64,000 nucleotides of DNA from Naegleria gruberi (taxonomy: Eukaryota). Within the stretch, counting starts at the first letter, position 1; each line of letters begins with the position of its first letter. Both the position numbers and the translations under genes were made by a program. The stretch is taken from assembly GCA_000004985.1 (NCBI GenBank), contig GG738878.1; one strand, given 5' to 3'. Below the pieces are notes generated by a model. That model was not told the DNA's origin and made no database searches. It saw nothing but the letters and a program-made list of their open reading frames with translations. Positions 1 through 64,000 of the stretch are shown here, piece by piece.

Positions 1-117
1 TGATCCTCTTAGTGTAACATGTGCTTTTACTTTTAAGGGTGATGAAAATTTTTATGTGTCAAAGTCAAAGTCTCAACATGATAATGATTTTATTCAGTCA
101 ATTGTGAAGAAGGAATT

Positions 118-825
118 TTGAATAATGAATATCAGCTTTGGATAGTTGCAAGATATGTAGCCCCAATTCCACAACCTTCCGCTTTGCATTCAATTCATCC
201 ACAACCAAGCACTAGTCAACCAAAACCATCACCAACACCTTTGAATTCGTTTGAAAGAGAAAATGGAATTCCATTAGAAAGTGGTTCAACTTTTTCAAGA
301 ACTATTGATCGTGGACAATCGATTCTCACATCTATTGAGCTGAATTTTGGAAATCGATTGACTATTTCTTTTAGTTCATTGAGTGGTCAATCGATGCAAT
401 TATTTGTTGGTACTGATTTTAAACCTAATTCACAACTCTTCACAACAATTATGGATTCAAACCAAGTCATCTTCTTAACCAATGTTCAGTCAGCTAGCCA
501 AACAATTTACATGTTAATTCAAGGACCATTGACTGATGGACAAGCTCAATTCACAATTCTTCCACTAATCACCTCAATTCCTCCTAGAGAATCAAGCAAC
601 AATCCAGTTATCCAGAACAGCAACGACACAACTTTATTCACAGTTGCAATAATTATCTTGACACTCATCATTGTCATTCTTTTGATATTTGGTCTGGGAA
701 TGGGAATTTATATGAGAAAACAATTTCTTGTCAGGAAGAATAGTGAGGAAAGAGTTGAACTTGTTCCTTTACACATTAAGCTAAATCAAGATCAAGTCAA
801 TAATAGTTACCATAATGAATTGTAA
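118..825 (+). CDS. hypothetical single-pass membrane protein; likely the 3' part of a gene that starts upstream of the window
   Basis: The ORF is 235 aa. Its N-terminal region is rich in S/T/P/Q. It has one clear TM helix (VAIIILTLIIVILLIFGLGMGIYM) followed by a basic stop-transfer segment (RKQFLVRKN). A second open frame (DPLSVTCAFTFKGDENFYVSKSKSQHDNDFIQSIVKKEF) runs from nt 2 to 117 in another phase, so an upstream exon or intron is plausible. No family assignment is possible. Confidence 0.3.
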   Translation: MNNEYQLWIVARYVAPIPQPSALHSIHPQPSTSQPKPSPTPLNSFERENGIPLESGSTFSRTIDRGQSILTSIELNFGNRLTISFSSLSGQSMQLFVGTDFKPNSQLFTTIMDSNQVIFLTNVQSASQTIYMLIQGPLTDGQAQFTILPLITSIPPRESSNNPVIQNSNDTTLFTVAIIILTLIIVILLIFGLGMGIYMRKQFLVRKNSEERVELVPLHIKLNQDQVNNSYHNEL

Positions 826-978
826 TACTTCTTTCCAATGATAATAAAATATTCTTCAAATATATGTTAAATATATCAGTTCCAAACCAGGATCAATAAA
901 AGGTTAATTTTACAAATTTTATTCATCTTTTGAAATAAGTTAAAATATCTTTACAAATAAGAATACAAAAATTATCAT

Positions 979-2368
979 TTAGAATTGTTCTCCATTTCTG
1001 TTGGCCCATTCTATCACTTCTTGGTAGAACATGTACTTGAAAGTGTTAGAGTCAGCCTTCTTTTCAATGTCAATTTCAATCTTTTCTGGGTGTGGTGTCA
1101 AATTAATGTACTTGTTACCCTTCAAGAATGGATGATTAACAGCTTCATCAAATGAAATACGTTTTTCTGGATTCCATATCAAGAATTTTCTCAACAAATC
1201 AAGAGCTTCAGGTGGTGAAGATGTGAAAATTTGTTTCAAATCCAAACCATCACTTGGGTAGAGACCAAATAAACGTTCGAAATATTTTACACCATTAGCA
1301 GTTCCCTTAACATCACTCATTTCTGGTTTACCCAAAAGTGATACAATCAAGTTCAAGTGTTCCTCAATACCTTGAATGTTAGCTCCTGATTTACGAGCAA
1401 CAAAGAGTGGTCTTCTTTGTGGTTTTGGAGGAAGGAGATATAACAATTCAGCAAATATACAACCAGCAGACCAAGCATCAATGGCAGAGCTTTGAATTTC
1501 ATATTGCAGAATAACTTCTGGTGGACGATAATATCTAGTGACAACGTACATGGACTCTGGATTGGTTACTGAATCACTTTCTTCCTTTGTACTAAGACCA
1601 AAATCACACAATCTAAATTGTAATTCATCTCCATTATTTCCAACAAGAATATTACTTGGCTTGAGACTGTTAATGATGATCGTCATTGTGTAATAATAAT
1701 TATTAGAAATTATTAACATGAATATTGTAGCAACAATTAAAGCAAATCATGAATAAATAAAAGATTAATATGATAATATTGATGTAAAAGTAATACAATA
1801 TGTTCGGAACAAGGAAATACTAAAAAACTACTTACTCACGATGCAAAATACCAGCACTGTGCATATAATGCAAAGCACTCAACAATTGACACATAATATC
1901 CTTGATACCTTCCATAGAGATACCTCCTTCTTGGACCTTTTGAGACATTAATTGTTTCAAATCACCTCCATTCATCATTCCCAATACAATATACAAGTCA
2001 TTCATTTCTGACAATGTTTGACCAGGTACGAAAATATCAATTAATTCAACAATGAAAGGATGTCCTCTCAAGTGTTTCATAATTAAAACTTCACGTAACA
2101 TTCTGTATGGAGCAACATTGAAAACATCTCCAATTTTCTTTATAGCAACTAATCTGTTGCCATGTTGACGATCACGAGCAGCAATAACAATACCATAACC
2201 TCCTTGACCTAGAATACAAATTTGACCAGTTTGTTCATCTCTAACAGGTTCATAACGTTTAGGGAGAGTTACAGTTGTAGTGCTATCCACATTGTAAGAA
2301 ACTAGTTGTTTTTGATATAATGGAAGTGGAAGTTGTTGTGTTGGTGAAGGGGTATCATCGAGCATCAT
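979..2368 (-). CDS. CMGC-group (MAPK/CDK-like) Ser/Thr protein kinase, about 407 aa; two exons with an intron at roughly 1667..1835
   Basis: Exon 1 (2368..~1836) carries the glycine loop GQGGYG, the VAIKK lysine and ends in HR. Exon 2 (~1666..979) starts DLKPSNIL and carries DFG, VVTRYYRPPE and a MAPK-like C-lobe (LDLLRKFLIWNPEKRISFDEAVNHPFL). The minus-strand donor is CATCGTGA|GTAAG and the acceptor is ATTAACAG|TCTCAAGCC. Splicing restores the HRDLKPSN catalytic loop in phase. Confidence 0.8.
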
Positions 2369-2980
2369 TTTCCAATGTATTTATATTATTAAATAATAAT
2401 ATTATATGAGCAATTAATCCAACAATGAATGGTGAACTGTGTGGATGATCAAAAAGTGAGTTGAAAAACAAGATTCAAATTATTTCAATGATGATGCCAC
2501 TGTTATTATTATCTTGTTGTATATTTGTTCGTCTATATGAAAAAGCAACAATTAGAGAGGAGATACACAATAATTGATGGTGTATGAAAAATTAATACAA
2601 AAATTCCTCCGTATGGAATATCGAAAAAGTTGTGAGTTTTTTTTTGTGATTTTTTCTAAGATCGATTGATGGCTAACATGAACTTGCTGAGGAACACTTG
2701 ATTTACCGCCAACAGAAAAAAATCCGTAAACAAGGTTGATTAGAAATGCCTTATTATCTTTGTTGGGAGTCATTTTGATTAAAAAGATTAAATATTAGAT
2801 AACATGTAATTGTTATTATTATTTGATGATTTGCAGAGCAATTATTATTATCATTCCTGCTACATGTAGAGGTGAAGTGAATTACAAGAAATCAAAAGGT
2901 TTACAAATGATTCTTACGTATTAAAGGTTGGTTGAAAAGAATCCTTCCATTCAATAATAATATGTGTTATTCTCTACCAG

Positions 2981-4269
2981 TTACCACCAAGGAACGAATC
3001 GGAAGGGTTCATTAAGGATCTTTTCATTTCTGAAGGAGTATAACTTGGATAATTCTTGTTGGGGGTAGACTGTGATTGGATTTAAATCATTGGTACTAGT
3101 TGAAGTGGAGTTTTTGCTTTCCAATTTCTTGAGATTTTCCTTGGCATCAGTTTGTAATTGTGAGAGCATGTCTTCTTTTCTGTAGAAGCGTTCATAGCAC
3201 CATTCATTGAATTGTTTCTCATCATGATGTGGAACGGTGTTGATTGGAATCTTTTTGATATTGACACAAATCTTGGTTCCTTTCAGACGTTTCATCAATA
3301 ATTCAGGAGCTCCCAAAACAGGGAATGCCTTATTGACGATTGAGGAAGCAACTTTCTTGTCATTCACTGCCTCTTTTCTACACGATTCAATGTATTCCCT
3401 AGTTGGTGGATATCCAATTGTCACGTCATAAATATATTTAATTCCATTGTCCTTTTCCACAGATAGATCAATATTTGCATTTTCCTGCTGAGTGGTAATT
3501 GCCTTAATCATCATTCCAAGTCCTTTCACTCTTGGAAGGACAACTTGATTTAATTCCCTCAATTTTCTCTCTCTGGCAAATTCATTTGATTTGGTAATAT
3601 TATTTTGGGTGATACGTGTTCCTTCAGGGAAAATCAAGACATAGCTTGGAATATTATCCTTCATTACAGAATTCACTGAATCTGCAATAGATTGTTGGTC
3701 TTTTTGCCAATTTCTATCCAAAACAATTTGTTTTCCTTTAATAATATCAAATAATAATACATTCCAATAATTATTTTCACATATCCACAAATCAATCCAA
3801 ATAAGTAATAATAATAGTAAAATAGGAAAATGAATTCAAACTCACCTAAAATTAACCCAGGAAAACCAAGGAATGGAATGATGAGTAAATCCTTCTTTGC
3901 CAAGAATTTCAAAAATCCCAACAATCCCTTTCTATAGGCAATACATGCCAACACTAGGAAATCAACATTACTCACATGATTACACATGACAAGTGCACTC
4001 TCCTTCTCTTTAATTTCATCTCCTGAAAATTCCAACTCACAACCAGCATAAACCTCTATGAAAAAGACAAACCAATAGAAACCCAATCCACTCACGCTCA
4101 AATTCAATACCTTGATGAATCTGGCAATTCTTGGATGTACTCTTCCGATAGTGTGGAGTAACAGCCAACAAGTAATTTGTGGAATGTTAATTGCCATGAA
4201 AATGTACAGCAGAAAAACAATTACCAACAGTGCAGACAGTACAGCACTGATAATCTTTTGCAATTTCAT
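2981..4269 (-). CDS. 1-acyl-sn-glycerol-3-phosphate / lysophospholipid acyltransferase (AGPAT/LCLAT-like), about 393 aa; intron at roughly 3736..3845
   Basis: It has N-terminal TM helices. Acyltransferase motif I is NHVSNVD in exon 1. Exon 2 carries motif II (VLDRNW) and motif III (FPEGTR). The donor is TTAG|GTGAGT and the acceptor is TTATTAAAG|GAAAAC. Joining is phase-consistent. Confidence 0.75.
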
Positions 4270-4709
4270 CTTGTTCCGTTTTGAATGTTCTTTGCTTTGA
4301 AAACAGTTGATTTACCCACTTTGAAATCACAACCTGGACCAAATGAGTGTGATGACGTCTTGTTTTTTTTGGGTTGAGACTTCAATCAGCATTGAGTGTC
4401 TCTTGAAGGGTATTCATTGCTGTGGAGATTTTAATATGTCCATTTGAGAGAGATTTAAATTTTCCGTACATAAGGAACGAAGTAATGGAGTATTATTAAT
4501 CTTCAAGGTGGCCACTAAGGAGATTTGGGTTTTAGCAGCCAAGTTGTCGTATATTGATGTTTTAGTACTATTGGCAGTATGGATATGTGTAATAATTATG
4601 ATTGATCTAAATATTTGAATTGAGAATTTCTATCATTCCAATTGTATAAACCAATCTATCAGGTCCCATCGATAGTAGGAGAGGAGAATTGATACAATGA
4701 TGAATAATA

Positions 4710-5981
4710 CTAATTAGTATTGTTCTTTAATAAATAATTTTCCAAAACTGATAAACCCTCAGCAAAATTTCTTCTTCCTAGTCCAATTCTCAAATGTTTA
4801 TCGTCCATTCTATTGTAAACAGTTGAAGGAAGGAGTAAAACTCCACAATCTCTATTCACTCTTTCACAAAATCTGAAACTTCCCTCCTTCCAATCTTTGA
4901 AATGAATGTAACCAATAGGTCCTGCACGAGGAGGAATCCACTCAAATATATGATTAGCCCTTTTTGTGAAAAACTCTTCAGCCAATTTGAAATTCGTTGC
5001 AATAATTTCTCGATTCTTTGTGAGAATTTGGTCTGATTGTTTGAGAGCAATTTTTGAAAGACATTCCGATGGTGCTGGATTGCAAATAGTTGTAAAATCC
5101 TTTCCCTTGAGTAGAGAATCCAATAATTGCAAATTTTGTGAAACCACCCATCCCGTTCTTAAACCTGCCAAACCATATGATTTAGACATGACATTGAGTG
5201 AAATGGCATTATAATACAAGGATGAAAGTGATGGTATCGATGCATCTGTTTCATTATACTCTAATCCTCGATAAACTTCATCTGAAAATATTAACAAGTT
5301 CTTCTTTTTTGCAATTTCTATAATATAATTAATTTCCTCCAATGTATGCAAGTGACCTGTTGGATTATGGATTGGATTAAGAATAATGGCCTTAGTTTTT
5401 GGTTGAATTAAACTCTCCAATTCGTTCACATCAAAATTCCAACCATTTTTCGTCTTTTTTGCATTCCAAGCACTCACCCTTGTCTTGACTACATGGGAAA
5501 ACTCTGAAAGTGCTTGATATCTAGGTGATTGAATAATCACGTGATCATCCTTCTCTAAACAAGTCATTCCAAACAGTAAAATTGGTTCCACACCACCTGT
5601 GTGAATTAATACATTGGCAGCACCAAGCTTACTCTTATCGTACCACTGTGGGTGAGTGTTAATAATTAAATCTCTCAATTCGTAATCTCCCTTTGATTCC
5701 GTATATCCTAAATGACAATTTAACAGTGCCTGTAAATTATCCTCATCATTTCCTATCAATTCTTTAATACTCATCGATTCACAATCGGAGGAACACAACA
5801 AGTATTTTGATGAAAATTCATACTTGGCAAAGAAGCGTTCCAAAACAAAGGGTTGATCTAATAGACGATTGGAATATTGTCGGGACTGTTGTGATGATGA
5901 TGAAAAGCAAGAAGAAGAAGACTTGCTGATTTTCCTGCACACTACACCGTATGAAGAAATGTTCGACAGCAAGTTTTTCAT
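4710..5981 (-). CDS. class I/II pyridoxal-phosphate-dependent aminotransferase
   Basis: A single 423-aa ORF. The PLP-lysine motif SKSYGLAGLRTGW is typical of fold-type I aminotransferases. The N-terminus is Ser-rich, which may be an organellar presequence (inference). Confidence 0.7.
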   Translation of the reverse strand: MKNLLSNISSYGVVCRKISKSSSSCFSSSSQQSRQYSNRLLDQPFVLERFFAKYEFSSKYLLCSSDCESMSIKELIGNDEDNLQALLNCHLGYTESKGDYELRDLIINTHPQWYDKSKLGAANVLIHTGGVEPILLFGMTCLEKDDHVIIQSPRYQALSEFSHVVKTRVSAWNAKKTKNGWNFDVNELESLIQPKTKAIILNPIHNPTGHLHTLEEINYIIEIAKKKNLLIFSDEVYRGLEYNETDASIPSLSSLYYNAISLNVMSKSYGLAGLRTGWVVSQNLQLLDSLLKGKDFTTICNPAPSECLSKIALKQSDQILTKNREIIATNFKLAEEFFTKRANHIFEWIPPRAGPIGYIHFKDWKEGSFRFCERVNRDCGVLLLPSTVYNRMDDKHLRIGLGRRNFAEGLSVLENYLLKNNTN

Positions 5982-6141
5982 TTTTTTATTAAAAATTTAA
6001 AAAATTAAAATTCTTTTTCCACAGATTCTCAAAGTGTGAAGGATTGAAAACAATGCAAGTGCTGTGGTGAGTGAGCTTTAGAAAGACACTGGTGAAATTA
6101 AATGTGATTATTGTTGAAGTATAGAGTTTTGAAAAGTATTA

Positions 6142-7769
6142 TTATGCAGAACTAACAATGCTCTTTGCAACGCCTTCTACCTTGGCCAGAACTCTCAAAA
6201 AGTTGAGACCCATGATATTCTTTACACAAGTGTCATCATATCCCTTTTGAATGAGGGCAGCTGCGATGGTCATGTGATTGGCAGAGGATTCTGCTCCACT
6301 GGTTGTAAATGGTTGATTTGGATTCTCAAATCCTTGTCCAATTCCAACATATTCACAGCTATTGGTGATTGTTTTGACATAGTCAATGTGTTCAACAATG
6401 TCATCAACACTGGCTCTTGAGGATGATGAGCTAATTTCCCATTTAATCATTTTCATTGTGGCTTCTTCAGGAGTGGTTGAATTGTCAGCCTTGAATTTGT
6501 TAAATTGCAATCTTTCCTTATTGCTGAGTTGGAGTGGATTTTGAGAAATAATGACAAGTCCTTGATTTTCCTTGATGAGAAGTAGAACTTCATCAGAGAG
6601 GTTGTCTTCATGGCTTGATAGATATTTAGAACCAGTAGAAGAGATGATGACTGGTGCAAAGGAGACTGAAAGAGCAGAGGTAATAGCACTCTCAGTACAA
6701 TGTGCCAAATCAATAACCATTCCAAGTTTGTTCATTCCAATAATTATTCTCTTTCCAGGTGTGCTCACTCCATTTGTATATCCTCCAATGGTCTTATAAT
6801 TTGAAGATTGAATGAATTTGTTTGGACATTTTTGAGAGGCAAGTGTCATGATACGAGCTCCTGCTGTATAATAGTATTGCAACACTTCCAATGAATCTCT
6901 AATAGTATGTCCACCATCAATGTGTGTCAGAACAGAAATCTTTCTAGTCTTGAATACTTTGTTAATTTCACCACTGGCATGTACTTCACGCATTTCATTA
7001 GAATGTTGTTTTACAATATTTTCTCTAATGAGATCCATTTGTGAGACAGTTCTAGCAAAGATGGTTGTTTCATTACAATCAGAACTTCCACCAGTTGTCA
7101 ATACTAAAACACTAACATTTCCTACTTGTAATTTTGGGATATTTGTTGTCAGAGTAAGTTGGTGATCCTTGTATAAATTGACTAATGAATCTCTAGTTGG
7201 AGAATTGGTCAAGTTCAATAATGAATCGAACTGCTTCCATTCCATTATTTTCGATAATTTATATGGTAAATAATTGGTATATTCTACAAATGGTACATAA
7301 TCTGTGGCAATTGCTTTGGCTCTAAATATTCATCATCAATCATCAAATAATTATTATTAAATTAAATAATAATAATAACAGGTAGATAAATTATTAATAA
7401 ATTATCAATACTCTAATTATTACTCTAAATTCCTTACCTATCATATGGATTAACTGGTAATAACAAGGCTGATGCCGATAAAAAGGAAATGACAGGAATG
7501 AGCACCGAAATGATCGTTATCAACATGAGCAATGAAACTGTACAATACAAGATATATCTTCTAATTTGCTTTCTCAAGGCTTGAGAGGAAAGTCCTTGCT
7601 CGGAATCTGAATTTCTCATCAAACACAATAGTAAACATTTTAAAATTGCCAATGGTGTAAAATTTGTCTCTACTCTCCGATCCAGATCAAACTCTTCATC
7701 ATCATTGTTTTGCGTTCTTTGATTTGTTGTTGTATTATCATCAATTAATCGACTTGGTTGTAAATCCAT
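6142..7769 (-). CDS. membrane dipeptidase (peptidase M19, DPEP-like) with an N-terminal signal-anchor exon; about 504 aa; intron at roughly 7322..7437
   Basis: The body ORF (6142..7321) aligns to renal dipeptidase: TNIPKL, HIDGGHTIRDSLEVLQYYY (the EGGH region), MVIDLAHCTES..APVIISSTGS (the DLSH/His region). The upstream ORF at 7434..7769 ends ...PYD-AG|GTAAGG (phase 2). The acceptor TATTTAG|AGCC restores the frame as PYD-R-AKAIATDYVPF... Exon 1 encodes a hydrophilic N-terminus plus one TM (YILYCTVSLLMLITIISVLIPVISFL). Confidence 0.7.
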
Positions 7770-7920
7770 TTTTTTGTATTTTTATTATTAGATTCTAATT
7801 GAATCATTTTCAAACTGTTTAATTCATCAATTAATTGATAAAGAATGAGTTGAATGAAACATGATATTTATGTATCATTGTCATATTACAAGAATTTAAT
7901 TTTGAAAATTTACAAAATAT

Positions 7921-8529
7921 TTACAAAATGGTACAACAAGTTGATTTTCTAGTTTTTCTATAAAAATCTTTAGCTCCATCCGATAATTCATTGGTTTGTT
8001 CAATGAGCTTATCAATATGAGTTCCTCGTTCCAATAATTTATCAAGAGTTTGATGGAGAACTTCCTTAGTGTCTTCGATATCTTGTTTAAGCTTATACAT
8101 GGTGTCTCCTTTGGTTGGATCTTGATATTTGGTCATGAGTTCTTTGAGTTGGGCATTAAATTGCGAACATTCATTGTCCTTTGTGAATGTTGTGAAGGAA
8201 GACTTCATCAACCAATCTGAGAATGCTCTCAAAGTATATCTAACCAAATCAAAAGCCACTCTTAATGGATAATCCTTATCAGTGACCAATACACAACTCA
8301 TTCCTTCCTTTGTTTTTTGTACATAACCAACCAAATCATCCTTTTCAACTTGTTGTCTCAACCCAGGTTGAGTCTTTTCTGCCAATAATTTAGCCAAAAA
8401 GACTGTAATTTCTGTGATTTGATCAGTATAGAAGAAACTATACCATCCACTATCTACATTACTACTCAACACTAAAGGTTTGCTTGAATGTTGTTGTTTC
8501 AAGATGAATAATCCGTAAATTTTGACCAT
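7921..8529 (-). CDS. YKT6: R-SNARE Ykt6 (longin domain + SNARE motif + C-terminal CCTIL lipidation box)
   Basis: The ORF is 202 aa. The N-terminus MVKIYGLFILK is longin-like. A SNARE heptad region follows (QDIEDTKEVLHQTLDKLLERGTHIDKLIEQTNELSDGAKDFYRKT). The terminal CCTIL matches the CCAIM-type double-cysteine prenyl/palmitoyl motif of Ykt6. Confidence 0.85.
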   Translation of the reverse strand: MVKIYGLFILKQQHSSKPLVLSSNVDSGWYSFFYTDQITEITVFLAKLLAEKTQPGLRQQVEKDDLVGYVQKTKEGMSCVLVTDKDYPLRVAFDLVRYTLRAFSDWLMKSSFTTFTKDNECSQFNAQLKELMTKYQDPTKGDTMYKLKQDIEDTKEVLHQTLDKLLERGTHIDKLIEQTNELSDGAKDFYRKTRKSTCCTIL

Positions 8530-8938
8530 TTTCTTCCTTCTCCGAGAATTGTTGTTGATTTGTTTTTAATTATTTTCCGTTATAATATTAAATTATAATA
8601 TTTATCAAAATTGATCTTCTATTTGTTATTCCTTTTCACCAACAATAACACAAGCTCTCTCGCTATTAATATTTATATTATTACTATGATGATAATAAAT
8701 GTTTAATACGATTCTAAAAGATCTTCCTAATGTGTACGCTTTAACGTTCTTTTTCTTTTTTTTTGCTTCTAATTTCCCTCCAAACTGCATATGCTGGTGA
8801 AGTTTCTGAAACATTTTCAACGTTCATATAGTATTGTAAATGACGTAATGGAAAGGAATCAATAATTGCTGCTTTGAAAATAAGTTGTCCAGATGTAGAG
8901 CTAGATGTTTATTGTGAAATTGCATTGTTCTGCGTCAA

Positions 8939-9703
8939 TTAAGGACGGTACATGACATCTGATCTGAGAATGTACTTTTTACAATTTTCGTCTCCTTCAA
9001 CTTCCAGACCTTCGTGTAAGAGTTGTCTTACATCTTGCTCAAATACACAAACAGTTCCAGTTTTTGGTTTAATACGAGCTTGGAAACCCTTCTCTAGAAA
9101 GACGGTCTCTCCTCCCTCAAAATCATCATTCAAATAAACCATGAATGTAAAGAAACTTTTACAATTGTTGGAATGATTGGCAGCATCTACGTGAGGTCCA
9201 AATTTGTGACCGAATTTCTTGTGGAGATACTTGATGTATCGAATCATGGGATTGAGGCCTTGAAGAGGTCTGTCAATTCCAGAAACTTTGTAAGATTGTG
9301 GAAGAAAGTCTCGACTTCTTTCGAATAGAATTTCAGAGAGCTTCTCATCCATGATTGATTTTCTAAAGCAATGACGATTTCCACTCAACTTGAAATCAAG
9401 TCCAACCGTTTCCATTGCTTTAATCATTAGTTGGCATTCGTCTGATGAAAAACAATTTTCTATTAAAAATCCAGTTAACCCCATTCGATTATTTGGAAAC
9501 AAATCTACAACTTTAATTTGAGTCTTATCATAATTCTCGAATATTTCAGCAGAAATGTGATCCGAAAGAGTTTCAACTTTATGAGATGAAAAATTATACG
9601 AAAGTGGAATTTCCTCTTCATATTTAAATCCAAAATCTTCTTTCAGTTCCGAAGTTTGATATTCATCAATCCATGATGAATCCTCTTCTTTAATTGTTGA
9701 CAT
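8939..9703 (-). CDS. 2-oxoglutarate/Fe(II)-dependent dioxygenase (prolyl 4-hydroxylase-like, P4Hc)
   Basis: The ORF is 254 aa. The HxD iron motif is GPHVDAANH. A distal His lies in LLHEGLEV and a basic residue (RSD) sits near the C-terminus, consistent with the P4H/PKHD double-stranded beta-helix fold. Confidence 0.65.
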   Translation of the reverse strand: MSTIKEEDSSWIDEYQTSELKEDFGFKYEEEIPLSYNFSSHKVETLSDHISAEIFENYDKTQIKVVDLFPNNRMGLTGFLIENCFSSDECQLMIKAMETVGLDFKLSGNRHCFRKSIMDEKLSEILFERSRDFLPQSYKVSGIDRPLQGLNPMIRYIKYLHKKFGHKFGPHVDAANHSNNCKSFFTFMVYLNDDFEGGETVFLEKGFQARIKPKTGTVCVFEQDVRQLLHEGLEVEGDENCKKYILRSDVMYRP

Positions 9704-9916
9704 TTTTTTTGATAACTATAATTATGGAAAGGTTCATTTACAAATTGCATAGTTTTCTTCACAGCAGTACTCAATAACATCTTTGTAAAATTGACTCAAT
9801 TTCAGTTTAGCACAGGCCAGAAACTTATTTTGATAAGTAATCTCAATGTTCCACATGTAAATAGAGTGTTTTCATTTGGTATTCATAAAGACATATTGCA
9901 ATATTCACCTTACAAA

Positions 9917-11095
9917 TCATTCAAACTGAAAATAGCAATCAGTGAGTATTGATCGATTTTGAAGATAAGTAGCTAACTTGGGATAAATGACTGCTGAAAA
10001 TGTTTTGTAAAAAACAACTGTTCTTGAGTGTGCAGTAACTTGATAATTGTTTCCAGGAATTCCATCAAATTCTTTTGAAGCATCCACCACATATCTCACA
10101 TTATGACAATTGCTTATCGCATAAAATAATCCATTGAATTCAATAAAGAATATATCCTTAATATATCTAATCTTTGCATTGTCTATGTTGGATTCAGAAA
10201 ATTGTGGATAAGAGCTCAACAACTGTTTCAAATTCTTATATTCCATCATTGCTCCATATAACCTGTAATTCTCACAAGTTGGAGTAGTGTTTGCAAATCT
10301 CACTACCGTACAATCGTATCCTCCAAAAGCTTCAGAAATTTTCATTTCATAATCAACAGAAAAATGTGCAGTACCCTCCCTATGTGGCATCTGATTACTT
10401 GCATTATCTCCACAAAACATTACAGTATCATCTTCAAATATTACAAAAAATTGAAAACTGGCACATTCAATTTTCTTAATTTTCTTTTCACAACAAAACT
10501 GGCTTACTTGCCAACCCATTACCGTGTGAACAGAATTCACCCAATCCTGACCTGAAATTCTAATATCATGACAATCCAAAACGATTATTGTAAAGGAAAA
10601 ACATGATGCAATATGTGTAATTTGCTGTCTAAATCCATTGACGGTCGGAGGAGTGTACAGGAGAGTAAATTTCTCCGTACCATCCTCATTCATACAATGA
10701 CTATTACCTAATCCAAAACAATCATGGGCCGAAATGCCACTTCCATAGAGATAAGTATTATTGATCTCATCACGAACCAAATAAAGTGTTGATCCCTCGG
10801 AAAATGTTGAAATATCTTCAATAAATAATTTTCCATCATTTGTATGGGTAGTGTCGAGAAGATAAGGAACTTGTATTATGCTGCTATCAGCAAAATCATC
10901 ATATTTGAAAATATAAACCTGACCACTCTCCGATAAGATGACTACATTTGTCTGATTGACCTCTACTTTTTTAATTCTCTCAAAATCAGGAATTTTAATG
11001 GTTGTGCAAGTATTCAGATTTACAATATGAAATGGTTCTTGGTGATTGGTTGGTGTTCTATCGTTGTAGCTATAGTGGTGGTAGATTTTGAGCAT
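9917..11095 (-). CDS. hypothetical protein, possibly a degenerate RCC1-like beta-propeller repeat protein
   Basis: The ORF is 392 aa. It has weak RCC1-repeat-like motifs (LYGSGISAHDCFGLGNS, MFCGDNASNQM, VYIFKYDD). No confident family call. Confidence 0.3.
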   Translation of the reverse strand: MLKIYHHYSYNDRTPTNHQEPFHIVNLNTCTTIKIPDFERIKKVEVNQTNVVILSESGQVYIFKYDDFADSSIIQVPYLLDTTHTNDGKLFIEDISTFSEGSTLYLVRDEINNTYLYGSGISAHDCFGLGNSHCMNEDGTEKFTLLYTPPTVNGFRQQITHIASCFSFTIIVLDCHDIRISGQDWVNSVHTVMGWQVSQFCCEKKIKKIECASFQFFVIFEDDTVMFCGDNASNQMPHREGTAHFSVDYEMKISEAFGGYDCTVVRFANTTPTCENYRLYGAMMEYKNLKQLLSSYPQFSESNIDNAKIRYIKDIFFIEFNGLFYAISNCHNVRYVVDASKEFDGIPGNNYQVTAHSRTVVFYKTFSAVIYPKLATYLQNRSILTDCYFQFE

Positions 11096-11202
11096 TTTTT
11101 TTTGATTAATAATTTAAATTGGTTGAGTTGACGGGGAACTTGATTACAAAAATCTCAATATTTATGGTATTTTGTTATTTCATAATAAGGATATCATAAC
11201 TA

Positions 11203-11673
11203 CTACCATTCTCCATATTCCATAATTGCCAAAACAAATAATTGAGGACAATAGACAACATGATGAACAAATCCAAAACCTCCTCCTCCAGTATCAACAA
11301 ATGCTCCTGCATTTAACACTTTAATTTCATCTCTCATTGATTTCCCATATAATTCCTCAACTTTTTCATATAATTCTTGAATCTTTGCCTTATTTCTCAA
11401 ATTTTCATCGTTTAATATGTAATATTGAGTTGTTCCGTATGGATTTTCCATCAGTAATGAAATTTGCACTCCTAAATTTTCAACAGAATGAGTTGGATTA
11501 TTGTCGGAATCATGATTCAAGGAGGATGGAAGTGGTTTTGTAGTCAAATCAAACCATTCAATTTTTCTCTCATCACGAAATTTACGATAATCCCAATATT
11601 CAATGGTCTGATCCTCTCGGATCTCCTCAAAGAGTTTGAGAAGGGAAGGGTCTAGCTGTTGATGTTGAGACAT
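11203..11673 (-). CDS. hypothetical protein (156 aa)
   Basis: A compact ORF with a Gly-rich C-terminal loop (DTGGGGFGF) and good local codon usage. No recognisable domain. Confidence 0.3.
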   Translation of the reverse strand: MSQHQQLDPSLLKLFEEIREDQTIEYWDYRKFRDERKIEWFDLTTKPLPSSLNHDSDNNPTHSVENLGVQISLLMENPYGTTQYYILNDENLRNKAKIQELYEKVEELYGKSMRDEIKVLNAGAFVDTGGGGFGFVHHVVYCPQLFVLAIMEYGEW

Positions 11674-11764
11674 TTTTTTTGAAATGTTTGAAAAAGTTCA
11701 TTTTACTGTTAGGTCTATAAAGTAAATTGAAATTTTACAATTTGAAAAAAGTTTACAATAGTGT

Positions 11765-13507
11765 TTAATAACTTTCATTCATACGAATGGTTTCGAATCG
11801 TTTAATATTCCACAACCATCCCTTTCCAATATCTCCAATATCATTTTGAAAAATATCTAAAAATCTCAAACTTTTCAATTCTGTTGTCCGACAAATATAT
11901 TCAACACCAATGAAGGATATTTGATTATCGCTTATATTAAGCTCTGACACATTATTGAGGTTTGTACTTTGTGCAAGGTATCTGACTCCTTCATCTGAAA
12001 TTTTACATTTTTGTAAAATGAGTTTTCTTAATTTGGAAAAGTTTTCATTCCTTGCAATGTGGAAAGCACCTTCTTTACCAATTGGATTACCAGATAATCT
12101 TATTACCGTTAAATTAATCAAGTATTGGCTTTTACATAGAAAACTGCATCCTAAACTCGTAATTTCTGTCAATCGATAATCAAGACTTGTAAGGTTCACT
12201 AAGGTTGGAGCATTTGCAACTCTTTGACATCCATAATCACCTTCCTCATATATTCCCAGATATTTAACTTTTCCCATATTGTTTCCATTTAAAATTAGTT
12301 CGCAGAGTTCGTCATTGATATGATGTAAGCAAATGTCAAGTTCGGTCAACTTGGAAAAATTGGTGCTTGACATTAATGATGTGAGACCTTCTTGAGTTAA
12401 ATTATTGTAATTGAGGGCAATAGACCGTAAGTTTCCAATAAATTCACTTTCAGCAATACACTTGACGGCTGGATCAGTAATTCCAATTTTACAAATATTC
12501 AATTTTACCAAATTCTGAAAGGCAGGATTTCTTGCCATCTCAATAATTGGATCATTTCCAATTTCCACATTCCTGCTCAGAAACAAATTCTTCAAATTAG
12601 TGAAATTTTGACTTGTTGCAAATGACATCATGCCATCAAAACCAATTTCACAATCGCATGCATTCAGAAGAGTTAAATTGGGCATTTTCTTACATTTTGC
12701 AATCGATCGCATGCCTTCATCACCAATTTTTGTTTTTTCTACAAACAAATTTGTCAAGTTTTTGAAATTCTCTGAACTGCACAGAAAATTCATTCCAATT
12801 TTGGTAATGGCACTTTGGCTAACATCCAAATGAGTTAATTTTGTTAAACATGGACTATTGGCAAGATGATTCATTCCTTCATCTGTAAAATCGTTGTATC
12901 CAATATCCAAATATGTTAAATTTTTTAAATTTTCACAAATGGAAATTGATAAAATTCCCTTATCAGTAATGTAATTTCCATTCAAGTTTAAACTTGTTAA
13001 ACTGTTAGTGATATCTTCAACTATGAAAGTTTCCAAACTGTAGTCTTGAATTCGGTTCAATGGAATGTTCAGCGAACGTAGGTTTCGAATATGAGAATTG
13101 GACGAAATCAAACGTATTCCACTATCTTCCAATCTTGATTCGTCTCTGAATTGACACGAAAAATCCAATTCTGTAATATTTGGAATAAATCTCGATTCTG
13201 AACTTGCCATTTTCTTTAGAATCGAATAAGCGCTTGTTGAACTCTTAATTTTATAGCTCAATTTGACGTGTTGCAGACTTTCGTATAACCATTGCTTGGA
13301 GATTAATGCACAGGTGGTTAGAATAAACTTGAGATCGAGGAAGGTCATGATTTGATAGCAAATATCATCTGGAATATCGAGATGATTGAATTTAGTTTGA
13401 AGTTTCTTTCGTATAAAAAAGTTTGGACATGATTGGGGACTTGATGTGGAATATGGTGTTGAAATTGAAGAAACATCTAAGGTGTAAATTGGATAGGCAA
13501 TCCTCAT
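11765..13507 (-). CDS. F-box/LRR-repeat protein (SCF substrate adaptor)
   Basis: The ORF is 580 aa. The F-box is at aa ~45-85 (ICYQIMTFLDLKFILTTCALISKQWL). It is followed by at least 14 cysteine-containing leucine-rich repeats (LxxLxLxxCxxITDxGl). Confidence 0.75.
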   Translation of the reverse strand: MRIAYPIYTLDVSSISTPYSTSSPQSCPNFFIRKKLQTKFNHLDIPDDICYQIMTFLDLKFILTTCALISKQWLYESLQHVKLSYKIKSSTSAYSILKKMASSESRFIPNITELDFSCQFRDESRLEDSGIRLISSNSHIRNLRSLNIPLNRIQDYSLETFIVEDITNSLTSLNLNGNYITDKGILSISICENLKNLTYLDIGYNDFTDEGMNHLANSPCLTKLTHLDVSQSAITKIGMNFLCSSENFKNLTNLFVEKTKIGDEGMRSIAKCKKMPNLTLLNACDCEIGFDGMMSFATSQNFTNLKNLFLSRNVEIGNDPIIEMARNPAFQNLVKLNICKIGITDPAVKCIAESEFIGNLRSIALNYNNLTQEGLTSLMSSTNFSKLTELDICLHHINDELCELILNGNNMGKVKYLGIYEEGDYGCQRVANAPTLVNLTSLDYRLTEITSLGCSFLCKSQYLINLTVIRLSGNPIGKEGAFHIARNENFSKLRKLILQKCKISDEGVRYLAQSTNLNNVSELNISDNQISFIGVEYICRTTELKSLRFLDIFQNDIGDIGKGWLWNIKRFETIRMNESY

Positions 13508-13786
13508 TGTATTTGTTGATATAATTTTTTTTAAAAACTAACTGGTTATATTTAGTAGGTAGTTTTTATTCGAAAGTTCATAACCATAGAACAATGAACT
13601 TCAAGTTACAATTCAATTAATTTCTCAGTTTTCAAAACATCAAATGTTATTTCAATTTTGGTCGCATCTAAACGAAACCCAGAACGAAATTCGAAATTCT
13701 ATTGAGAGAATAAATAAATATTAAAAAATTCAACAATAGTTTCAGATAACAACAATTTGAATTTATCCTTTAGTATTTGAATTGAT

Positions 13787-15121
13787 TTATCCTGAAGCAC
13801 CCTTCAAACCACTTTCCAAATGATCAGCTTCACGATTTCTTCTAGTAGAATATTTATCACCAAAGTTTCTCAAATTATTAACCATTCCCTTATAATCATT
13901 CTTAGTCAATTGACCAAAAAATCCAGGAGTGGCCTTCTTAATACTTCCATATTGATGTTGGACACTGTAAGCAACTGATTGGACAGATGATGGCAAATCC
14001 TTGAAATTCTTGACAGCATTTGGATTTTTGGCAGCAGCTGCTTCATAATCTTTGGCCAAGGAGGCAAGTGACTTGTCCATAACTGCCTTATCAATGGCTT
14101 TAGCTTCAGCAGGTGATAGGGATAATGGATTCTTTGATAGGAAATTCTTGGCAGCTTGTTGTTTCAAACCAGTATATGGAGAAAGTTTATCGACTAAACT
14201 AGGTGAAAGTCCAAGAGATTTCAAACCCTTAACATTTTGTTGTCCAATATCGAAACCAGTACCAACAGTAACACCTGATTTACCAACGACAGTACCTGAC
14301 TTGGATTGTGGAACGTAACCCTTAGTAGAGAATGCTTCATTCTTAGTAAGTAAACCCTTATCAATCTTGTAACCAGAAACAGTTGCAACAGAAGCAGCAG
14401 CAGGTTGTTGAGCTAGAGCTCTATTTTTGACAGATGTTTGAATGGCAGCAGCTGTCAACTTTCCAGTGACTGCAGGTTGAGCAGCAAAAGCAGCATTAAA
14501 ACGAGCAGTTAATGAATTGACACGTGGACCCTTAACATTCACAGCAGCAGCCTTAGCCATAGCAGAGAATGCCTTTGCCATATTTGGACCAACTAATCCA
14601 GTAAATGCCTTACTCAATGTAGGACTAACTTTTGAGAATTTACTGGTAATTGAGTTGGCTAATTTGGAAAGAGAAGCACGAGCTTGAGCTGCTTTGAGAC
14701 CTGCAGTACGAGTTCTACCTGCCATTCTACCTGCAAGACCCTTATTTGATTTGGTTGATTTGGAAGATGGTCCAGATCGTCCAGTTTTACCTGATGATCT
14801 ACCATTGGATTTACCACCACTGGATCTTCCATTGGATCTACCTGATCTACCTGATCTACCTGATTGACCACTGGATCTTCCACCTCTGGAACCTCCTCTG
14901 CTACCAGAGCTACCTCCACGGCTACCACCACCTCTGGAACCACCAGAACCTCCACGACCACCACCAGAACCACCGCCACCGCCACCGCCACTGGAACCAC
15001 CCTTGTAAGAATCTGCCAATTCGACAATTTCTGCCAAGAAGGAAGAGGATGCGGAAACTGCAATGATGGACACGGAAAGAATGGCCAAACAACACAAGAT
15101 TGTGAATGAGAGTTTCTTCAT
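13787..15121 (-). CDS. secreted protein with a cationic Gly/Ser/Arg low-complexity region plus a C-terminal phage-type lysozyme-like domain (paralog of 24377..25678)
   Basis: The ORF is 444 aa. The signal peptide is MKKLSFTILCCLAILSVSIIAVSA, followed by the conserved SFLAEIVELADS. Next come (GGS/GGR)n and (SGRS)n runs. The C-terminal ~190 aa are about 75% identical to the 24377 gene and carry E-G...GVTVGTGFDIG, ...LPSSVQSVAYSVQHQYG and ...YSTRRNREADHLESG. These resemble the GH24 catalytic-Glu/TIGxG, fAL.sfaFN.G and RR.aE motifs. Confidence 0.6.
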   Translation of the reverse strand: MKKLSFTILCCLAILSVSIIAVSASSSFLAEIVELADSYKGGSSGGGGGGGSGGGRGGSGGSRGGGSRGGSSGSRGGSRGGRSSGQSGRSGRSGRSNGRSSGGKSNGRSSGKTGRSGPSSKSTKSNKGLAGRMAGRTRTAGLKAAQARASLSKLANSITSKFSKVSPTLSKAFTGLVGPNMAKAFSAMAKAAAVNVKGPRVNSLTARFNAAFAAQPAVTGKLTAAAIQTSVKNRALAQQPAAASVATVSGYKIDKGLLTKNEAFSTKGYVPQSKSGTVVGKSGVTVGTGFDIGQQNVKGLKSLGLSPSLVDKLSPYTGLKQQAAKNFLSKNPLSLSPAEAKAIDKAVMDKSLASLAKDYEAAAAKNPNAVKNFKDLPSSVQSVAYSVQHQYGSIKKATPGFFGQLTKNDYKGMVNNLRNFGDKYSTRRNREADHLESGLKGASG

Positions 15122-15941
15122 TTCGTTTCGAATATTTTTTTTTAGATGATGAAAGAGTAACTAAATGTTTTTGAGAGTGGATTATTTTGCTGTTTGGTGG
15201 TTACTATAATGTACTCGCAGATTCCTTATTTGGATATTTTTGATTTGAAAGATAAAGTAAGATAATCAATACCGATTACAAAAAGTGAAAGATTACAATT
15301 GTAAAATATTGTAAATTGGGAGAAGGTGGAATAATTTCATTAAGATTTGTTTTATTGAGATTTTTTCAAGATATTTGTAATTTTTATTGTAAAGTGTGAA
15401 ACTGTAGTGAGTTTAGTTTTCTGGATTAGAAATGAAAATTTGAAATAATGCAATGTTTCATCCATATTTATATTGTTTATTCGAAATTTATTCTCCTTGA
15501 AACTGAAAATTATTCAAAGAAACAAAGTCATGAAACTAATCCAAACTGTAAATTGAAACTGTAAATAATTGACAAATATTACAAAAGCATCTCATATCGT
15601 ATAATTCTTCAGTGATGAGGGTTGATAACATGACGACTGCAGAATGCTGCAATTTTCCAATGGTTTGCTTTGGAAATGTCATTTTTATTCGAAACCAGCG
15701 CTTTTATGGACAAAAATGGAAAGAAACATATTTGCTTGTTGATTCATATGTTATTGGCAATGAGAGGAATACAGTCCTATCAAGAATTAGTTTCGTCCAT
15801 CTTTCGAATAACTAGGCTCAAAGATGACCGATATAAAGTGAGACTAATGCGAATTAATACGCCAATGAAAGAAACCATGTTTAAATGTACGATTCTTCAT
15901 ATTGAGATGCCCAATTCATATCAATTCACTCAACAAAAAGA

Positions 15942-16931
15942 ATGTCATCATCACTATTCGAAACCTCATCTGAAATGAAACATTCTTCCACTTTCCAACA
16001 AGAAGATTCCCAACACAACAACATGTACTATCTAAACAATACCTCAAAGACAATCCAAGAAGAACAACCTGAGGTTTTCAAATATTGGAAACATGTCAAG
16101 ATTCTTCTCAAGAACATTTTTATCCTAATCTACTTTTTCTCATCGAGTTTAATAACAAAAATTGTTACCATGTACATGGCCATTCCAAATGTTAAGATTT
16201 CTCAAGCACCTGCTCACGACATTCTTCTTTCCAACTTGACGAAACCTATTCGAATCGCCTTTACTTTATCAGAAACTATCACTGGCTTACTCGTTGTTAT
16301 TCTCATCACCTTGTCAATATTTAACAAAACTCATCGATTCTCCATCATGAGTAGGTTGCTATTCATCGTGGCGAGTATCATGAATTTGAGAGCTGTTTGT
16401 ATTGCTGTTACAACTTTCAGCGTTCCAACAATCGAATATTTGCAAACTTGTGGTCAATTGCAATCGTTGAAACCAGACGAAAGGTTTGTGAGGGCTGTTA
16501 ATATTTTTGGGTTTAGTGGAGGAGAAACGTGTGGAGATTATGTTTTTTCAGGGCATGCAACTTCGTTGAGTGTGGTTTGTTGGTTTGTTTGGTATTATTC
16601 GAATAAGGAATGGGTTGGAAGAATCTGGACGAATCTCTTGCTGATTATTTTGCATATTGTTGGATGTTTGGGAATATTGTTGGCCAAAGAACATTACACA
16701 GTTGATGTTTTACTTGCTTGCACTATTTCTCTTCTGGTTTGTCAATTGTATCATTCGTATTTGAAAGTTGCTTCGCTTGAACCACATTCGAAAGGTTTAT
16801 TCTTTTCAGTAATGGAATTTGACTTGAGTGAAGAAACTGAAAATGTGTTCGACAGCTCGATATTTGGTTATCTTTACGAAAAAATTGATGGAAACAAAAC
16901 TAATTTCGATCTAATCTCAGACAATGTATAA
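15942..16931 (+). CDS. sphingomyelin-synthase-like / PAP2-superfamily lipid phosphotransferase (SMS/IPC-synthase family)
   Basis: The ORF is 329 aa and multi-pass. SMS motifs are present: D3 as CGDYVFSGHATS and D4 as HYTVDVLLACTISLLVCQLYHSY. Additional 5' exons in 15600..15940 cannot be excluded. Confidence 0.7.
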   Translation: MSSSLFETSSEMKHSSTFQQEDSQHNNMYYLNNTSKTIQEEQPEVFKYWKHVKILLKNIFILIYFFSSSLITKIVTMYMAIPNVKISQAPAHDILLSNLTKPIRIAFTLSETITGLLVVILITLSIFNKTHRFSIMSRLLFIVASIMNLRAVCIAVTTFSVPTIEYLQTCGQLQSLKPDERFVRAVNIFGFSGGETCGDYVFSGHATSLSVVCWFVWYYSNKEWVGRIWTNLLLIILHIVGCLGILLAKEHYTVDVLLACTISLLVCQLYHSYLKVASLEPHSKGLFFSVMEFDLSEETENVFDSSIFGYLYEKIDGNKTNFDLISDNV

Positions 16932-16970
16932 TACTAAACTCATTTCTAATAAAATTTATCACTAGGTTTA

Positions 16971-19720
16971 TTAAACTTTCACCTCATCAAGCTCTTGATT
17001 CTTTGCAATTGAAGATGATTTCACATTCGCATACGAAAAATCTGATTTCTGCGTAACTTTCAAATAAACTTCTTCCAAAGTTGTTTGAGAAATTCCCCAA
17101 TCTTTAATTCCTAAAGTTGAATTTTCCAAATCTGAGATTAAATCCGATAATTCTGCAAGTTGCTGCTTGGGAATGTTAAAGATAAAGTTTCCAGCACTTT
17201 CGCTTACAATATTTACATTCGAAATTCGAGAGTTGACCATTGAAATAACATGTTGCTCGTGTCCAGTGTTGGCCACAACCATGAGATTGTAACCACTTCC
17301 ATATTGGGCTTTGATTGAAAGTGAATTTCCAACACATTTCAGTTGACCATGAGCCATGATAGCAATCTTGTCAGATAAATAATCGGCTTCGTCCATGGCA
17401 TGTGTGGTAAGAATCATGGCTCTTCCTTCTTTCATTTTGTGAATTAAATTCCATGCTTTCTTTCTTGAATATGGATCCTAATGAGGTGAATAAAGAAAAC
17501 TAAAGTTGTGAATAAACTTACCAAACCAGTGGTTGGCTCATCTAAGAGAACCAACTTTGGATTACCAATACAAGCAATACAAATGGATAATCTTCTCTTC
17601 ATACCACCTGAATAAGTCTTTGTCAAGTGATGGCCAACTTTTGACAAGTCAACCGATTCCAAAAAGTTGCTAACTTGTTCAGTTCTTTGTTTTCTTGGAA
17701 CTCCTTTCAAATCTCCAAACAATTCCAAATGCTCCTCAGCTGTCAAATCGTCCCACAAAATATCATGTTGTGGACACATTCCCAATTGCTTTCGAATATC
17801 TTCCATCGAATCTCTCACATTCAATCCAGCAATGAAAGCTTCACCAGATGATTGCTGGAACAGCCCAGTCAAAATATTCATTGTGGTTGATTTACCAGCT
17901 CCATTATGGCCCAACAAACTAACACATTGATTATCTTGCACAATTAAATTCAAACCTTTGAGAGCTTTCTTCTCAGAGAAGAATTTTCTAAATTTGGCGG
18001 GAAGAATTTTCAAAGCAATTTTGGCCAAGAATGAAGAAAATGTTCTTCTCAGTGAGATGATTCTGACAATGGCATTCTGATTGAAATCACGTGCCTTGGA
18101 AAACTCATTCTTTATATCTTGAGTTTCCATTTGATGCATATCAGTTTCGTCATTTGCATCAAGTTTCGACTTGGATTTCCATCTATTAATTCCCCAATAC
18201 GAAGGATATAAGAAGAAAATTGGTGACTTTCTAACACCATTTCCATCAGAAATTACATTATCACAATACCAATACAAGACGAGAAACAATAACCCATTAA
18301 GGAAAAGTGTTAAAATTCCCAACCACGAACCAGGAACATAATCGTAAGTGTTCTTTCCAATAAATAAATCTTCGATTGTGTAACCTGGACCAGTAACGTA
18401 CTTTCTTTGTGTGGAATCGTAAACTGGCAATGCTTTTACAGCAATGTCAATGAAAACCTTGGCAAAGTTGAAAGGTGGATAGAAGGAGAAGATTACAACT
18501 ATGAGAGGAGTGATGGAAGAGGAATAGAGCATGTAGACAATGTTACTATTCGAAACTGTCAAGTTCAAAATCTGAATCATGTTAATTTGAATGTGATGTT
18601 AATGAATAGTACTTACAAAGGAAATTGCCAAAACTGTAAATCCCAAAACTAGAGCAGATTTCGATTCCTTGATAAAAGTTGATAATAGGAAAGCTAAACA
18701 AATCAAGGAAAATGTGAAACTAAAGAATAATACATAAAGAACAATAAAGTCAGTATTCAAAAAGATTGAAATTTGAAAGATCATGCCACCAATCACATTG
18801 ACCAATGAGAAAACGGCACAGATAATCAAGAATGTAATGAACCATGATAGGAAATAGGCAGATTCTTTCATTCCCATCATAATCATGGCAAATCTTAGAC
18901 GAAACTCCTTCTCAACAACCAAACTATTCAATGAAATAATCAAGACAATCATGGCTCCAATACTAAAGAAGGTTGGTCCTGAATAATTGTACAATAAAAC
19001 TTCTCCATTCTTACTTTGAGGAGGTTGTGGAAAACTCTTAAAGTCAACCTGAATTGAATTTCTAGAATCAGCAAGTTCTTGAGTTCTGCCCAAATCTTTC
19101 ATTCTCAAATAAACAATGTTATTGTCAATTAGATTTTGTAAGGAGAGGAGTGGAGTTTTCAAATCCTCTCTAGTTCTATTATAGTACATGGTATATGAAA
19201 TGGTATCAATGGTATCTAGTGGACCATTTGGAATGAATGAAATACCAAACATGGTTTGATTTTGATGAGTGTACATCCAATTTTCCATCTCACTTTTGGT
19301 TGTAAACATTTTGTAATCAGTGTCTTGTTTCAAATTGTAATCAGAAATTAACAATTCCATTACCTTCTCTCCAAATGAAATACCATTAGCAGAATAAACT
19401 AATTTGTAACAAGCTCTTCCACCATTCGGTTTGCATTCGTAAAATTTTAAAGCAATTCCATTGTCATACGATTGTTGAGTTGGCACTTGAATTCCCTTAT
19501 GAATTAGCTCAATTGGCTGATGAATTGCACTCTCACCTGAAAAGTTAGCTTGCAAAACCTCCTTCATGACCACCAAAATCACCAAAATAATAATGGGAGA
19601 CAGCAATTGCATTCCAGTAGATTTCCATCTTCTTGTATAGAGCAGGAAATTCTTCTTTAACAAAATGAGCGTTTGTTTCAACACCTCCAACAGATAATTC
19701 ATAATAATAGTATTGAACAA
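16971..19720 (-). CDS. ABCA-subfamily ABC half-transporter (TMD-NBD), about 887 aa; three exons, approximately join(18617..19720, 17522..18571, 16971..17477)
   Basis: The N-terminus LKQTLILLKKNFLLYTRRWKSTGMQLLSPIIIL matches the ABCA leader. ABC-2 type TM helices follow. Walker A is GHNGAGKST. The signature/Walker B is [32 protein letters not shown]. After the splice comes PYSRKKAWNLIHKMKEGRAMILTTHAMDEAD. Minus-strand intron 1 is TTT|GTAAGT..ATTCAG| (45 nt). Intron 2 is GGTTTG|GTAAGT..CATTAG|GATCC (44 nt). Both joins are phase-consistent. Confidence 0.8.
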
Positions 19721-20004
19721 GAAAGTGTTGTTGAGACTTTTTTCTAATTGAGAGAGGAAGCATATGTTTCATTGGCACACGATTTTGAATGAGCTGTGAT
19801 TCGTAGGTGCGAACTTGTGGCAGTTAGCTGAGCTGTAAATTAGTTGGAGGTGAGAAGATCCTCCTTTTCAAACAATGTTAGAGAACGGAGAGTGCGATTG
19901 GAAGAGTCTGTTTGAACTTGTTGATAAGGGAGAAGCGAATTTGTTATTATTGTTTTTCATTAATCATTAAAAAACAAAAGTAAATCTCCAACCAATTAGA
20001 TCAT

Positions 20005-23000
20005 ATGAAAGAAACAAAGATTTTGGATGAGAATAGTGGTGGTGCTACTGCTACTACTACTGGCCAATCAGTGACAACTCCCATCGATTGTGATGATTTG
20101 TTAATGAAGAGTCGTGCTGGTAAGGAGTTGAATCAAGTGAGAGCATTGTTGTACAAATCATTGATGTTGCAAATGAAGCAATACAAGTAGGTTATTTCAT
20201 TGTTAATATTAGTATTCATGTATATTGTATTTTGTTCAACAAATACAGGTCAAATATTTGTCAATTGATATTCCCAGTCATTTGTTTAATGTTCATTTAC
20301 GTTTTACAAATAGTTGCAAATAGATTGATTGCAGGATTCTTTACAGGCAATGAGGGAGCTGCAGCAGTTGTTAGAATCAACTCTACATCTGTTGAACTTT
20401 CTCAACTCATGTATCAAGCAAAGATGCAAGCTCAAAACTTGACATTTAATCCTCCAGAGTCCCTCTTTTTCACCTCTGATAAGAATGACTATTTGAATAG
20501 TATTGGATTTGGTACCATGTCCTCTAATCAGTCTGGATCTAGTGGTTTCTTGGCTAATTTTTCTCCATGGTCCAGAAGTTCAGTCATGATGTTAGTGAAT
20601 GGTACCTTTGATGAGAAGGGAATGATTTCAATTCCATACTCTGTAACCTCTGCTTTTGGTAATGAAAGTACTATGGATGAAGTCATCTATGATAGAATGG
20701 GTGCTGTGGGAAAACTGAAAACTTGGATGCTGTTGGTGCCTATATTGTAAGAAAGTTGGACACCTCTGGTATCAATTACACTGTACAATTTGATTACCAT
20801 GAAAAGACTCAATTCTTTGCTGAATTCCTCTCAAAATCACCACTCACCTATATTGTTACAAGTGCTAGAGATGCTATTAGTGTTTCTCTTCAGAATTGGA
20901 TGAATGATGCCTTCCTGAAAAATCTTACTGGCTCTTTCAGAATTAGAACCTATACAGCTCAAATGACCTATGATACTCAATTAATTTCCTTCAGACTTTC
21001 TGACATGTTAGGTTCCTTCTTCTTTCCACTAATTCTTTCTCTATTATTACCAACATTTACCTTTACCATTGTTATGGAGAAGCAATACAAGTTGAGAGAA
21101 ATGATGAAATTGATGGGTATGAAGATGAGATATTACTTTTTGGTAACTTATGTATTTTTCTATGCAATGTATGCCCTCTCTGCTATTTTGTTCATCATCT
21201 TTTCTATTGCCTTTGATTTTAGATTTATAACCCAGACACATCCATTAATGTTAAGTAAGTATTCATTGCTTTTTCACATATATTTAACCAGGATACTTTA
21301 GTTTTCTTCTTCCTGTTGTGGGGAAATGTATTGATTAGTTTTTCATTCCTATTATCTTCGTTCATTGGTAAGACAATTGTAGCTACTATTGTTTCCTACT
21401 TGTTTGTTCTGATTGGACCAATGGTTGGTGTCCTTCTTGAACAAGCTCTCTATCCAAGTGCACCAGATGCAAGATATGGTCTCCTCTTATTGTTCCCTCT
21501 CCAAATTACTCACTTTGTCTTTGCTGCAACCAATTCATGTAATAACAATGCATGTTTGACAGATGTGGCTGATATTGTAAATAATGTATCTGTCCTCAGC
21601 TCACTTCTTTACATGTTGGGAGTTTCAGTGTTGTACTTCATATTGGGTCTGTACTTTGATGCCATTATTCCACAAACATTTGGTATAAGTAAACATCCAT
21701 TGTTCTTCCTGGAGTGGATGTGGAGGCCGTGTATTAAACGTCGTCTGAAGAGAGCTAAAAAGCACACTGAAAGTAAGAATCAAGTCCAACCATTTGGAGA
21801 TGAAGAAGGTGCTATTGATTACAATACCTCCGAAGTAATGGACAGTGATGTAGCTGAGGAGTTTAACAAGGTTAATCCAAGTAATATCACAGACAATGAA
21901 ATGCAAGAGCATGCTAGAAAATTGAAGGAAGAGCATGGTGTTGTCCTTTTCAATTTGGAAAAGAGTTTTGGAGGTAATAAGGCTGTTAAAGGTACCTGTC
22001 TCACTATTGGCAAATCTGAATGCTTTGGTTTGCTAGGTCTTAATGGAGCTGGTAAATCAACAACCATCTCAATGTTAGCAGGAATGTTTGGTCCAAGTTC
22101 TGGAACTGCATTTGTGTGCGGTAAAGATATTAGATATGACATGGACAGTATCCATCAAGTAATGGGCTTGACAGCACAATTTGATATTTTGTATCCTGAT
22201 TTGAGTTGTGAAGACCATTTACTCTTCTATTCCAGAATGAAGGGTGTGAAAATCAAGCACGAGAAGGAACACGTCCAATCTCTATTAAAACAAGTAGGTC
22301 TAGATAATGAAACTCTCAAAGTGAGATTCTCTCCAGCATCCAGCTCACTTTCAGGAGGTATGAAGAGAAGATTATCCATTGCCATTTCACTAATTGGTGA
22401 TCCGAAAGTAATCCTACTCGATGAGCCAACCACTGGACTGGATCCACTCTCCAAGAGACACTTGTGGGATATCATTCTCGCTCAAAAGAAGAATAGAACT
22501 GTCATTTTGACCACTCACTCCATGGAAGAAGCTGATGCCTTATGTGATCGAATGACCATCATGGTAAAAGGTTCTTTCAAATGCTTAGGTTCTGGTTTAA
22601 GATTGAAAAACAAGTTCGGAGATGGCTATTTGATGACCATCAGTTACCAACCAGAGAACCAAAACATTGCCGAGAAGTATGTCTACGATTACGTACCAGA
22701 GGCTGTGAAGGATCTGACTCTGAGTGGCATAACCATCTTCAAAATACCTCACCTTAATGCTCCTCATTCTCATCAAATAACAACAACAACAACAACAAAT
22801 CAAAACAGCAGCATAAGCCATAATAATAATAGTAGTGGGGAAAAGAATAGAACATTGGCTGGTTTGTTTAAACATATGGAAAGTGGAAAGGATCATCACG
22901 GAATTGAAGAGTGGGCTTTAAATCAAGTTTCATTAGAACAAGTCTTTTTGAATATAATTTCGAGTGATGCAAAGAGAAATCCATTGAAGGATGAATCCAA

Positions 23001-23043
23001 GTGGAAGCGATTAGCAACCATGTTCAAGCAATGTATCCATTGA
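20005..23043 (+). CDS. ABCA-subfamily ABC half-transporter (TMD-NBD), about 960 aa; four exons, approximately join(20005..20186, 20249..20705, 20756..21254, 21302..23043)
   Basis: It has an ABCA-type N-terminus and TMD. Walker A is GLLGLNGAGKST. The signature/Walker B is [33 protein letters not shown]. The H-loop is TTHSMEEAD. A poly-T/N insert follows (QITTTTTTNQNSS). Introns are AA|GTAGGT..ATACAG| (62 nt) and TTAA|GTAAGT..CTTTAG| (47 nt). The middle intron (GTGGGA..GAAAG, about 50 nt) is the only phase-compatible solution but has a weak donor. Confidence 0.75.
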
Positions 23044-23305
23044 GAGACCATTCTGTGCACTGTGTAAATAATAAAATTGTGCTCATCACATGATGTATTT
23101 TATTTTAAAAAATAATTTTAATTAAAAAATGGAAATTTGGATTGGCGAATACTCCATCTTACATGGTGGTTGTAAAAACTATATCACAATATTATTACAA
23201 TGACATGGCACAATGTCCAATTTGCTTCCATTTTCACAAATCATATTTTATGCTTTTTCCGGTTGGCTTCCAATCAAACTCTAAAAAAAAAAATAACAAG
23301 ACAAT

Positions 23306-24136
23306 ATGAAGCAAACCTTTTTCATTTTGGTTGTTGCTTTGATATTAGCCTTCGTAGGAGGTTTGGTCAGCGCCGATGTGATCGATCACACCAATAGAAT
23401 TCTCCCAGCGACTACTCCATATCATATGGGTATTTTACATACTTTTGATCCATTTACTTCATCATGGTCCTTTTATTGTAATAGACCAGGTGCCGGACCT
23501 GGAACAAACGATCAATTGGGTATTGTTGTTAATATGGGAAGTGATATTAGAATAATTGGTCCTAAAGTGTATAATGATGATAGTAATTTCCAAGTTGGTA
23601 TTCAAGGGGGAGAGACTGGCAAGATTATTGATTTGGGTACTGAAGATGATGTCAGCAAAACTTATGGTTGTTCAAACTGTTTTACTGGTATTAAATTTAG
23701 TAGTGATGGAGTTGTTTCAGTTTTAGATAAGACAAAGAATTTGAAGCCAATTGACCTTACTGCCATGACAGTGGATCATGCTTCAATTAAAGTAGGTCAT
23801 ATTTACTTGGTCAAGATTAGCAATGGAAATGATGATACTGCTCTTTTTGTAAAGTTTATTGCTACCTCAGTTCTTTATGGAGCAAACAATGCTGTGGAAA
23901 CTGTAACAATGAGACATCAACCAATGTATGTTAAAATTTCACAATCAACTGGAAGAGATTGCTCAGGTCATGTAGATCTTAATTCTGTTGTGGCTCAAGC
24001 TGAAACTGGAATTAGTTTGGCTGTTATTGGATTGGTGGCTACCATTTTCATTGGTGTTGGAAATGTTGCCTTCTTAATTTATTATTTTGCATTTGCAAAG
24101 GGAAAGAGAGGTGGTGTTTATGGAACTCTCCAATAA
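23306..24136 (+). CDS. hypothetical secreted/type I membrane protein
   Basis: The ORF is 276 aa. It has an N-terminal signal peptide (MKQTFFILVVALILAFVGGLVSA), a Cys-containing ectodomain and a C-terminal TM (GISLAVIGLVATIFIGVGNVAFLIYYFAF) with a short basic tail. No family recognised. Confidence 0.4.
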   Translation: MKQTFFILVVALILAFVGGLVSADVIDHTNRILPATTPYHMGILHTFDPFTSSWSFYCNRPGAGPGTNDQLGIVVNMGSDIRIIGPKVYNDDSNFQVGIQGGETGKIIDLGTEDDVSKTYGCSNCFTGIKFSSDGVVSVLDKTKNLKPIDLTAMTVDHASIKVGHIYLVKISNGNDDTALFVKFIATSVLYGANNAVETVTMRHQPMYVKISQSTGRDCSGHVDLNSVVAQAETGISLAVIGLVATIFIGVGNVAFLIYYFAFAKGKRGGVYGTLQ

Positions 24137-24376
24137 CTCAATAATAATAACATTCGAATGCTTTTAATATTTCTTATTTCACCATTTTGTAATAGTGTTG
24201 GGTATCATTATTATAATCTGATTCCAATACATTATCTTGGAACATGTTAAAATACAAGAACTCATATTTCTGTCAAATTTCATTATAATCTCCACACGAT
24301 TGCAATCATTGAATGATTTTGTATGGTTTAATTTTAGCCAACTGACATCTCCAGTTAACTCATCATTCAAAAAAAT

Positions 24377-25678
24377 ATGAAAACATCTCTCTTGGTTTTA
24401 TGCACCTTGATGGTACTCTGTGTATCCATTATGGCTGTGTCTGGCTCCTTCTTGGAACAAATTGTGGAAATGTCACTTTCTGATTCTAGAAGTTTCAAGT
24501 CGGGTGGTGGTAGCTCTGGAGGAGGTAGCAAATCTGGAAGCAGTAGCAGCAGCTCTGGAAAGTCATCCAGTAAGTCATCCTCATCCTCCAGTAAGAGTAC
24601 TAGCTCTAGTAAAACCTCCACTTCAAAGAGTTATAGCAAGTCAACTGTCTCATCAAAGATGGCCTCAGCTTATTCTCAATATGCTAACAGTAGAATTGCT
24701 GGTATGAAGAATCCAGCCAGCACCATGGCTGGTCTCAAAGCTGCCAATTTGAATGCTCGTTTAAGTGCTCAACCAACTGCTACTGTCAATGGTAAATTGA
24801 CTGCTGCTGGTATCAAGGCCTCTTATCAAAATCGATTGAATACAAGAGTTGCTGCTGCCTATCAACAATATGCTCAATCCAGAATGGCTGCTGCCAAACC
24901 AACTGCTAAGCCAACCAATATTGCTGCAGCTTATCAACAATACGCCCAATCTAGAATTGCTGGTATGAAGAATCCTGCTAGCACTTTGTCTAAACCAACT
25001 GCCAAACCTGCCAATATTGCTGCTGCCTATCAACAATATGCTCAGTCCAGAATTGCTGGTTTGAAGAATCCTGCCAGTACTCTCCCAGGTAGTTTCAAGA
25101 TTGATAAGGGTTTGCTTACTGTTAATGAAGGTAAACCTGCCACTACTGGTTACGTTCCACAATCCAAGGCAGGTACTGTCATTGGTAAATCAGGTGTTAC
25201 TGTTGGTACTGGATTCGATGTTGGTCAACAAAATGTTAAGGGTTTGAAAGCTCTTGGACTTTCACCAAGTTTAGTCGACAAGCTTTCTCCATACACTGGA
25301 TTGAAGCAACAAGCAGCTAAGGACTTTTTGGCTAAGAATCCATTGTCCCTATCGCCTGCTGAAGTTGCATCCATTGATAAGGCAGTTATGGACAAGTTTT
25401 CTGCCAATTTGGCCAAAGATTATGCAGCTGCTGCTGCCAAGAATCCAACTGCTGTCAAGAATTTCAAGGATTTGCCAGCTCCTGTCCAATCAGTTGCTTA
25501 CAGTGTCTACCATCAATATGGAAGCTTCTCCAAGACTCCAAGCTTCATGAACAAGTTGGCCACCAATGATTACAATGGAATGGTTCATGAATTGAGAAAC
25601 TTTGGTGATTCTTACTCAACAAGAAGAAATCGTGAAGCTGATCATTTGGAAAGTGGTTTGAAGGCTGCTTCAGGATAA
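24377..25678 (+). CDS. secreted protein with a Ser/Lys-rich low-complexity region, AAYQQYAQSRIAGMKNPAST repeats and a C-terminal phage-type lysozyme-like domain (paralog of 13787..15121)
   Basis: The ORF is 433 aa. The signal peptide is MKTSLLVLCTLMVLCVSIMAVSG, followed by SFLEQIVEMSLSDS. A (S/K)n tract follows. Three copies of a ~22-aa AAYQQYAQSR(I/M)AG(M/L)KNPAST repeat come next. The conserved C-terminal domain (FKIDKGLLTVNEG...GVTVGTGFDVGQQ...YSTRRNREADHLESGLKAASG) is shared with the 13787 gene. Confidence 0.6.
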   Translation: MKTSLLVLCTLMVLCVSIMAVSGSFLEQIVEMSLSDSRSFKSGGGSSGGGSKSGSSSSSSGKSSSKSSSSSSKSTSSSKTSTSKSYSKSTVSSKMASAYSQYANSRIAGMKNPASTMAGLKAANLNARLSAQPTATVNGKLTAAGIKASYQNRLNTRVAAAYQQYAQSRMAAAKPTAKPTNIAAAYQQYAQSRIAGMKNPASTLSKPTAKPANIAAAYQQYAQSRIAGLKNPASTLPGSFKIDKGLLTVNEGKPATTGYVPQSKAGTVIGKSGVTVGTGFDVGQQNVKGLKALGLSPSLVDKLSPYTGLKQQAAKDFLAKNPLSLSPAEVASIDKAVMDKFSANLAKDYAAAAAKNPTAVKNFKDLPAPVQSVAYSVYHQYGSFSKTPSFMNKLATNDYNGMVHELRNFGDSYSTRRNREADHLESGLKAASG

Positions 25679-25774
25679 ATAAATTCTAATGTTGTTGCCA
25701 TCTCTGAACATACTGGAATATTGTCTCAAGTTTTGAATGCCTAGATTATATATTTGAGAATTATCTTGGAATAG

Positions 25775-27370
25775 TTAAAATCTCTTCCTCCTAATCAATT
25801 CAACCACCTCACTCATAAATTCCCTATCCTTGATGAGTTCTGGAGAAATAGATGTTAGAGAGCTGATTCCATGTATATTGAACAAATTCTCATCATGTTC
25901 CAACGCTGTGAGAACCACTTCCTTGTCCCTCTTAATTCTCTCATCGAACAATTGCAACAATGGGCCACTAATGGCTACAACTTGCAATGCAAATGATTTG
26001 TTGTGAAATAGTCCAGGTTGGAATAGCTTGAGTTTGAAAAGAGAGAAGGGATTTGACTTGCAAGCTTCGATAATCATATCAAAATCATCCTTGAATTTGG
26101 TCTTGTGAAGAAGATAGCCATTCTTTCTGATAGCTTCCAAGACGAAATCTCTGTTACCTGTTAGATCTGGGTGCAGGTAGCAATTTTCAGAATCTTTGGA
26201 TCCAATCGAATCAAGTACGAATTCCTTATTGAGTTGGAATGATTCGTGTGCGTATTCAAGTGCAGAGCTGTTCTGTTTCACTGCTGTTCGAATAATTTCC
26301 TCGTCCATCTTTAAATCATCACTAGCAAATTGTAAATCAGAACCTCTTCTTGCAACAGCTGTTAATACAATCTCTCTATCGCAGCGAAACCCTTCTGGTG
26401 TTACTGAGAGTGACATTCCATTCCTAACAAGGTTCATCACAACATTCCTATTCTTCATTAAAGAATCATTTATACCCTTCAAAGAGGTAATTTTGAAATT
26501 ATCTAAACAATGGTTAATAAACTCCTCGTCCTGTTTTAAATCTTTTGAAATGAAAGGAAATGCTTCCAAACTATTATTCATGGCTTCCAAAGCTATGACC
26601 TTATCTGATTTTAGAGATTGAGAAGCAAACTTTAACGATCCACCATTAGACTTAACTGCCTCTAAAACAATCTCCCTATCACTCCTTAACAGATCACTTG
26701 CATGATTCAAGTCATTTCCACAAGCTCTGACACATTTCAATACCAAATCTCTGTCCTCTCTGGCATCATCATTAAAGTAATCCAAACATCCACTTAATTC
26801 TACTCCAATACATGCTTCCATCACTTCCCTATCAGAGAAAACCTCAAATGGTAATTGATTAAGAGCAATCTTTGTTCCTTTCAAGGCTTCCAAAATCACA
26901 AATTTATCATTTTGCAAATCATCATCCAGCATTATGTAATTTCTAAAGTTATTCCTCACAGCTGTCAATATTAATTCTCTATCACTAACCAACAATTCAT
27001 CACTGATATACTCTGTAATAGAATGGCCAGTTTGAGCTGCAACCATCAACAATTCCCTATCATTGGAAATTAATTCGGAATAATCTTGCTCTTCTTCATC
27101 AGTGCGATGAGAGGATGGCAACGATTCCAAATAATTAAGCAATATATTAATACTCAAACCTCGCCTAATAGCTTGCAAGAATAATTCTCTACTACTTGGT
27201 GTTGTATTCATCAAATAATCTTCATACAAGACACTTAATTTAGAGAGAAACTTTTCCGATTTGAAACACAATACATCATCATTACCTTCATCACTTGTCT
27301 GCATTGTAGAATAATAGCTTGCACCAAAAATCAAAGGATTCCTTGATAAATTCATCATCCAAATAATCAA
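25775..27370 (-). CDS. DUF4116-type tandem-repeat protein
   Basis: The ORF is 531 aa. It holds at least 8 tandem ~37-aa repeats of the form D(R/K)E(I/F)VLxAVxxNGxxLxFASxxLKxDxE. An overlapping upstream ORF (27291..27602, other frame) carries one more repeat-like unit (SDREKIIQAITTINLDCFDYLDDEFI). The true start may therefore lie near 27602, with an indel or unresolved junction at about 27300-27370. Confidence 0.55.
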   Translation of the reverse strand: MIIWMMNLSRNPLIFGASYYSTMQTSDEGNDDVLCFKSEKFLSKLSVLYEDYLMNTTPSSRELFLQAIRRGLSINILLNYLESLPSSHRTDEEEQDYSELISNDRELLMVAAQTGHSITEYISDELLVSDRELILTAVRNNFRNYIMLDDDLQNDKFVILEALKGTKIALNQLPFEVFSDREVMEACIGVELSGCLDYFNDDAREDRDLVLKCVRACGNDLNHASDLLRSDREIVLEAVKSNGGSLKFASQSLKSDKVIALEAMNNSLEAFPFISKDLKQDEEFINHCLDNFKITSLKGINDSLMKNRNVVMNLVRNGMSLSVTPEGFRCDREIVLTAVARRGSDLQFASDDLKMDEEIIRTAVKQNSSALEYAHESFQLNKEFVLDSIGSKDSENCYLHPDLTGNRDFVLEAIRKNGYLLHKTKFKDDFDMIIEACKSNPFSLFKLKLFQPGLFHNKSFALQVVAISGPLLQLFDERIKRDKEVVLTALEHDENLFNIHGISSLTSISPELIKDREFMSEVVELIRRKRF

Positions 27371-27696
27371 AGCAATCTAAATTGATGGTGGTAATGGCTT
27401 GAATAATCTTCTCTCGATCGGAAATGAATTTTACAAGTGATGGATATGAAGAAAGAGTTTTTAAGAGTTTGTTTTCGAGAATTTCAGTTTGATATTTGAA
27501 TTGCAGTAAATCTGAGGTTGATGATTGGAAATGATCGAGTAAAATTACGACTAGATGTTCCTTCATTTTTTTTGTCTTTTCAATATATTGATTTAGATGC
27601 ATCTGTTACTCATCCGTAAGGTTTAAGTTGTTTCCTTAATAAATAAACATTGTTATTACATACTATATCATTGCATATTTCACAAATTTGATGTGA

Positions 27697-27770
27697 GCGC
27701 CGTTAGATCAGTTGGTTAGATCGTCAGCTTTACACGCTGAAGGTCAAGGGTTCGACTCCCTTACGGCGTA
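27697..27770 (+). tRNA. tRNA-Val (anticodon UAC)
   Basis: The cloverleaf is acceptor GCGCCGT/ACGGCGT, D-arm GATC-AGTTGGTTA-GATC, anticodon stem TCAGC/GCTGA with loop TTTACAC (U33, TAC, A37), variable loop AGGTC, T-arm AAGGG-TTCGACT-CCCTT and discriminator A. A T-run lies immediately 3'. Confidence 0.85.
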
Positions 27771-27772
27771 TC

Positions 27773-27778
27773 TTTTTT
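27773..27778 (+). terminator. RNA polymerase III T-run terminator for the tRNA-Val gene
   Basis: TTTTTT lies 3 nt after the tRNA discriminator base. Confidence 0.5.
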
Positions 27779-27906
27779 AGGCCATCTTTTCCTTACTCCC
27801 TAAATCTTGCAAATTTTCTCTAAACTCTTATAAATTGTGTCAAATGATACCAATAATTTTTGTAAAGTTTACAATAAAATCTGTTTTAAAAAATAGCCCA
27901 AATTGA

Positions 27907-29226
27907 ATGAAGGAAATTATTCCCCTCTGTTTTGGACAATGTGGTATCAATATTGGCTCTGATTTTATTCAACAAATCTACAGGGAACATTTTTTCCCTT
28001 CCAAATCTTCATCCTCATCAATTCATGATCGGAATGCTAATTATAATGAAAATGATGAATTGATGATGAATACAATGAGAGGAGAAGCCTCTATTTACTT
28101 TTCCGAATCATCCAATAGTACATTCACCTCTCGGGGTCTTTTAATTGATTTACAAAGCCAATTTAAATATCAATCTAAATTGTTGAATAATGATGAAATA
28201 CAAAATACAATTGATTTGAATAATAATGTAATATTTCCAAGACAGAATGGTGTGTATTGCTCTCCAGATTGGCCAGGTGGTAAATATGAATCCGGAGCTG
28301 ATTTATTTACCAATGATGTGATGGATCGAGTGAGGAAATTATTGGAGGATTGTGATTCGTTTCATGGATTTCAGTTTTTTCATGGGATGGTTGGATCTTC
28401 GAGTGGTTTCTACTCGAGAATTTGTGCACATTTGAGAGAGGAGTATCCTGATAAGATGTTTTGGTCATGTAGTGTATTTCATGATTCCAAGAGTGAGGAT
28501 AAAGCAGTGTGGATGTATGATTCCATATTGACCTTTCAGTACATGATGGAGCTCAATGATATGATTACCTGTGTGAGGAATAGTGAGCTAATTGATAAAT
28601 GTGTACAGAATGGAAAGGATTATCCAACTTATAGAGATTATAATAATGTGATTAGAAGCTTCTTTCCAAACATTACATCAGTTTTTAGGTATCCTTCTCA
28701 ACAAGGATGTGATTTGAGGAAAATGTGTCTCAATCTTGCACCTACCAGACACTGCTTGATTGAAGTTAGTGAAACTACTGCTTTACAAAATGAGACAACA
28801 CCTATTTATGAAACAATTTATAATTTGAATAGTCAATTGATTCAACAAAAGAGTTCAGAGAAGATCCTTTCTGCCATTTCAATATTGAGAGCTAGTGGAA
28901 CATTGGGCTTGGAAGCAGAAAGAAACCTTCGGAAATCAGTCAAAGATCATTCACAATCAGAATTTCCATTCAAACCCCTTGTTGTGAATCAACAATCAAG
29001 CGATAACACGATCAGCAATACATTGCTTACCAACTCTTCATCAATTACCACGGCTCTGGAAAATATTTATGAAGTAACAGAAAGATTTTTCAGAAGGAAA
29101 ACTTTCATTTATGGATACACAAGAGGAGGATTAGAGGAAATGGAAATTACTGAATCTCAGTATTATCTTCGAGAGGCTATTGATACTTATACAGAGAGCG
29201 AACCTAAAGAAGATGAACTTGCTTAA
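27907..29226 (+). CDS. highly divergent tubulin-superfamily protein with a degenerate GTP-binding signature
   Basis: The ORF is 439 aa. The N-terminus MKEIIPLCFGQCGINIGSDFIQQIYREHF aligns with tubulin MREI..GQCGNQIG..FW. The segment HGFQFFHGMVGSSSGFYSRICAHLREEYPDKM aligns with tubulin [32 protein letters not shown], but the glycine loop is GMVGSSSG rather than GGGTGSG. The rest is strongly diverged. Confidence 0.6.
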   Translation: MKEIIPLCFGQCGINIGSDFIQQIYREHFFPSKSSSSSIHDRNANYNENDELMMNTMRGEASIYFSESSNSTFTSRGLLIDLQSQFKYQSKLLNNDEIQNTIDLNNNVIFPRQNGVYCSPDWPGGKYESGADLFTNDVMDRVRKLLEDCDSFHGFQFFHGMVGSSSGFYSRICAHLREEYPDKMFWSCSVFHDSKSEDKAVWMYDSILTFQYMMELNDMITCVRNSELIDKCVQNGKDYPTYRDYNNVIRSFFPNITSVFRYPSQQGCDLRKMCLNLAPTRHCLIEVSETTALQNETTPIYETIYNLNSQLIQQKSSEKILSAISILRASGTLGLEAERNLRKSVKDHSQSEFPFKPLVVNQQSSDNTISNTLLTNSSSITTALENIYEVTERFFRRKTFIYGYTRGGLEEMEITESQYYLREAIDTYTESEPKEDELA

Positions 29227-29587
29227 CCAGTTTGCTACTAATTAATTGGTCAACGTTTATTGTCTCCTTCGAGTGTCTTTATTTCTAAAAGTAATGAAAT
29301 TTAAGACAACGATGGGAGAGGAACAGTATTGCCATAGAAATATTCTCAGTTCAATACATATTAGAAAGTGGATCAATTAGTGACCTCAATGACGCCGTTT
29401 TCACACTTGATGAATCACCAGAGGATGTGGAATTATCTACATTTGGAATGGTTTTCACACCTTTACAATACGTTGTTACTTGACTTACACTTATCATACA
29501 AAAATATAGCCACCTTCGTTGCATTTCCACATCATGACAGTTCAATAAAACAATAGTACTCAATCAGTGAGTGGTAAAATAAAAACT

Positions 29588-30400
29588 TTACTTTCCTAAA
29601 GCAAGAGCCAAGAATCCAGTTTCCTCTGCCAAACAAATTTCATATCCATCACAATCAGAAATAATCACCACTTCAACATCGGCCTTTCCAGGTGTTGGTA
29701 AAACAATTGGTTCCTTAACAATGGAAATTCCAGTCGAAACAAAAACTTCCTCTTCCTTTGCTTTCAATACTTTTTGATGCATTTCCTTAATATCGACCTT
29801 TGATGAAATTGCCAATCGACCAAAAGCTTCTCCATGAATCAATTCCTCACTCTCACTCAATTGAACAAATTCAATTTTGGCTTGATCTTGAGCAAAACCT
29901 AATAGGGCTCTATTTTCTCCTCTCTTGAAAACTTGCATTCCCAAAACTTGAGTATAGAATTGAATTTGTTTTTCCAAATTCTTGGTATGAAGTGAAATGT
30001 ATTGAACTTGATCATGTTCGAAAGAGTTTCTCTCACTTTCTTCCAAGTCTCTTTCTCTATTCACAAGCACATAGGTATATCCATTCGGATCAACAATAGT
30101 TTGCTTACTCTCAGCTGCCTTATCATGATGAATAACAATTTCTCTAAAATCATTACCCAACTTGTAACTCTTAATTCCATGATTTGCTGTCAATTCCAAA
30201 ACAAAGTGAAGATCTTCAGGTCCATATCCAATCATTGTCTTGGTCCAACTCAAATTATATCGACCATTACAAGCTGCTTCACATCCTGCATCAAATGATT
30301 CATGTCTCTGTTCAACCATGTTCAATTCCTTCTCATAGAATTGTTTAGACTTGGAATAGTTACCAATTTTGTGTACCCAATGAAGCATTCGGAATGACAT
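29588..30400 (-). CDS. glyoxalase domain-containing protein 4 (GLOD4-like, two VOC/glyoxalase-I domains)
   Basis: The ORF is 270 aa. It is collinear with GLOD4 (MSFRMLHWVHKIGNYSKSKQFYEKELNM.., ..GCEAACNGRYNLSWTKTMIGYGPEDLHFVLELTANHGIKSYKLGNDF.., ..LPTPGKADVEVVIISDCDGYEICLAEE). Confidence 0.8.
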   Translation of the reverse strand: MSFRMLHWVHKIGNYSKSKQFYEKELNMVEQRHESFDAGCEAACNGRYNLSWTKTMIGYGPEDLHFVLELTANHGIKSYKLGNDFREIVIHHDKAAESKQTIVDPNGYTYVLVNRERDLEESERNSFEHDQVQYISLHTKNLEKQIQFYTQVLGMQVFKRGENRALLGFAQDQAKIEFVQLSESEELIHGEAFGRLAISSKVDIKEMHQKVLKAKEEEVFVSTGISIVKEPIVLPTPGKADVEVVIISDCDGYEICLAEETGFLALALGK

Positions 30401-31428
30401 GATGATGATGATTAATTATTGATTATTATTAATATATTTGTTATCTTGTTATTAAATCTTTGATGATAATAAATTAATTTCTTCTCTCTTTAATTAAAAT
30501 TATTAATAATAATAAATATTAATTGATGATGATGATCAATAAGAAGAAGAATTTGATTTTTTTTCTGTTGTTTGGTTTGAAGGAGATGATAATCAACTAG
30601 ATGATTTATTGTTTTTTCAAATGGATTGGAATTACGGAGTTGAAGAGGAGAAACTATTGGTTGGAATTTCAGACAAGTAACTCCTGAAGATTGTGAATGG
30701 TTCAACCTTCATCAGGAGTAATAAGACTGAGGAGGAATGTTATTATGAATTTATTGTGTTGTGAACAAGTTCAAAGATTACATGAATTTGTTTGAATTGT
30801 ACTTGTATGATCTTATTTAGAGGGTTTATGTTGGTTGGTATCAACCTTCCACTTGTATTTTCTCCTTCTTCTGAAGATATTCTATGAATTATCTTCCTCA
30901 CACTTGTTAGATTCCTCAATAGCTTCCTCTGTTGATAATGTTCTTTGCCTTCTCAAATTATTGATGATGTTATGTTCAAGTACTTCTTTGCCTACCTTCT
31001 CAAAAGGTACCAATTTTACTTTTAATTATCGAGTTGTTGATGCTTGGAAGTGAAGACGCATCTTCCAACAATATTCTTCATAAGCAACTAATAGATGATG
31101 TGTACACGAAGTGAGAGTTGCTTTTCGATTTGTCTTCAGGCAATTAAATCCCCAAGATGATTTCCCTTCTGATGATGAATGGTTGTACACACTATAGTTG
31201 TTAGGCTTGCGTTCCGAATGTTATTGTATTCTTCATCCAATTAAAAGCCTTCCAATCCATCTGATAAACATCTTAACGATAACTTCAACAATTTTTATGT
31301 ATTATTGTTCTTCTCTTTTCAAAGCCTTTTTGCCTTCTCTTCATCAAATTGGCTTGAAAAAATTTTCATTGTAAAAAGCGTGGATGAGCAAACAACTTTA
31401 AAAATTGTTCGAAAAAAAAAGTCAAAAA

Positions 31429-32040
31429 ATGGGCGCCTATAAGTACTTGAATGCCTTGTATAAGAAGAAGCAATCTGATGCTTTGAGATATTTGTTGAGA
31501 GTCCGTGCTTGGGAATTAAGACAATTGCCAGGTATCCACAGAGTTAACCACCCAACCAGACCAGACAAGGCTCACGCTCTTGGTTTCAAATCCAAGCAAG
31601 GTTACGTCATCTACAGAGTCAGAATTCGTAGAGGTGGTCGTAAAAAGCAAGTCCCAGGTGGTAGAGTCAATGGTAAGCCAGCTACTCAAGGTATCCACTT
31701 GAAGCCAAAGAGAAACTTGCAAGTTGTTGCTGAAGGCAGAGTTGGTAAGAGAATTGGTGGTTTGAGAATTTTGAACTCATACTGGGTTAACCAAGACGGT
31801 AGATACAAGTGGTTCGAAGTCATCTGTGTTGATCCATCTGCTGAATCAATCAGAGTTGATCCACAAGTTAACTGGATCGCTTCTCCAAAGCATAAGCACA
31901 GAGAAATGAGAGGTTTGACTTCCTCTGGTAAGAGACACAGAGGTCTCAGAACTAAGGGGTGTACCTCATCCAAGGTTAGACCATCCAGAAGAGGCGGTTG
32001 GAAGAGAAGAAACACCACCAAGTTGCAAAGAAAGAGATAA
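31429..32040 (+). CDS. RPL15: 60S ribosomal protein L15 (eL15)
   Basis: [78 protein letters not shown]... is a near-canonical eL15 sequence. The gene is a single exon. The ORF-track start at 31405 is a TTG, and the true ATG is at 31429. Confidence 0.9.
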
Positions 32041-32807
32041 ATCTGAGTGTTTGGTGTTCTCCTATAATAAAATCAATATTAAATTTAATTGTTGTTTTTT
32101 GGTTTTGTGTGACAACAGGATAGTTTTGTTACTTGATTGAGCAAATGTTGTTGAAAATGTATTATCGCTGGATGGAGATTGGTTTTAATTAAATATTGAA
32201 AATATTGAATCTATGCTTTCTAGGGAAGTAAAACAGAATTTTTCATTGTCATTCACAGTGCAAAGGTGATGTCAATATGATTCCGAACTTTTTCATTCAA
32301 TAAAATCAACAATCTGTTTCAAACTAAGTGTGGTGAGCACACTATAAATTGTTATGGTTCCACAGCTAGCGTCTATTGTTATTGAAGATTTGATTTCTTC
32401 TTTGATTAATAGTAATGGAAGCATTGTCAATTAAATTGACCGAGGTCACTGTTGCGCTCAAAGAAACGATGGCAAAGTTACTGACACTCGAAAACCCTTT
32501 ACCCAATATTCAATTATTTCTCAAACACAACATACTAAAGGTTTCTAATATTATTTAATGAAAGAAATGAATAGAAAAGTTCATTGTATTGTGCTGTATT
32601 TACAACTATTGATCTTCAAAAGCCAAAAACAAGTTCGTATCAACCATCAACCTTCTTATTTGGAACATTACTCGAAATTTCTGCCACATTTCACTTTTCC
32701 ATTGTTTTTACTGCGATAGCATTTTGACATTTTCCATTTGAAAAAAACAAACACCAACAAGTATATTCACCCTTTCATATTTAATTTCTGCTTGATATCT
32801 CATTGAA

Positions 32808-34406
32808 ATGATGTCAAATAATACAGTGACAGTTGGCAACTCAACAATTTGCCATGAATTTCTGTTTAATACAACATCGAGCAGAGAAATTCTACCTTCA
32901 ATTGAATATGATATCTGTCCTGATACCTACATTTCGTTTTGTAAGTTTCCCACAATCTCTACAATTGTGAATCCTAAACCAAACTAAACCTGTATTCGAA
33001 ACAATACAATAGCCATACTGTTGGCCTTTCTCACTGGATACATTCTACTTCTCCTCATCACTACCATTCTTGTCATATGGAAACGAAACTCTGGACATAT
33101 CCTTGCTCGTGATCCAGCTCAGTTAATCTTAACCATGTTGACAGGATTTCAATTTGTGGCCATTTTCTCACTTCGAATAATTATTGGAAGAAAGATCTTT
33201 CCATGTGCCCTGTATTCATATTGTTTCTTTGTTGTGGGGCCTGTAATTTGTCTTCCTTCCATATGTAGAAGTTTAAAATTATATTTCCATTTCAAGTTAA
33301 ATCTTCAGAAAATGAAATTCTTCAAGGAAAGTGAAACTCCAGACGATTCTTCATCTGTATTTTCAAGTTCTGATTCCATGTCTCATAATTCAGTGAAACA
33401 GAAATTACCAAATTTGAGAGTTTTGAAATTTTATCAATTTATGGTTAGCCACAAATTTATTATTGCAACCTATATCGGAGTTTTTATTATTCAAACCGCA
33501 ATATGGGCTATCGTTGGTGGAATTGATGAGATTTTATATTCACTCAATACGGATTTACAAAATAGGAAAAGGTTTTTTGTGAGTCCAGGATTTTTTGAAT
33601 TTAAAATTGGATGCAGTTTGACAAGTGGAATTTTAATTGTAATCTTGATTGAGTCAGTGTTTTATATTGCAGCTGAGGTGATTACATTGATAATGTGTAT
33701 TAGATCTGATAGAGATACTTGGTCAATTAAGAAGGAAACTTTGATTTATGTCATTGTTCAATCAATTGGAATTTCTCTATTTGTCATTTCATCATTTATT
33801 GATATCATGTCAATATTGGTTGATTATTTCGTACCATATGCCTTGTTCATGTTTGGAGCTCTTGCTTTGGAAACTATCATTTGTGTGCTACTTCCTGTGT
33901 GTTATGCTATTAGAAAGGATTTCCACTCAACACATCACAATCCACAAGATAGCACTCTGGAAAGTATTTTGAAAAACAAGAAGGGATTCAAAACAATTCT
34001 CGATTTTGCTCGTAGATCCTATTGTCCAGAAGCAGTTCTCTGTTGGTCTGATATTCAGAGATTTAAGGATTGTAAGAAACGTGAGAAAAAGCTTGAAATT
34101 GCCAAGTATATTATTGAGCATTATTTGACACCTTCCAGTTATTTAGAGTTAAATATGCCACAATTGGCAAATGTCAAGGAGGAATTAAGTTTGATGGTGA
34201 TGGGTTCAGCAAGTACAGTTTCTAATGATGTATTCGATATGATTGAGAATCATTGTTTGCAGGATTTGGCTGATTTACAGCATAGATTGGTGAGCAGTGA
34301 TAAATTTATCGCATCAATGGTGCAAGAATTGAAGGAATTACAAAGATTGAAAGCAAGCTGTGAAGAGAAGGTAGAAGAAACTTTCAATGTTGAATTGGAA
34401 ATTTAA
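32808..34406 (+). CDS. seven-transmembrane protein with a C-terminal RGS domain (7TM-RGS); two exons join(32808..32940, 33013..34406)
   Basis: Exon 1 is MMSNNTVTVGNSTICHEFLFNTTSS... with NxS/T sequons, typical of an extracellular GPCR N-terminus. It ends TTT T|GTAAGT. The acceptor CAATAG|CC restores the frame. Exon 2 encodes about 7 hydrophobic helices and then an RGS-like domain (KTILDFARRSYCPEAVLCWSDIQRFKD..AKYIIEHYLTPSSYLELNMPQ), followed by a coiled-coil tail. Confidence 0.6.
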
Positions 34407-36709
34407 AACTGTGACAAGTTGATGATTATTCCTCGCATTAGCTTGTCCGGTAATTTCTCAATCCTTGCATAATCAGTGAAGAGGAGTTTTTTGTTTGAGA
34501 CTCCAAAGTTGACCAGTTCATTAAGAATATTCTCAAATAAAGGGCAATTTAAATAATTTTCAAAACTTGATGCAAGATCAAAGTAATTATCAATTGTAAT
34601 TATCAGCGTACTTTTAAAATAATCAACAAAATAATGAATTTCATGAATGATTGCCATATCAATTAATGTAAAAAGTTTTGATGGATCTATCTCGTAAACT
34701 GGAATTCCATAACAATATTTGATGATAATTTCTAATAATTCCAAATCCATTGAATCATCAGGTGTAAAGACATCATCACTAAGATCACTGAATGATGATC
34801 CACTTTCGAATAATGCATTAAAAAATGTACTTTTGGAACTGAGTATTGTTTTGTGGCAGTATAAATACTTGTCTTGTCCCATTTTGATTTTAACGTCGCT
34901 TGCTTTTTCATTATTAAATAATCTTTCAATTCCCTGTTGTTCAATTTCATTATCCTCCTGTATTTCAATTGGACTTGTAACATGTGTTTCCATTACAGAT
35001 AAAATGTTAAAGCTATATCTCTTAATGATGGGATAAGACAAAAGTGTTTTTCCTGTAAGAGACTTTAACTGGATGGCAGAATATTCCAAACAATAATTGT
35101 TCAAATATTCAAGTAAATGATTTTGAATTTCTATTTCTTCATGACAAAGTTTGAGTAAATTATCAACTTGTTCCCATTTTGAAGGAAGTGTTTCCAGTGT
35201 GATGGAATTAATAAATCCATGTACAAATGCTCTTTTAAAATCGATAAATTCACAATTCTTGAACATTCCTAAAATGAATAATACATTCAATATATCATAT
35301 TCTCTAAATGAATTCAATCTTTCAATCTCTGTAAATTGATATATATTTTCATATATCAATGAATCAATTAGTTTTTGTATAATTACTATTTGTTGCGAAT
35401 TCATTGATTTCAATAGTTTTTCATTTTTCAATATTATTTTACAAAATTGTGGTGATAACTTTTCTATTAATGGAATAAATCCAATCAATTCCAATCCAAA
35501 TAATTCATCTCTTGAATGTTTTTTCAATTGGATTTTTGGAATTATAGTATAATCATTTCCAATATGTGGATGCGATGAAAAATCAAATGGTGAATCACCT
35601 CCAAATCCTTCTTCACCATTTCCAGCAATTGTTTTAATTGTTCCATTTCTTAATATTTTTCTAATTCTATGATTTTCTGTATCAGCAATATAAACTTCAT
35701 CATTTCGAGAAACGAATATATTGTCTACATATGATATTTGTGCATTAATTGCAAGTCCTCCATCACCACTATATCCTTTAACTCCAGTTCCTGCAATTGT
35801 TGTAATATTGGCATTTCTTAATATTTTTCTAATTCTATAATTTCCACTATTCATAATATAAACTTCATTCGTTGATGAAACAAATACACCACATGGATGG
35901 TTAACTTGTGCATTAATTGCAGGACCACCATCACCACTGAATCCTTCTTCTCCAGTTCCTGCAATTGTATTAATAATTCCATTTCTTAATATTTTTCTAA
36001 TTCGATGATTGTTGTAATCTACAATATAAACTTCATCGTTATTAGAAACAAAAACACCACAAGGGCTGTCTAATTGTGCACTTGTTGCAGGGCCACCATC
36101 TCCACTAAATCCTTTTTCTCCAGTTCCTGCAATTGTTACAATAGTTCCATTTCTCAATATCTTTCTAATTCTATGATTTCCAAAATCAGAAAAATAAATT
36201 TCATCATTTTGAGAAACGAATATATTCTGTACATATGATATTTGTGCATTAATTGCAGGTCTACCATCACCACTATATCCTTTTTCTCCAGTTCCTGCAA
36301 TTGTTACAATATTGCCATTTCTTAATATTTTTCTAATTCTATAATTTCCACTATCAGCAAAAAAAACTTCATTCGTTGATGAAACAAATACACTACATGG
36401 ATGGCTCAATTGTGCACTTGTTGCAGGATCACCGTCACCACTAAATCCTTCTTCTCCAGTTCCTGCGATGGTGACTATAGTTCCATCTTTTAATATTTTT
36501 CTCACCCTATGATTTTGGCAATCTGCCATATAAACCTCATCATTCGGAGCAACAAACACTCCTCCCGGACAATTTAACATTGCTTTAGTGGCTAATTTTT
36601 TATTCATCATTTTAGCCTTTTTCTTTACTTTATTTTCGTCATTTTCATCATTTTCTGATGATGAAGAAGCCGATGATGATGCGGATGAAGAACAAAGGCT
36701 TCGTTTCAT
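34403..36709 (-). CDS. NHL-repeat beta-propeller protein with a C-terminal BTB/POZ domain (paralog A)
   Basis: About 769 aa from MKRSL at 36709. The ORF-track start at 36733 is an upstream in-frame TTG. It has at least 7 NHL-type repeats (..HRIRKILRNGTIVTIAGTGEEGFSGDGGPA..AQL..PCGVFVS..DEVY.AD..N). A helical middle region follows. The C-terminal BTB is DVKIKMGQDKYLYCHKTILSSKSTFFNALFESGSSFSDLSDDVFTPDDSMDLELLEIIIKYCYG. Its stop codon overlaps the stop of the convergent 7TM-RGS gene. Confidence 0.7.
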   Translation of the reverse strand: MKRSLCSSSASSSASSSSENDENDENKVKKKAKMMNKKLATKAMLNCPGGVFVAPNDEVYMADCQNHRVRKILKDGTIVTIAGTGEEGFSGDGDPATSAQLSHPCSVFVSSTNEVFFADSGNYRIRKILRNGNIVTIAGTGEKGYSGDGRPAINAQISYVQNIFVSQNDEIYFSDFGNHRIRKILRNGTIVTIAGTGEKGFSGDGGPATSAQLDSPCGVFVSNNDEVYIVDYNNHRIRKILRNGIINTIAGTGEEGFSGDGGPAINAQVNHPCGVFVSSTNEVYIMNSGNYRIRKILRNANITTIAGTGVKGYSGDGGLAINAQISYVDNIFVSRNDEVYIADTENHRIRKILRNGTIKTIAGNGEEGFGGDSPFDFSSHPHIGNDYTIIPKIQLKKHSRDELFGLELIGFIPLIEKLSPQFCKIILKNEKLLKSMNSQQIVIIQKLIDSLIYENIYQFTEIERLNSFREYDILNVLFILGMFKNCEFIDFKRAFVHGFINSITLETLPSKWEQVDNLLKLCHEEIEIQNHLLEYLNNYCLEYSAIQLKSLTGKTLLSYPIIKRYSFNILSVMETHVTSPIEIQEDNEIEQQGIERLFNNEKASDVKIKMGQDKYLYCHKTILSSKSTFFNALFESGSSFSDLSDDVFTPDDSMDLELLEIIIKYCYGIPVYEIDPSKLFTLIDMAIIHEIHYFVDYFKSTLIITIDNYFDLASSFENYLNCPLFENILNELVNFGVSNKKLLFTDYARIEKLPDKLMRGIIINLSQF

Positions 36710-36752
36710 TTTTTTTGTAAAAAAAATCTTCAAATGAAAAGATCAAGTCAAC

Positions 36753-39187
36753 NNNNNNNNNNNNNNNNNNNNNNNNNNNNNNNNNNNNNNNNNNNNNNNN
36801 NNNNNNNNNNNNNNNNNNNNNNNNNNNNNNNNNNNNNNNNNNNNNNNNNNNNNNNNNNNNNNNNNNNNNNNNNNNNNNNNNNNNNNNNNNNNNNNNNNNN
36901 NNNNNNNNNNNNNNNNNNNNNNNNNNNNNNNNNNNNNNNNNNNNNNNNNNNNNNNNNNNNNNNNNNNNNNNNNNNNNNNNNNNNNNNNNNNNNNNNNNNN
37001 NNNNNNNNNNNNNNNNNNNNNNNNNNNNNNNNNNNNNNNNNNNNNNNNNNNNNNNNNNNNNNNNNNNNNNNNNNNNNNNNNNNNNNNNNNNNNNNNNNNN
37101 NNNNNNNNNNNNNNNNNNNNNNNNNNNNNNNNNNNNNNNNNNNNNNNNNNNNNNNNNNNNNNNNNNNNNNNNNNNNNNNNNNNNNNNNNNNNNNNNNNNN
37201 NNNNNNNNNNNNNNNNNNNNNNNNNNNNNNNNNNNNNNNNNNNNNNNNNNNNNNNNNNNNNNNNNNNNNNNNNNNNNNNNNNNNNNNNNNNNNNNNNNNN
37301 NNNNNNNNNNNNNNNNNNNNNNNNNNNNNNNNNNNNNNNNNNNNNNNNNNNNNNNNNNNNNNNNNNNNNNNNNNNNNNNNNNNNNNNNNNNNNNNNNNNN
37401 NNNNNNNNNNNNNNNNNNNNNNNNNNNNNNNNNNNNNNNNNNNNNNNNNNNNNNNNNNNNNNNNNNNNNNNNNNNNNNNNNNNNNNNNNNNNNNNNNNNN
37501 NNNNNNNNNNNNNNNNNNNNNNNNNNNNNNNNNNNNNNNNNNNNNNNNNNNNNNNNNNNNNNNNNNNNNNNNNNNNNNNNNNNNNNNNNNNNNNNNNNNN
37601 NNNNNNNNNNNNNNNNNNNNNNNNNNNNNNNNNNNNNNNNNNNNNNNNNNNNNNNNNNNNNNNNNNNNNNNNNNNNNNNNNNNNNNNNNNNNNNNNNNNN
37701 NNNNNNNNNNNNNNNNNNNNNNNNNNNNNNNNNNNNNNNNNNNNNNNNNNNNNNNNNNNNNNNNNNNNNNNNNNNNNNNNNNNNNNNNNNNNNNNNNNNN
37801 NNNNNNNNNNNNNNNNNNNNNNNNNNNNNNNNNNNNNNNNNNNNNNNNNNNNNNNNNNNNNNNNNNNNNNNNNNNNNNNNNNNNNNNNNNNNNNNNNNNN
37901 NNNNNNNNNNNNNNNNNNNNNNNNNNNNNNNNNNNNNNNNNNNNNNNNNNNNNNNNNNNNNNNNNNNNNNNNNNNNNNNNNNNNNNNNNNNNNNNNNNNN
38001 NNNNNNNNNNNNNNNNNNNNNNNNNNNNNNNNNNNNNNNNNNNNNNNNNNNNNNNNNNNNNNNNNNNNNNNNNNNNNNNNNNNNNNNNNNNNNNNNNNNN
38101 NNNNNNNNNNNNNNNNNNNNNNNNNNNNNNNNNNNNNNNNNNNNNNNNNNNNNNNNNNNNNNNNNNNNNNNNNNNNNNNNNNNNNNNNNNNNNNNNNNNN
38201 NNNNNNNNNNNNNNNNNNNNNNNNNNNNNNNNNNNNNNNNNNNNNNNNNNNNNNNNNNNNNNNNNNNNNNNNNNNNNNNNNNNNNNNNNNNNNNNNNNNN
38301 NNNNNNNNNNNNNNNNNNNNNNNNNNNNNNNNNNNNNNNNNNNNNNNNNNNNNNNNNNNNNNNNNNNNNNNNNNNNNNNNNNNNNNNNNNNNNNNNNNNN
38401 NNNNNNNNNNNNNNNNNNNNNNNNNNNNNNNNNNNNNNNNNNNNNNNNNNNNNNNNNNNNNNNNNNNNNNNNNNNNNNNNNNNNNNNNNNNNNNNNNNNN
38501 NNNNNNNNNNNNNNNNNNNNNNNNNNNNNNNNNNNNNNNNNNNNNNNNNNNNNNNNNNNNNNNNNNNNNNNNNNNNNNNNNNNNNNNNNNNNNNNNNNNN
38601 NNNNNNNNNNNNNNNNNNNNNNNNNNNNNNNNNNNNNNNNNNNNNNNNNNNNNNNNNNNNNNNNNNNNNNNNNNNNNNNNNNNNNNNNNNNNNNNNNNNN
38701 NNNNNNNNNNNNNNNNNNNNNNNNNNNNNNNNNNNNNNNNNNNNNNNNNNNNNNNNNNNNNNNNNNNNNNNNNNNNNNNNNNNNNNNNNNNNNNNNNNNN
38801 NNNNNNNNNNNNNNNNNNNNNNNNNNNNNNNNNNNNNNNNNNNNNNNNNNNNNNNNNNNNNNNNNNNNNNNNNNNNNNNNNNNNNNNNNNNNNNNNNNNN
38901 NNNNNNNNNNNNNNNNNNNNNNNNNNNNNNNNNNNNNNNNNNNNNNNNNNNNNNNNNNNNNNNNNNNNNNNNNNNNNNNNNNNNNNNNNNNNNNNNNNNN
39001 NNNNNNNNNNNNNNNNNNNNNNNNNNNNNNNNNNNNNNNNNNNNNNNNNNNNNNNNNNNNNNNNNNNNNNNNNNNNNNNNNNNNNNNNNNNNNNNNNNNN
39101 NNNNNNNNNNNNNNNNNNNNNNNNNNNNNNNNNNNNNNNNNNNNNNNNNNNNNNNNNNNNNNNNNNNNNNNNNNNNNNNNNNNNNNN
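36753..39187. other. assembly gap (N-run, 2435 nt)
   Basis: A continuous run of n characters. ORF-track entries that cross it (X-stretch ORFs) are artifacts. Confidence 1.
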
Positions 39188-40599
39188 AAAATGAATAATA
39201 CATTCAATATATCATATACTCTAAATGAATTCAATCTTTCAACCTCTGTAAAATGATATATATTTTCATATATCAATGAATCAATTAGTTTTTGTATAAT
39301 TTCTATTTGTTGCGAATTCATTGATCTCAATAGTTTTTCATTTTTCAATATTATTTTACAAAATTGTGGTGATAATTTTTCTATTAATGGAATAAATCCA
39401 ATCAAATTCAATCCAAATAATTCATCTCTTGAATGTTTTTTCAATTGGATTTTTGGAATTATAGTATAATCATTTCCAATATGTGGATGCGATGAAAAAT
39501 CAAATGGTGAATCACCTCCAAATCCTTTTTCACCATTTCCAGCAATTGTTTCAATTGTTCCATCTTTCAATATTTTTCTAATTCGATGATTATTTGTATC
39601 AGCAATATAAACTTCATCATTTTGAGAAACAAATATATTCTCTACATATGATATTTGTGCATTAATTGCAAGTCCTCCATCACCACTATATCCTTTAACT
39701 CCAGTTCCTGCAATTGTTGTAATATTGCCATTTCTTAATATTTTCCTAATTCTATAATTATAACTATCAGTAATATAAACTTCATTCGTTGATGAAACAA
39801 ATACACCACATGGATGGCTCAATTGTGCACTTGTTGCAGGTCCTCCATCACCTCCAAATCCTTGTTCACCAGTTCCTGCAATTGTTATAATTGTTCCATC
39901 TTGCAACATCTTTCTAATTCGATGACTCTTGTAATCTACAATATAAACTTCATCGTTATTAGAAACAAAAACACCACAAGGGGTGTTTAATTTTGCATTA
40001 ATTGCAGGACCACCATCTCCACTAAATCCTTGTTCACCAGTTCCTGCAATTGTTACAATAGTTCCATTTCTCAATATCTTTCTAATTCTATGATTTCTAA
40101 AATCAGAAAAATAAACTTCATCATTTTGAGAAACGAATATATTATTTACAGCTGATATTTGTGCATTAATTGCAGGTCCTCCATCTCCACTATATCCTTC
40201 TTCTCCAGTTCCTGCAATTGTTACAATATTGCCATTTCTTAATATTTTTCTAATTCTATAATTTCCAAAATCAGAAATATAAACTTCATTCGTTGATGAA
40301 ACAAATACATCACATGGATGGTTAAATTGTGCACTTGTTGCAGGTCCACCATCACCACTGAATCCTTCTCCTTCTTCTTCTCCAATTCCTGCAATGGTGA
40401 CTATGGTTCCATCTTTTAATATTTTTCTCACCCGATGATTTAGGTTATCAGCAATATAAATTTCATCATTCGGAGCAACAAACACTCCTCCTGGACAATT
40501 TAACATTGCATCGGTGGCCATCATCATTTTGGCTTTTTTAAATTTATTTTCATCAGCAACATTTTCGTCATTATTAGAGGAAGCAAGACTTCGTTTCAT
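39188..40599 (-). CDS. NHL-repeat/BTB protein paralog B (5' part only; the 3' end lies in the assembly gap)
   Basis: It starts MKRSLASSNNDENVADENKFKKAKMMMATDAMLNCPGGVFVAPNDEIYIADNLNHRVRKIL.. and continues with NHL repeats. The sequence just right of the gap (39188..~39520) is about 97% identical to 35281..35610 of paralog A. Confidence 0.65.
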
Positions 40600-41319
40600 T
40601 TTTTTTTAACATTTTCAATACAGGTTTACAATGAATATATTAGGTTACTGCTAAGACAAAATTGACTTTGGATTGTAAAAACAGTGTTTCATGTTTGCTT
40701 TCCAAAAATCTTGTTTTAAATTCTTTCTTAATGTAATAAAACTTTATTTTAAAAAAACTTAATATAGAAATAATAGATTCAGTGAAATTTTGATGTTGGA
40801 TTGTGGATTTTGTTATTTAATGGATGGGTCTTGTGTAGCCTGTCTCCATCCATAGATATGCTATCATTGAAACTTGGCGATTACAAAAAAATTATCTGAA
40901 GTTGGGCCAATTAGACAATGACTACAATAATAGCACACACTCTCTGGAGAAACTCTCTCGTCTTATCAGCAAAGACTCCTCAACTTTATTTGGGACAAGC
41001 ACAAAAGAACACCTAAGAACGTGGCAGCTTTAAAACACTTTAACTCTTGTTAATACATAATATTTGGTGTTGGTGGTAGACGAGACATCAAGTATGTCGA
41101 TGTTATTACAAAACTGTGTGATGTTCGACTCATTTGATTTGGTCTGATTGTTTTTTTTGATCACGTTTAGCTGATTAAGTTTATCATGAGATTAGAAGTA
41201 TCCCTATTCCTTGATTCGAATATGTTTTCAAATAAAGCTTGGAATCGAACTCATCAGATACAACAATTTCAAAATAGATAACTAGTCCTTTAAACTAATA
41301 TTACAAAAAGTTTAAAAAA

Positions 41320-43686
41320 ATGAAACGAAGTCTTGCTACTACACATTCATCGGAATCGAATAATGGAGAAAGTTGTGATGCTGCTAATGATGAAAATAAA
41401 TTAAAAAAGGCTAAAATGATGATGGCCACCGATGCAATGCTAAATTGTCCAGTGGAGGTATTTGTTGCTCCGAATGATGAAATTTATATTGCTGATAGAG
41501 ATAATCATCGGGTGAGAAAAATACTAAAAGATGGAACAATGGTAACCATTGCAGGATGGAGTTTTGGTGGTTTTGGTGGTGATGGTGGTCCTGCAACGAG
41601 TGCAATGTTGGATTTTCCCACAAGTATTGCTGTTTCTTCAGATAATGAAGTGTATATTGCTGATTTGGGAATTTATAGAATTAGGAAAATATTAAGAAAT
41701 GGTAATATTGTAACAATTGCTGGAACTGGAGAAGAAGGATTTAGTGGTGATGGAGGACCTGCAATTAATGCACAAATATCAGCTGTGTGGAATATTGCCC
41801 TTTCTCAAAATAATGAATTGTATTTTGTTGACTATTCAAACTGTAGAATCAGGAAAATATTAAGAAATGGAACTATTGTAACAATTGCAGGAACTGGAGA
41901 AGACGGATTTAGTGGAGATGGTGGACTCGCAATCAATGCAAAACTTGGCTATCCTTGCAGTGTTTTTGTTTCCAAAGATGATGAGGTGTATATTGCTGAT
42001 AGCCAAAATAATAGGGTGAGAAAAATATTGAGAAATGGAATTATTAATACAATTGCAGGAACTGGAGAAGAAGGATTCAGTGGTGATGGTGGACCTGCAA
42101 CAAATGCACAATTGAACGTTCCATGTGGTGTATTTGTTTCAGCAACGAATGAAGTTTATATTGTGGATAGTGGAAATTGTAGAATTAGAAAAATATTGAG
42201 AAATGGAATTATTAATACAATTGCAGGAACTGGAGAAGAAGGATATAGTGGTGATGGAGGACCTGCAATTAATGCACAAATATCAAATGTATACAATATA
42301 TTCGTTTCTCAAAATGATGAAGTTTATATTGCCGATACAAATAATCACAGAATTAGAAAAATATTGAAAGATGGAACAATTGAAACAATTGCTGGAAATG
42401 GTGAAAAAGGATTCAGTGGTGATTCACCATTTGATTTTTCATCGCATCCACACATTGGAAATGATTATACTATAATTCCAAAAATCCAATTGAAAAAACA
42501 TTCAAGAGATGAATTATTTGGATTGGAATTGATTGGATTTATTCCATTAATAGAAAAGTTATCACCACAATTTTGTAAAATAATATTGAAAAATGAAAAA
42601 CTATTGAAATCAATGAATTCGCAACAAATAGAAATTATTCAAAAACTAATTGATTCATTGATATATGAAAATGTATATCATTTTACAGAGATTGAAAGAT
42701 TGAATTCATTTAAAGAATATGATATATTGAATGTATTATTCATTTTAGGAATGTTCAAGAATTGTGAATTTATTGATTTTAAAAGAGTATTTGTAAACGC
42801 ATTTATTAATTCCATCACGCTGGAAACACTTCCTTCAAAATGGGAACAAAGTGAGAATTTACTCAAATTTTGTCAAGAAATAGAAGTTGAAAATTACATA
42901 TTGGAATATTTGAATAATTATTGTTTGGAATATTCTGCCATTCAATTGAGAAATCCACAATCAGCAAAACATCTTAAAACTGCACCAATCATTATGAGAA
43001 ATAGTCTGAATATTGTATTAATGTTGGAAGTAACAACGACAAGTCCAATGCAAATAGAAGACACTGAAATTAAACTACAAGGAATGGAATCACTATTTAA
43101 TGATGAGAAGTCCAGTGATGTTAAAATCAAAATAAGCAAAGACCAATATTTATATTGTCACAAATCAATACTAAGCAGTTCGTGTATTTTTTTTAATGCA
43201 TTATTCGAAAGTGGATCATCATTCAGTGATCTTAGTGATGATGTCTTTACACCTGATGAATCAGAAGATTTAGAATTATTGGAAATTAGTATCAAAAGTT
43301 GTTATGGGATTCCAATCCATAACTCTTTTAGTTTTATTAGATTAATAGATATAGCTTTGAAACATGAAAATCAATGCCTAATTTATCATTGCAAGAAAAA
43401 CTTTTCACTAACAATTGATAATTATTTCGAAAAAGCCTTAGAATGTGGAAAATATTTTCATTTAGATTGTTTTTCAAGTTTTTTTGATACTTTTTTGAGC
43501 TTTGGAACACGAAATTGTGAAAAACTCTTCACAGATTGTGCAAAAGTTGGTCAATTACCAGAGCAACTTCGCAATGCCTTAATCATCGACTTTACACTAG
43601 TGTTGAGCTTTTCCTCGAGACCTGCTCTCACTTGGAGATATCCGAATGTTTATTATGATGACCCTGAGTTTGGTGTTCGTTTTTAA
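41320..43686 (+). CDS. NHL-repeat/BTB protein paralog C (788 aa)
   Basis: It has the same architecture and an N-terminus collinear with paralogs A and B (MKRSLATTHSSESNNGESCDAANDENKLKKAKMMMATDAMLNCP..). The C-terminal BTB is DVKIKISKDQYLYCHKSILSSSCIFFNALFESGSSFSDLSDDVFTPDESEDLELLEISIKSCYG. Confidence 0.7.
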   Translation: MKRSLATTHSSESNNGESCDAANDENKLKKAKMMMATDAMLNCPVEVFVAPNDEIYIADRDNHRVRKILKDGTMVTIAGWSFGGFGGDGGPATSAMLDFPTSIAVSSDNEVYIADLGIYRIRKILRNGNIVTIAGTGEEGFSGDGGPAINAQISAVWNIALSQNNELYFVDYSNCRIRKILRNGTIVTIAGTGEDGFSGDGGLAINAKLGYPCSVFVSKDDEVYIADSQNNRVRKILRNGIINTIAGTGEEGFSGDGGPATNAQLNVPCGVFVSATNEVYIVDSGNCRIRKILRNGIINTIAGTGEEGYSGDGGPAINAQISNVYNIFVSQNDEVYIADTNNHRIRKILKDGTIETIAGNGEKGFSGDSPFDFSSHPHIGNDYTIIPKIQLKKHSRDELFGLELIGFIPLIEKLSPQFCKIILKNEKLLKSMNSQQIEIIQKLIDSLIYENVYHFTEIERLNSFKEYDILNVLFILGMFKNCEFIDFKRVFVNAFINSITLETLPSKWEQSENLLKFCQEIEVENYILEYLNNYCLEYSAIQLRNPQSAKHLKTAPIIMRNSLNIVLMLEVTTTSPMQIEDTEIKLQGMESLFNDEKSSDVKIKISKDQYLYCHKSILSSSCIFFNALFESGSSFSDLSDDVFTPDESEDLELLEISIKSCYGIPIHNSFSFIRLIDIALKHENQCLIYHCKKNFSLTIDNYFEKALECGKYFHLDCFSSFFDTFLSFGTRNCEKLFTDCAKVGQLPEQLRNALIIDFTLVLSFSSRPALTWRYPNVYYDDPEFGVRF

Positions 43687-43838
43687 TTCCCATGTTTTCT
43701 CTATGAAATTATGAAATGTTTGGCAAACTGTATTTCTACTTCCAAAATAGAACTAATAGTTCAGCAGAACTTTTACCGTAAACACAAATAAAAGTAGCAA
43801 TTCAGTTTGAGCTCCGTGAATGAGTTCTATTAAGAAAA

Positions 43839-44255
43839 ATGTCTTCACAACTGCCTGATAAATTGCTAGACAAACTCGCAACTCTAGACAAGACCATTCT
43901 CTCATTCTGGCAACACAAACAGCAATCCATTCGACAATTCAAACACTGGTTCGATTTATCGGTGGAACCTTATGTTTCTATTGAGGATTTTCCAACCCTA
44001 TTGAAAACCATCTCATCAGGAAATGTTTTCTGTGGCAGAGAAAAATTGTGCGGTTCTGAATGTTATGAAAGGATTGTGAAACATTTGGGTGATTATGTAA
44101 AATTAGTAAGAGAGTTGTTTCCAGAGTCGAATGTTAGGATATTTGATGATGAATATTATGCAGATTCGTGGGAAGGAGGTTTTGGATCATCGGAAGTGGT
44201 ATTTATGGTAGAGGGAAAGTTTGCCTTGTTCTTTTGGGAGAAGGGTGATTGGTAG
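43839..44255 (+). CDS. hypothetical protein (138 aa)
   Basis: A clean ATG-initiated ORF downstream of the NHL/BTB gene. No recognisable domain. Confidence 0.3.
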   Translation: MSSQLPDKLLDKLATLDKTILSFWQHKQQSIRQFKHWFDLSVEPYVSIEDFPTLLKTISSGNVFCGREKLCGSECYERIVKHLGDYVKLVRELFPESNVRIFDDEYYADSWEGGFGSSEVVFMVEGKFALFFWEKGDW

Positions 44256-44434
44256 TATGTGTGTGAAATGGTGGAATTGTTTTCAACTTCCTTAATCTGG
44301 CGAAGATTAGAGAATTATGATTTGATTGGTTATCACTAAAATATCAATGAATTCACATGAGGTGAGATTGATGAAGCAACATTAGGTTGTAACAATACCA
44401 AACCAAGAGTCTTTTTTGTGAATACATCTTAATA

Positions 44435-45756
44435 TTACTTGGATTTTGGAAGAATCTTTTGTAAATATTCAAAAACTGTTTCTTTATCTTTTAAGTGAAT
44501 TTTCAAGATTCCTGAATATAAATTTCCAAGTCTGATATCATTCTCTGCAAGAAGTTGCACAAATTCTTTCAAATCTCGACTGAAATCTGTAGACGAAAAT
44601 GAATAATAGATTAGAGATTTGTTAGACAATGATGCAGATAGCATTTGAATAACACTTTTCAATGTCTATCACCACGGAATACGCCACATCCCCAATTGCC
44701 TGTTGCTATTGTTGAATATTTGGAAAATGTAAAACCTGTTTGAGATTTTAAGATTTCCCTCTTAACATTTTGAGGTTCAAATTGAGAATTAGTATCCTTT
44801 CCAAAGAATGATAAGGCATCAATGGCACAAATCTCATTAATGTGAGGACTCTCATCAACACATACTCCTTCATACTTGAAATCCTCTCCAAACCCTGAAT
44901 AATGGGAATATTTTCTAGCTCCATTAATGAGTATAGCTTCATTGTCGTTCATCTTTTCACAAATTAATCTGGCTATATTCTTTTCGAATGAAATGGAGAA
45001 CATTATCTCTTCCTGTACACACCCATAAGAAAGAGATGCTCCTCCAATGAATTGATTGGCAAAATCCACATGCGTTGCGTTTGGTTCATCATTGATAGAT
45101 CCGCTGGCTTTGATTTGAACTTGGCAAAGTCTTTCTTGTGATTTTTCGATAGATGGAATTGAATTTAAATGAACTCTACTAATTGTAATTACATCTTTTG
45201 AAATCCCATTCTGAATCACATTCCATTCCCTCTCCATTAATGAGAAATAGTTCAATACCAAGCATTTCACTCTGTAATTATTTCACAATACAATTATTCA
45301 AGTATAAACCTACTCTTCACTTATTTCAGTACTATACATATCTGTAAAATTAATGGATGGAAATATTTCCCAACACTCCTCATAACAAGCTCTCTTCCAC
45401 AAACAAAAAAAGCTATTTGCCAACAAAGAGGCAGCTGCCATCCTTGTAATTTCCACTGTCAAATTATTGCCTCTCCTCAAGTAAGGTAAACTATTCGGCT
45501 TTAGATATTTATCACTTTCCAACACTAATTTTACAATGAATGGAATAACTTTTGAGAGTAGTCCAGTCTTTCCGTGATCCTTCTCATAATATTTCTTATC
45601 ATACAAACTTAAAGCATTCACCAAAATTAAATAATTATCATCCAAATATTCGATCGGATCACCTGTAAAGGGATGAATCTTACTCGATAATTCATAAATG
45701 ACCTTTGCAACCATTCGGGATGTAATATTCTTTGGTTTTTCAATTAGTTTTTTCAA
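44435..45756 (-). CDS. PARG: poly(ADP-ribose) glycohydrolase (PARG) catalytic-domain protein; a 42-nt intron at roughly 45272..45313 and an apparent 1-nt frameshift near 44660
   Basis: The 45310..45756 part has AAASLLANSFFCLWKRA..FPSINFTDMYS (the PARG N-terminal macro-fold region). The 44659..45270 part has the PARG signature VDFANQFIGGASLSYGCVQEEIMF plus TGNWGCGVFRGD. The 44435..44662 part continues as KSVIQMLSASLS.., matching PARG's GDARLKALLQIL. The intron is GAAGA|GTAGGT..AATTACAG|A. The 5' end of the gene is not resolved. Confidence 0.75.
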
Positions 45757-46011
45757 AAGTTGTTCTATTGAATTCCATCTCTTTTCTTGATACGGAAATT
45801 GAACAAATTTTACTGTTCCTTCTCTTTCATGATTGAGGAGGCCTCCTCTTGTTTCAGATCAACTTCAATCATGAATTTTTTTTAAATTATATTTACAGTA
45901 AGATTGGCGCCAAAAAACCAATTACCAAAATCAAAAAAAATTAACAAACACATCATTTCAGTTACAAGATGGTTTGAATTGTTATGGAATTGGACTAACC
46001 ACAACAAAAAA

Positions 46012-46838
46012 ATGTCTTCAGGATCCTCTTCTTGCAGTTCATGTGCCCACTTGGATTTCAAGCTCCTGACGAGTGAATATGTAACACAGGCAGCAGTGTT
46101 GGCCACTCAAACTTTTAGTTCAGGAGAGCCATTGTCTAAAGCCTTGAAATTCTCTCCTTTGGATATTTATTATTTCATGGAACATTATGCCAAGATTGCT
46201 GCTCGTGATGGTTTGGGTGCTGTTGCTGTGGATAGAAAATCAAAGTGAGTAATGTTAAATTGTTCATGATCATTCTAATTATTAATATTATTAATTAACA
46301 AATCAATTAATTGGATATATTGGAAATTAGTATGGTTGTTGCTGCAATAATAGGAGAAGATTTAGTCAAGGGAGCAAAAGAAGGAGCAAAGGAAATTGAA
46401 GATCACTACTCTGTAGATGCTCCACTCTTTAAAGTTTTTGGATTATTGGATCATCTTCATGAAAAGTATTGGGAATTGAATACAAATCAATCAAAAGAAG
46501 CATTCTATGTACCTGAAAATATCTCCAAAGTACTGCACATCTATGTTGGAGCTTCATATGAATTTGCTAGACGTGGAGGTGTTTCATTCGAATTGTCCAA
46601 ATTTCTATTGAGAAGTGTTCGTGAAAGAGGCTATACAATGGCACTCTCGGAAGCTACATCAGCCTACTCACAAGGATTGAGAAGAAAATTGGGTTTTGAA
46701 AGCAAGGCCTCTATCTCATATTCTGATGAAGAAACCCAGAAGAAATTCCCTTTTACTGCCTTGATAGAAGAACCACACAAATCTGTGGAAATGATGTGGT
46801 GTATGGATTTAAACTCTAATTCAATTATTAATAATTAA
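46012..46838 (+). CDS. GNAT-family N-acetyltransferase (arylalkylamine-NAT-like); two exons join(46012..46244, 46331..46838)
   Basis: Exon 1 is MSSGSSSCSSCAHLDFKLLTSEYVTQAAVLATQTFSSGEPLSKAL..AVDRKS. The donor is TCAAA|GTGAGT and the acceptor is AAATTAG|T. Exon 2 carries acetyl-CoA-binding-like motifs (FARRGGVSFELSKFLLRSVRERGYTMALSEATSAYSQGLRRKLGFE). Confidence 0.6.
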
Positions 46839-46933
46839 ATTATCAATTAATTGAATTATATTCTAATAGAATCCATCCAATGAGAAAGATATCTTTCACC
46901 TCCAATTAAATTCTAATTTAAAAATTTAAAAAA

Positions 46934-49081
46934 ATGGAAAAACGAAAATCATCTCATCAATTTCGTCATCATCACACAATAACAGCAAGGTCATCATTAC
47001 TATTGATGAATATTTTTCTTCTGATGATATTCAATACAATAACAAATAACAATAATAATTGCTTTGTTTTGGGAGGTTTTTCTCTATTTCCTCCTTCCAT
47101 TTCATATGCTCCGAGTTTCTTGTTTAGAAAATCAATATTATATGATGTGAGTCCGAATGTTGGATTTGAAGAATGGACAGGATATACAATAGAAGCTCTA
47201 GGTGATTTTACCAATCAAAAAACAACAGACTTAATAACAGTTTCATCCGATAGAAAGGCCATTCAAATACTAGTTTGGAATACATACAAGTGGAAATTTG
47301 TAAATCATACACAATTTGATTACCGATTGTCGAATTTAATTGATGAAAATGTGGAAATTGTGAGTCTGGTAGCTTCCGATTTTAATTATGATGGTGCTCT
47401 GGATTTGTTGGTTACTTTGATGGATCCGAGTAGTAGTGAACAACTTTACACACACCATTTCTTATTGGGTGATTTTAAGAGTCTTCGTGATGGTGGATTC
47501 TTGTCATCGAAAACAACCGATCAAATAAGTGTAGTTGATGTGAATGGAGATTTGCTTCCTGACTTATTTTCTACTGATGCATCAACAGGAAAACGAACAT
47601 TTTGGATTAATGATAATGTAGAATACAAGTCGAATGTGCTCAATTATACTCAAATTGACCAGGAGAGTTTTACAGAGACTGAAAATTTGAATCCTCTTGC
47701 CTTTCCAATGGCAGTAATTAATGTTGATATTGATGGAGATTGTGGATCCGATTTAATCATTATGAGTTGTTCACACGCATCGAGTAATACCACTTGTGAT
47801 TCACCTCATTTGGAAATTTGGATTAATGAAATGGGAAAACTCAAGCTCAATACTACAATCAATCTTCCAAAGGGTGCCGGAAGACCTGTGATTTTGGACT
47901 TTGATCATGATGGAGATATGGACATTTTGTATCCTGTTTGTTATCCTTTGGATACTTGTGAGGAAACAAATGAGCTTCATGTCATCTTTAATGACCAGCT
48001 ACCACTCTGCACCGGCATTACTATTGATGACACCAATTGTCGACAAGATACTGACCTCTGTAGGCAGAGTTCATTCTCACTTTCAAAGAGAGCTGTTATT
48101 GAATTGCCCGACTCTAGAAAGAGAATATTGCACCACCTTGATAGTACTAAATTCCACTCAAGACCAGCTACCCTCAGAGTTGGAGATTTTAACCTTGATG
48201 GTTATCCAGATCTTGTTGTCAGTGTTGTCAATACCAAGGATGATCACCAAGAGGTTGGAATTGAATTGTGGCAAAATGTTGAATGTCCAGAAGCAAGTTC
48301 TTCAGAAAATCAATTATTCAATTGTACCCACACAAGTACTTCCAGAACTTTCCAAGTTGTCTCTCAACATGTTGATGCCCTCAATGAGGCATCCATTGCA
48401 AAAGTGCCACCCAAAACAAAAATGAATGAAATGCCCAAGTTGGATGCCTTCTTTTTGGATATTGATGAAACAGGAGTATTGGATATTATTACAATTTATC
48501 ACGATGAACATCTTTACAATAGAACTTTGGGAGCTTTCTTTAATTGCTTCTTCAATGACGCCTACTTTTTAAAAACCATCTCAACCAATGGTGTTACCTC
48601 TAAAGATGGTACATATTATTATGGTGTCAATGCTCCAGGTGTTACTATCAAATTTACCTCCACAAAATTAGATGGAACAAAACAAGCTAACATGCAATCA
48701 CTCATCTCTCAAACTAATTATCTAGCTCTGGAAACGCCTTACAAATTATTTGGATTGGGAAGAACTAATGGCTATGTAGAGGAATTCTTTGTTGGTAAGG
48801 CACATGCCACTAAGGACAGCTCAACCAATTACAAATCATTTAGTGCCATTATTCCAAACTCTCAATTGGTCACTCTCAACACACCACCTAATAAGCCCGA
48901 TTCTTGGGATGTTCAACTCTTTGTGAATCCATCAGGAGCTAGTTTGTGGGTAATTATTGCTGAAATTGTATCTCTCATCTTGTTGGCCATACCAATTCTG
49001 ATTTTATGGTTCCGAGAACATAGAGAAGATAAGAGAGAAAAGGAGGAAGTGAGTAGGGAAATTAGCTCTGTGTTTATTTAA
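46934..49081 (+). CDS. integrin-alpha FG-GAP repeat-containing protein (ITFG1/TIP-like), type I membrane
   Basis: The ORF is 715 aa. It has an N-terminal signal/TM. FG-GAP/Ca-binding-like repeats are repeated (NYDGALDLLVT, DVNGDLLPDLFS, DIDGDCGSDLII, DFDHDGDMDILYP, VGDFNLDGYPDLVVS, LDIDETGVLDIITIY). It has a C-terminal TM (LWVIIAEIVSLILLAIPILILWF) and a short acidic tail. Confidence 0.7.
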   Translation: MEKRKSSHQFRHHHTITARSSLLLMNIFLLMIFNTITNNNNNCFVLGGFSLFPPSISYAPSFLFRKSILYDVSPNVGFEEWTGYTIEALGDFTNQKTTDLITVSSDRKAIQILVWNTYKWKFVNHTQFDYRLSNLIDENVEIVSLVASDFNYDGALDLLVTLMDPSSSEQLYTHHFLLGDFKSLRDGGFLSSKTTDQISVVDVNGDLLPDLFSTDASTGKRTFWINDNVEYKSNVLNYTQIDQESFTETENLNPLAFPMAVINVDIDGDCGSDLIIMSCSHASSNTTCDSPHLEIWINEMGKLKLNTTINLPKGAGRPVILDFDHDGDMDILYPVCYPLDTCEETNELHVIFNDQLPLCTGITIDDTNCRQDTDLCRQSSFSLSKRAVIELPDSRKRILHHLDSTKFHSRPATLRVGDFNLDGYPDLVVSVVNTKDDHQEVGIELWQNVECPEASSSENQLFNCTHTSTSRTFQVVSQHVDALNEASIAKVPPKTKMNEMPKLDAFFLDIDETGVLDIITIYHDEHLYNRTLGAFFNCFFNDAYFLKTISTNGVTSKDGTYYYGVNAPGVTIKFTSTKLDGTKQANMQSLISQTNYLALETPYKLFGLGRTNGYVEEFFVGKAHATKDSSTNYKSFSAIIPNSQLVTLNTPPNKPDSWDVQLFVNPSGASLWVIIAEIVSLILLAIPILILWFREHREDKREKEEVSREISSVFI

Positions 49082-49285
49082 ATAATGTGAATAATATTGA
49101 GTAACAACATAGATATCAGAAATTGGACTAATCTTTATTCGCTGAGCGAAGAATAAATGTAAATTCAGTAACTTCAGTTCAGTAGGGGTCAGTGATTGAT
49201 AAAATATCGCACCAATAACATCAAACCCTTCCTTCCTGTCACTGAACATGTCATCAGTATCTTTGAATTTTCCAACCAAAAAAAA

Positions 49286-51383
49286 ATGTTTGACGCCTCT
49301 CAACCACCAACACCGAAACCACAATCAAAAGGTTTCTTTCTCTCAGATGCAGAAAGTAGTATTGAAGAAGAAGCTCCCAACGACTATTCATCAACCTACT
49401 ACAACAAGGAAAGAAAAGATTTAATTGGAGATGAGCTCATTCTCAAGGTTACTATCAAATCGTGTGATCATCTCATTTCTGCTGATTGGAATGGTTTTTC
49501 AGACCCATATATTGGTGAGTTTTAGTAGAAATGGTTTAATAATTGATTGAAATTTTCATAATTTTTGATTATTTTCATATTTTGGACATTTTTGTATGAA
49601 AATTTATGAAAATTTTGAAATACAATTCGAACGAATTTGTTTTTGAAATAATTGTAACGAATGAATGGATGAAAAATTGATAGAATGTAGATTGTTTGCA
49701 TCAGTACCGATTGCCATTGACAAAGTAACAAAATCATCAACGCAATTGTTACCCGAAGAGTCGAGTGCCATTCCATCAAATTTATCAATTATCCAAAATG
49801 CCAATGCATCAAATGTCAACACTGAAAAACCATCTCCATCCAACAGCCAACAAAATAGATCAGTTTCCTTCTTTCACAGCTCTAAAAACAAGACAAAATC
49901 CACATCAAACATAAACAACATCTCACACAGCAATATCAAAGCTAAAACTCCTGACACTGATAAACCTCTGCACTCAGCTGAATCATCGCTTTCAATCAAT
50001 CACAAAGATGAGGACGTTATTGATGAACAAATCAAATCAGAAATGCAAGAAGGTGAAGCAACTTTACCTGTCAAGTGGAATCAATTAGGAAAGTTTACAA
50101 AAACTTCAATCATTTTCAAGAATTTGAATCCAAAATGGGGAGAAGCAGGAGAGGATTTAATCATGTTCATTGAGAAGGATATCTTTGAACAGGTGCTTTC
50201 TCAAAGACACAATGTGAATAGAACTAAACTATTCCTCCGATTGGATGCATTCGATTATGATAAGTATACTAGGGATGATGTTCTAGGTCATTGTATTATA
50301 GATTTGGAAGCTGAGGATATTTACTCACTCCTGAATACTCCATCTCCGAAATCAATTACAAAACCATTGATTGGAGTCAAGCATGGTTCGATAAATTTCG
50401 ACATTTCACTCATGGAAGATCCAGCAATATTCAATGCTGAACTAGCTCACATTTTACAAAGAAGAAGAGAAAAAGGAAATCTCCTACCGAAATCAATTGA
50501 CATTCTCTTTGATTACGTTCTGGAAAATTGTTGTGAAATTGAAGGAGTGTTGAGAATTCCTGGAAATAGAGCTCATATTTTGAGATTAAAGAAAAAGATG
50601 GACGAAATGATTATTCTCCCAGTTGGAACATTTATTGAGGAATTTGTTCCTGAAGAGACGACTGTAGAGTTTCTACACACTGCAGTTGGTGTTCTGAAAG
50701 AATATTTGAGAGTCATGCCAACTCCAATCATTCAATATGAGTTGTATGATGATTGTATTTCACTAATTGAAACCAAATCATTGAATTTGGAAAAATTGGA
50801 AAGTGTATTGAGGAGAGTTGAACGAGCTCACATTCCACTCTTTCACAAAACGATGCAATTCATGAAAAAGATTGCTGACAAGTCGTCAATCAATAGAATG
50901 ACACCAAAGAATATTGGTATTGTAATGGGTCCTAACATTCTCAGAAGAAGAAATCAAACAGCAGATTCTGCCCTTAGACACGTCAACCACATTACTGGAT
51001 TTGTTGAATTTCTCATCAATTCACACGATCACATTATGAAAGTTTTGGATCAAATCATGTTTGAAGGAATGGATCAAGCAGGAAAATTCGAAACACTCAT
51101 GAACGCTCTAGAAATTGTAACAGTCGAAGAGGAGGAGGATGTTCATTCGGAAAATACTGATCAAGATCAATCGACTATTCTTGCCGAATTGACTATCAAT
51201 GAAAGTAGTAGTAGTAATTCAAATCTCAATCAAGAAGATACCATTTCAATTCTCTCAGAAAAACAGCTCACATCACCACCTACCCCAATTGACCATGCAG
51301 TAATTCCTTCAACTTCCAACACTTCCCTAACCAATTCTTCACAACAAGATAATCAACAAGAACAGCCAACCATTGTTGAGTAA
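49286..51383 (+). CDS. C2-domain RhoGAP protein; two exons join(49286..49514, 49684..51383)
   Basis: Exon 1 ends ..DWNGFSDPYI-G|GTGAGT. The acceptor GATAG|AATGT gives DPYIECRL. The C2 domain continues (NLNPKWGE, DAFDYDKYTRDDVLGHCIIDL) around a Ser-rich insert. The RhoGAP domain is SIDILFDYVLENCCEIEGVLRIPGNRAHI..PLFHKTMQFMKKIADKSSINRMTPKNIGIVMGPNILR. Confidence 0.7.
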
Positions 51384-51551
51384 AATTCTCAAATATTTCT
51401 TGACAAAACTTTTTGTTTTATCAATTTTTGATTATCCAACTTTGAAACGCACATAATTCTCTGCTTGGCAAACCAAAACCTATAAAAGCAAGCTAATTTG
51501 CTTGGGATTTGTTTTTTCAAACTTTTAAAAAACAACAACAAATCAAAATAG

Positions 51552-52982
51552 ATGAATACTCGTTCTACTTCAAACAAGATTGTTTTCAATGGACATTGTG
51601 AGTATGAAGCAATTCCCTTCGAAACAGAATGTGACTTGTATTGTATGGCAACACTGCAAGGTCCATGTTTTGAACAACAAGCTCAGAAGGAGAGAAAGGG
51701 TGTTGATTTGGTTCTGGTGGTTGATAAGAGTGGCTCCATGGCTGGACAAAAGCTGGACATGGTCAAGTCAACACTCTCTTTCATGGTTGATCAGTTGAAA
51801 GAGAAGGATCGTGTGGCCATCGTTGAATTTGACACTCAAGTCAAAACCAATCTTGATCTGACCAAGATGGACATTGAAGGAAAGAAGAAAGCCAAGCAAG
51901 TTTCCTCAGCCATTTCTCCTGGTAGTTGTACCAATCTTTCAGGTGCCCTCTTTACTAGTTTGAAACTATTGGCTTCCAGACAACAGGAAAAGAATGAAGT
52001 TACCTCTGTAATCTTATTCACTGATGGTTTGGCCAACAGAGGTTTGATCTCCACAAACGAAATCCTTCAAAATATGCAAGATTTAATGGATGAATTGTTG
52101 TCCACATCTAACGTGACCATTCATACCTTTGGTTTTGGCCAAGACACAGATGCTAACATGCTCACAAGCATTGCTCAAAAAGGAAATGGCTTGTATGATT
52201 ACTTGGAAACCGCAGATGATATTCCAAAAGCTTTTGGTAATGTGATTGGAAATTTGGTGTCAGTTGTTGGACAAAATATCAAGATTCGAATTCAACCAAA
52301 GGCAAACATTAGTTTGAAGAAAGTTTTGACTGGTTTTAGAGTTTCAGATCTTCCAAATGGAGCTGGTTGTGAAATTAATGTTGGAGATGTGTATTCTGAA
52401 GAGAAGAAGGATATTGTCTTTATATTATCCATTCCAAGACTTTACAATCCATTGGACATTCAAGAGCTAGCTCAAGTTTCACTTTCGTATTTCAACATTA
52501 TTGAAACTGAAAGTGAATTAATTGGATTTGACATGACCATTCAAAGAAATAATATTTCAATCAAATCACAAGCCAACTACCAACTAGATGTCCAAAAGAA
52601 TAGAGTTGAAGTCAGCCATGCTATGGCCACAGCCAAATCACTTTCAGATTCTCAAAAATTACAAGAAGGAAGAACTGTTTTAACTGAATCCATTTCCAAA
52701 GTTCAAAACTCTATCAGTGGACAAGATCACTTCTGTCAAAGCTTGATTCAAGATTTGAGAAAATGTCTACAAAACATGGAAGATAAGCAAAGTTACCAAA
52801 CCATGGGTAATAGATTATTGAATGCTTGTTGCATGCAAAATGTCCAACAAAGAGCTACCAGTAACAACATGTCCACTGCTCAATTATCATATGCAACACC
52901 TGTGCAACGTCTCTATGCTCATAATTTTGCCCAGAATGTTTCTTCAGAAACTCCAACAAAGAAGAGAAAGGAAGAGAAGTAA
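51552..52982 (+). CDS. von Willebrand factor type A (vWA) domain protein
   Basis: The ORF is 476 aa. The MIDAS-type vWA is VDLVLVVDKSGSMAGQKLDMVKSTLSFMVDQLKEKDRVAIVEFDTQ..FTDGLANRG. The C-terminal half has no recognisable domain. Confidence 0.65.
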   Translation: MNTRSTSNKIVFNGHCEYEAIPFETECDLYCMATLQGPCFEQQAQKERKGVDLVLVVDKSGSMAGQKLDMVKSTLSFMVDQLKEKDRVAIVEFDTQVKTNLDLTKMDIEGKKKAKQVSSAISPGSCTNLSGALFTSLKLLASRQQEKNEVTSVILFTDGLANRGLISTNEILQNMQDLMDELLSTSNVTIHTFGFGQDTDANMLTSIAQKGNGLYDYLETADDIPKAFGNVIGNLVSVVGQNIKIRIQPKANISLKKVLTGFRVSDLPNGAGCEINVGDVYSEEKKDIVFILSIPRLYNPLDIQELAQVSLSYFNIIETESELIGFDMTIQRNNISIKSQANYQLDVQKNRVEVSHAMATAKSLSDSQKLQEGRTVLTESISKVQNSISGQDHFCQSLIQDLRKCLQNMEDKQSYQTMGNRLLNACCMQNVQQRATSNNMSTAQLSYATPVQRLYAHNFAQNVSSETPTKKRKEEK

Positions 52983-54125
52983 TTTCTATAAATATTTGAA
53001 TAAAGATAATAATTCCGAATATTCAAAGAATCAATAATTTCCAATTAATTTGTCGACATTTGTTATGCATTCCGAACAATAATTAAATTTTCCAAAGTTA
53101 GCTTCTTGCGTATCCTCCCATTAAATTACTAGATTTTTTTTAATAATTTATTTTTGGGTTGTTTGGTTCTTTGCTTTCTTTTACAATGAATTTAAAAGTT
53201 ATCAATCTAATAATTTTTCTGGTATTCGAGCACATCAATAGAAGGATAGTATGGTTGATTTGATGCTTGTAGTCAATTAATTATCTAATGTAATAGTAAA
53301 GTTTTAAATGTAAAAATTGTAAAATCTTTAGTAGTGAAAATTAGATCAAAAGAAAATTATATGATGGAGAGAATACCTTTAGATACCACTTGTGACTTTT
53401 ACTAGCTTTCTCTCGTTCTACATCATGAGAAAACACCAAAATTTCAGATATCCATGATTGTCGCAAATTACTAAACAAAGACTTGAAATTCTACTTTTAA
53501 TAATTATTACTAAGAGTATCCTGTGTGGTTTTATTGTTGTTTGACTTGTTGTTAGGTCGGGAATCAACTTTGATGGGATGAAATATCGTAAATTGGTAAA
53601 TCGAGCACATGAGGAAAATCTGATAATAAACATGATGTTTATTATCTATTTAAACAGTAGTACTAAAAGACATGATGCAAGTTGGTGAAGTACATGTTGA
53701 GTTATGGTCCATTTTCTTTTATTTAACCAAAATTACATTACTATAAATTAATTTCCACAAATTCTATTATTATATTGATGGAAAAGAATAGGATGAAGGT
53801 TGGCGAATGATCAGATGAAGGTCCACCCACTTGTGATTTTCCATCTTGAAAAATAATTTCCAACTTGATGATACTACTCCAATAGAAAAAATTTCCACTA
53901 CTACTACTATTCAAATAATATCGAGATGGTTCTGCGAAAATATTGATATTTCATCATTAGAAACCACCCGAAGAATCAACAAATCCTAAAAGAACCCATT
54001 GTGAATATTTTTTGCTTTAATTTGTTATTTTTTAAAAAAACAAGAAATCAAAGAATTCATCCAACCATTCATTCATCAAAAAATTAACAACTCACAAACA
54101 CCAACAATATCATCACTACAATTGA

Positions 54126-55067
54126 ATGATGCGTCTTCTTCGTAAACAAGCCAAACCAGTGCAAATTAAATGTTCATCAGAGCCTATTGGAGATGTTGTT
54201 GATATATTTTCGCAAGTTCCTCATGAATTGATGGCCATTATTTGCCGATATTTGAAGCCTTGGGAATTTGTTTCATACTTATCCGGATTGAATTCGTATT
54301 ATTATGGCTTGACGTTGTCTTGTCATGAAGAATTGGATGAGGATGAACATTTCGGAAGGCTCATGTGGAAATATTATTATGAATTGTATTGTTTTGTAAA
54401 TTGTTCATCATTGGAAGAGAAGGATTACAAGACCAGATTCATGCAAGAGTATTTGAGATGGAGTAATCCAAAGGCATGTTTTGGAACAACAAAACATATT
54501 AATATTTCTACAATGAAATTTCAAACTCTTTCAGTTCAGAACACTAGTAATAGAGCTTCTCTTGCCTTGCCGAGTGAATTTGGAATGACAAGTGGCAAAT
54601 TTTACTTTAGAATTGCCTTTGATTGTTGTAAATTAGCATCAGGTGTTGGAATTATTCGTGCCAGTGAAGCCAAAAAAAAGGAAGACCAAACATGTTGTAC
54701 CTATATGAGAGATGGATCTTGCATTTTGCATGATGGCGAAAAAATTACTGATCGAGTTAAGGAAGTGAAAGGAAAAAAGATGAGAGTTTATAATGTTGTG
54801 GAACCTGGTGATGTAGTTGGAGTTTTTCTTGATATAGAGCAACAATTGGTAACATTTAGTGTGAATGGAAAGGAGGTTTTACACATAGTTGATGTTACAC
54901 AATCATATCCAGGAGAAGCATTTCACTTATTCATTTTCCTACCACCAGAGCAATCTTACACCTTGTTACCTTGTCTTAAATCTCCAGATGAGATTAGAAA
55001 TGAGAAACTGATTTTGGAACATGTAAACTCTTCCTCCAGAGAACCTAGAGTGACTATGGGTATTTAA
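54126..55067 (+). CDS. F-box/SPRY (B30.2) domain protein (FBXO45-like)
   Basis: The ORF is 313 aa. The F-box is IFSQVPHELMAIICRYLKPWEFVSYLSGLN. The SPRY domain is ..SGKFYFRIAFDCCKLASGVGIIRAS..GDVVGVFLDIEQQLVTFSVNGKEV... Confidence 0.65.
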   Translation: MMRLLRKQAKPVQIKCSSEPIGDVVDIFSQVPHELMAIICRYLKPWEFVSYLSGLNSYYYGLTLSCHEELDEDEHFGRLMWKYYYELYCFVNCSSLEEKDYKTRFMQEYLRWSNPKACFGTTKHINISTMKFQTLSVQNTSNRASLALPSEFGMTSGKFYFRIAFDCCKLASGVGIIRASEAKKKEDQTCCTYMRDGSCILHDGEKITDRVKEVKGKKMRVYNVVEPGDVVGVFLDIEQQLVTFSVNGKEVLHIVDVTQSYPGEAFHLFIFLPPEQSYTLLPCLKSPDEIRNEKLILEHVNSSSREPRVTMGI

Positions 55068-55518
55068 TCAGTGATATTCTCAATATTTGGTGATCACCAT
55101 TCTATTTTCAAAAGTCTGTACAATTACCAAACATTGAACGTTTAATGAGATTACAAAATTATTAAACAGTTCTCTTTCGAATCATCTCAATTATGTACTT
55201 GCATGTAGTAACAATGCAACAAGCAATTAATCGGAAAGACCATCCGTGATGATCAAGAACCAAGTGTAGAAGATCCTTTCTGTTATTAAGCTTCTTTTAC
55301 GATGACAGCTGCATAATTTAAATTTTTAATTACGCATAATTCCCAAAAAGGAGAAAATTAAACAACTCGCCAGTTGTCTATTTAGCAATCAATTTCAAAA
55401 AAACGCCACAACATTAGTTTTGGTAGACTTCCATATTGTTGTTCCTCGCCAGCATCATTCTTGAAGCCTTTATGCGAAACCTTCATCTCCCAACTAGTAC
55501 ACACTAACAAAGAAGAAG

Positions 55519-58500
55519 ATGAACAAAAGAAAAAGTCTTCATGCTAATTCTTCTAACAGCAGCAGATCATTCAGAGTATTAATATGTGGAGGTGGTGTGA
55601 GTGGTCTTGTATTTGCTCATTACTTGCTCAATCAGGAAGGTTGTGAAGGAATGAAACTTCCAATTGAAATTACCTTTGTTGAGAAGGCAACTAGATATGC
55701 TCAGGTAGGAGCTTTGATTACTGTAGATGGTAGGTTCTTAGTTTGTTTTAATTGTTGTAGGCTAATATCTTTTTGAATGTTTATGAATGTAAACTAATCT
55801 AAATTACACTAAACTAACAATTACAAAAGGACAACAAACTTTGGATATTTTGGGAGATATTGGAGTTTCATCAACAACATTACACGTACCATTGGAGAAA
55901 CATCACTATGTAGACTATAAGGGAAAATTAATTCGTGACTTTGATGCTTCGCTCATTCACAAATATAAGGATATTTCTAAACTATTCGAAAGGGCAACCG
56001 TACATTCGATTCTTTATGATAAAATTGGACCACAGATAGCAGATTTTAGATTTAAAACGGTGGTTCAGAGTATTTCTGAAACTTCTAGAGGACAAGGAGT
56101 CAAGATTCTTCTAGTTGACCGTAACACTTCATCATCAAATGATCGTTTATCCTTGGCGAGTGGAAGATGTGGAGTTTCACCTTCATTGCACATTGATCAG
56201 AATTTGTTAGGTCCTATTGATATCTGTTGAAAAGTTCACGCCGCTTTTTTGCAATGCTCCTTCAAACAATAGAATGCTCCCTTTTCCCGCCAATAAAAAC
56301 CGTTTGGATTGTAAAAATGATAAAATTCTGTTCACTGTGAACGTGTAACTTCTATTCAAATATTCGTATGGATGAACGGTTAGAATTAATCAAAATGAAA
56401 AGAAAGAACGTAGACGCCTCCAGCACTAACAAAAAACAAGCTACACTCGATGGCTTTGTTACCTCCAATCAACAAAATAGCCAAGGAGGAACACAACAGG
56501 ACCAACAAAATAGCCAAGATCAGCAATCAAGCCAACTCAGTCCATCCAACGGCCAAAACCTAACACCTAAATACTCTGCTAAGCAGTTGGATGATGAAAC
56601 TGATTGGATAGCATCTTTATTCAATTTTAACAAAGAAGGATTTGAAAAGGTTTCTTCCAACATTGTGTATCCTAAAATTACCGAAACTCCTACCACTCCT
56701 AAAACCATTCTGAGAAATGTAACTTGCACTGAGGTCAGCCTTGAACTTCTAATTTCAAACATGATTCCAAACCACTTTTGGCAAATACTATTGGACATAT
56801 TAAACACTAACTTGACCAGAGAGAGTACAACTGGAAAAGCATCTTCACACTCAAAGTATTACAATGATATTGATATCTCTCAGCTTTTCTCTTTTTTGGG
56901 AACTGTAATTAGCTTAGAAAACAACCATTCAAAGTTGAATGCCAATGCCAAAACCAATTTACAACAGCTTCGTGCAGAAAAGTTGGATAGCATGATTCCT
57001 GGTTATAGAAGATACTTTTCTTTGATGAAATGTTTTGCTCCTTCTGACCAACAATTTGAATTGATTTCAACAGCATTAAACGATATCACTTTAAATGCTG
57101 TTACAATTGGTTCCAATTTTGTTGTGGACGAAACAGTGTATGCATATCAGATTTCCTCAATCGTTAAAGCAGAGGCTGAACTCTTGCAATGTCCAATTCC
57201 AGTAGTGTACATTCCAAGAAAACCATATCCAAATGGACTTATGTCTTATAAGTTGTGTGTACTATTTCCTGGGTGTAGGAAACCTTATGTTTTAGCCATC
57301 CTTCCTCAATACAAAGTTCCTATGGATTCCCCTCAGGAAGCAATGTTAAAATTGTTGAAAATGGTTCGTGAATGTACTGATCAAAACTTGCATATTACTG
57401 GTGATGCTGCATTTGGTTCATTCACTATCTTTGATGAGCTAATCAAATTGAATGTTGTTGGCACTTTCTCTATTTCAGGTACTGAAAAGTCATGGATCTG
57501 GGATTTGTTGAAGAGAACACTCACTCATGGTAATTGGAAGGCTGCTGAATTTATTTCAAAATCTGTGATCGCTTCTATGCAAAGAAATCCTCAATACCAA
57601 TCAGACAGAGACAAGAAATATCACCATCTTGTTTCGAATGCATTTGATTTTGAACACTGCCAACCATTTCAGCAAACTCTTGCAAATATTCTACCTCCTT
57701 TTTGCAGAAAAATACGGTGGAAAAATTGAAAGAAATTGGAAAGAAGGAACATATCAAATTAAGTAAGCTCACTAAGGATGAAATCATCCAGAAGATTCAA
57801 TTTATTTGCAACTCCACAAATGTAAAATCACTTCAACTACATGCTTTGCATTCGTTTGATCAGAATCAATTTAACGCTACCTCTGCTATCCATCATGACC
57901 ATTATAGACGTACTTTTAATCTTGTCGACATTCAAGATAAGTACCATTATAAGGCTAGATATGCCTATATCATCACTGAGTGGAGAACCAAATTGATGAT
58001 CAGTTTATTGAATGATCTATTTTATAACTTGTTCGCTATTATGAATGAAACTGTTCGAATCAAATATTCAGACTTTAGAAAACTGCTGGCCGAAACCTTT
58101 CTCTCTATGGGAAAGAAACTTGGCGCCAAAAAATAACTCTCCTTCCAATAAACTTCCATTTTAATTTAATTTCACACAAAAAAATTCACCAACTTTAACC
58201 AAGCATATCCTCCTTAATACGCAACTATTCGTAAAAAAAATTACATATGGTATTAGTATCTGATCTTATCTCTTACCACCACAAAATTCAATATTCGATA
58301 TTAAGTAGTTGAGCGAAAAATCGCTTTTCCCAAAAAGGTATATGATGTCATAACTCACTAATTATCTCAATGAAAACAAAAGATTAAATATTCAAAAATG
58401 AATAGGATATAGTATACATGATATGAAATCATTCGTGTAAAATTCAAGATGTTATACCATGTATTAAACTAAATATTTCCTTTTAAAGAGGGAGCACTAG

Positions 58501-59822
58501 AAAAAAGCGGGAAAAACATTTCCACAGATATTGAAGAAGATGAGATTCAAGAAACTCCAAACAACAATCCCTCCACTCCAATCAAGTTCGAGGAGCCTCC
58601 TTCAAGTTTCAACGAATTTAATCCAATGAGGAGGGAGAATAGTCTTGGAACTCCAACCATGATGAAAGGTTCAGCTTCATTCTCTTCTCTTTCATCACTA
58701 AGTTCTCCATCTTCAAATCCTAACATGAGTCAACCAAATTTACTCATTGAAGAATTTGATTTGGTTGTTGGAGCTGATGGAATCAATTCTCAAACTAGAA
58801 ATTTAGTATTTGGACCAGATATTCAATTTAAAAAGTATTTAAATGTAGGATATATGTGTTTCATGGTTGATTTGGTAAATGATGCAAACGATATGGATCC
58901 TGCAATAACTGGAGAGAAAATATCATTGGAACATTGTAAAATATTGAGTAAGAAAGTGAAGGAAGGAATTGAAAGTTCTCACACTGTGTCTTTCCTTCTC
59001 GATAAGGGACGATACATGACCATTTCGAGAAATAAGAATCGTTGCTATGTTTCTTGTGCATTCACTTTGGATGAGATGGCTTCACAGAGTGAGGAATCAA
59101 ATGAAGGAAATACTGAGAGCAGTAAGAAGGACAAGGAAAAACGAACAAGCACATCTGGATCTTCATCTGGCTCATCTGATGAAGATAAAGACAAGAGCTC
59201 AGCATCTTCATCATCTGGTAGTAGAAAACTCTACACTCGACAAAACAAGTTGGATATTGATGTTGTCAAGAGAAAGCAATTCCTTGTGGAAAAGTTTGCA
59301 GATGTTCAACACCTCTTCCCTCAACTGATTCAGTTATTGGGTAATTCAAATTCAATTTACTATGATGATTTGGCTCAAATTCACATTGACAAGTGGCATA
59401 AGGGAAGAATAGTCTTGTTGGGAGACAGTTGTCAAGCACTGACTCCACTCAGTGGTAAAGGTGCTTCAATGGCTCTTGTTGGGGCCAAGACTCTTGCTGA
59501 CGAACTGAAACGAGTACTAGTTCAACATGCCAAGATGGATGGTGTCGATTATATTCGTGACATTCCTGTGGAAAAATTACTCAATCATCAGGATATGCCA
59601 TATTTGAAAGATGCTCTCGAATCATATGAACGTAAAATGCTGGATCGTATCAAGGAAATCCAGAGGAAAACAATTAGAGAAGGAGATTTCTTTTTAACAA
59701 CCTCTGCCTTTAAGCAATTCATTAGAAACTCGACACTGAAATACATGCCTAAAAAACTATTCCTAAAGCTTTCCAAAAAGGATGCTCAATCCAATGAAGA
59801 TCTTCAATCTTCCAAACCTTAA
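55519..59822 (+). CDS. FAD-dependent aromatic-ring monooxygenase (salicylate-hydroxylase/UbiH-like), interrupted by a piggyBac-like element; coding segments at approximately 55519..55729, 55830..56220 and 58535..59822
   Basis: Exon 1 has the Rossmann motif VLICGGGVSGLVFAHYLL and ends GAT G|GTAGGT. The acceptor ACAAAAG|GA gives ..VDGQQTLDILGD... The downstream part has the FAD-monooxygenase fingerprints DLVVGADGINSQTRN and GRIVLLGDSCQALTPLSGKGASMALVGAKTLADEL. The 56221..58530 segment between the parts is a transposable element (see the mobile_element feature). Confidence 0.7.
56221..56260 (+). repeat. left terminal inverted repeat of the piggyBac-like element
   Basis: It is the inverted match to 58491..58530 (31/40 positions identical). 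Confidence 0.65.
56368..58136 (+). CDS. piggyBac-like transposase (DDE_Tnp_1_7 family), about 590 aa; either frameshifted at about 57700 or containing one 77-nt intron (approximately 57630..57706)
   Basis: Motifs collinear with T. ni piggyBac are present: VVDETVYAYQ (IDEQLLGFRG region, first catalytic D), VVYIPRKPYPNGLMSYKLCVLFPGCRKPYVLAI (MYIPNKPSKYGIKILMMCD), HITGDAAFGSFTIFDELIKLNVVGTFSISGTEKS (NITCDNWFTSIPLAKNLL..LTIVGTVRSNKRE, second catalytic D). The two ORF-track pieces (56368..57729, 57702..58136) can be joined by a GTTTCG..TTTTTGCAG intron in phase 0. No C-terminal Cys-rich domain is evident. Confidence 0.7.
58491..58530 (-). repeat. right terminal inverted repeat of the piggyBac-like element
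   Basis: It is the inverted match to 56221..56260 (31/40 positions identical). Confidence 0.65.
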
Positions 59823-60003
59823 TGTATTATAATAAAGAAGACCTACTATTCCAACATTAAATAACAAACCAATCACTGTTTCATATTTTGTTCGGCATGT
59901 GTGTCGTTGTTTCTTATCCTGGATAAATAAATTTCAGTAGCTGTTAAGTTTTGGCGGGAAGCAAGTACAAACGCCTCAATCTCTCCAAAAAAAAGGACAA
60001 AAC

Positions 60004-61676
60004 ATGCCACCAAACAACAAGGTTCGACCAGTCTCATCGAATACGACCACAACAACAGCATCGGAATCTAAATCTACTAAAGCATCATCGCCTCCTTCAA
60101 CAAGTGCCTCAGTTAATAATCAACAAAATTCCTTGAATAATACAGTTGCATCAAATGCTGATACATCCTCTTCGTATACAACAACAACAAGATCTAATTA
60201 TGATAACATGTCCGATTCGGGTGATGAGACTGGTATTAAAGTTGTGGTGAGAATGAGACCTTTCAATGATAGAGAAATGAAATTGAAAGCACAACCTTGT
60301 ATAACAATAACAAAAGCGAATAGAGAAGTTCTTATTAAGAGAAAAGACAAGGAAGATAAGAAATTCTATTTTGACGATGTGTTTGATGAGAATTCTACGC
60401 AACAGGAAGTTTATTCATCAACTGGTCAGAGAGTTTTAGATAGATATGTGTTAGGTTTTAATGTACGTATTAATTTGATGAGCAATTCTGAACTGTTTCA
60501 AAATATTTTACATATTTATTTCTGGATTAGGCTTGTATATTTGCGTATGGTCAAACTGGATCTGGTAAATCTGTAAGTAATCCATCTCTCTATTCAATGT
60601 GACAATTTAAATAGTGGACAATGCAAGGTATGAAAGGAAATCAAGAAAAGGAAGGAATCATGTCAAGATTTGTCAGAGAATTGTTTGGATATGTGGAACG
60701 AGAAAAGGAAAAGACTGACATCACTATTAAGGCATCCTATTTGGAAATTTACAATGAAAATATTTTGGACTTGTTGAATCCTCATAGTGGAAGAGTGAGT
60801 TATGAAATAAGAGAAGACAAAGTGAAAGGAACATATATTACAAACCTTATTGAAAAACCAATCACGACAGATACTGAGCTGAATGAAATTTTGGATGAGG
60901 GTGCAACAAGGAGAACTGTTGGAGAAACAAAAATGAATCAAGAATCGTCCAGATCTCATGGTATTCTTCAAATTTGTATGGAACAGGTTGATAAGGGAGA
61001 TGAGGATGGTTTCAGCTATAGATCCAATAAGATTTCACTCGTTGACTTGGCTGGTTCTGAAAGACAATCAGCTACTGAAGCAACAGGTGATAGATTGAAG
61101 GAAGGAGCTAAAATCAACTTGTCACTCTCCAACTTGGGTAATGTCATTAATGCACTTGTAAAGAAGACAAACTTTGTACCATATCGTAACTCCAAATTGA
61201 CCAGATTATTGAAAGATTCAATTGGTGGTAACTCCTATACGTTGTTGGTTGTTTGTGTGAGTCCTGCCGATGTCAACGCTGAAGAATCATTGAGCACTCT
61301 GTATTTTGCTGATAGGGCTAAACAAATCAAGAACAAACTCAAGGTTTCTAGAGGAGATCCTCGATTGGAAAAGATTGCAGAACTTCTCGAGATTGAAAAG
61401 CAATTGAGAGCTAGGGTTTTAGAACTGGAAACTGAATTATCGAAATATACCACTGTCCCTCCACCAGTGCAAAAGAGTCTTGCCACGAGTTCGACGGCGG
61501 TTGGTGAATCCATTAGTGCTTCTCAATTTGCCAAAATTAAGAATGACATGAAGGGAGAATCAAAAATTGTACAAACTGATCCAGTTCAATTCGCGGATGG
61601 AAAAACATATGAACCCCTCGATATTGAAAATCCTCAACAACCACCAAAGAAGCAGGGTTGTTGTTGCATTCAATAA
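60004..61676 (+). CDS. kinesin-like motor protein (N-terminal motor, short tail, C-terminal CCCIQ); three exons join(60004..60462, 60531..60572, 60615..61676), about 521 aa
   Basis: Exon 1 is IKVVVRMRPFNDREM..YFDDVFDENSTQQEVY..VLGFN|GTACGT. Exon 2 encodes the P-loop ACIFAYGQTGSGKS|GTAAGT (42-nt intron). Exon 3 is WTMQG..SSRSHGILQI (switch I)..LVDLAGSERQ (switch II) and so on. The tail ends KKQGCCCIQ. Confidence 0.8.
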
Positions 61677-61955
61677 ATACCTCTGCCCTTACTTTGTGAA
61701 AGATTCTTTAAAGCAAGGACTAAATTCTCCTTAATCAACGGTCCTACGGAGAAACATATATGAATGAAAAAGAAGGTTCAATTTCAGGAGTCTTGAAGTT
61801 TTCTTGTCCTTATGATCAGTACTATTCTCTGCAACACAATAAAAAATCAACACCCTCATGTCCTTCCTCTAAATTCCGAGTGTGTTTCATTGTTGCTTTC
61901 TTTTCAAACAAAATTCTCCATCATATTCAACAAAAAGAAAAAGCAACAAGACAAG

Positions 61956-63314
61956 ATGAAGAAAATGTTTAGCACATCTTCCCTATTTCGATCCAAAGGA
62001 GTTAAGGAACCAACTATCACTGAATATTATACACTCGATGTGGATGATGAAACAACCTATAAGAGAATCGATCAGAAGAAAACCATCTTATCGAATTTGT
62101 ATTGTCGAATCATGATTGGATTATCAATTACTTGTTGTTTACTATCTTTTGGATTTTTAGTATTATTTCTGATAACTTGGTTTTCGGTGGCTGATTATTT
62201 GTGGAATGTAGTGTTTTCTGTGAATCCAGCTGTGAATTGTGGACTTCCCTACTGATTAAATACTCCTTCAAATTATACGATTCAGACCAAGTGTCCATAT
62301 TTTGAGGAACCAACATCACAGTGGCATGATAAATTGAAGAAGTATTTTGTGGATCAGGGAAATTATGAAACTGTTAGTTTTATGAGTAGAGATGCTGATT
62401 GGATTGAGGGAGGAATTGGTATGTTCTCCATATTCTGTTTATGGAACATTTAAACTTGCTAATTTTTTTGATATTATAGGAAAAGTGAAAGTGGTTGGAA
62501 CTCTTTACAAACAACCAATTATCAATTCAACATCAAGATTTATAGTCACAGTTCATGGATACACAGCTTGTAGATTTAAATACGAAACCATGTTAGCGAG
62601 TACAATGCTGTATCATATGGGATTTAACATTTTACAGATCGATTTGAGAAATCATGGAGATACTGGAATATTTAAAAAATTACCGTATGCTTCCTTTGGA
62701 TCTTTTGAACATTTGGATGTTTTAGGAGCTTTGGATTATCTTCAACAAAAATATCCATTTTTGGATAATAACTCTTTTGGAATTTTTGGAACTTCGATGG
62801 TGAGTTTAATTTATTTGAAATTTGACTAAATAATTTCAAATAGGGAGCTGCAACTTCACTCATTGCATTCTCAAAAGATAAACGAATCAAACAAGCTTTC
62901 GTTGACAGTCCTCCAATTGACATATTCGAAACAATTCATGATGGAGCAAAACAAATTGTAGGAAGTTCTGTTGCTAGAATTGCCATTGATGCTCTCAAAA
63001 GTATCGTTCCTCATAAGGCTCAATTGATGGGATTTCCTCCATTTCACAATGATGTGAAATCATTATTGGAGAAGGTTGACTTGTCAAATGACAGGAAAAT
63101 ATTCTTGATGCATGTAGAGGGCGATTTGGTTGTTCCAACATTTAATTATTACGAATTTTGGAAAGCTGTAAATACTTCCCTTGTAAATAACAAGTATTCA
63201 CCTTCTAGTGTGGAAACTTTCCTTGGGCAAGTTGACTATTCCTACAATGACAGAACAAGAAAGCATTGTAGCAAACATTTAAATAGAAGAAGTTGGTCTA
63301 TTGAAATCAAATAA
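61956..63314 (+). CDS. membrane-anchored alpha/beta-hydrolase-fold protein (putative esterase/lipase); four exons, approximately join(61956..62231, 62286..62418, 62480..62799, 62844..63314), about 399 aa
   Basis: Exon 1 has an N-terminal TM (IMIGLSITCCLLSFGFLVLFLITWF). Across the exon 3/4 splice the nucleophile elbow is GIFGTSM|GAATSLIAF (GxSxG). The downstream acid/His region is FLMHVEGDLVVP. All three introns (54, 61 and 44 nt; GTGAAT/GTATGT/GTGAGT..AG) are phase-consistent. Confidence 0.6.
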
Positions 63315-63411
63315 ATTCAAATTGAGTAAGTATTTGAATTGAATTGTTGGTGTTTTTTGAATCCGTTTTAATTCGAGATATTTTTGCTTTTACATGATGA
63401 GATTTTTGTTT

Positions 63412-63891
63412 TCAATTCATTGAAGCAAAATTAGGAATATAATATGTTGATAGCTCAACAAGAGCCATATAATTAGATTCTCCAATAAGATTCTTAATTC
63501 CATTCTCATCAACAATTACAAGAGTTACATTCTTTGGAACTTGAATTTGTTGCGAACCCACTTTAGGTCTATCAATAATACTTCCTTCATAAAATACTCC
63601 CAATAATTCTTTTTCTAGTTTGCATCTATAAAACATGGTAAAAATTATCTTGACGTTTGGTGGAAAATCTTTCAACTTGTCAATTTCTCCATAAAGTTCA
63701 GTAAAACTAAACTCTGACTTATTTTTGTCTTGAATACACCACCACAAATCTTGTTCAAAAACAATAAACATATCTGGCCCACGTGATTTTTCTTTCATAA
63801 TAGAAAGTCTGTTCTGATAAGCACTAAAATGTAAATGAACTTTCTTCCATTCGCTTTCAGCGTTTTCTCTTGTACGCTTATTTGTTATCAT
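63412..63891 (-). CDS. hypothetical protein (159 aa)
   Basis: An ATG-initiated ORF with ordinary amino-acid composition. No recognisable domain. Confidence 0.3.
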   Translation of the reverse strand: MITNKRTRENAESEWKKVHLHFSAYQNRLSIMKEKSRGPDMFIVFEQDLWWCIQDKNKSEFSFTELYGEIDKLKDFPPNVKIIFTMFYRCKLEKELLGVFYEGSIIDRPKVGSQQIQVPKNVTLVIVDENGIKNLIGESNYMALVELSTYYIPNFASMN

Positions 63892-64000
63892 GGTAGGAAA
63901 ATTAATGCAAAGCTTATCAGCTAAAGTTGTACCTGTTAAAAAAGGGAAAACACTTCCGAAATTAGAGTTTTGGAGAAGACCCAGTTTAGATTTCCAAACA

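Follow-up and report, generated by a model that had tools for sequence, protein, structure and literature searches.

The analysed window, a stretch of 64,000 nt, contained two intact open reading frames (ORFs), here termed gene A and gene B, on a 395-kb scaffold of Naegleria gruberi. Gene A (13787..15121, minus strand) was a single-exon ORF of 444 amino acids (aa) and was 100% identical to XP_002675482.1 / EFC42738.1 / D2VKR0, a 'pesticin domain protein' of N. gruberi. Gene B (24377..25678, plus strand) encoded 433 aa and corresponded to XP_002675382.1 / EFC42638.1 / D2VKR5, a 'pesticin domain-containing protein'. The database model of gene B starts 11 codons downstream of the ORF start (residues 12–433), and this GenBank start at Met12 would shorten the signal peptide. 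The proteins are already labelled as pesticin-domain proteins in NCBI and UniProt and are unstudied in the literature found, a search having returned no papers on either gene. N. gruberi NEG-M is a heterolobosean amoeboflagellate. The first-pass annotation of this DNA had assumed a bacterivorous amoeba as the host, correctly for the heterolobosean and bacterivorous N. gruberi.

The same annotation had described the genes as two inverted paralogs with a common C-terminal domain, and both ORFs were recovered with the expected positions and strands. The two proteins shared 65% identity across 268 aa (BLASTP, E 1e-108). In a global alignment, the C-terminal domains (A 251–444 vs B 240–433) were 81% identical as protein and 84% identical as DNA; they had been assigned to a single family on an alignment by eye, which was sound, while its figure of approximately 75% was slightly low. 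At the DNA level, the C-terminal regions formed three pairs of inverted repeats (13944-14326/25142-25524, 88%; 13775-13909/25556-25690, 87%; 14335-14373/25092-25130, 87%). The motifs quoted earlier were all located: SFLAEIVEL and SFLEQIVEM, the two forms of the shared SFL(A/E)(E/Q)IVE(L/M) motif, GVTVGTGFD(I/V)G, VQSVAYSV.HQYG and YSTRRNREADHLESG. A six-frame motif search of the 64,000-nt window detected no third gene copy.

Both N-termini look like eukaryotic cleavable signal peptides, as judged by rule of thumb from hydropathy and motif inspection. The predicted signal peptide of gene A comprised aa 1–24 (MKKLSFTILCCLAILSVSIIAVSA; 15050..15121, minus strand) and was delimited by the hydropathy profile, the −3/−1 rule and conservation with gene B. 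That of gene B comprised aa 1–23 (MKTSLLVLCTLMVLCVSIMAVSG; 24377..24445, plus strand), based on hydropathy and the alignment with gene A. Each began with an n-region that included Lys, followed by a hydrophobic core ~17 residues long; positions −3 and −1 were occupied by small residues, with predicted cleavage at AVSA|S in A and AVSG|S in B. The claim of a shared signal peptide was consistent with hydropathy, −3/−1 residues and A/B conservation, at the level of a rule-of-thumb judgement. In gene A, the predicted mature N-terminus was formed by a conserved acidic motif region, delimited by the A/B alignment (aa 25–39, SSSFLAEIVELADSY; 15005..15049, minus strand). The dN/dS of the signal peptide and motif region was ~0.09, with dS saturated.

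The C-terminal domain was located at aa 251–444 in gene A (13790..14371, minus strand; Pfam match 252–411) and at aa 240–433 in gene B (25094..25675, plus strand; Pfam match 241–400), and is predicted to be a pesticin-type muramidase. Both proteins matched PF16754 "Pesticin" over the entire model (1-156/156), with E 1.3e-70 and 236.7 bits for A and E 7.2e-69 and 231.1 bits for B, compared with a curated gathering threshold of 25.8 bits. A phmmer search of the gene A domain against crystal-structure sequences aligned it with residues 178–347 of pesticin (Pst; E 2.5e-14). The AlphaFold2 (AF2) model of this domain had a pLDDT of 93.1, and Foldseek superimposed it on Yersinia pesticin 4epf_B with a TM-score of 0.81 (E 6e-11, rmsd 2.6 Å across 192 columns). 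The 11 top Foldseek matches were all pesticin chains. T4 lysozyme and endolysins of phages ranked next, and their likeness was structural only (TM about 0.45–0.55, 12–18% identity). Profile and model together confirmed that both proteins carry a pesticin-type domain with a predicted two-lobed, T4-lysozyme-like fold. The first-pass annotation was thus right in proposing a lysozyme-like domain of the phage/T4 structural class, and the comparison with T4 lysozyme that it recommended placed T4-type lysozymes at TM ~0.5, after pesticin. The family it recommended checking, PF00959, gave no match in A or B even at E<=10. GH24 proper (the T4 lysozyme family) was rejected because of this missing profile match and because the Asp follows the Thr, in place of the order Glu11...Asp20...Thr26. 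The alternative of a new family was rejected as well, since the domain is PF16754, the pesticin activity domain, which is homologous to phage lysozymes.

The phmmer alignment to 4aqn placed the Glu, Pro, Thr, Asp, Gln and Arg-Arg residues of the query on E178, P187, T201, D207, Q301 and R339/R340 of Pst. None of these residues varied among A, B and 12 bacterial homologs, and the predicted catalytic residues of gene A were E262, T285 and D291. In pesticin, the mutants E178A, T201A and D207A are inactive, in agreement with the PDB entry titles, and the essential acidic residue Asp207 lies six residues past the catalytic Thr201 (PMC3390615). It had been remarked that the residue equivalent to Asp20 of T4 lysozyme is not Asp. 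The observation was accurate, but it does not indicate a defect, since the catalytic Asp of the pesticin family follows the Thr and both paralogs have the Asp of GTGFD. Every essential or strictly conserved pesticin residue was retained in A and B, as would be expected if the muramidase is active, and the domain is predicted to be a peptidoglycan-cleaving N-acetylmuramidase. Lysozyme-fold proteins are sometimes reused as binding proteins or chitinases. A domain repurposed to bind or cut a different glycan, for example a polymer of the cyst wall or one resembling chitin, or to sense peptidoglycan fragments, would fit this precedent and the replacement of Pst K341 by Asn in both paralogs; we consider it very improbable, given the full set of retained residues.

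The nearest relatives of the domain were bacterial or phage-borne. Among 1804 matches in 1.84 billion representatives, only A and B themselves exceeded 50% identity, and the closest other sequences were metagenomic or bacterial proteins with 41–49% identity. Named relatives came from Jannaschia, Shewanella, Rheinheimera, Marinomonas, Byssovorax and Anabaena, and phrog_24780 matched the domain with E 8e-43. The nearest relatives had endolysin-like and toxin-like contexts: one homolog adjoined a phage terminase gene (L004), another WXG100 (L003) and a third occurred with DUF2589 and Tox-HDC genes (L001). In N. gruberi, the flanking genes (LRR, PAP2_C, ABC-transporter and DUF4116) were eukaryotic and intron-containing, GC3 was 0.25–0.33 in A and B vs 0.24–0.36 in neighbouring genes, and the domain was under purifying selection (dN/dS 0.34, A vs B). 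The combination of eukaryotic neighbours, host-like composition, purifying selection and bacterial or phage relatives with at most 49% identity points to an old horizontal transfer from bacteria or phages, followed by domestication. Nearest relatives that are all bacterial or phage would also be expected of non-functional relics or assembly contaminants without an amoebal role. This reading is largely refuted and hardly credible: the ORFs of 433–444 aa are intact with eukaryote-type predicted signal peptides, they lie between intron-containing eukaryotic genes on a long scaffold, their GC3 matches the host, dN/dS is low in the domain and lower still in the signal peptide and motif region, and the best bacterial identity is ≤49%.

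Multi-domain pesticin proteins were also found in hemichordates (Saccoglossus kowalevskii XP_002740238 and XP_077870017; Glandiceps talaboti XP_077987947 and XP_077989182). Like A and B, these are eukaryotic and carry PF16754-type domains with the same Glu, Thr and Asp residues. The N-terminus of XP_002740238 was signal-peptide-like, whereas that of XP_077870017 was not. Unlike A and B, the hemichordate proteins contained 3–4 domains in tandem, together with acidic linkers and WSC-like modules rich in Cys, lacked a cationic tract and formed a separate clade. The hemichordate clade and the Naegleria A+B clade each had a bootstrap value of 100, and the two grouped together in 0/100; by this tree, hemichordates acquired the pesticin domain separately from Naegleria.

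Between the motif region and the domain, both proteins contained the long basic low-complexity tracts reported in the first-pass annotation. Based on composition, the polycationic extension of gene A spanned aa 40–250 (14372..15004, minus strand) and contained 35 Lys and Arg residues and no Asp or Glu (net +35). It consisted of a Gly/Ser/Arg tract (aa 40–128, net +18) and an Ala/Lys/Ser/Thr-rich linker (aa 129–250, net +17), with tandem repeats of 9 and 21 nt at 14835-14864 and 14939-14986. The extension of gene B, likewise defined by composition, spanned aa 39–239 (24491..25093, plus strand), with 26 Lys and Arg residues and no Asp or Glu (net +26), and comprised a Ser/Lys tract (aa 39–94, net +9) and an Ala/Gln/Lys linker (aa 95–239, net +17). 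The mature proteins had pI values of 10.8 (A) and 10.1 (B). The gene B linker contained four AYxQYAxSR repeats with the core AY(S/Q)QYA(N/Q)SR(I/M)A.. at aa 98, 161, 185 and 217; three copies had the full ...RIAG(M/L)KNPAST tail and one was degenerate. The corresponding DNA (24635..25081, plus strand) held four direct copies of a 90-nt family, the last two forming a 96-nt tandem with 85–86% identity, and the true tandem period was 96 nt (32 aa). Three 22-aa repeats had been reported in gene B and none in gene A; the motif was indeed absent from gene A, while the copy number required correction to four cores, three of them full, and the quoted unit was 20 aa long.

No homolog of the N-terminal half of gene B was found among 5.8 billion proteins. 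AF2 modelled the extension at low confidence (pLDDT <50 over residues 31–338), and no amphipathic-helix signal was detected in it beyond shuffling or Gly-Ser-Arg periodicity. The description of the extension as antimicrobial-peptide-like was borne out in part: it is strongly polycationic, but a classical pore-forming mechanism was not supported. The two extensions differed strongly in type, being Gly/Arg-rich in A and Ser/Lys-rich in B, and were weakly conserved (36% and 25% aa identity, with dN/dS ~0.6–0.9 on an unreliable alignment). As far as this divergence goes, a spacer under loose constraint or an O-glycosylated stalk of the mucin type fits as well as an active targeting module does. 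The enzyme could be active while its N-terminal half is passive and has no role in envelope attack, serving as a flexible and perhaps O-glycosylated spacer of mucin-like character or as a pro-region removed during maturation. In that case, the muramidase would work solely within the phagolysosome, on bacteria that other factors had already damaged. The Ser content of the gene B tract (57%), its weak Mucin-like Pfam match below the cut-off (E 0.007), the poor conservation of the extensions, their low model confidence and the lack of an amphipathic signal or a homolog are in line with such a passive half. Against it, both paralogs have remained free of Asp and Glu across >200 residues, with a high net positive charge, despite saturated divergence, which suggests selection on charge over neutral drift. 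We regard a passive N-terminal half as unlikely; our best inference is a polycationic, 'Artilysin'-like module that may be directed at the bacterial surface or outer membrane.

Artilysins, as reportedly described by Briers and colleagues in 2014, are endolysins engineered to carry a polycationic peptide at the N-terminus, which is said to take them across the Gram-negative outer membrane. They resemble A and B in that a polycationic segment precedes the peptidoglycan hydrolase, and the acid-free, strongly positive composition of both extensions is of the Artilysin type. Artilysin tags, however, are designed and only about 9 residues in length, whereas the Naegleria tract is natural, ~200 residues long and of low complexity, with a putative function.

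Comparison with other known systems set the architecture apart. Pst of Yersinia pestis is an N-acetylmuramidase homologous to T4 lysozyme (PMC3390615). Its C-terminal activity domain (PDB 4AQN/4EPF) has the family, fold and key residues of A and B, although identity was only about 25% and Pst residues 178–347 alone aligned. As a bacteriocin, Pst crosses the outer membrane with an N-terminal TonB-box translocation domain and an FyuA receptor-binding domain, which are absent from the Naegleria proteins; these have instead a predicted signal peptide of eukaryotic type and a low-complexity region that is polycationic, and they have no accompanying immunity gene. A whole pesticin-type bacteriocin was rejected on the basis of the partial alignment, the N-terminal half of gene B without homolog and the eukaryotic flanks. 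The closest domain relatives (41–49%) were stand-alone bacterial and phage 'pesticin C-terminus-like muramidases' of ~180–300 aa, such as Agarivorans AHAT_40580 and phage-borne members of phrog_24780, with a C-terminal motif, NFGDKYSTRRN(K/R)EADLL, near-identical to that of A and B. Two reports describe type VI secretion system (T6SS) effectors with a pesticin domain, such as Vibrio VgrG3cp / TssI2, as interbacterial peptidoglycan-degrading toxins (PMC9927483, PMC9620997). Bacterial and phage relatives serve as endolysins or such toxins and gain access to murein from within the cell or with the help of machinery for injection or secretion. The predicted signal peptide, the SFLxxIVE motif and the cationic tract of the Naegleria proteins are all missing from them.

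Taken as a whole, we consider it probable that A and B are captured pesticin-type muramidases that are secreted, carry a cationic extension and attack bacteria. After capture, three elements would have been added to the domain in the amoeba: a eukaryotic ER signal peptide, the short conserved motif of acidic character, and a low-complexity extension that is polycationic, free of acidic residues and specific to the lineage. Duplication of the gene in inverted orientation would have followed. The signal peptide would direct the proteins through the secretory/endolysosomal pathway to the phagosome or the cell exterior. There, the polycationic and probably disordered N-terminal half would bind anionic bacterial surfaces (LPS, teichoic acids) and may aid crossing or destabilisation of the outer membrane, and the C-terminal domain would hydrolyse murein glycan strands via Glu262, Thr285 and Asp291 (gene A numbering), lysing prey or competitors. 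Killing or digesting bacteria is the most likely use of these proteins. More tentatively, they could be a natural counterpart of Artilysins, in which a de novo, ~200-residue orphan polycationic disordered extension would replace TonB/FyuA import, T6SS injection and holin–endolysin release and allow the enzyme to penetrate the Gram-negative outer membrane from the external side. The Gly/Arg and Ser/Lys paralogs might then be tuned to different prey, with the catalytic halves kept alike by gene conversion between the inverted copies, an idea suggested by the domain dS of 0.37 vs saturated dS upstream; we put this forward as a possibility that is rather doubtful.

Antibacterial genes that eukaryotes gained by horizontal transfer and domesticated include GH25 lysozymes and the tick and invertebrate 'dae' amidases derived from T6SS Tae effectors. 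These cases share their evolutionary logic with A and B, namely a cell-wall-degrading enzyme of bacteria or phages that is nested in a bacterial clade, integrated in a eukaryotic genome, furnished with a signal peptide (a predicted one in A and B) and maintained by purifying selection. They differ in the enzyme, a GH25 muramidase or an amidase as opposed to the predicted pesticin-type muramidase, and to our knowledge no polycationic extension has been described for them. Domain identity was already in public annotation and the family is not new; what is new here is the architecture, its evolutionary reading and a testable mechanism. If active, pesticin-type muramidases would be a third enzyme class among the bacterial cell-wall weapons captured and domesticated by eukaryotes, with one domain captured twice independently, by hemichordates as well as by a heterolobosean amoeba, and the Naegleria proteins would represent a naturally evolved polycation–lysin fusion, a design now engineered against Gram-negative pathogens.

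Two intact open reading frames were found at exactly the positions and on the strands where the first-pass annotation had placed a pair of inverted, lysozyme-like paralogs: gene A (13787..15121, minus strand, 444 aa) and gene B (24377..25678, plus strand, 433 aa). All motifs quoted there were recovered in the two proteins, with minor numerical corrections elsewhere. The proteins matched each other in BLASTP with an E value of 1e-108. As proposed, the C-terminal domains align, but at a higher identity than the ~75% estimated by eye: over the last ~193 aligned codons of a global alignment, A and B shared 81% identity at the protein level and 84% at the DNA level. The pair was also visible as inverted DNA repeats of 383, 135 and 39 nt (87–88% identity), ~10.8 kb apart. 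A six-frame motif scan of the 64-kb window revealed no third gene copy.

The two proteins matched the entire Pfam model of the Pesticin family (PF16754), with E values of 1.3e-70 (A) and 7.2e-69 (B), and zero NCBIfam families. The only PDB sequence match was Yersinia pestis pesticin (E 2.5e-14, spanning pesticin residues 178–347). An AlphaFold2 model of the A domain (residues 245–444, from a 14-sequence alignment) had a mean pLDDT of 93. In a Foldseek search of this model against the PDB, eleven pesticin chains ranked on top (TM 0.78–0.82, E down to 6e-11), followed by T4 lysozyme and phage endolysins (TM ~0.45–0.55). The pesticin activity domain has the T4 lysozyme fold and muramidase activity, which is lost in the mutants E178A, T201A and D207A (Patzer et al., PMC3390615). 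Pesticin homologs strictly conserve Glu178, Pro187, Thr201, Asp207 and Gln301, and Arg339/Arg340 line the cleft (PMC3390615). In a residue-by-residue reading of the alignment with the PDB pesticin sequence, Glu178 corresponded in the Naegleria proteins to the E of "NE(A/G)", Pro187 to the P of "GYVP", Thr201 to the T of "GVT", Asp207 to the D of "GFD", Gln301 to the second Q of "HQYG", and Arg339/Arg340 to the "RR" of "STRRN". None of these residues varied between A, B and a set of twelve bacterial homologs. What the data show is a catalytic domain of the pesticin type whose active site is complete.

With the PF16754 match, the pesticin fold recovered by Foldseek and all catalytic residues conserved, the earlier lysozyme assignment holds. 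Membership of GH24 proper does not: neither A nor B had a Pfam profile match to PF00959 (Phage_lysozyme) and the Asp position differs, lying after the Thr, which rules out GH24 proper in the strict profile sense. The concern over a missing equivalent of T4 lysozyme Asp20 disappears, because the essential Asp is present and follows the Thr in the pesticin family. The alternative of a new domain family was ruled out by the PF16754 match (E 1e-70).

A cluster look-up identified gene A as XP_002675482.1 / EFC42738.1 / D2VKR0 ("pesticin domain protein") and gene B as XP_002675382.1 / EFC42638.1 / D2VKR5 ("pesticin domain-containing protein"), on a 395-kb scaffold of N. gruberi NEG-M. These exact matches rule out a dictyostelid origin, which the GC content had at first suggested. 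Since the records carry pesticin-domain names, public annotation already gives the domain identity. No paper on A or B emerged from full-text searches that combined pesticin with Dictyostelium or Naegleria, used the accessions, or combined dae with Naegleria, and neither gene appeared in the lysozyme inventory of the Naegleria pangenome paper in the examined parts of its supplement. In public databases, gene B (XP_002675382.1) is modelled with 422 aa and a start at Met12. An in-frame ATG at 24377 restores MKTSLLVLCTL to B, matching MKKLSFTILCCL of A. This ATG is the more likely start; the annotated one probably lies 33 nt too late (leaving out 24377–24409), and the upstream ATG would complete the signal peptide.

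HMMER, run exhaustively on 1.84 billion representative proteins, gave 1804 matches, the best two of which were A itself and B. Besides these two, no relative of the domain above ~49% identity was present among the 1.84 billion proteins, and a metagenome scan yielded no close relatives. The nearest relatives were short proteins of 180–300 aa, encoded in metagenomes or in bacteria known by name (Agarivorans, Anabaena, Jannaschia, Marivita, Shewanella, Rheinheimera, Marinomonas and Byssovorax), which shared the C-terminal signature NFGDKYSTRRN(K/R)EADLL with the Naegleria proteins. Bacterial homologs occupied three differing genomic settings. One immediately preceded a phage terminase and a portal gene, as an endolysin might; one was downstream of a WXG100 gene; and one, in Agarivorans, stood alongside a Tox-HDC gene and a pair of DUF2589 genes, the latter possibly encoding a candidate immunity partner. 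The phage protein family phrog_24780 matched the domain (E 8e-43), and pesticin-domain T6SS effectors are also known (PMC9927483, PMC9620997).

Among the best 150 of the 1804 matches, the only other eukaryotes were the hemichordates Saccoglossus and Glandiceps. The Saccoglossus kowalevskii proteins XP_077870017 (P0015) and XP_002740238 (P0016) contained 3–4 tandem pesticin-type domains each. XP_002740238 also carried Cys-rich WSC-like modules. Glandiceps talaboti likewise had pesticin-type domain proteins, the hemichordate set comprising P0015, P0016, P0092 and P0098. In a bootstrapped neighbour-joining tree, Naegleria A and B were monophyletic in 100/100 replicates, as were the hemichordate domains (100/100), and the two groups were joined in 0/100. 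These separate clades make two independent acquisitions of the same bacterial domain likely. No orthologs from other Naegleria species were returned by a word-indexed search, which also missed A and B themselves.

A and B are genuine Naegleria genes, not contaminants. Their neighbours were an LRR gene, a PAP2_C (sphingomyelin-synthase-like) gene, two intron-containing ABC-transporter genes and a DUF4116 gene, and their GC3 (0.25–0.33) was similar to the 0.24–0.36 of neighbouring genes. Both genes evolve under purifying selection; dN/dS between A and B was 0.34 in the domain and ~0.09 in the segment comprising the signal peptide and the adjoining motif, where synonymous divergence was saturated (pS 0.74). 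Because dS was 0.37 in the catalytic domain (13790–14371 versus 25094–25675) and saturated upstream, the comparison, which draws on few codons and on an alignment of doubtful reliability in low-complexity stretches, suggests that gene conversion has acted on the inverted copies, confined to a ~580-bp 3' region.

Between the lysozyme genes lay two ABC-transporter genes with introns, arranged head to head (ABC_tran domains; 16971–19720, minus strand, and 20232–23043, plus strand). They are themselves inverted paralogs, with 35% identity and short DNA inverted repeats at 73–77%. With an inverted ABC pair between inverted lysozyme genes, the 13.8–25.7 kb region is therefore roughly mirror-symmetric, its arms being unequal in age or unequally homogenised. 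A single, recent inverted segmental duplication of ABC and lysozyme genes together was unsupported, as the ABC genes are just 35% identical and the genes intervening between ABC and lysozyme differ by arm (PAP2_C versus an unannotated 276-aa secreted/TM protein). The 276-aa ORF (23306–24136, plus strand), immediately upstream of B, had a signal-peptide-like N-terminus, a C-terminal hydrophobic segment and zero Pfam families.

Elsewhere in the window, a region at 36–40 kb with "GC 12%" was ruled out as biology: it reflects a run of N (assembly gap, 36753–39187), and the ORFs listed across it are artefacts. The gap interrupts a 168-nt (56-aa) tandem array (35594–36540 and 39511–40369) belonging to an NHL-repeat and BTB gene (34403–36733, minus strand); a second NHL-repeat and BTB paralog was located at 41320–43686 (plus strand). 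A 439-aa ORF (27907–29226, plus strand) matched PF00091 (E 3e-26), its GTPase domain being a divergent one of the Tubulin/FtsZ type.

Judged solely by hydropathy and the -3/-1 rule, the N-termini of A and B were signal-peptide-like, with Met-Lys, a ~17-residue hydrophobic core and AVSA|S (A) or AVSG|S (B). The conserved motif SFLAEIVEL (A) or SFLEQIVEM (B) followed. Beyond it, both paralogs contained >200 residues without any Asp or Glu. In A these comprised a Gly/Ser/Arg tract with a net charge of +18 and a linker rich in Ala and Lys (net +17); in B, a Ser/Lys tract with a net charge of +9 preceded a linker of Ala/Gln/Lys type (net +17). The mature proteins had pI values of 10.8 (A) and 10.1 (B), zero Cys and zero N-glycosylation sequons. 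The repeat reported for B was indeed absent from A; its AYxQYAxSR core occurs four times (three full, one degenerate), not three, with a true tandem period of 96 nt. No homologs of B residues 1–239 were detectable among 5.8 billion proteins. A single-sequence AlphaFold2 model of full-length B was uninformative for the N-terminal half (pLDDT <50). A hydrophobic-moment scan revealed no convincing amphipathic helix in the extension, B being no different from shuffles; antimicrobial-peptide-like amphipathic helices were not supported, the sole peak being an artefact of Gly-Ser-Arg periodicity. The main rival explanation gives this tail no more than the role of a spacer, of a mucin-like stalk or of a pro-region. 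The N-terminal halves of A and B were 25–36% identical, and what they share is their acid-free, cationic character.

The first-pass interpretation is in essence right but needs a new label: A and B are putative horizontally acquired pesticin-family (PF16754) muramidases with an orphan cationic low-complexity extension, arranged as an inverted pair. The proteins would enter a secretory or phagolysosomal route, and the muramidase would cleave the murein of bacteria, either ingested or nearby. An immunity protein would be unneeded because, to our knowledge, Naegleria has no peptidoglycan. Bacterial members of the pesticin family gain access to the periplasm through TonB/FyuA import, through T6SS injection or from the cell interior. 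Since we know of no such routes in the amoeba, the polycationic tail would most likely gather the enzyme on anionic envelopes and aid its passage across the outer membrane. Engineered Artilysins reportedly work on the principle of a polycationic segment helping a lysin past the outer membrane, and we propose that the Naegleria tail shares it. That eukaryotes domesticate bacterial cell-wall hydrolases is a general phenomenon already known; the parts worth pursuing are the proposed natural Artilysin and the parallel acquisition in hemichordates.

Follow-up and report, generated by a model that had tools for sequence, protein, structure and literature searches.

A divergent beta-tubulin paralogue of Naegleria gruberi with altered phosphate-binding loops

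Divergent tubulins described in Naegleria and ciliates

Naegleria gruberi inspired the multi-tubulin hypothesis, and the roles of its divergent alpha- and beta-like genes are acknowledged to be open (PMC9081340). Mitosis in this organism uses divergent tubulins (PMC9036621). Its mitotic beta-tubulins (JGI 55748 and 55900) diverged from the flagellar type for specialised use (PMC9036621); they keep all GTP-binding loops (GGGTGSG, AGNNWAKG), are approximately 57% identical to human beta-tubulin and have orthologues in N. fowleri and Acrasis. In addition, the genome encodes uncharacterised beta-like proteins with gaps and additions, namely, XP_002670151.1 (D2W0C0) and XP_002671050.1 (D2VY59). These belong to the "bonus" tubulins of N. 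gruberi, which were judged unlikely to assemble on their own (Fulton 2022, PMC9081340). The first of the two contains a near-canonical T4 loop (GGGSGSG), retains AGGNWAKG in the T3 loop and is ~47% identical to canonical beta-tubulin. The second also has a near-canonical T4 loop (IIGGSGSG) and is ~33% identical to canonical beta-tubulin.

As for the wider family, the divergent tubulins of N. gruberi and those of ciliates ("theta" and "iota") group at the base of beta-tubulin and are classed as beta in the study of Findeisen et al. (2014), where four Paramecium beta-tubulins without the P-loop were also described and a structural, non-polymerising role was suggested for them (PMC4202323).

The gene analysed here was already deposited, named "beta-tubulin" and present in a published phylogeny. 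Its class was also already described, both as "bonus" divergent tubulins and as beta-tubulins lacking the P-loop. What the present comparison adds is that the phosphate loops are specifically degenerate while the guanine contacts are retained, and that a second natural allele points to purifying selection over a short measurable span. Compared with XP_002670151 and XP_002671050, the gene product (hereafter, the paralogue) has diverged furthest, and a shortened T4 loop is found in it alone. It is 25–27% identical to the mitotic beta-tubulins and, unlike them, has no detected orthologue. Its likeness to the ciliate beta-like tubulins (Paramecium "theta" and "iota" and their relatives in Oxytricha, Stylonychia and Tetrahymena) consists in the grouping at the base of beta-tubulin, and an exhaustive HMMER search singled out none of the ciliate sequences as specifically related to it.

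The locus and its place in the tubulin family

The window, i.e., the whole 64,000-nucleotide stretch of N. gruberi DNA that was analysed (assembly GCA_000004985.1, contig GG738878.1), contains the ORF listed in the first line of Table 1. Its product of 439 aa starts with MKEIIPLCFGQCGINIG, and residues 154–184 read GFQFFHGMVGSSSGFYSRICAHLREEYPDKM. At the GC content of the sequence (33–35%), the probability of a stop is 0.072 per codon, and 439 stop-free codons are expected by chance with a probability of ~5e-15. When the coding sequence was shuffled 2000 times, the longest run without a stop was 146 codons. Both values lie far from what was observed; therefore, the ORF is real, far beyond chance.

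The window protein is 100% identical to XP_002675383.1 (EFC42639.1, UniProt D2VKR7) except for two extra Ser residues in a poly-Ser run. The window is thus nuclear DNA of N. gruberi. The public annotation of this entry is "beta-tubulin [Naegleria gruberi]"; in one source the title also carries "LOW QUALITY PROTEIN". No paper text that names XP_002675383.1 or studies it on its own came up when the literature was searched by accession, and no expression, localisation or biochemical data on this protein were found in the literature. Elsewhere in the window, a block with 12% GC at 36–40 kb, which looked repeat-like at first, is a run of 2435 N.

According to the Pfam analysis, residues 3–232 match the Tubulin/FtsZ GTPase domain profile PF00091 (positions 1–189 of 190) with an E-value of 2.9e-26 and 93.4 bits at a cut-off of 33. 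The tubulin-like N-terminus and T4 region pointed out in the preliminary description are present as quoted and are backed by a significant profile match. The Tubulin_C profile PF03953 gave no match to the 439-aa protein at E <= 1, so the second domain is visible by full-length alignment and in the predicted structure only. A weak match (33 bits) to PF14881, the Misato-type Tubulin_3 profile, raised the question of a Misato/DML1 relationship, which was dropped since the full-length similarity is to beta-tubulin.

The preliminary description had taken most of the remaining sequence to be unalignable by eye; HMMER, in contrast, aligns the protein with beta-tubulin over its full length. The best phmmer match among all PDB chain sequences was the yeast Tub2 beta-tubulin (5w3f_B, E 2e-43), in which residues 1–431 of the paralogue align to residues 1–425, so the two proteins are collinear over the whole length. 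Structure prediction, which had been proposed as a check, likewise returned the tubulin fold. The AlphaFold2 model has a mean pLDDT of 85.3 and a pTM of 0.90, this confidence being partly owed to the tubulin alignment of 69 sequences supplied as input. Low confidence is confined to the H1-S2 insertion (residues 31–60), T5 (191–200), the M-loop/H9 region (291–320) and the tail. The model contains the two-domain tubulin fold with the C-terminal helices H11-H12; its secondary structure is kept, as are many positions that are buried or structural. Every one of the 50 best Foldseek matches in the PDB was chain B or D of a tubulin entry, i.e., beta-tubulin, with TM scores of 0.82–0.88 and 23–26% identity over ~450 aligned columns.

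Sequence scores point in the same direction. In phmmer comparisons, which took in beta-, alpha-, gamma- and delta-tubulins as references, the paralogue scored 153 bits against XP_002670151, its best-scoring real relative, and 144 bits against human TUBB3, versus 68 bits for gamma, 67 for alpha and 50 for delta. The human alpha and gamma references were confirmed as exact-class PDB matches (1053 and 1033 bits, respectively). The best 60 PDB sequence matches were beta-tubulins throughout. Because the beta scores are twice those of alpha, gamma and delta, the gene is best regarded as beta-derived and not as a delta-tubulin.

BLASTP identity was 26.6% to the N. gruberi flagellar beta-tubulin (JGI 83350), 26.8% and 25.4% to the mitotic ones (55748 and 55900, respectively; flagellar and mitotic sequences were taken from Data S6), 27% to human TUBB3 and 30% to XP_002670151. 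Identity to every beta-tubulin compared, including the flagellar and mitotic proteins of N. gruberi itself, thus falls in the range of 25–30%; for scale, human alpha- and beta-tubulins are 41% identical, and beta and gamma 34%. Among the sequences compared here, the gene is judged to be the most divergent from canonical beta-tubulin.

Tree positions were poorly resolved at such distances. In our neighbour-joining bootstrap analysis, the paralogue was placed with support of no more than 33%, and alpha-tubulin was nested among beta-like sequences. In the maximum likelihood tree of Velle et al., the gene has a terminal branch of 2.52 substitutions per site, was pruned from the displayed tree and is weakly sister to divergent tubulins of Oxytricha, Stylonychia and Paramecium; nearby divergent N. 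gruberi sequences bear alpha or beta labels. This grouping with ciliate sequences may be due to long-branch attraction, since the support of the inner node is weak (20.1/0.6/66) and the branches joined there measure 1.4–2.5 substitutions per site. That tree contains N. fowleri sequences, none of which adjoins the gene in the examined portions.

A word-indexed homologue search, which is insensitive, returned the self match, one environmental beta-tubulin and two delta-tubulins only. In an exhaustive HMMER scan covering 1.84 billion representatives, no relative exceeded ~32% identity. The best non-self match of that scan (P0005, 192 bits) was rejected as a relative: it is a beta-tubulin model from a fish in which a segment is duplicated, and its high score is artefactual, two stretches having been matched. 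The other matches examined came from scattered eukaryotes (Filamoeba, Stentor, Adineta, Anaeramoeba) and environmental contigs and included the N. gruberi paralogue XP_002671050; all were beta-like except one microsporidian gamma-tubulin. Two metagenome scans, using peptide patterns and the back-translated HGFQFFHGMVG, gave no further alleles or orthologues. No orthologue was detected outside the N. gruberi lineage in the searched collection, which may lack the N. fowleri and N. lovaniensis proteomes.

Nucleotide pocket and contact surfaces

In tubulins, the phosphate-binding loops are normally better conserved than any other part. In the nucleotide pocket, the T2 Glu belongs to the Mg site, AGNN of T3 and the glycines of T4 contact the gamma-phosphate and the phosphates, respectively, and the T5 Glu contacts the ribose. 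The T4 loop carries the tubulin signature of PROSITE PS00227, [SAG]-G-G-T-G-[SA]-G. The elements of the paralogue are given in Table 1.

Table 1. Coordinates of the paralogue gene and of its pocket and surface elements in the window
Feature	Position	Strand	Residues and sequence	Basis or identifiers
Divergent beta-tubulin paralogue, single-exon ORF	27907..29226	+	439 codons + stop	XP_002675383.1 / D2VKR7 / JGI 88212
T1 loop	27934..27957	+	10–17, GQCGINIG (canonical GQCGNQIG); G10-Q11-C12-G13 kept, N14I and Q15N	alignment
H1-S2 loop, enlarged	27997..28086	+	~31–60, poly-Ser/Asn low-complexity	pLDDT 50–73, predicted disordered
T2 loop	28144..28188	+	80–94, IDLQSQ (canonical VDLEPG), then 8-residue insertion FKYQSKLL	alignment
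T3 loop	28237..28287	+	111–127, PRQNGVYCSPDWPGGKY in place of GQSGAGNNWAKGHY; 3 residues added	alignment
T4 signature loop	28381..28413	+	159–169, HGM-VGSSSGFY; one residue deleted	alignment
T5 loop	28471..28524	+	189–206, SVFHDSKSEDKAVWMYDS in place of SVVPSPKVSDTVVEPYNA	alignment
T6-H7	28570..28650	+	222–248; N225 in CVRNSEL, Y242 and N246 in PTYRDYNNV kept	alignment
T7-H8	28690..28734	+	262–276, YPSQQGCDLRKMCLN; D-L-R-K kept, beta-type Lys	alignment
S7/M-loop region	28738..28812	+	278–302, PFPRLHFF -> PTRHCLIE	11% identity to beta, low model confidence
H11-H12	29089..29160	+	395–418, FRRKTFIYGYTRGGLEEMEITESQ, comparatively well kept	alignment
C-terminal tail	29200..29223	+	EPKEDELA, short, no long acidic E-hook	alignment

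The change of GGGTGSG noted in the preliminary description was confirmed by the alignment. A PS00227-type signature is absent: the loop reads GM-VGSSSG, is one residue shorter, and two Gly survive within the GGGTGSG core. Two T4 columns that are Gly in 93% and 99% of the compared sequences correspond to a gap and a Ser in the paralogue, which is the sole case of the T4 deletion among 69 sequences. In T3, AGNNWAKG is replaced with CSPDWPGG, so that AGNN is lost. In T2, DLEPG has become DLQSQ, with Gln at the position of the Mg-site Glu. In T5, SDTVVEPYN is replaced with SEDKAVWMYD; the ribose-contact Glu is now Trp, and YN has become YD. In T6, an Asp is replaced with Arg. The guanine-contact residues N225, Y242 and N246 are retained.

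The T3 and T4 loops of the paralogue are only 20% and 33% identical to beta-tubulin, versus 60–90% in the same loops of alpha, gamma and XP_002670151, with alpha and gamma at 60–88%. No other elements of the paralogue are less conserved, which is the opposite of what tubulins usually show. In a set of 67 mostly divergent beta-like tubulins, which includes two delta- and one gamma-tubulin, the paralogue keeps 31 of the 44 columns conserved at the level of at least 80%; no member of the set keeps fewer, and the lost columns are concentrated in T4, T5 and T6. The alignment shows that the Mg, phosphate and ribose contacts of the exchangeable site (T2 Glu, T3 AGNN, T4 glycines and T5 Glu) are not preserved.

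Other regions follow the canonical pattern more closely. Alpha-tubulin has a catalytic Glu in T7 at the site of the beta Lys; the paralogue carries the beta-type residue. The features common to the paralogue and canonical beta-tubulin (yeast Tub2 5w3f_B and human TUBB3) include, besides full-length collinearity and the fold, GQCG of T1, REEYPD after H4, the T6 Asn, Tyr and Asn of H7, DLRK of T7, the NS(T/S)xI motif (here NSSSI) and the FRRK...EME..E motif of H11-H12 (here FRRKTFIYGYTRGGLEEMEITE). The N-terminal tetrapeptide, on the other hand, is MKEI instead of the MREI of beta-tubulin.

The differences, in addition to the overall identity of ~27% and the loss of the T4 GGGTGSG and T3 AGNN, concern a rewritten M-loop, a low-complexity insertion of ~14 residues in the H1-S2 loop, the 8-residue insertion after T2, and deletions of 10 and 5 residues in the intermediate domain. 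The C-terminal tail of 8 residues contains 4 acidic ones; the TUBB3 tail has about 20 residues, of which 12 are acidic.

Selection on the gene and its possible role

An environmental contig of 3,020 bp (ENA ERZ929261, locus L001) contains an intact allele of 444 aa (P0154). It was reached by exact look-up in the contig index, where P0154 alone gave a contig and neither the window protein nor P0001 had a match. As in the window, the allele is preceded by tRNA-Val(UAC) and followed by a GLOD4-like gene that lies on the opposite strand; the two loci share 96.7% identity across 2.85 kb.

The coding sequences of the two alleles differ by nine synonymous and eight non-synonymous substitutions (S = 262, N = 1055), which gives dS of 0.035, dN of 0.0076 and dN/dS of ~0.22. 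Because the two alleles are very close, this estimate is based on only 17 substitutions. A share of eight or fewer non-synonymous changes out of 17 departs from neutrality in the binomial test (p = 0.0025). The indels in the coding sequence (12 and 3 nt) are all in frame and all fall within the H1-S2 loop. Mismatches amount to 1.3% in the coding sequence versus 2.3% in the flanks, where 20 gap positions are found on each side. The ORF is intact in the window, the reference protein and L001, with neither frameshifts nor stops. One substitution, G119D, distinguishes the alleles within T3 and is consistent with a loss of gamma-phosphate sensing there. Although the sample is small, this allele pattern, added to a frame that stayed open over ~2.5 substitutions per site, argues that the gene has been kept and is not decaying. 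It is real, intact and apparently under selection.

The preliminary description had offered three readings: a cryptic or epsilon/zeta-like outlier, a pseudo-GTPase paralogue and a decaying gene with an intact ORF. The second fits the data best, as far as the motifs go. We consider it probable that the gene encodes a functional, fast-evolved beta-tubulin paralogue, so far found in the N. gruberi lineage only, that is not a normal GTP-switch subunit. The paralogue keeps the entire tubulin fold, G-Q-C-G of T1, the guanine contacts of T6/H7, the beta-type T7 and H11-H12. Rebuilt are the features by which canonical beta-tubulin exchanges GTP and forms a lattice: the phosphate loops (T3 and T4), the Glu residues of T2 (Mg site) and T5 (ribose), the lateral contacts (M-loop and the enlarged H1-S2 and H2-S3 loops) and the acidic tail.

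Judging from the motifs, it would be neither a canonical exchangeable-site GTP switch nor a lattice subunit of the standard kind; more likely, it would be a tubulin-fold protein that either does not respond to nucleotide or binds it constitutively or weakly. From motifs alone we infer a loss of GTP binding; arguably, some nucleotide is still bound, because GQCG of T1, N225, Y242 and N246 are retained, and the Ser-rich VGSSSG loop could still hold phosphates. Speculatively, an alpha-type partner, perhaps one of the equally divergent alpha-like paralogues of N. gruberi, might dock on the beta-type minus-end face (T7/H8) of the protein, whose role would then be structural, capping or regulatory rather than one of bulk polymer formation. 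Tentatively, and with less confidence, it can be suggested that the GTP switch has been given up wholly, the protein being nucleotide-free or holding nucleotide as a structural cofactor and acting with an aberrant alpha-like paralogue as a cap, seam or junction or in a non-microtubule assembly.

The same residues in T1, T6-H7 and T7, conserved despite 27% identity, could instead belong to a working, GTP-binding and polymerising beta isotype of some specialised microtubule array, in which the altered T3 and the Ser-rich T4 hold nucleotide. The confident predicted fold and purifying selection would suit such an isotype, and divergent tubulins are already used in N. gruberi mitosis (PMC9036621). 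We find it rather unlikely nevertheless: the mitotic beta-tubulins, with about 57% identity to human beta-tubulin, keep GGGTGSG and AGNNWAKG, whereas in the paralogue, at 27%, T3 and T4 are the least and not the most conserved elements. The lateral-contact loops (M-loop, H1-S2 and H2-S3), the E-hook, T2 and T5 are all altered as well, and "bonus" tubulins are unlikely to assemble alone according to Fulton (PMC9081340). Extreme divergence with the loss of near-invariant residues is also what a decaying duplicate would show, a pseudogene whose frame is still open by chance; the lack of an orthologue in the searched protein and metagenome collections, the "LOW QUALITY PROTEIN" title and the failure to find expression evidence in the literature could be read in the same way. 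Decay is quite improbable, however, given 439 open codons after ~2.5 substitutions per site, an independent allele that is intact with in-frame indels only and dN/dS of ~0.22 (p = 0.0025), a coding sequence that differs less than its indel-rich flanks, and the retained secondary structure and buried positions. The related allele, the only one found, is thus an intact ORF under purifying selection and not a frameshifted remnant.

As for membership in another family (delta, epsilon, zeta or "cryptic") under a mistaken beta label, the ~27% identity to beta is no higher than the identity of beta and delta to each other, and our own tree left the position open with support of at most 33%. Nonetheless, the beta scores are double those of alpha, gamma and delta (the families compared directly besides beta), the best 60 PDB sequence matches and best 50 structural matches are beta-tubulin, and T7 has the beta-type Lys. 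The tree of Velle et al. puts the paralogue into a cluster of divergent ciliate and N. gruberi tubulins with alpha or beta labels, and Findeisen et al. class such tubulins as beta (PMC4202323). An assignment to an outlying family, as raised in the preliminary description, therefore finds no support and is highly improbable.

The paralogue is the extreme case among those examined: the fold is kept, and yet the phosphate loops are the least conserved part. The database label "beta-tubulin" claims more than is known of it. If the gene is expressed, it would provide a natural test of the tubulin fold without a canonical GTP switch; if the GTP switch has indeed been given up, it would amount to a "pseudo-tubulin" of eukaryotes that is under selection, and this in an organism without interphase microtubules.

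Poly-Ser tract and flanks of the tubulin-like gene

The poly-Ser run of the tubulin-like gene is a hypervariable microsatellite-like coding tract. The window-encoded protein reads KSSSSSIH here, with five consecutive Ser residues versus three in the RefSeq protein; the environmental allele also has five and, beyond them, contains additional His, Asp, Arg, and Asn. The hypervariability of this tract may account for the "LOW QUALITY PROTEIN" label.

The start codon of the gene lies 137 nt downstream of a tRNA-Val(UAC) gene, which is kept at the same position in the syntenic environmental contig L001; similarity between the window and this contig ends just upstream of the tRNA gene. On the downstream side, the GLOD4-like proteins of the window and the contig differ at 1 of 270 amino acids. 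The upstream DUF4116 gene model may be longer and include an intron or a frame change, because DUF4116 is also weakly matched by a short minus-strand ORF that overlaps this gene and lies immediately 5' to it, towards higher window coordinates.

Features annotated in the window
Feature	Position	Strand	Details
ORF with Pesticin C-terminal domain (PF16754)	13787-15121	-	E 1e-70
ABC transporter gene (ABC-2 membrane domain, ABC_tran ATPase)	17444-19720	-	
ABC transporter gene (ABC-2 membrane domain, ABC_tran ATPase)	21316-23043	+	
ORF with Pesticin C-terminal domain (PF16754)	24377-25678	+	E 7e-69
DUF4116 repeat protein, upstream neighbour of tubulin-like gene	25775-27370	-	10 repeats, E 2e-84
Short ORF overlapping DUF4116 gene	27291-27602	-	weak DUF4116 match
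tRNA-Val(UAC)	27697-27770	+	L001 202-275
Poly-Ser run, residues 31-38 of tubulin-like protein	27997-28020		
GLOD4-like glyoxalase-domain protein, downstream neighbour of tubulin-like gene	29588-30400	-	L001 2106-2918
Ribosomal protein L15e	31405-32040	+	
RGS-domain protein	33021-34406	+	
NHL-repeat and BTB/POZ protein	34403-36733	-	one side of gap
168-bp tandem DNA repeats	35594-36540 and 39511-40369		75-77% matches
Assembly gap	36753-39187		run of 2435 N
NHL-repeat and BTB/POZ protein	41320-43686	+	other side of gap

Assembly gap and NHL-BTB genes

The run of N is responsible for a block of 11-13% GC and for spurious "ORFs" of 840-1283 aa on both strands at 36.6-40.6 kb of the window. The gap probably lies within an array of paralogous NHL-BTB genes, since NHL-repeat and BTB/POZ proteins are encoded on either side of it and their NHL repeats are visible at the DNA level as the 168-bp tandem repeats.

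Pesticin-domain ORFs

The Pesticin C-terminal domain (PF16754), described as a bacterial toxin homologous to phage lysozyme, is unusual in a eukaryotic genome. The two ORFs that match it strongly could have originated by acquisition from bacteria with subsequent duplication.

What the first reader, a model, noticed from the sequence alone, without database searches (positions are those of the whole stretch)
34403..43686. Cluster of three paralogous NHL beta-propeller + C-terminal BTB genes (two tandem, one divergent) spanning an assembly gap
Three genes (34403..36709 on the minus strand, 39188..40599+ on the minus strand, 41320..43686 on the plus strand) all begin MKRSL.., carry 7-8 NHL repeats and end in a BTB/POZ domain. 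BTB normally precedes Kelch/BACK propellers. An N-terminal NHL propeller with a C-terminal BTB is an unusual arrangement. It suggests a lineage-specific family of CUL3-type substrate adaptors, or an NHL protein that oligomerises through BTB. Sequence right of the 2.4-kb N-gap is about 97% identical to the matching part of paralog A. Recent tandem duplication or gene conversion therefore probably caused the assembly gap. The true copy number may be higher.
Basis: partly seen in the sequence, partly recalled or inferred. Interest (0 to 1): 0.65.

Follow-up and report, generated by a model that had tools for sequence, protein, structure and literature searches.

The report
Naegleria NHL-propeller BTB adaptor gene cluster
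Three neighbouring duplicate genes of the amoeboflagellate Naegleria gruberi encode a six-bladed NHL propeller joined to a SPOP-like BTB tail, most likely lineage-specific ubiquitin-ligase adaptors; one public gene model here wrongly fuses two of them across an assembly gap.

Summary
The window is Naegleria gruberi (Heterolobosea, not Amoebozoa). Three paralogs sit at the stated coordinates. A (768 aa) and C (788 aa) are intact single ORFs. B is cut at codon 470 by a 2,435-N gap.

Each protein has a six-bladed NHL propeller, not 7-8 repeats. A and C continue with a ~170-residue helical domain that has no detectable relatives, then a C-terminal BTB plus 3-box/short-BACK module. That module matches SPOP, KBTBD2/4 and KEAP1 best. 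B's BTB cannot be seen.

A C-terminal BTB is not unprecedented: SPOP/MATH-BTB has this order, and by my recollection RCBTB and ankyrin-BTB do too.

The helical+BTB module defines a larger family. Its named members come only from N. gruberi and N. lovaniensis. Their N-termini vary: NHL, ankyrin, RCC1 or low complexity.

A, B and C form one clade. A ~0.5-kb tract is nearly identical in all three, synonymous sites included, which indicates gene conversion. B breaks off inside this tract, which plausibly explains the gap. The gap has no room for a further full copy.

Public model NAEGRDRAFT_69492 is a B/A chimera without a BTB. The Cul3-adaptor function is inferred, not tested. Interest is modest.

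The parts
34403..36709 (-). Paralog A: complete 768-aa ORF (NHL propeller, helical domain, BTB-3-box). It is absent as an exact sequence from the public protein collection.
   Evidence: ORF. Pfam NHL/TEN_NHL/BTB. AF2 model with pLDDT 79. Exact look-up negative.
35594..36586 (-). A: six-bladed NHL beta-propeller (about residues 42-372), with a 56-aa (168-nt) repeat and a 3+3 blade super-repeat.
   Evidence: TRF 35594..36540, period 168, 5.6 copies. Six motifs at 56-aa spacing. AF2 blades at pLDDT ~90. Foldseek matches to NHLRC2, SOQ1 and teneurin-like NHL domains. Blades 1-3 are 84-86% identical in DNA to blades 4-6 of the other copies.
34985..35503 (-). A: family-specific all-helical domain (about residues 403-575) between the propeller and the BTB. 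No known family matches it.
34406..34942 (-). A: BTB domain plus 3-box/short-BACK-like C-terminal helices (about residues 590-768).
36753..39187 (.). Assembly gap (2,435 N). It hides the 3' ~868 nt of paralog B and the B-A intergenic region.
   Evidence: N-run coordinates. B's last base aligns to A nucleotide 1439 of 2307.
39188..40599 (-). Paralog B: the first 470 codons (N-terminus, six NHL blades, start of the helical domain), truncated by the gap.
   Evidence: ORF and alignment. Pfam NHL 1.1e-28. TRF period 168.
40600..41319 (.). Divergent 720-nt intergenic region between B and C. The upstream regions of A, B and C are not similar to one another.
   Evidence: Sequence and self-BLAST.
41320..43686 (+). 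Paralog C: complete 788-aa ORF, identical to public NAEGRDRAFT_69493 / XP_002675386.1. Same architecture, with a more divergent BTB/tail and a 27-aa C-terminal extension.
   Evidence: ORF. Pfam. Exact look-up. Alignment.
35131..35630 (-). Homogenised (gene-conversion) tract in A. The matching tracts are B 39188..39547 (abutting the gap) and C 42387..42883.
   Evidence: Identity of 95-100% in all three pairs. pS of 0-0.13 here versus 0.3-0.7 elsewhere in A/C. Longest identical runs: 178 nt for A/C (no shuffle of 10,000 reached it), 119 nt for A/B (p=0.001), 72 nt for B/C (p=0.005).

Best explanation
A, B and C are a locally duplicated cluster within a Naegleria-restricted family of modular BTB proteins. 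An inverted duplication came first, then a tandem one.

Each protein has four parts:
- a short disordered basic N-terminus;
- a six-bladed NHL beta-propeller;
- a family-specific helical domain;
- a C-terminal BTB followed by 3-box/short-BACK helices, as in SPOP.

The most likely mechanism is that of a SPOP-like cullin-3 RING-ligase substrate adaptor. The BTB would dimerise and, together with the 3-box, dock onto a cullin N-terminal domain. The NHL propeller would recruit substrates through its variable loops. The helical domain would act as a rigid spacer or a second interaction surface.

Shown here: the domain identities, the fold similarity, the family distribution, the duplication order and the gene conversion. 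Inferred: dimerisation, cullin binding, substrate recruitment and ubiquitylation.

The paralogs exchange sequence by gene conversion. The near-identical tract probably broke the assembly and misled the public gene model.
For: - Domains: Pfam NHL and BTB score above their cut-offs.
- Propeller: the AF2 model shows a six-bladed propeller (pLDDT ~90), a helical domain and a BTB tail. It matches NHLRC2, SOQ1 and teneurin-type NHL domains.
- C-terminal module by sequence: the family profile aligns to KBTBD2 16-181 (E 2.6e-14), KBTBD4, KEAP1 BTB-3-box, SPOP 172-335 and vaccinia A55 BTB-BACK. This goes beyond the BTB core into the 3-box/BACK region that gives high-affinity Cul3 binding (PMC10564622).
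- Modularity: the same helical+BTB module is fused to NHL, ankyrin or RCC1 domains in other family members, as expected for an adaptor with an exchangeable recognition domain.
- Loop variation: differences among blades and paralogs fall at a few loop positions on an invariant framework.
- Constraint: the ORFs are intact, and pN is below pS over most of their length.
- Cullins: cullin genes are reported in the Naegleria pangenome (PMC9928731).
- Duplication order: clade (C,(A,B)).
- Gene conversion.
Against: - No binding or expression data exist.
- The canonical phi-x-E Cul3-contact motif (KEAP1 L115-R-E117; PMC10564622) is not cleanly aligned. The family has a conserved F-x-D in the same loop, but it is offset or gapped in the HMM alignments.
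- That loop is modelled with low confidence (pLDDT <50 at residues 635-645).
- BACK is truncated.
- I did not test whether N. gruberi has a Cul3 orthologue.
- C's BTB matches Pfam only partially, and its tail evolves with pN about equal to pS.
- BTB domains also act purely as oligomerisation modules.
Confidence: 0.55

Rival explanations
1. The proteins are cullin-independent, BTB-oligomerised NHL scaffolds. The BTB/BACK-like tail only makes dimers or higher oligomers, so that several NHL propellers bind a multivalent ligand (protein, RNA or glycan) without ubiquitylation.
For: - The phi-x-E motif is not clearly conserved.
Against: - The sequence profile prefers Cul3 adaptors (KBTBD2/4, KEAP1, SPOP) over ZBTB-type BTBs by many orders of magnitude: E 1e-14 to 1e-11 versus 1e-9 to 1e-6.
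- The alignment extends through the 3-box region, which ZBTB proteins lack.
Confidence: 0.27
2. The NHL propeller is an enzyme (a lactonase/lyase-like six-bladed propeller such as SGL/SMP-30 or virginiamycin B lyase), and the BTB tail merely oligomerises or localises it.
For: - A and B give weak sub-threshold Pfam matches to Vgb_lyase, 23.8 and 29 bits against a cut-off of 50.
- One relative matches SGL.
- Foldseek lists virginiamycin B lyase at E ~1e-15.
Against: - These hits are below the curated cut-offs and well behind the non-enzymatic NHL domains (teneurin-like protein 43% identity, NHLRC2, SOQ1).
- No catalytic residues were identified.
- The same tail is fused to ankyrin and RCC1 domains, which are binding modules rather than enzymes.
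Confidence: 0.06
3. One or more copies, especially C with its divergent tail or the truncated B, are decaying duplicates or assembly artefacts rather than functional genes.
For: - A/C pN is about equal to pS in the last ~80 codons.
- C's BTB matches Pfam only partially, and C carries a 27-aa C-terminal extension.
- B is incomplete because of the gap.
- Public models in this family are often chimeric (P0001, P0005).
Against: - A and C are uninterrupted ORFs of 768 and 788 codons in an AT-rich genome, where stop codons arise easily.
- pN is below pS over most of their length.
- The framework residues of every blade are intact in all three copies.
Confidence: 0.1

Closest known systems
SPOP / MATH-BTB Cul3 substrate adaptors
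   Different: The recognition domain is a six-bladed NHL propeller, not MATH. An extra ~170-residue helical domain lies between the recognition domain and the BTB. Sequence identity is only 12-14%. The phi-x-E motif is not clearly conserved.
BTB-BACK-Kelch proteins (KLHL/KBTBD, e.g. KBTBD2, KBTBD4, KEAP1, vaccinia A55)
   Same: These give the best sequence-profile matches for the BTB + 3-box + start of BACK (E 2.6e-14 to 1e-11). They also pair a beta-propeller with a BTB in one polypeptide.
   Different: The order is reversed (propeller first). The propeller is NHL, not Kelch. BACK is truncated to a few helices. Pfam finds no BACK or Kelch.
RCBTB1/2 and other 'domain-then-BTB' proteins (RhoBTB, ankyrin-BTB such as ABTB1/2) - from established knowledge, not tested here
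   Same: An N-terminal propeller or repeat domain is followed by a C-terminal BTB. The Naegleria family itself includes RCC1-module and ankyrin-module members (P0207, P0135, P0139).
   Different: No homology beyond the BTB was shown. The Naegleria helical domain was not compared with these proteins.
TRIM-NHL proteins (TRIM71/LIN-41, Brat, Thin)
   Same: They have a six-bladed NHL propeller used as a ligand-binding (RNA or protein) module attached to an E3-ligase-related part. They appear among the Foldseek hits.
   Different: No RING, B-box or coiled coil is present. The NHL here is of the teneurin/NHLRC2/bacterial type: 43% identity to a teneurin-like protein and 40-53% to bacterial NHL proteins, against 22-24% to TRIM-NHL. 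The E3 connection would run through BTB-cullin instead of RING.

Membership tests
NHL-repeat beta-propeller (Pfam PF01436 / PF25021) | Profile match above the curated cut-off | tested here: met
   NHL scores 75.7, 98.2 and 88.5 bits (cut-off 20). TEN_NHL scores 108-131 bits (cut-off 27.1) in A, B and C.
NHL-repeat beta-propeller (Pfam PF01436 / PF25021) | Six four-stranded blades forming a closed propeller | tested here: met
   Six motifs at 56-aa spacing. The AF2 model has six blades at pLDDT ~90, with the last strand closing blade 1. Foldseek: NHLRC2 6g7w TM 0.84, rmsd 2.3 A.
BTB/POZ domain (PF00651) | Profile match above the curated cut-off, and the BTB core fold | tested here: met
Cul3 (CRL3) substrate adaptor of the BTB-3-box type | 3-box/BACK helices directly after the BTB | tested here: met
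Cul3 (CRL3) substrate adaptor of the BTB-3-box type | phi-x-E motif in the alpha3-beta4 loop that inserts into Cul3 (KEAP1 L115-R116-E117; PMC10564622) | tested here: inconclusive
   The loop reads SGSSFSDLSDD. F-x-D is conserved in the NHL subgroup (F259 and D261 are invariant in A1), but it is offset or gapped relative to L-S-E of KBTBD2 in the HMM alignments. The loop has pLDDT <50.
Cul3 (CRL3) substrate adaptor of the BTB-3-box type | Physical binding to Cul3 and substrate ubiquitylation | not testable with these tools
   This needs biochemistry or at least complex prediction. Cullin genes are reported in Naegleria (PMC9928731), but a Cul3 orthologue was not identified here.
BTB-BACK-Kelch (KLHL/KBTBD) | N-terminal BTB, full BACK, C-terminal Kelch propeller | tested here: not met
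   The order is reversed. There is no Kelch or BACK Pfam match, and the propeller is NHL.
MATH-BTB (SPOP family) | N-terminal MATH domain | tested here: not met
   No MATH match was found. The N-terminal domain is NHL. The resemblance lies in domain order and in the BTB tail only.
TRIM-NHL | RING, B-box and coiled coil preceding the NHL | tested here: not met
   The Pfam scan at E<=1 shows none of these. The N-terminus is a 40-residue disordered basic segment.

The most novel reading that the evidence does not exclude
The ~170-residue helical domain plus BTB-3-box tail is a previously undescribed adaptor cassette, so far named only in Naegleria. It is combined with interchangeable recognition domains (NHL, ankyrin, RCC1). 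The NHL subfamily is expanding by local duplication, keeps a common core through gene conversion and diversifies its propeller loops. That pattern resembles the fast-evolving MATH-BTB expansions thought to target pathogen or foreign proteins. On this reading, these genes would be a heterolobosean-specific, rapidly evolving CRL3 recognition repertoire.
Probability: 0.2. Interest if true: 0.55.

Novelty: new variant of a known kind. Interest (0 to 1): 0.35.

Why it matters
If the inference holds, Naegleria built its own class of cullin-3 adaptors. They use an NHL propeller as the substrate receptor and an unknown helical domain as a connector. This would be an independent solution to the 'propeller + BTB' design of metazoan KLHL proteins, and it is organised like SPOP.

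It would give an entry point to substrate-specific protein turnover in Heterolobosea, a group that includes the pathogen N. fowleri.

There is also a practical result. The finding corrects a public gene model: NAEGRDRAFT_69492 is a chimera of two genes and lacks the BTB. The same family contains further suspicious fused or truncated models, which would distort domain-architecture censuses.

The value is incremental. The domains are known, the proteins are already deposited as 'predicted protein', and no function has been tested.

Tried and rejected
- The look-up of encoding contigs for the N. gruberi proteins P0005 and P0003: not on record. The genomic context of other paralogs and any independent assembly across the gap therefore could not be examined.
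- Second and third word-indexed homologue searches with the C-terminal half and with the family alignment: only 4 and 7 N. gruberi proteins returned, clearly incomplete. The exhaustive representative search was the informative one.
- IMG/VR scan for the module, to test a giant-virus link suggested by a gene-dense contig with few annotations: A3 was too divergent to build search patterns, and A1 gave no confirmed hit. I dropped the viral idea. The contig (42% GC) looks like another eukaryote.
- Literature searches for Naegleria + BTB (+ NHL) found nothing relevant.
- Bacterial origin of the NHL propeller by horizontal transfer: the best non-Naegleria hits are bacterial or metagenomic at 40-53% identity. 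However, the repeats are consensus-like, N. gruberi has other NHL proteins (P0072), and no phylogeny was made. This is left open.
Full report
**What is there**

The window has a single N run, 36753..39187 (2,435 N).
- A: 34403..36709 on the minus strand, 768 aa.
- B: 39188..40599 on the minus strand, 470 codons, then the gap.
- C: 41320..43686 on the plus strand, 788 aa.

All three begin MKRSL. A and B are head-to-tail. B and C are head-to-head across a 720-nt spacer. tblastn with C finds no further copy in the window.

**Organism and public models**

Homology search identifies the source as Naegleria gruberi, on a 395,411-bp scaffold. This species belongs to Discoba/Heterolobosea, not Amoebozoa.

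C is identical to the public protein NAEGRDRAFT_69493 / XP_002675386.1.

The public model for the other two genes is NAEGRDRAFT_69492 (P0001, 819 aa), and it is a chimera. It runs through B up to '...EKLSPQF', jumps across the gap into A at 'STKAMLNCPGG...', and stops before the BTB. The intact 768-aa ORF A is not present as an exact sequence in the 15-billion-protein collection.

**Domains**

Pfam gives NHL (PF01436) and TEN_NHL (PF25021) far above threshold in A, B and C. It gives BTB (PF00651) above threshold in A (41.9 bits, residues 595-694) and in C (25.4 bits, partial). B's C-terminus lies in the gap, so its BTB is an assumption.

The propeller has six blades, not 7-8:
- Each protein has six R[IV]RK[IM]L motifs, spaced exactly 56 residues apart except for one 59-residue interval in B.
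- TRF reports a 168-nt period with 5.1-5.6 copies.
- The AlphaFold model of A (mean pLDDT 79, propeller ~90) shows six four-stranded blades. The final 'TIKTIAG' strand closes blade 1.

Foldseek places the propeller with teneurin-like protein (43% identity), SOQ1, NHLRC2 and the teneurins, ahead of TRIM-NHL domains. Across copies, blades 1-3 are 84-86% identical in DNA to blades 4-6, against 73-77% at other offsets. The propeller is therefore a 3+3 super-repeat.

**Downstream of the propeller**

After it come the BTB (about residues 594-701) and further helices (residues 709-766). A profile built from 16 diverse family members aligns continuously to KBTBD2 16-181 (E 2.6e-14), KBTBD4 32-196, KEAP1 BTB-3-box, SPOP 172-335 and vaccinia A55 BTB-BACK. 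The match runs through the BTB, the 3-box and the start of BACK. ZBTB-type BTBs score orders of magnitude worse.

In the Naegleria proteins that loop reads SGSSFSDLSDD, with a conserved F-x-D. It does not align cleanly with phi-x-E, and the loop is modelled at low confidence. I count this feature as inconclusive.

**Family**

I ran an exhaustive profile search with the helical+BTB module against 1.84 billion cluster representatives. It gives 339 hits at E<=1e-3. About 40 of them cover the whole module.

Their N-termini differ:
- NHL propellers: P0125, P0126, P0129, P0132, P0144.
- Ankyrin repeats: P0135, P0139.
- RCC1: P0207.
- Low-complexity or no detectable domain: P0136, P0155, P0161.

Every member that carries a name is from N. 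gruberi or N. lovaniensis. The rest are unnamed metagenome sequences.

N. gruberi alone has well over ten NHL+BTB genes on several scaffolds. In neighbour-joining trees of both halves of the protein, A, B and C form one clade, (C,(A,B)). This clade lies inside the N. gruberi paralogs, with the N. lovaniensis pair outside. That fits an inverted duplication followed by a tandem one. These are simple distance trees, and gene conversion can distort them.

**Gene conversion and the gap**

Overall DNA identity is 90.6% for A/B, 84.4% for A/C and 86.7% for B/C, but it is mosaic. From about alignment column 1100 to 1600 all three pairs are 95-100% identical. Synonymous divergence there is 0-0.13, against 0.3-0.7 elsewhere in A/C.

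The longest identical runs all fall in this tract:

| Pair | Longest identical run | Site-shuffling result |
|---|---|---|
| A/C | 178 nt | no shuffle of 10,000 reached it |
| A/B | 119 nt | p = 0.001 |
| B/C | 72 nt | p = 0.005 |

Upstream regions are unrelated. This is the signature of gene conversion among the coding regions, including the inverted copy C.

The '97% right of the gap' observation is therefore correct, but it is a property of the tract and not of a very recent A/B duplication. B's sequence ends inside this tract (39188..39547). That makes a repeat-induced assembly break plausible.

B still needs about 868 nt, because its last base aligns to A nucleotide 1439 of 2307. This leaves about 1.57 kb of the gap, too little for another 2.3-kb copy if the gap size estimate is right.

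**Selection**

A and C are intact ORFs in an AT-rich genome. pN is below pS over most of their length. Differences among blades and paralogs are concentrated at a few loop positions on an invariant framework: the two residues after GTG, the x-x-P-x-x segment, and D-x-x-N-x. This is what a diversifying binding surface would look like, but I did not fit a formal site model. The last ~80 codons of A/C evolve with pN about equal to pS, and C carries a 27-aa extension. C's tail may therefore be relaxed.

**Interpretation**

The best-supported reading (confidence about 0.55) is a SPOP-like Cul3 adaptor. The NHL propeller would be the substrate receptor. The novel helical domain would be a spacer or second surface. 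The BTB-3-box/short-BACK tail would provide dimerisation and cullin docking.

Domain identity, fold, family modularity and evolutionary dynamics are shown here. Dimerisation, cullin binding and ubiquitylation are inferred. Cullins are reported in Naegleria (PMC9928731), but I did not identify a Cul3 orthologue.

The main rival is a cullin-independent BTB-oligomerised NHL scaffold (about 0.27). An enzymatic propeller and decaying or artefactual copies are minor alternatives.

**Comparison with known systems**

The proteins are not BTB-BACK-Kelch proteins: the order is reversed, Kelch is absent and BACK is truncated. They are not MATH-BTB proteins because they have no MATH domain. They are not TRIM-NHL proteins because they have no RING, B-box or coiled coil.

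They would work like SPOP and, by my own knowledge, like RCBTB1/2, RhoBTB and ankyrin-BTB proteins. For this reason a C-terminal BTB behind a recognition domain is not in itself unusual. The new elements are the NHL partner, the conserved helical domain and the restriction of named members to Naegleria. I found no paper that describes these proteins.

**Verdict**

The details need correction: six blades, Heterolobosea, B's BTB unseen, the 97% tract shared by all three copies, and an extra copy unlikely. It is a new variant of a known kind of system, of modest interest, with a useful annotation correction.

Noticed in passing
window 36580..39330 (public model NAEGRDRAFT_69492 / P0001): The deposited gene model splices B (up to ...EKLSPQF) across the N-gap into A (from STKAMLNCPGG) and ends at ...SMNSQQIRLKD, so it loses the BTB. 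It is a two-gene chimera.
   Followed up: yes
P0005 (NAEGRDRAFT_64395) and P0053 (NAEGRDRAFT_64406), 665-kb N. gruberi scaffold: P0005 reads NHL, start of helical domain, NHL, helical domain, BTB. It is probably another fused tandem pair or a collapsed assembly. P0053 lies 11 locus tags away, which suggests a second local cluster of the family.
   Followed up: partly
P0022 and P0040 (other N. gruberi paralogs): Each contains two-blade stretches of more than 100 residues that are repeated exactly within the propeller. This indicates very recent intragenic blade duplication, blade homogenisation or an assembly artefact.
   Followed up: no
window 34403..34406: The convergent neighbour, 33021..34406 (+), is a multi-pass membrane protein with a C-terminal RGS domain (Pfam 1.4e-9). 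Its stop codon overlaps that of paralog A by 4 nt, so there is no 3' intergenic space at all.
   Followed up: partly
L002 1..16029 and L001 (ENA ERZ12289978/9, 76-kb contig, 42% GC): An unnamed eukaryote-like metagenome contig carries a BTB-module gene (P0147) and an NHL-BTB gene (P0144) about 10 kb apart. A 97-aa ubiquitin-like (Rad60-SLD) gene lies divergently, directly upstream of the NHL-BTB gene. P0160 may lie on the same contig, since its longest contig has the same length. Most neighbouring genes have no Pfam hit. The organism was not identified.
   Followed up: partly
window 36590..36709, 40500..40599, 41320..41430 (N-termini of A, B, C): The disordered N-termini share an acidic stretch followed by a basic patch (DENK-x-KKAKMM) that looks like a monopartite nuclear localisation signal. 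In A the serine/alanine run is expanded (SSSASSSASSSS).
   Followed up: no
window 44659..45270 (-), 27907..29226 (+), 46934..49081 (+): Neighbouring genes include a PARG catalytic fragment (Pfam 4e-53; the ORF starts mid-domain, so further exons are likely), a divergent tubulin/FtsZ-family protein and an ITFG1-like FG-GAP protein. These are ordinary cellular genes, which argues against a viral or foreign island.
   Followed up: partly
one search hit list (NHL half of A): Outside Naegleria, the closest NHL sequences are bacterial or metagenomic multi-repeat NHL proteins (40-53% identity; Myxococcota, Elusimicrobia, Chloroflexi) rather than other eukaryotic NHL proteins. This could reflect a bacterial-type origin or simply consensus-like repeats.
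   Followed up: no

What the first reader, a model, noticed from the sequence alone, without database searches (positions are those of the whole stretch)
32808..34406. Seven-transmembrane receptor-like protein fused to an RGS domain
The protein has a glycosylation-sequon-rich extracellular N-terminus and about 7 hydrophobic helices. A cytoplasmic RGS-like domain and a coiled-coil follow. 7TM-RGS fusions (the AtRGS1 type) combine receptor and GAP for G-alpha in one polypeptide. They are patchily distributed among eukaryotes. Its presence informs how this organism wires heterotrimeric G-protein signalling. The gene also overlaps the stop codon of the convergent NHL/BTB gene.
Basis: partly seen in the sequence, partly recalled or inferred. 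Interest (0 to 1): 0.5.

Follow-up and report, generated by a model that had tools for sequence, protein, structure and literature searches.

The report
Naegleria seven-helix receptor fused to RGS
This Naegleria gruberi gene does encode a seven-helix membrane receptor fused to a domain that switches off G proteins, but such proteins are already described and tested in Naegleria, so it is an ordinary new member whose database gene model is too short.

Summary
Window 32808-34406 (+) is a two-exon gene (72-nt GT..AG intron, 32941-33012) encoding 508 aa. It has a 45-aa N-terminus carrying the protein's only three N-x-S/T sequons and seven TM helices. A C-terminal RGS box follows (Pfam PF00615, 38.6 bits against a cut-off of 23.9, residues 360-465).

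The window is Naegleria gruberi. The public model (NAEGRDRAFT_69491, XP_002675385.1, 364 aa) starts at Met145 and lacks exon 1 and TM1-3. N. fowleri and N. lovaniensis homologues read straight across the splice junction, which supports the longer model.

The AtRGS1-type reading is therefore supported at the level of architecture and fold. Direct sequence homology between the two 7TM domains was not detectable.

The kind is not new. Bosch et al. 2022 describe 28 7TM-RGS proteins in N. fowleri and show GAP activity for the RGS domains of three.

The proposed coiled-coil is only a non-conserved terminal helix. Interest is low. The useful points are the gene-model correction and a short-ectodomain subfamily that reaches other protists.

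The parts
32808..32940 (+). Exon 1: start codon and the extracellular N-terminus (aa 1-44 plus the first base of codon 45). It carries sequons N4, N11 and N21 and the conserved Cys15 and Cys37 (the 'CP-D-T-Y' motif just before TM1).
   Evidence: The N-terminal motif is conserved in N. lovaniensis and N. fowleri homologues and in paralogues.
32941..33012 (+). Intron of 72 nt, GTAAGT...TAG, with an in-frame TAA at 32985-32987.
   Evidence: Homologues read 'ICPDTYVSF-SIML' without a gap across the junction. tblastn of the intronless N. fowleri gene spans it.
33013..34406 (+). Exon 2 (aa 45-508 and the stop TAA at 34404-34406).
33015..33905 (+). Seven-transmembrane domain, aa 46-342. Approximate TM spans are 46-67, 80-102, 109-131, 191-214, 249-272, 287-309 and 318-342. 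Conserved features are Cys109 (top of TM3) and Cys245 (ECL2), the ICL3 motif SDRDTWxIKKE (aa 276-286) and the TM7 motif LPVxY (aa 338-342).
33273..33449 (+). Long Ser-rich second intracellular loop (aa 132-190). It is low-complexity and variable in length among paralogues, and is a candidate regulatory or phosphorylation region (inferred).
   Evidence: pLDDT is below 50 for model residues 106-127. This is a variable insert in alignment A1.
33312..33314 (+). ATG (Met145) used as the start by the public 364-aa model XP_002675385.1 (NAEGRDRAFT_69491). That model omits TM1-3.
33957..34274 (+). RGS box, aa 360-465, with predicted G-alpha contact residues Glu384, Asn425, Asp465 and Arg469.
34290..34403 (+). 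C-terminal helix, aa 471-508. The N. fowleri and N. lovaniensis homologues end before it. It is not an established coiled coil.
34403..36733 (-). Convergent NHL-repeat/BTB ORF (its neighbour, not part of the protein). Its stop codon at 34403-34405 overlaps this gene's stop codon by 2 nt.
   Evidence: Pfam TEN_NHL 5.6e-31, NHL 1.6e-21, BTB 1.3e-10.

Best explanation
This is a Naegleria gruberi 7TM-RGS protein: a membrane receptor-type GTPase-activating protein for heterotrimeric G-alpha subunits.

Shown here:
- One polypeptide carries a short N-terminus with three N-glycosylation sequons and conserved cysteines, predicted to be extracellular.
- It has a GPCR-fold seven-helix bundle that is closest to class C receptors.
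- It has a cytoplasmic canonical RGS box with the G-alpha contact residues intact.

Inferred from AtRGS1 and from the tested N. fowleri 7TM-RGS proteins:
- The RGS box binds the transition state of one or more of the many Naegleria G-alpha subunits and accelerates GTP hydrolysis.
- An extracellular cue sensed by the 7TM or N-terminal part would relieve or relocate this GAP activity. The route might be phosphorylation of the Ser-rich second intracellular loop and internalisation. G-alpha-GTP could then accumulate.

The public gene model is truncated at the N-terminus and hides the seven-helix architecture.
For: - Gene structure and 508-aa product.
- Identity with N. gruberi XP_002675385.1, 100% over the shared 364 aa.
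- Exon 1 and the junction are conserved in the closest N. lovaniensis and N. fowleri homologues and in paralogues.
- RGS match above Pfam's gathering score. RGS family profile against PDB.
- AlphaFold model with pLDDT 78.3, pTM 0.66, seven TM helices plus an RGS bundle.
- Positive-inside count of 18 against 7.
- Contact residues conserved (RGS4 E87, N128, D163, R167 correspond to E384, N425, D465, R469).
- A profile of the 7TM part alone retrieves 223 proteins, and 77 of 90 long ones carry an RGS box. This shows that the fusion is an old, inherited architecture.
- Biochemical precedent in the same genus: N. fowleri 7TM-RGS RGS domains act as GAPs for Nf G-alpha 2, 3, 5 and 7, and G-alpha 5 and 7 are self-activating (PMC9283941).
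Against: - No experiment exists on this protein or its subfamily. The N. fowleri proteins that were tested have EGF, lectin or GPS ectodomains and belong to other subfamilies.
- RGS4 Asn88 is Ala385 here. Plants have Thr at this position.
- The ligand, the G-alpha partner, expression and localisation are all unknown.
- Topology and fold are predictions.
- The proposed regulation by phosphorylation and endocytosis is pure analogy with AtRGS1.
Confidence: 0.78

Rival explanations
1. It is a bona fide ligand-activated class-C-like GPCR that also acts as an exchange factor. The tethered RGS box would be a built-in terminator, giving a self-limiting receptor rather than a pure receptor-GAP.
For: The 7TM fold is closest to class C GPCRs. 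A basal relative, Pharyngomonas P0158, passes the Pfam 7tm_3 threshold. Naegleria has both slow-exchanging and fast-exchanging G-alpha subunits, and both types interact with 7TM-RGS proteins (PMC9283941).
Against: No GEF activity has been shown for any 7TM-RGS protein. The protein itself has no 7tm_3 match at E<=1. The class C TM6 tryptophan seen in distant relatives is replaced here.
Confidence: 0.12
2. The RGS box has lost GAP function and serves only as a scaffold or G-alpha anchor. Some RGS domains are known to behave this way.
For: The RGS4 Asn88 equivalent is Ala385 and the Ser85 equivalent is Cys382. The Pfam score is modest at 38.6 bits. N. gruberi has a very large and presumably redundant RGS repertoire of 229 proteins (PMC3971589).
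Against: Glu384 and Asn425 are invariant across the family, Arg469 is also invariant, and Asp465 is present. Plant RGS1 also lacks Asn at the 88 position (Thr321) and is known to be an active GAP (established knowledge on AtRGS1).
Confidence: 0.07
3. The public 364-aa model is right: translation starts at Met145 and the product has four TM helices plus RGS. The upstream ORF and 'intron' would then be non-coding or a decaying remnant.
For: This is the deposited annotation. No transcript data were available to me.
Against: Exon 1 and TM1-3 are an intact ORF with canonical splice sites. They are 45-55% identical to full-length homologues, including the invariant motifs CP-D-T-Y and RIIIGRKxFPC. 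Several other N. gruberi paralogue models show similar truncation, while the N. lovaniensis ones are full length.
Confidence: 0.03

Closest known systems
Naegleria fowleri 7TM RGS proteins (Bosch, Jeck and Siderovski 2022, J Biol Chem, PMC9283941)
   Same: Same genus and same architecture (seven TM helices followed by a C-terminal canonical RGS box). The closest homologue found, FDP41_012977 (P0003, about 50% identity), is an N. fowleri protein of this architecture. The RGS domains of three members are shown to be selective GAPs for Naegleria G-alpha subunits.
   Different: The four members cloned there (Nf 7TM RGS1-4) are described as having EGF-like, lectin-like and GPS-motif ectodomains. 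GAP activity was shown for three of them (RGS2-4). This protein has only a 45-aa Cys-containing N-terminus, and Pfam finds nothing but RGS. No member of this short-ectodomain subfamily has been tested.
Arabidopsis AtRGS1 and plant RGS1
   Different: There is no significant sequence similarity between the 7TM domains: hhalign probability is 1% and HMM scores are no better than reversed controls. This protein lacks the Ser-rich C-terminal tail used for AtRGS1 phosphorylation. It has instead a long Ser-rich ICL2. Plants have a single-copy gene, whereas Naegleria has a large paralogous family.
Class C (glutamate-type) GPCRs, especially GPR158, which recruits RGS7-G-beta5
   Different: There is no Venus-flytrap or cysteine-rich ectodomain. 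The protein itself has no Pfam 7tm_3 match, and the family profile finds no class C chain in the PDB by sequence. The RGS box is fused covalently rather than recruited.
R4-type RGS domains (RGS4, RGS8, RGS16, RGS10)
   Different: Only 15-20% identity. N88 is Ala and S85 is Cys. The domain is tethered to a membrane receptor.

Membership tests
7TM-RGS proteins (AtRGS1 type) | RGS box matching the RGS profile (PF00615) at or above the curated threshold, located C-terminal to the membrane domain | tested here: met
7TM-RGS proteins (AtRGS1 type) | Seven transmembrane helices in the same polypeptide, with the N-terminus outside and the RGS box cytoplasmic | tested here: met
   Seven hydrophobic segments and seven TM helices in the AlphaFold model. 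K+R counts are 18 inside and 7 outside, and all sequons lie in the N-terminus. This is prediction only.
7TM-RGS proteins (AtRGS1 type) | The 7TM bundle has the GPCR fold, closest to class C, as reported for AtRGS1 | tested here: met
7TM-RGS proteins (AtRGS1 type) | Sequence homology of the 7TM domain to plant RGS1 (common descent of the whole fusion) | tested here: inconclusive
   hhalign probability is 1.1%, equal to reversed controls. HMM scores are no better than reversed controls. Each side has only weak or transitive links to Pfam 7tm_3.
7TM-RGS proteins (AtRGS1 type) | G-alpha contact and catalytic-support residues of the RGS box (RGS4 E87 = AtRGS1 E320; RGS4 N128) | tested here: met
   E384 and N425 are invariant in the family. 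Mapped against a validated RGS4 sequence and Camelina RGS1. D465 and R469 were mapped through the RGS10 alignment.
7TM-RGS proteins (AtRGS1 type) | GAP activity on a self-activating G-alpha, with ligand-dependent regulation | not testable with these tools
   This needs biochemistry. The precedent exists only for other N. fowleri members (PMC9283941).
Naegleria 7TM RGS family, tested subgroup (Nf 7TM RGS1-4) | Adhesion-GPCR-like ectodomain (EGF-like repeats, lectin-like domains, GPS motif) | tested here: not met
   The N-terminus is 45 aa, and Pfam at E<=1 reports only RGS. It is therefore a different, short-ectodomain subfamily.
Class C GPCR (Pfam 7tm_3) | 7tm_3 profile match at or above the gathering score | tested here: not met
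   The protein itself has no match at E<=1. Of 90 relatives, 8 have 7tm_3 matches at E<=0.1. Pharyngomonas P0158 was seen above threshold (41.1 against 33.5), and the four others inspected were below it. The family profile finds no class C chain in the PDB by sequence.
Class C GPCR (Pfam 7tm_3) | Large ligand-binding ectodomain (Venus flytrap with or without a cysteine-rich domain) | tested here: not met
   Only 45 extracellular N-terminal residues.
Class C GPCR (Pfam 7tm_3) | Class C 7TM fold with a conserved TM3-ECL2 cysteine pair | tested here: met

The most novel reading that the evidence does not exclude
The short-ectodomain subfamily defined here has four conserved extracellular cysteines, the ICL3 motif DRDTWxIKxE and the TM7 motif PxxY.

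This subfamily may be the heterolobosean branch of an ancient, class-C-derived 7TM-RGS lineage. Its relatives are in Willaertia, Pharyngomonas, Anaeramoeba and a Clastostelium (amoebozoan) transcriptome, and the lineage may also include plant RGS1.

If so, the receptor-GAP fusion arose once, from a glutamate-type GPCR, at or near the last eukaryotic common ancestor. It would not have arisen by repeated independent fusions.
Probability: 0.3. Interest if true: 0.45.

Novelty: new member of a known kind. Interest (0 to 1): 0.22.

Why it matters
7TM-RGS proteins are the receptor side of the 'self-activating G-alpha plus receptor-GAP' mode of G-protein signalling. That mode contrasts with the animal GPCR-GEF mode. 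Naegleria is notable for having both kinds of G-alpha subunit.

This gene adds one correctly modelled member from N. gruberi, the non-pathogenic laboratory species. It also shows that automated models hide part of the family, because several N. gruberi paralogues are truncated in the same way.

It further defines a compact subfamily without adhesion-type ectodomains. Such a protein would be a simpler target for ligand and G-alpha pairing experiments.

None of this changes the current picture, so the value lies in annotation and small additions to known biology.

Tried and rejected
I modelled the exon-2 product, aa 46-508, instead. The 45-aa ectodomain is therefore not modelled.
- The afdb50 fold library was unavailable. 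I could not compare directly with AlphaFold-database models of AtRGS1 or protist 7TM-RGS proteins. I predicted a Camelina RGS1 model myself instead. Its pLDDT is only 65, so it is moderately reliable.
- The look-up of encoding contigs had no record for the N. gruberi model.
- Local synteny with the N. fowleri locus is absent. Its neighbours are Dus and Sec7 genes rather than RPL15 and NHL/BTB. Orthology of P0002 and P0003 therefore rests on best-hit identity only.
- The 7TM family profile against PDB sequences returned no GPCR at all.
- A word-indexed search with the 7TM profile returned only family members already known.
- hhalign and hmmsearch between plant RGS1 7TM domains and this family scored no better than reversed-sequence controls.
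- The coiled-coil idea was rejected as unsupported.
- Bradford et al. 2013 (Sci Signal) and Anantharaman et al. 2011 (Gene), the primary surveys of 7TM-RGS distribution, are not held in the library. They are cited only through papers that quote them.

Full report
**What is in the sequence**

The stretch 32808-34406 on the + strand contains two ORFs in the same frame, 32808-32987 and 33021-34406. They are joined by removing a 72-nt segment, 32941-33012. That segment begins GTAAGT, ends TAG, and contains the in-frame stop that closes the first ORF. An in-frame TGA lies 15 nt upstream of the ATG at 32808, so this is the first possible start. The spliced CDS is 1527 nt and encodes 508 aa. The window is 33% G+C.

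**Source and public annotation**

The C-terminal 364 residues are 100% identical to Naegleria gruberi 'predicted protein' EFC42641.1 / XP_002675385.1 / NAEGRDRAFT_69491 / UniProt D2VKS0. That model starts at Met145 (ATG 33312-33314). It therefore lacks exon 1 and the first three hydrophobic helices.

The longer model is supported by the closest homologues, N. lovaniensis C9374_005391 (573 aa) and N. fowleri FDP41_012977 (559 aa), and by most paralogues:
- They contain the N-terminal motifs 'C-H-P...S-R-E...ICPDTY[IV]SF' and 'RIIIGRKxFPC'.
- They read continuously across the position of the N. gruberi intron.
- The N. fowleri gene is intronless (1680 nt for 559 codons plus the stop).
- tblastn aligns the N. 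fowleri protein to window 32814-33338 across the intron.

Neighbouring genes differ between the two species, so orthology rests on best-hit similarity only.

**Check of the observation**

- *Membrane helices.* Kyte-Doolittle analysis gives seven hydrophobic segments. An AlphaFold2 model of the exon-2 product (aa 46-508, 17-sequence alignment) has mean pLDDT 78.3 and pTM 0.66. It shows seven long membrane helices followed by a helical bundle.
- *Sequons and topology.* All three N-x-S/T sequons (N4, N11, N21) are in the first 23 residues. Lys+Arg in the loops flanking the helices number 18 on the predicted cytoplasmic side and 7 outside. This agrees with an extracellular N-terminus and a cytoplasmic C-terminus.
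- *RGS domain.* Pfam finds RGS (PF00615) at residues 360-465, E 1.6e-9, 38.6 bits against a gathering score of 23.9, and nothing else at E<=1. A profile of the family's C-terminal region hits RGS10, RGS3, RGS5, RGS16, RGS2 and RGS4 chains in the PDB, the best at 1.8e-9.
- *Neighbouring gene.* The convergent ORF 34403-36733 (-) carries NHL/TEN_NHL repeats and a BTB domain. Its stop codon (34403-34405) overlaps this gene's stop codon (34404-34406) by two bases.
- *Coiled-coil.* This is not supported. Residues 471-508 are one predicted helix with falling confidence. Heptad periodicity is weak. The N. fowleri and N. lovaniensis homologues end before this segment, and other paralogues carry short unrelated tails.

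**Fold**

- mGlu4, mGlu1, GPR156, GPRC5D, T1R2/3 and CaSR follow

**Family**

A profile of the membrane part alone, with no RGS residues (A3), was searched against 1.84 billion representative proteins. It finds 223 proteins at E<=1e-3 and 142 at E<=1e-10. Of 90 long hits, 77 carry a Pfam RGS domain, 8 have a match to 7tm_3 (class C) at E<=0.1, and no other GPCR family appears. Because the query held no RGS sequence, the recurrent RGS box is independent evidence that the hits are true relatives and that the fusion is inherited.

Named relatives:
- many Naegleria paralogues
- Willaertia magna
- Pharyngomonas kirbyi (P0158)
- Anaeramoeba flamelloides
- a Clastostelium recurvatum transcript, which comes from a transcriptome, so contamination is not excluded

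P0158 passes the Pfam threshold for 7tm_3 (41.1 bits against 33.5, profile positions 9-233 of 251) and also has an RGS box.

Conserved positions across the family:
- Cys109 at the top of TM3 and Cys245 in ECL2. This is the position of the classical GPCR disulfide. That reading is inference.
- Two N-terminal cysteines, conserved among the full-length members.
- Arg residues at the cytoplasmic ends of TM1 and TM3.
- 'DRDTWxIKKE' in ICL3.
- 'LPVxY' in TM7. Its resemblance to the class C PKxY motif is my inference from knowledge of that family.

The protein itself has no 7tm_3 match. The family profile finds no class C chain in the PDB by sequence. The class C link therefore rests on fold similarity and on a transitive sequence link through relatives, not on a direct match.

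**Is the RGS box likely to be active?**

I checked my RGS4 sequence against 1agr and 1ezt, where it matches at E about 1e-80 and query residue 1 corresponds to residue 51. I then aligned it to the family profile:

| RGS4 | This protein |
|---|---|
| Tyr84 | Tyr381 |
| Glu87 | Glu384 |
| Trp92 | Trp389 |
| Glu126 | Glu423 |
| Asn128 | Asn425 |
| Asn88 | Ala385 |
| Ser85 | Cys382 |

Through the RGS10 alignment, Asp163 corresponds to Asp465 and Arg167 to Arg469. Glu384, Asn425 and Arg469 are invariant in the family.

The same column holds Glu320 and Asn363 in a Camelina orthologue of AtRGS1, which also lacks Asn at the 88 position and has Thr321. Glu320 is the residue whose mutation inactivates AtRGS1 (established knowledge, not tested here). 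The box therefore looks like a working GAP. This is inference.

**Comparison with AtRGS1**

I retrieved plant RGS1 proteins with a remembered AtRGS1 sequence. The best hit is Camelina RGS1 at 91% identity, and an Arabidopsis fragment is 100% identical over two-thirds of the query.

Direct tests of 7TM homology failed. hhalign gives probability 1.1%, like the reversed controls. HMM scores are no better than reversed controls. The non-significant alignment does place the plant 'GGCPSDY' on the Naegleria 'ICPDTY' just before TM1, and it pairs the ECL1 and ECL2 cysteines. I record this only as a lead. One plant RGS1 (Carya) has a sub-threshold full-length 7tm_3 match (27.6 bits, E 2.8e-6).

The two proteins therefore share architecture, fold subclass and key RGS residues. 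Common descent of the whole fusion is plausible but not demonstrated.

**What is already known**

- Bosch, Jeck and Siderovski 2022 (PMC9283941) report 28 seven-transmembrane RGS proteins in N. fowleri.
- They show that the RGS domains of three of them accelerate GTP hydrolysis on Nf G-alpha 2, 3, 5 and 7, and that this requires the canonical switch-I glycine.
- They show that Nf G-alpha 5 and 7 exchange nucleotide faster than they hydrolyse it.
- Their cloned proteins (Nf 7TM RGS1-4) have EGF, lectin or GPS ectodomains. The protein here has a 45-aa N-terminus, so it belongs to a different, untested subfamily.
- de Mendoza et al. 2014 (PMC3971589) count 229 RGS proteins in N. gruberi and note 7TM-RGS architectures in many lineages.
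- A review cites 44 G-alpha subunits in N. gruberi (PMC8584482).

**Most likely mechanism**

Shown: a membrane protein with a GPCR-type seven-helix bundle and a cytoplasmic canonical RGS box with intact contact residues.

Inferred by analogy with AtRGS1 and the N. fowleri proteins:
- It acts as a receptor-type GAP that keeps one or more fast-exchanging G-alpha subunits inactive at the membrane.
- An extracellular cue acting on the small Cys-stabilised, glycosylated N-terminus and the helix bundle relieves this.
- The long Ser-rich second intracellular loop (aa 132-190) is disordered in the model and variable among paralogues. It is a candidate phospho-regulatory element, taking the role that the C-terminal tail has in AtRGS1.

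Rivals:
- a true GEF-type class-C-like receptor with a built-in terminator;
- an RGS box reduced to a scaffold;
- the truncated four-helix product of the public model.

**Verdict**

The thing is a new, better-modelled member of a kind already described and tested in the same genus.

The modest additions are:
- the corrected gene model;
- recognition of a short-ectodomain, class-C-like subfamily with relatives in other Heterolobosea, in Anaeramoeba and possibly in Amoebozoa;
- the parallel structural ranking with plant RGS1.

Noticed in passing
window 24377-25678 (+): A 433-aa ORF with a very strong match to Pfam Pesticin (PF16754, a bacterial toxin homologue of phage lysozyme; E 7.2e-69, aa 241-400) in a eukaryotic genome. 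It may be a gene of bacterial origin.
   Followed up: no
window 34403-43686: Three NHL/TEN_NHL-repeat genes are clustered: 34403-36733 (-, with BTB), 36748-40599 (-, 1283 aa) and 41320-43686 (+, 788 aa). Between 36.6 and 40.6 kb, three ORFs longer than 840 aa overlap in different frames and on different strands. The likely cause is repeat-driven stop-free frames.
   Followed up: partly
N. gruberi paralogues P0011, P0014 and P0017; N. lovaniensis P0015; P0009 (unnamed source): Several database models of this 7TM-RGS family lack TM1-3 or the N-terminus, as the model of this gene does. Other N. lovaniensis models are full length. This points to systematic N-terminal truncation of gene models in this family, mostly in N. 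gruberi.
   Followed up: partly
window 25775-27370 (-) and 27907-29226 (+): A protein with seven DUF4116 repeats (E 2e-84) and a divergent tubulin-family ORF (PF00091, only 93 bits) lie upstream.
   Followed up: no
window 31405-32040 (+): An ORF resembling ribosomal protein L15e lies about 770 nt upstream of the 7TM-RGS start. This is my reading of the translation, and no profile search was run on it.
   Followed up: no
P0157 (Clastostelium recurvatum transcriptome) and P0134 (Anaeramoeba flamelloides): Relatives of the 7TM domain that also carry an RGS box occur outside Heterolobosea. One is an amoebozoan transcriptome, although de Mendoza et al. 2014 reported no TM-RGS proteins in amoebozoans. 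Contamination of the transcriptome is not excluded.
   Followed up: partly

What the first reader, a model, noticed from the sequence alone, without database searches (positions are those of the whole stretch)
56217..58534. piggyBac-like transposon with its own transposase gene inside a monooxygenase gene; precise excision would restore the host reading frame
An ORF clearly homologous to piggyBac transposases is bounded by 40-bp imperfect inverted repeats that start at the element termini (5'-TATCTGT...). Both TIRs are flanked by the same tetranucleotide, TTGA. The element lies between the Rossmann/N-terminal half and the DLVVGADG / GD..L.P half of one FAD-monooxygenase gene. Deleting 56221..58534 (the element plus one TTGA) joins the host sequence as ..GGT CCT ATT GAA GAA GAT GAG.. 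in a single open frame. That pattern is expected for a recent insertion into coding sequence, or for an element that is somatically or programmatically removed. The termini (TATCTG rather than CCC..GGG) and the TTGA flank (rather than TTAA) are non-canonical for piggyBac. This may be a divergent piggyBac-like lineage. An alternative gene model is also phase-compatible. In it the whole element sits in a 2.3-kb intron (donor TTAG|GTCCTA at about 56210, acceptor TTTTAAAG| at about 58488). The element could therefore be tolerated by splicing instead.
Basis: partly seen in the sequence, partly recalled or inferred. Interest (0 to 1): 0.8.

Follow-up and report, generated by a model that had tools for sequence, protein, structure and literature searches.

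The report
Divergent piggyBac transposon splitting an amoeba gene
A 2.3-kb cut-and-paste transposon from an unusual branch of the piggyBac family sits inside the coding sequence of a flavin monooxygenase gene of the amoeba Naegleria gruberi; it is a real but probably dead insertion, and its relatives indicate that this branch inserts at ATAT rather than at the classic TTAA.

Summary
The sequence facts are confirmed. The window is Naegleria gruberi. A 44-nt imperfect inverted repeat (34/44; the best of 100 shuffles reached 31) bounds an ORF annotated as hypothetical protein NAEGRDRAFT_80349. That ORF belongs to a divergent clade of the piggyBac superfamily, supported by a family profile hit to piggyBac 6x67 (E 3e-7), a fold match (E 6e-13), and a conserved DDD triad.

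The element separates two colinear halves of one class-A FAD monooxygenase gene. Removing it restores the reading frame.

- **Target duplication.** It is most likely ATAT (56220-56223 and 58528-58531) next to a C-first TIR (CTGT…ACAG), not TTGA. Five independent relatives have the same ATAT|C…G|ATAT ends without any TTGA-type duplication. Two more distant relatives show non-palindromic 4-bp duplications (ATTT, AACT) at the same position.
- **The "77-nt intron".** It removes conserved residues. A -1 frameshift in a T5 run fits the family better by 20 bits, so this copy is probably defective.
- **The 2.3-kb host intron.** Its donor is unlike the three local introns.

The clade has an internal SAP-like domain and lacks the C-terminal Cys-rich domain. 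I rate it a new variant of a known kind, of moderate interest.

The parts
55519..55729 (+). Host FAD-monooxygenase exon 1 (Met, GxGxxG Rossmann motif VLICGGGVSG)
   Evidence: ORF and weak NAD/FAD-binding Pfam hits. Aligns colinearly to P0014 residues 11 onward.
55730..55829 (+). Host intron 1 (GTAGGT...AAAAG, 100 nt)
   Evidence: Joining 55729 to 55830 keeps the frame and the alignment to P0014.
55830..56223 (+). Host exon 2, part upstream of the insertion, ending ...CCT ATT GAT AT. With the element in place the frame stops at TGA 56228-56230.
56217..56220 (.).
   Evidence: Present. The same position is not duplicated in the eight other related elements tabulated.
56220..56223 (.). Left copy of the inferred 4-bp target-site duplication ATAT
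   Evidence: ATAT directly precedes the C-first TIR in the window, L001, L004, L066, L069 and L005.
56224..56263 (+). Left terminal inverted repeat, CTGTTGAAAAGTTCACGCCGCTTTTTTGCAATGCTCCTTC
56368..57702 (+). Transposase reading frame, first part (residues 1-445). Catalytic D254 at 57127-57129 and D346 at 57403-57405; conserved PIPVVYIPRKPxPNGL motif.
57699..57703 (+). T5 run where a -1 frameshift joins the two transposase frames. The annotated ORF instead runs on to a stop at 57727-57729.
   Evidence: Frames. Alignment to 11 relatives. Bit scores 345.3 (frameshift), 325.3 (spliced), 255.4 (ORF1 only).
57702..58136 (+). Transposase reading frame, second part. SAP-like helix-extended loop-helix region about 57702-57806; third catalytic Asp (D521, FNLVD) at 57927-57929; stop at 58134-58136.
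58488..58527 (-). Right terminal inverted repeat (reverse complement CTGTGGAAATGTTTTTCCCGCTTTTTTCTAGTGCTCCCTC)
58528..58531 (.). Right copy of the inferred target-site duplication ATAT
58531..58534 (.).
58532..59822 (+). Host exon 2, part downstream of the insertion (DLVVGADG and GDSCQALTPLSGKG motifs). The public annotation holds only 58626-59822 as a 398-aa 'predicted protein'.
   Evidence: PF01494 hit at E 4.6e-8. P0013 is 100% identical. Colinearity. PDB hits to Tet(50-56) destructases and 6-hydroxynicotinate monooxygenase.

Best explanation
The element is a cut-and-paste DNA transposon: 2304 bp (56224-58527) plus a duplicated ATAT. It belongs to a divergent clade of the piggyBac superfamily, and it inserted at an ATAT site inside exon 2 of a class-A flavoprotein monooxygenase gene of Naegleria gruberi.

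What is shown here:
- The transposase has the piggyBac fold and the DDD triad (D254, D346, D521).
- Between the second and third Asp it carries a SAP-like DNA-binding module.
- It lacks the C-terminal cysteine-rich domain of canonical piggyBac.

What is inferred by analogy with piggyBac chemistry:
- The enzyme would make 4-nt staggered cuts at the ends.
- Excision would reseal the donor to a single ATAT, giving ...CCT ATT GAT ATT GAA... (P-I-D-I-E) and an intact 631-aa host protein.

In this copy the transposase frame is broken by a 1-nt deletion in a T run just before the SAP-like module, so the encoded 453-aa product lacks the third catalytic Asp. The element is therefore probably immobile unless supplied in trans. 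The host allele is probably a null: a 203-aa N-terminal fragment, with the annotated 398-aa C-terminal fragment lacking the FAD-binding fold. Both host halves, both ATAT copies and almost all of the transposase ORF are still intact, so the insertion is recent.
For: - Organism and ORF identity.
- TIR above chance.
- Superfamily membership. Profile hits to 6x67 (E 3.1e-7), 9c0f (2.6e-6) and the Ku70 SAP domain 1jjr (7.5e-7). PF13843 in 7 of 12 and SAP in 4 of 12 relatives. The AlphaFold model of P0002 (pLDDT 75, pTM 0.72) best matches 6x67_C (E 6e-13, TMt 0.64) and then piggyBat.
- Conserved Asp residues: D254 and D346 are invariant and D521 nearly invariant. D2 and D3 are aligned by HMMER to piggyBac CDNWF and GVDTLD.
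- No Cys-rich C-terminus: 0-3 Cys in the last 80 residues of 42 full-length members.
- Ends: ATAT|C...G|ATAT in the window, L001, L004, L066 and L069. ATTT and AACT are perfect duplications in L067 and L036 (primary data). A first conserved C in piggyBac TIRs is reported in PMC5381638.
- Host colinearity and frame restoration.
- Frameshift rather than intron. There is no GT between 57632 and 57707.
- Local intron consensus.
Against: - The window's own protein misses the Pfam threshold, so homology rests on the family.
- ATAT is a palindrome. Within the closest subfamily it cannot be formally separated from a TIR extension with a TA or zero-length duplication. The 4-bp reading leans on two more distant relatives, and four others have unequal 4-mers (L054, L005, and L042/L030/L034).
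- The relatives are metagenomic contigs of unknown organisms, and such assemblies can be chimeric.
- TTGA on both sides has a chance probability of only about 1/256 under my model.
- The frameshift could be an assembly error in a homopolymer.
- No transcript, population or second-haplotype data could be examined.
- Only one copy is seen, so mobility in N. gruberi is not shown.
Confidence: 0.72

Rival explanations
1. The element is TATCTGT...ACAGATA (56221-58530), it duplicated a near-canonical TTGA target, and excision would leave ...ATT GAA...
For: TTGA is present on both sides. It differs from TTAA by one base. Deleting 56221-58534 restores the frame. piggyBac chemistry does not require a palindromic duplication (established knowledge of the hairpin mechanism).
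Against: All 8 other ends examined also have A before TATCTGT, so that A is conserved, not a random target base. The corresponding 4-mers are not duplicated in L001, L004, L066 or L069, although those elements have intact ORFs and well-matched TIRs. The C-first boundary yields perfect non-palindromic duplications in L067 and L036.
Confidence: 0.12
2. The element is tolerated because it lies in a 2.3-kb spliceosomal intron (donor G|GTCCTA at 56211, acceptor AAAG| at 58488), so the monooxygenase is still made.
For: The model is phase-compatible and gives an open 641-aa product. The C-half frame is open back to 58473.
Against: The three introns of this window that can be verified by conserved protein motifs have donors GTAGGT, GTACGT and GTAAGT and are 42-100 nt long. 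GTCCTA lacks the +3 A, +5 G and +6 T. The model would translate part of the right TIR. The public proteome has no model spanning the element: only the 398-aa C-half was found.
Confidence: 0.05
3. The element is removed precisely from DNA in some cells or life stages (an IES-like programmed or frequent somatic excision), so the interrupted gene is functional.
For: The evidence is circumstantial. Excision would be seamless and in frame, both host halves are intact, and domesticated piggyBac transposases do this in ciliates (established knowledge).
Against: The only transposase of this family found in the N. gruberi proteome is this copy, and it is frameshifted. No programmed DNA elimination is known in Naegleria. 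One insertion in a gene is what any recent transposition gives.
Confidence: 0.03
4. The ORF is a domesticated transposase-derived host gene rather than part of a mobile element.
For: It is the only family member in the annotated N. gruberi proteome.
Against: It is still bounded by family-typical TIRs and a duplicated ATAT. It sits inside another gene's coding sequence, and it carries a frameshift that removes the third catalytic Asp and the conserved C-terminal third.
Confidence: 0.03

Closest known systems
Trichoplusia ni piggyBac (PDB 6x67/6x68) and piggyBat (9c0f)
   Same: The fold is the same RNase-H-like catalytic core with an insertion domain (Foldseek E 6e-13 and 2e-9). The DDD triad sits in the same motifs: IDE..., YIPxKPxxxG, xDxxF and VDxxD. 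Both have one ORF, TIRs whose first base is C, a 4-bp AT-rich duplication, and an expected seamless excision.
   Different: Sequence identity is only 11-13% in the structural alignment. The inferred target is ATAT (A-N-N-T in more distant clade members), not TTAA. The ends are CTGT...ACAG, not CCC...GGG. A SAP-like module lies between D2 and D3. There is no C-terminal cysteine-rich domain, which in piggyBac binds the TIR. There is also a 12-residue longer spacer between D1 and the YIPxKP motif.
Domesticated ciliate piggyBac transposases (Paramecium PiggyMac, Tetrahymena Tpb2)
   Same: Both are piggyBac-derived enzymes that act at non-TTAA sites with 4-nt staggered cuts. In Paramecium the cuts are centred on TA, and ATAT fits N-TA-N. 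Both remove DNA from within genes. This comparison rests on my own knowledge and was not tested here.
   Different: Those are host genes without TIRs that act on thousands of IESs. This is a single TIR-bounded element with a broken transposase. No sequence comparison with them was made.
PiggyBac-class repeats reported in Naegleria lovaniensis
   Same: The genus and the superfamily label are the same: 29 RepeatMasker 'PiggyBac' fragments, 0.08% of the genome (PMC6125883).
   Different: That report gives only a repeat-class count, with no element structure, target site or protein architecture. I could not test whether they are the same clade.
Rare non-TTAA piggyBac-like elements listed by Bouallegue et al. 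2017
   Same: ATAT is among the exceptional flanks seen for single sequences among 157 PBLEs (PMC5381638).
   Different: Those authors treat such cases as mutated TTAA. Here ATAT recurs at both ends of five independent elements of one clade.

Membership tests
piggyBac superfamily (Pfam DDE_Tnp_1_7, PF13843) | Significant sequence similarity of the transposase to the DDE_Tnp_1_7 profile or to piggyBac proteins | tested here: met
   The window protein alone is sub-threshold (19.1 bits against 22.4; none for the spliced or frameshift-corrected forms). However, 7 of 12 homologues pass (best E 9e-12), and the family profile hits 6x67 at E 3.1e-7 and 9c0f at 2.6e-6.
piggyBac superfamily | piggyBac-type fold (RNase-H-like core with insertion domain) | tested here: met
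   The model of P0002 (35% identical to the window protein; pLDDT 75) has 6x67_C as its top PDB match (E 6e-13, TMt 0.64), then piggyBat, and Tn5 only at 5e-5. The window's own protein was not modelled.
piggyBac superfamily | Catalytic DDD triad | tested here: met
   D254 and D346 are invariant and D521 nearly invariant in the family alignment. D346 and D521 align to piggyBac D346 and D447. D254 matches by the IDE motif, although HMMER's alignment is shifted there. In the genome as assembled, D521 is out of frame.
piggyBac superfamily | TTAA target-site duplication | tested here: not met
The length (4 bp) and the AT-richness are kept.
piggyBac superfamily | TIRs beginning with a conserved C (canonically CCC...GGG) | tested here: met
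   With the 4-bp duplication removed, the ends are CTGT...ACAG. All nine related elements tabulated start with C and end with G. CCC...GGG itself is seen only in the more distant L036-type relatives.
piggyBac superfamily (canonical autonomous PBLE) | C-terminal cysteine-rich (PHD-like) DNA-binding domain | tested here: not met
   The protein ends about 70 residues after D3. There are 0-3 Cys in the last 80 residues of 42 full-length clade members. A SAP-like module is present instead.
piggyBac superfamily | Precise (footprint-free) excision | not testable with these tools
   This needs empty-site alleles or an excision assay. Only the in-frame consequence could be computed.
Class A flavoprotein monooxygenase (PF01494), the host gene | N-terminal GxGxxG, DG motif (DLVVGADG) and GD motif in one colinear polypeptide | tested here: met
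   All three motifs are present only when the two flanks are joined. The joined protein is colinear with P0014 and has PF01494 at E 4.6e-8 and PDB relatives.

The most novel reading that the evidence does not exclude
The element is excised precisely from the monooxygenase gene in some cells or life stages of Naegleria, in the manner of an IES. A trans-acting or frameshift-suppressed piggyBac-type enzyme acting at ATAT would do this, so that an apparently broken gene is functional.
Probability: 0.03. Interest if true: 0.9.

Novelty: new variant of a known kind. Interest (0 to 1): 0.45.

Why it matters
piggyBac is defined, and mined in databases, by TTAA targeting and a C-terminal cysteine-rich domain. 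A recent survey of 116,216 elements required both (PMC13461360), so it would have discarded this clade.

This protist clade has at least 257 clusters at 50% identity with E<=1e-30. It keeps the piggyBac fold and DDD triad, swaps the Cys-rich domain for an internal SAP-like module, and appears to insert at ATAT or A-N-N-T. That would show that target choice in this superfamily is evolvable. It would give a natural starting point for non-TTAA piggyBac tools. It would also provide a free-living comparison for the TA-centred cleavage of the ciliate domesticated enzymes.

For Naegleria genomics the practical points are smaller:
- NAEGRDRAFT_80349 is a frameshifted transposase.
- The neighbouring 398-aa 'predicted protein' is the C-terminal half of a gene disrupted by it.

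Tried and rejected
- **Exact-protein look-ups.** I looked up the transposase (P0001) and the host C-half (P0013) to find other assemblies or an empty-site allele. Neither is on record.
- **More copies or MITEs in the window.** Searches with 24-nt termini at up to 3 mismatches found none. A 14-nt degenerate terminus gave two extra hits (3453-3466 and 46779-46792) that do not extend into the TIR, so they are chance.
- **L001 as a frame-restoration test.** The element lies about 27 codons before the end of an EGF/laminin-G ORF. Both boundary models differ by 6 nt, so both stay in frame and the test does not discriminate.
- **GT...AG inside the TIRs (56226...58528) as introner-like splice sites.** The length is 2303 nt, which is out of frame. 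Rejected from the coordinates.
- **Other boundary models.** An AT duplication (remove 2310 nt) and no duplication (remove 2312 nt) both leave the host out of frame. Rejected.
- **Programmed -1 frameshifting at the T5 run.** P-site slippage is possible in principle, but all relatives have continuous ORFs, so a mutation is simpler.
- **Relatives with no usable duplication.** L039, L042, L030, L034, L017, L013, L021, L029 and L040 have TIRs, but their 4-mers are unequal or unreadable. L068 and L071 gave no clear TIR.
- **GC content.** The element is 34.5% GC, the same as its surroundings, so composition gives no sign of recent horizontal arrival.
Full report
**1. What is in the sequence**

The window is Naegleria gruberi. 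ORF 56368-57729 is 100% identical to NAEGRDRAFT_80349, a 'hypothetical protein'. ORF 58626-59822 is 100% identical to a 398-aa N. gruberi 'predicted protein'.

The longest inverted repeat in 56100-58650 has arms 56220-56263 and 58488-58531: 44 nt with 34 matches. In 100 dinucleotide-preserving shuffles the best 44-nt inverted repeat averaged 27.2 matches (sd 0.92, maximum 31), so the repeat is not chance. TTGA occurs at 56217-56220 and at 58531-58534. No other copy of either terminus lies in the 64 kb. Two 14-nt near-matches do not extend.

**2. The transposase**

On its own the window ORF only grazes Pfam DDE_Tnp_1_7 (E 9e-4, 19.1 bits, cut-off 22.4). The database search found eleven relatives at 23-35% identity (E 9e-87 to 6e-14), several carrying PF13843 and some a SAP domain.

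- A profile of the family hits the solved piggyBac transposase 6x67 (E 3.1e-7), piggyBat 9c0f (2.6e-6) and the SAP domain of Ku70 (1jjr, 7.5e-7).
- An AlphaFold model of the closest intact relative, P0002 (pLDDT 75, pTM 0.72), has 6x67_C as its best PDB match (E 6e-13, TMt 0.64). piggyBat follows, and Tn5 is far behind.
- In the family alignment D254 and D346 are invariant and D521 nearly so, within IDE, xDAAFG and FNLVD motifs. HMMER pairs the last two with piggyBac's CDNWF and GVDTLD.
- The hallmark YIPxKPxxxG motif is PVVYIPRKPYPNGL here.
- The protein ends about 70 residues after the third Asp. Forty-two full-length clade members have 0-3 Cys in their last 80 residues, so the cysteine-rich domain of canonical piggyBac is absent.
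- A SAP-like module lies between the second and third Asp.

An exhaustive profile search found 2024 clusters at 50% identity with E<=1e-3, 1063 with E<=1e-10 and 257 with E<=1e-30. This is a sizeable but specific clade.

**3. The transposase frame is broken, not spliced**

The relatives have continuous ORFs. They conserve L-x-S/T-N-x-F and P-x-F-T motifs, which in the window are encoded inside that 'intron' (HHLVSNAF...ILPPF).

- Reading frame 0 up to the T5 run at 57699-57703 and then frame -1 gives ...ILPPF|LQKNTVEKLKEIG..., which aligns throughout.
- Against an HMM built from the relatives alone, this frameshift model scores 345.3 bits. The spliced model scores 325.3 and the annotated ORF alone 255.4.
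- There is no GT between 57632 and 57707. The only donor, GTTTCG, does not resemble local donors.

The simplest reading is a 1-nt deletion in a homopolymer, or less likely an assembly error. As assembled, the 453-aa product lacks the SAP-like module and the third catalytic Asp.

**4. The host gene**

Exon 1 (55519-55729) carries the GxGxxG motif. A 100-nt intron (GTAGGT...AAAAG) follows. Exon 2 runs from 55830 to the element and resumes after it, down to 59822, carrying DLVVGADG and GDSCQALTPLSGKG.

The conceptually joined protein is colinear with a 439-aa FAD monooxygenase (25-167/11-147, 273-295/151-173, 446-532/249-339). It also matches PF01494 and solved class-A monooxygenases. The insertion lies in a Naegleria-specific low-complexity loop just before the DG motif.

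With the element present, the upstream frame stops two codons into it (TGA 56228-56230). The public proteome has no model covering the N-terminal half or spanning the element.

**5. Where the element really ends**

I retrieved contigs for related transposases and read their ends. The results are tabulated.

- Five independent elements all have ATAT|C...G|ATAT: the window, L001, L004, L066 and L069.
- L005 has ATAT on the left and ATTT on the right.
- L007 and L008 share one right end...ACAG|ATAT.
- The base before TATCTGT is therefore always A, which a random target base would not be.
- Two more distant clade members have perfect non-palindromic 4-bp duplications directly next to a C-first TIR: L067 ATTT|CTCTGG...CCAGAG|ATTT and L036 AACT|CCCCC...GGGGG|AACT.
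- A conserved first C is the one constant feature of piggyBac TIRs (PMC5381638).

The most economical anatomy is a 4-bp duplication, ATAT in this subfamily and A-N-N-T more widely, flanking CTGT...ACAG.

For the window this gives the duplication at 56220-56223 and 58528-58531, with the element at 56224-58527 (2304 bp). The pre-insertion sequence would be CCT ATT GAT ATT GAA, which is in frame (P-I-D-I-E). The TTGA coincidence arises because that site contains ATTGAT|ATTGAA.

Caveats:
- ATAT is palindromic, so within the subfamily a TA duplication with A/T as TIR bases gives the same empty site and cannot be excluded.
- Several distant relatives have unequal 4-mers (L054, L042, L030, L034), though all are of A..T form.
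- Metagenome contigs can be chimeric.

**6. Intron residence**

Three introns in this window can be verified from conserved protein sequence:
- the host intron (GTAGGT, 100 nt);
- a kinesin intron (GTACGT, 60463-60530, 68 nt);
- a second kinesin intron (GTAAGT, 60573-60614, 42 nt).

The two kinesin introns flank the GQTGSGKS P-loop.

The proposed 2278-nt intron has donor GTCCTA and would translate part of the right TIR. It is phase-compatible but unlikely.

**7. Mechanism**

Shown:
- piggyBac-type enzyme architecture with the triad;
- TIRs;
- a 4-bp AT-rich flank;
- gene interruption;
- in-frame restoration on removal.

Inferred from piggyBac chemistry:
- 3'-OH nicks, hairpins on the transposon ends and 4-nt 5' overhangs on the donor flanks that re-anneal;
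- hence seamless excision.

Inferred from architecture:
- the SAP-like module may take over the end binding done by the cysteine-rich domain in canonical piggyBac.

The intact host halves, the intact duplications and a transposase ORF with only one lesion indicate a recent insertion. The frameshift indicates that this copy is now non-autonomous.

**8. Comparison and novelty**

Membership of the piggyBac superfamily is met for sequence, fold, triad, C-first TIR and 4-bp duplication. It is not met for the TTAA target or the cysteine-rich domain.

- PiggyBac-class repeats have been counted in N. lovaniensis (PMC6125883), but without structural description.
- A large mining study required TTAA and the cysteine-rich domain (PMC13461360).
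- A survey of 157 elements treated non-TTAA flanks as mutations (PMC5381638).
- Searches for piggyBac with SAP, or with ATAT, found nothing relevant.

I therefore rate it a new variant of a known kind, with the reservation that Repbase could not be consulted. The single insertion itself is ordinary. The clade-level properties are the interesting part.

**9. Verdict**

Confidence by claim:
- piggyBac-superfamily transposon: about 0.95;
- insertion in coding exon: about 0.85;
- ATAT rather than TTGA: about 0.8;
- frameshift rather than intron: about 0.8.

Interest is 0.45.

Noticed in passing
window 36753-39187: This is a 2435-nt run of N, a scaffold gap. It explains the apparent 12% GC at 36-40 kb. 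It is flanked on both sides by arrays of a 168-nt (56-codon) tandem repeat at 35594-36540 and 39511-40369. The long 'ORFs' listed across 36648-40599 are artefacts of the Ns.
   Followed up: partly
window 60004-61676: A kinesin motor gene has two very short introns (60463-60530, GTACGT...TTAG, 68 nt; 60573-60614, GTAAGT...ATAG, 42 nt) on either side of the GQTGSGKS P-loop exon. They were useful as local splice-site references.
   Followed up: partly
window 55519-56223: The N-terminal half of the monooxygenase gene (Rossmann fold, one intron) has no counterpart in the public N. gruberi proteome. Only the C-terminal 398 aa are annotated, starting at an internal Met.
   Followed up: yes
L036, L042, L030, L034 (metagenome contigs): A second subfamily of the same transposase clade has TIRs starting CCCCCTC(G/A)G. 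All eight of its flanking 4-mers are of the form A-N-N-T, yet they are identical on both sides in only one element (AACT). The cause is unclear: mutation, chimeric assembly, or something about the mechanism.
   Followed up: partly
L067 4199-6531: The related element with the ATTT duplication lies next to ORFs with reverse-transcriptase and RNase H hits, so it sits in a transposon-rich stretch of an unknown eukaryote.
   Followed up: no
L001 3812-6874 and 1421-1591 (minus strand): The closest relative of the window's element is also inserted within an ORF, about 27 codons before the end of a >1020-aa EGF/laminin-G protein. Removing the element plus one ATAT keeps that frame open to a stop at 1421.
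   Followed up: partly
L029 110-146 and 2235-2271: This related element has a 37-nt TIR containing two GTGAACA repeats. An internal TATCTGG motif resembles the outer end of the window's subfamily. It may be a nested or rearranged end.
   Followed up: no
window 56255-56295 and 58488-58520: Short motifs recur in both subterminal regions of the element: (A/G)TGCTCC(C/T)T and TTTCCCGC, and CGCTTTTTT. They are candidate transposase-binding sites.
   Followed up: no
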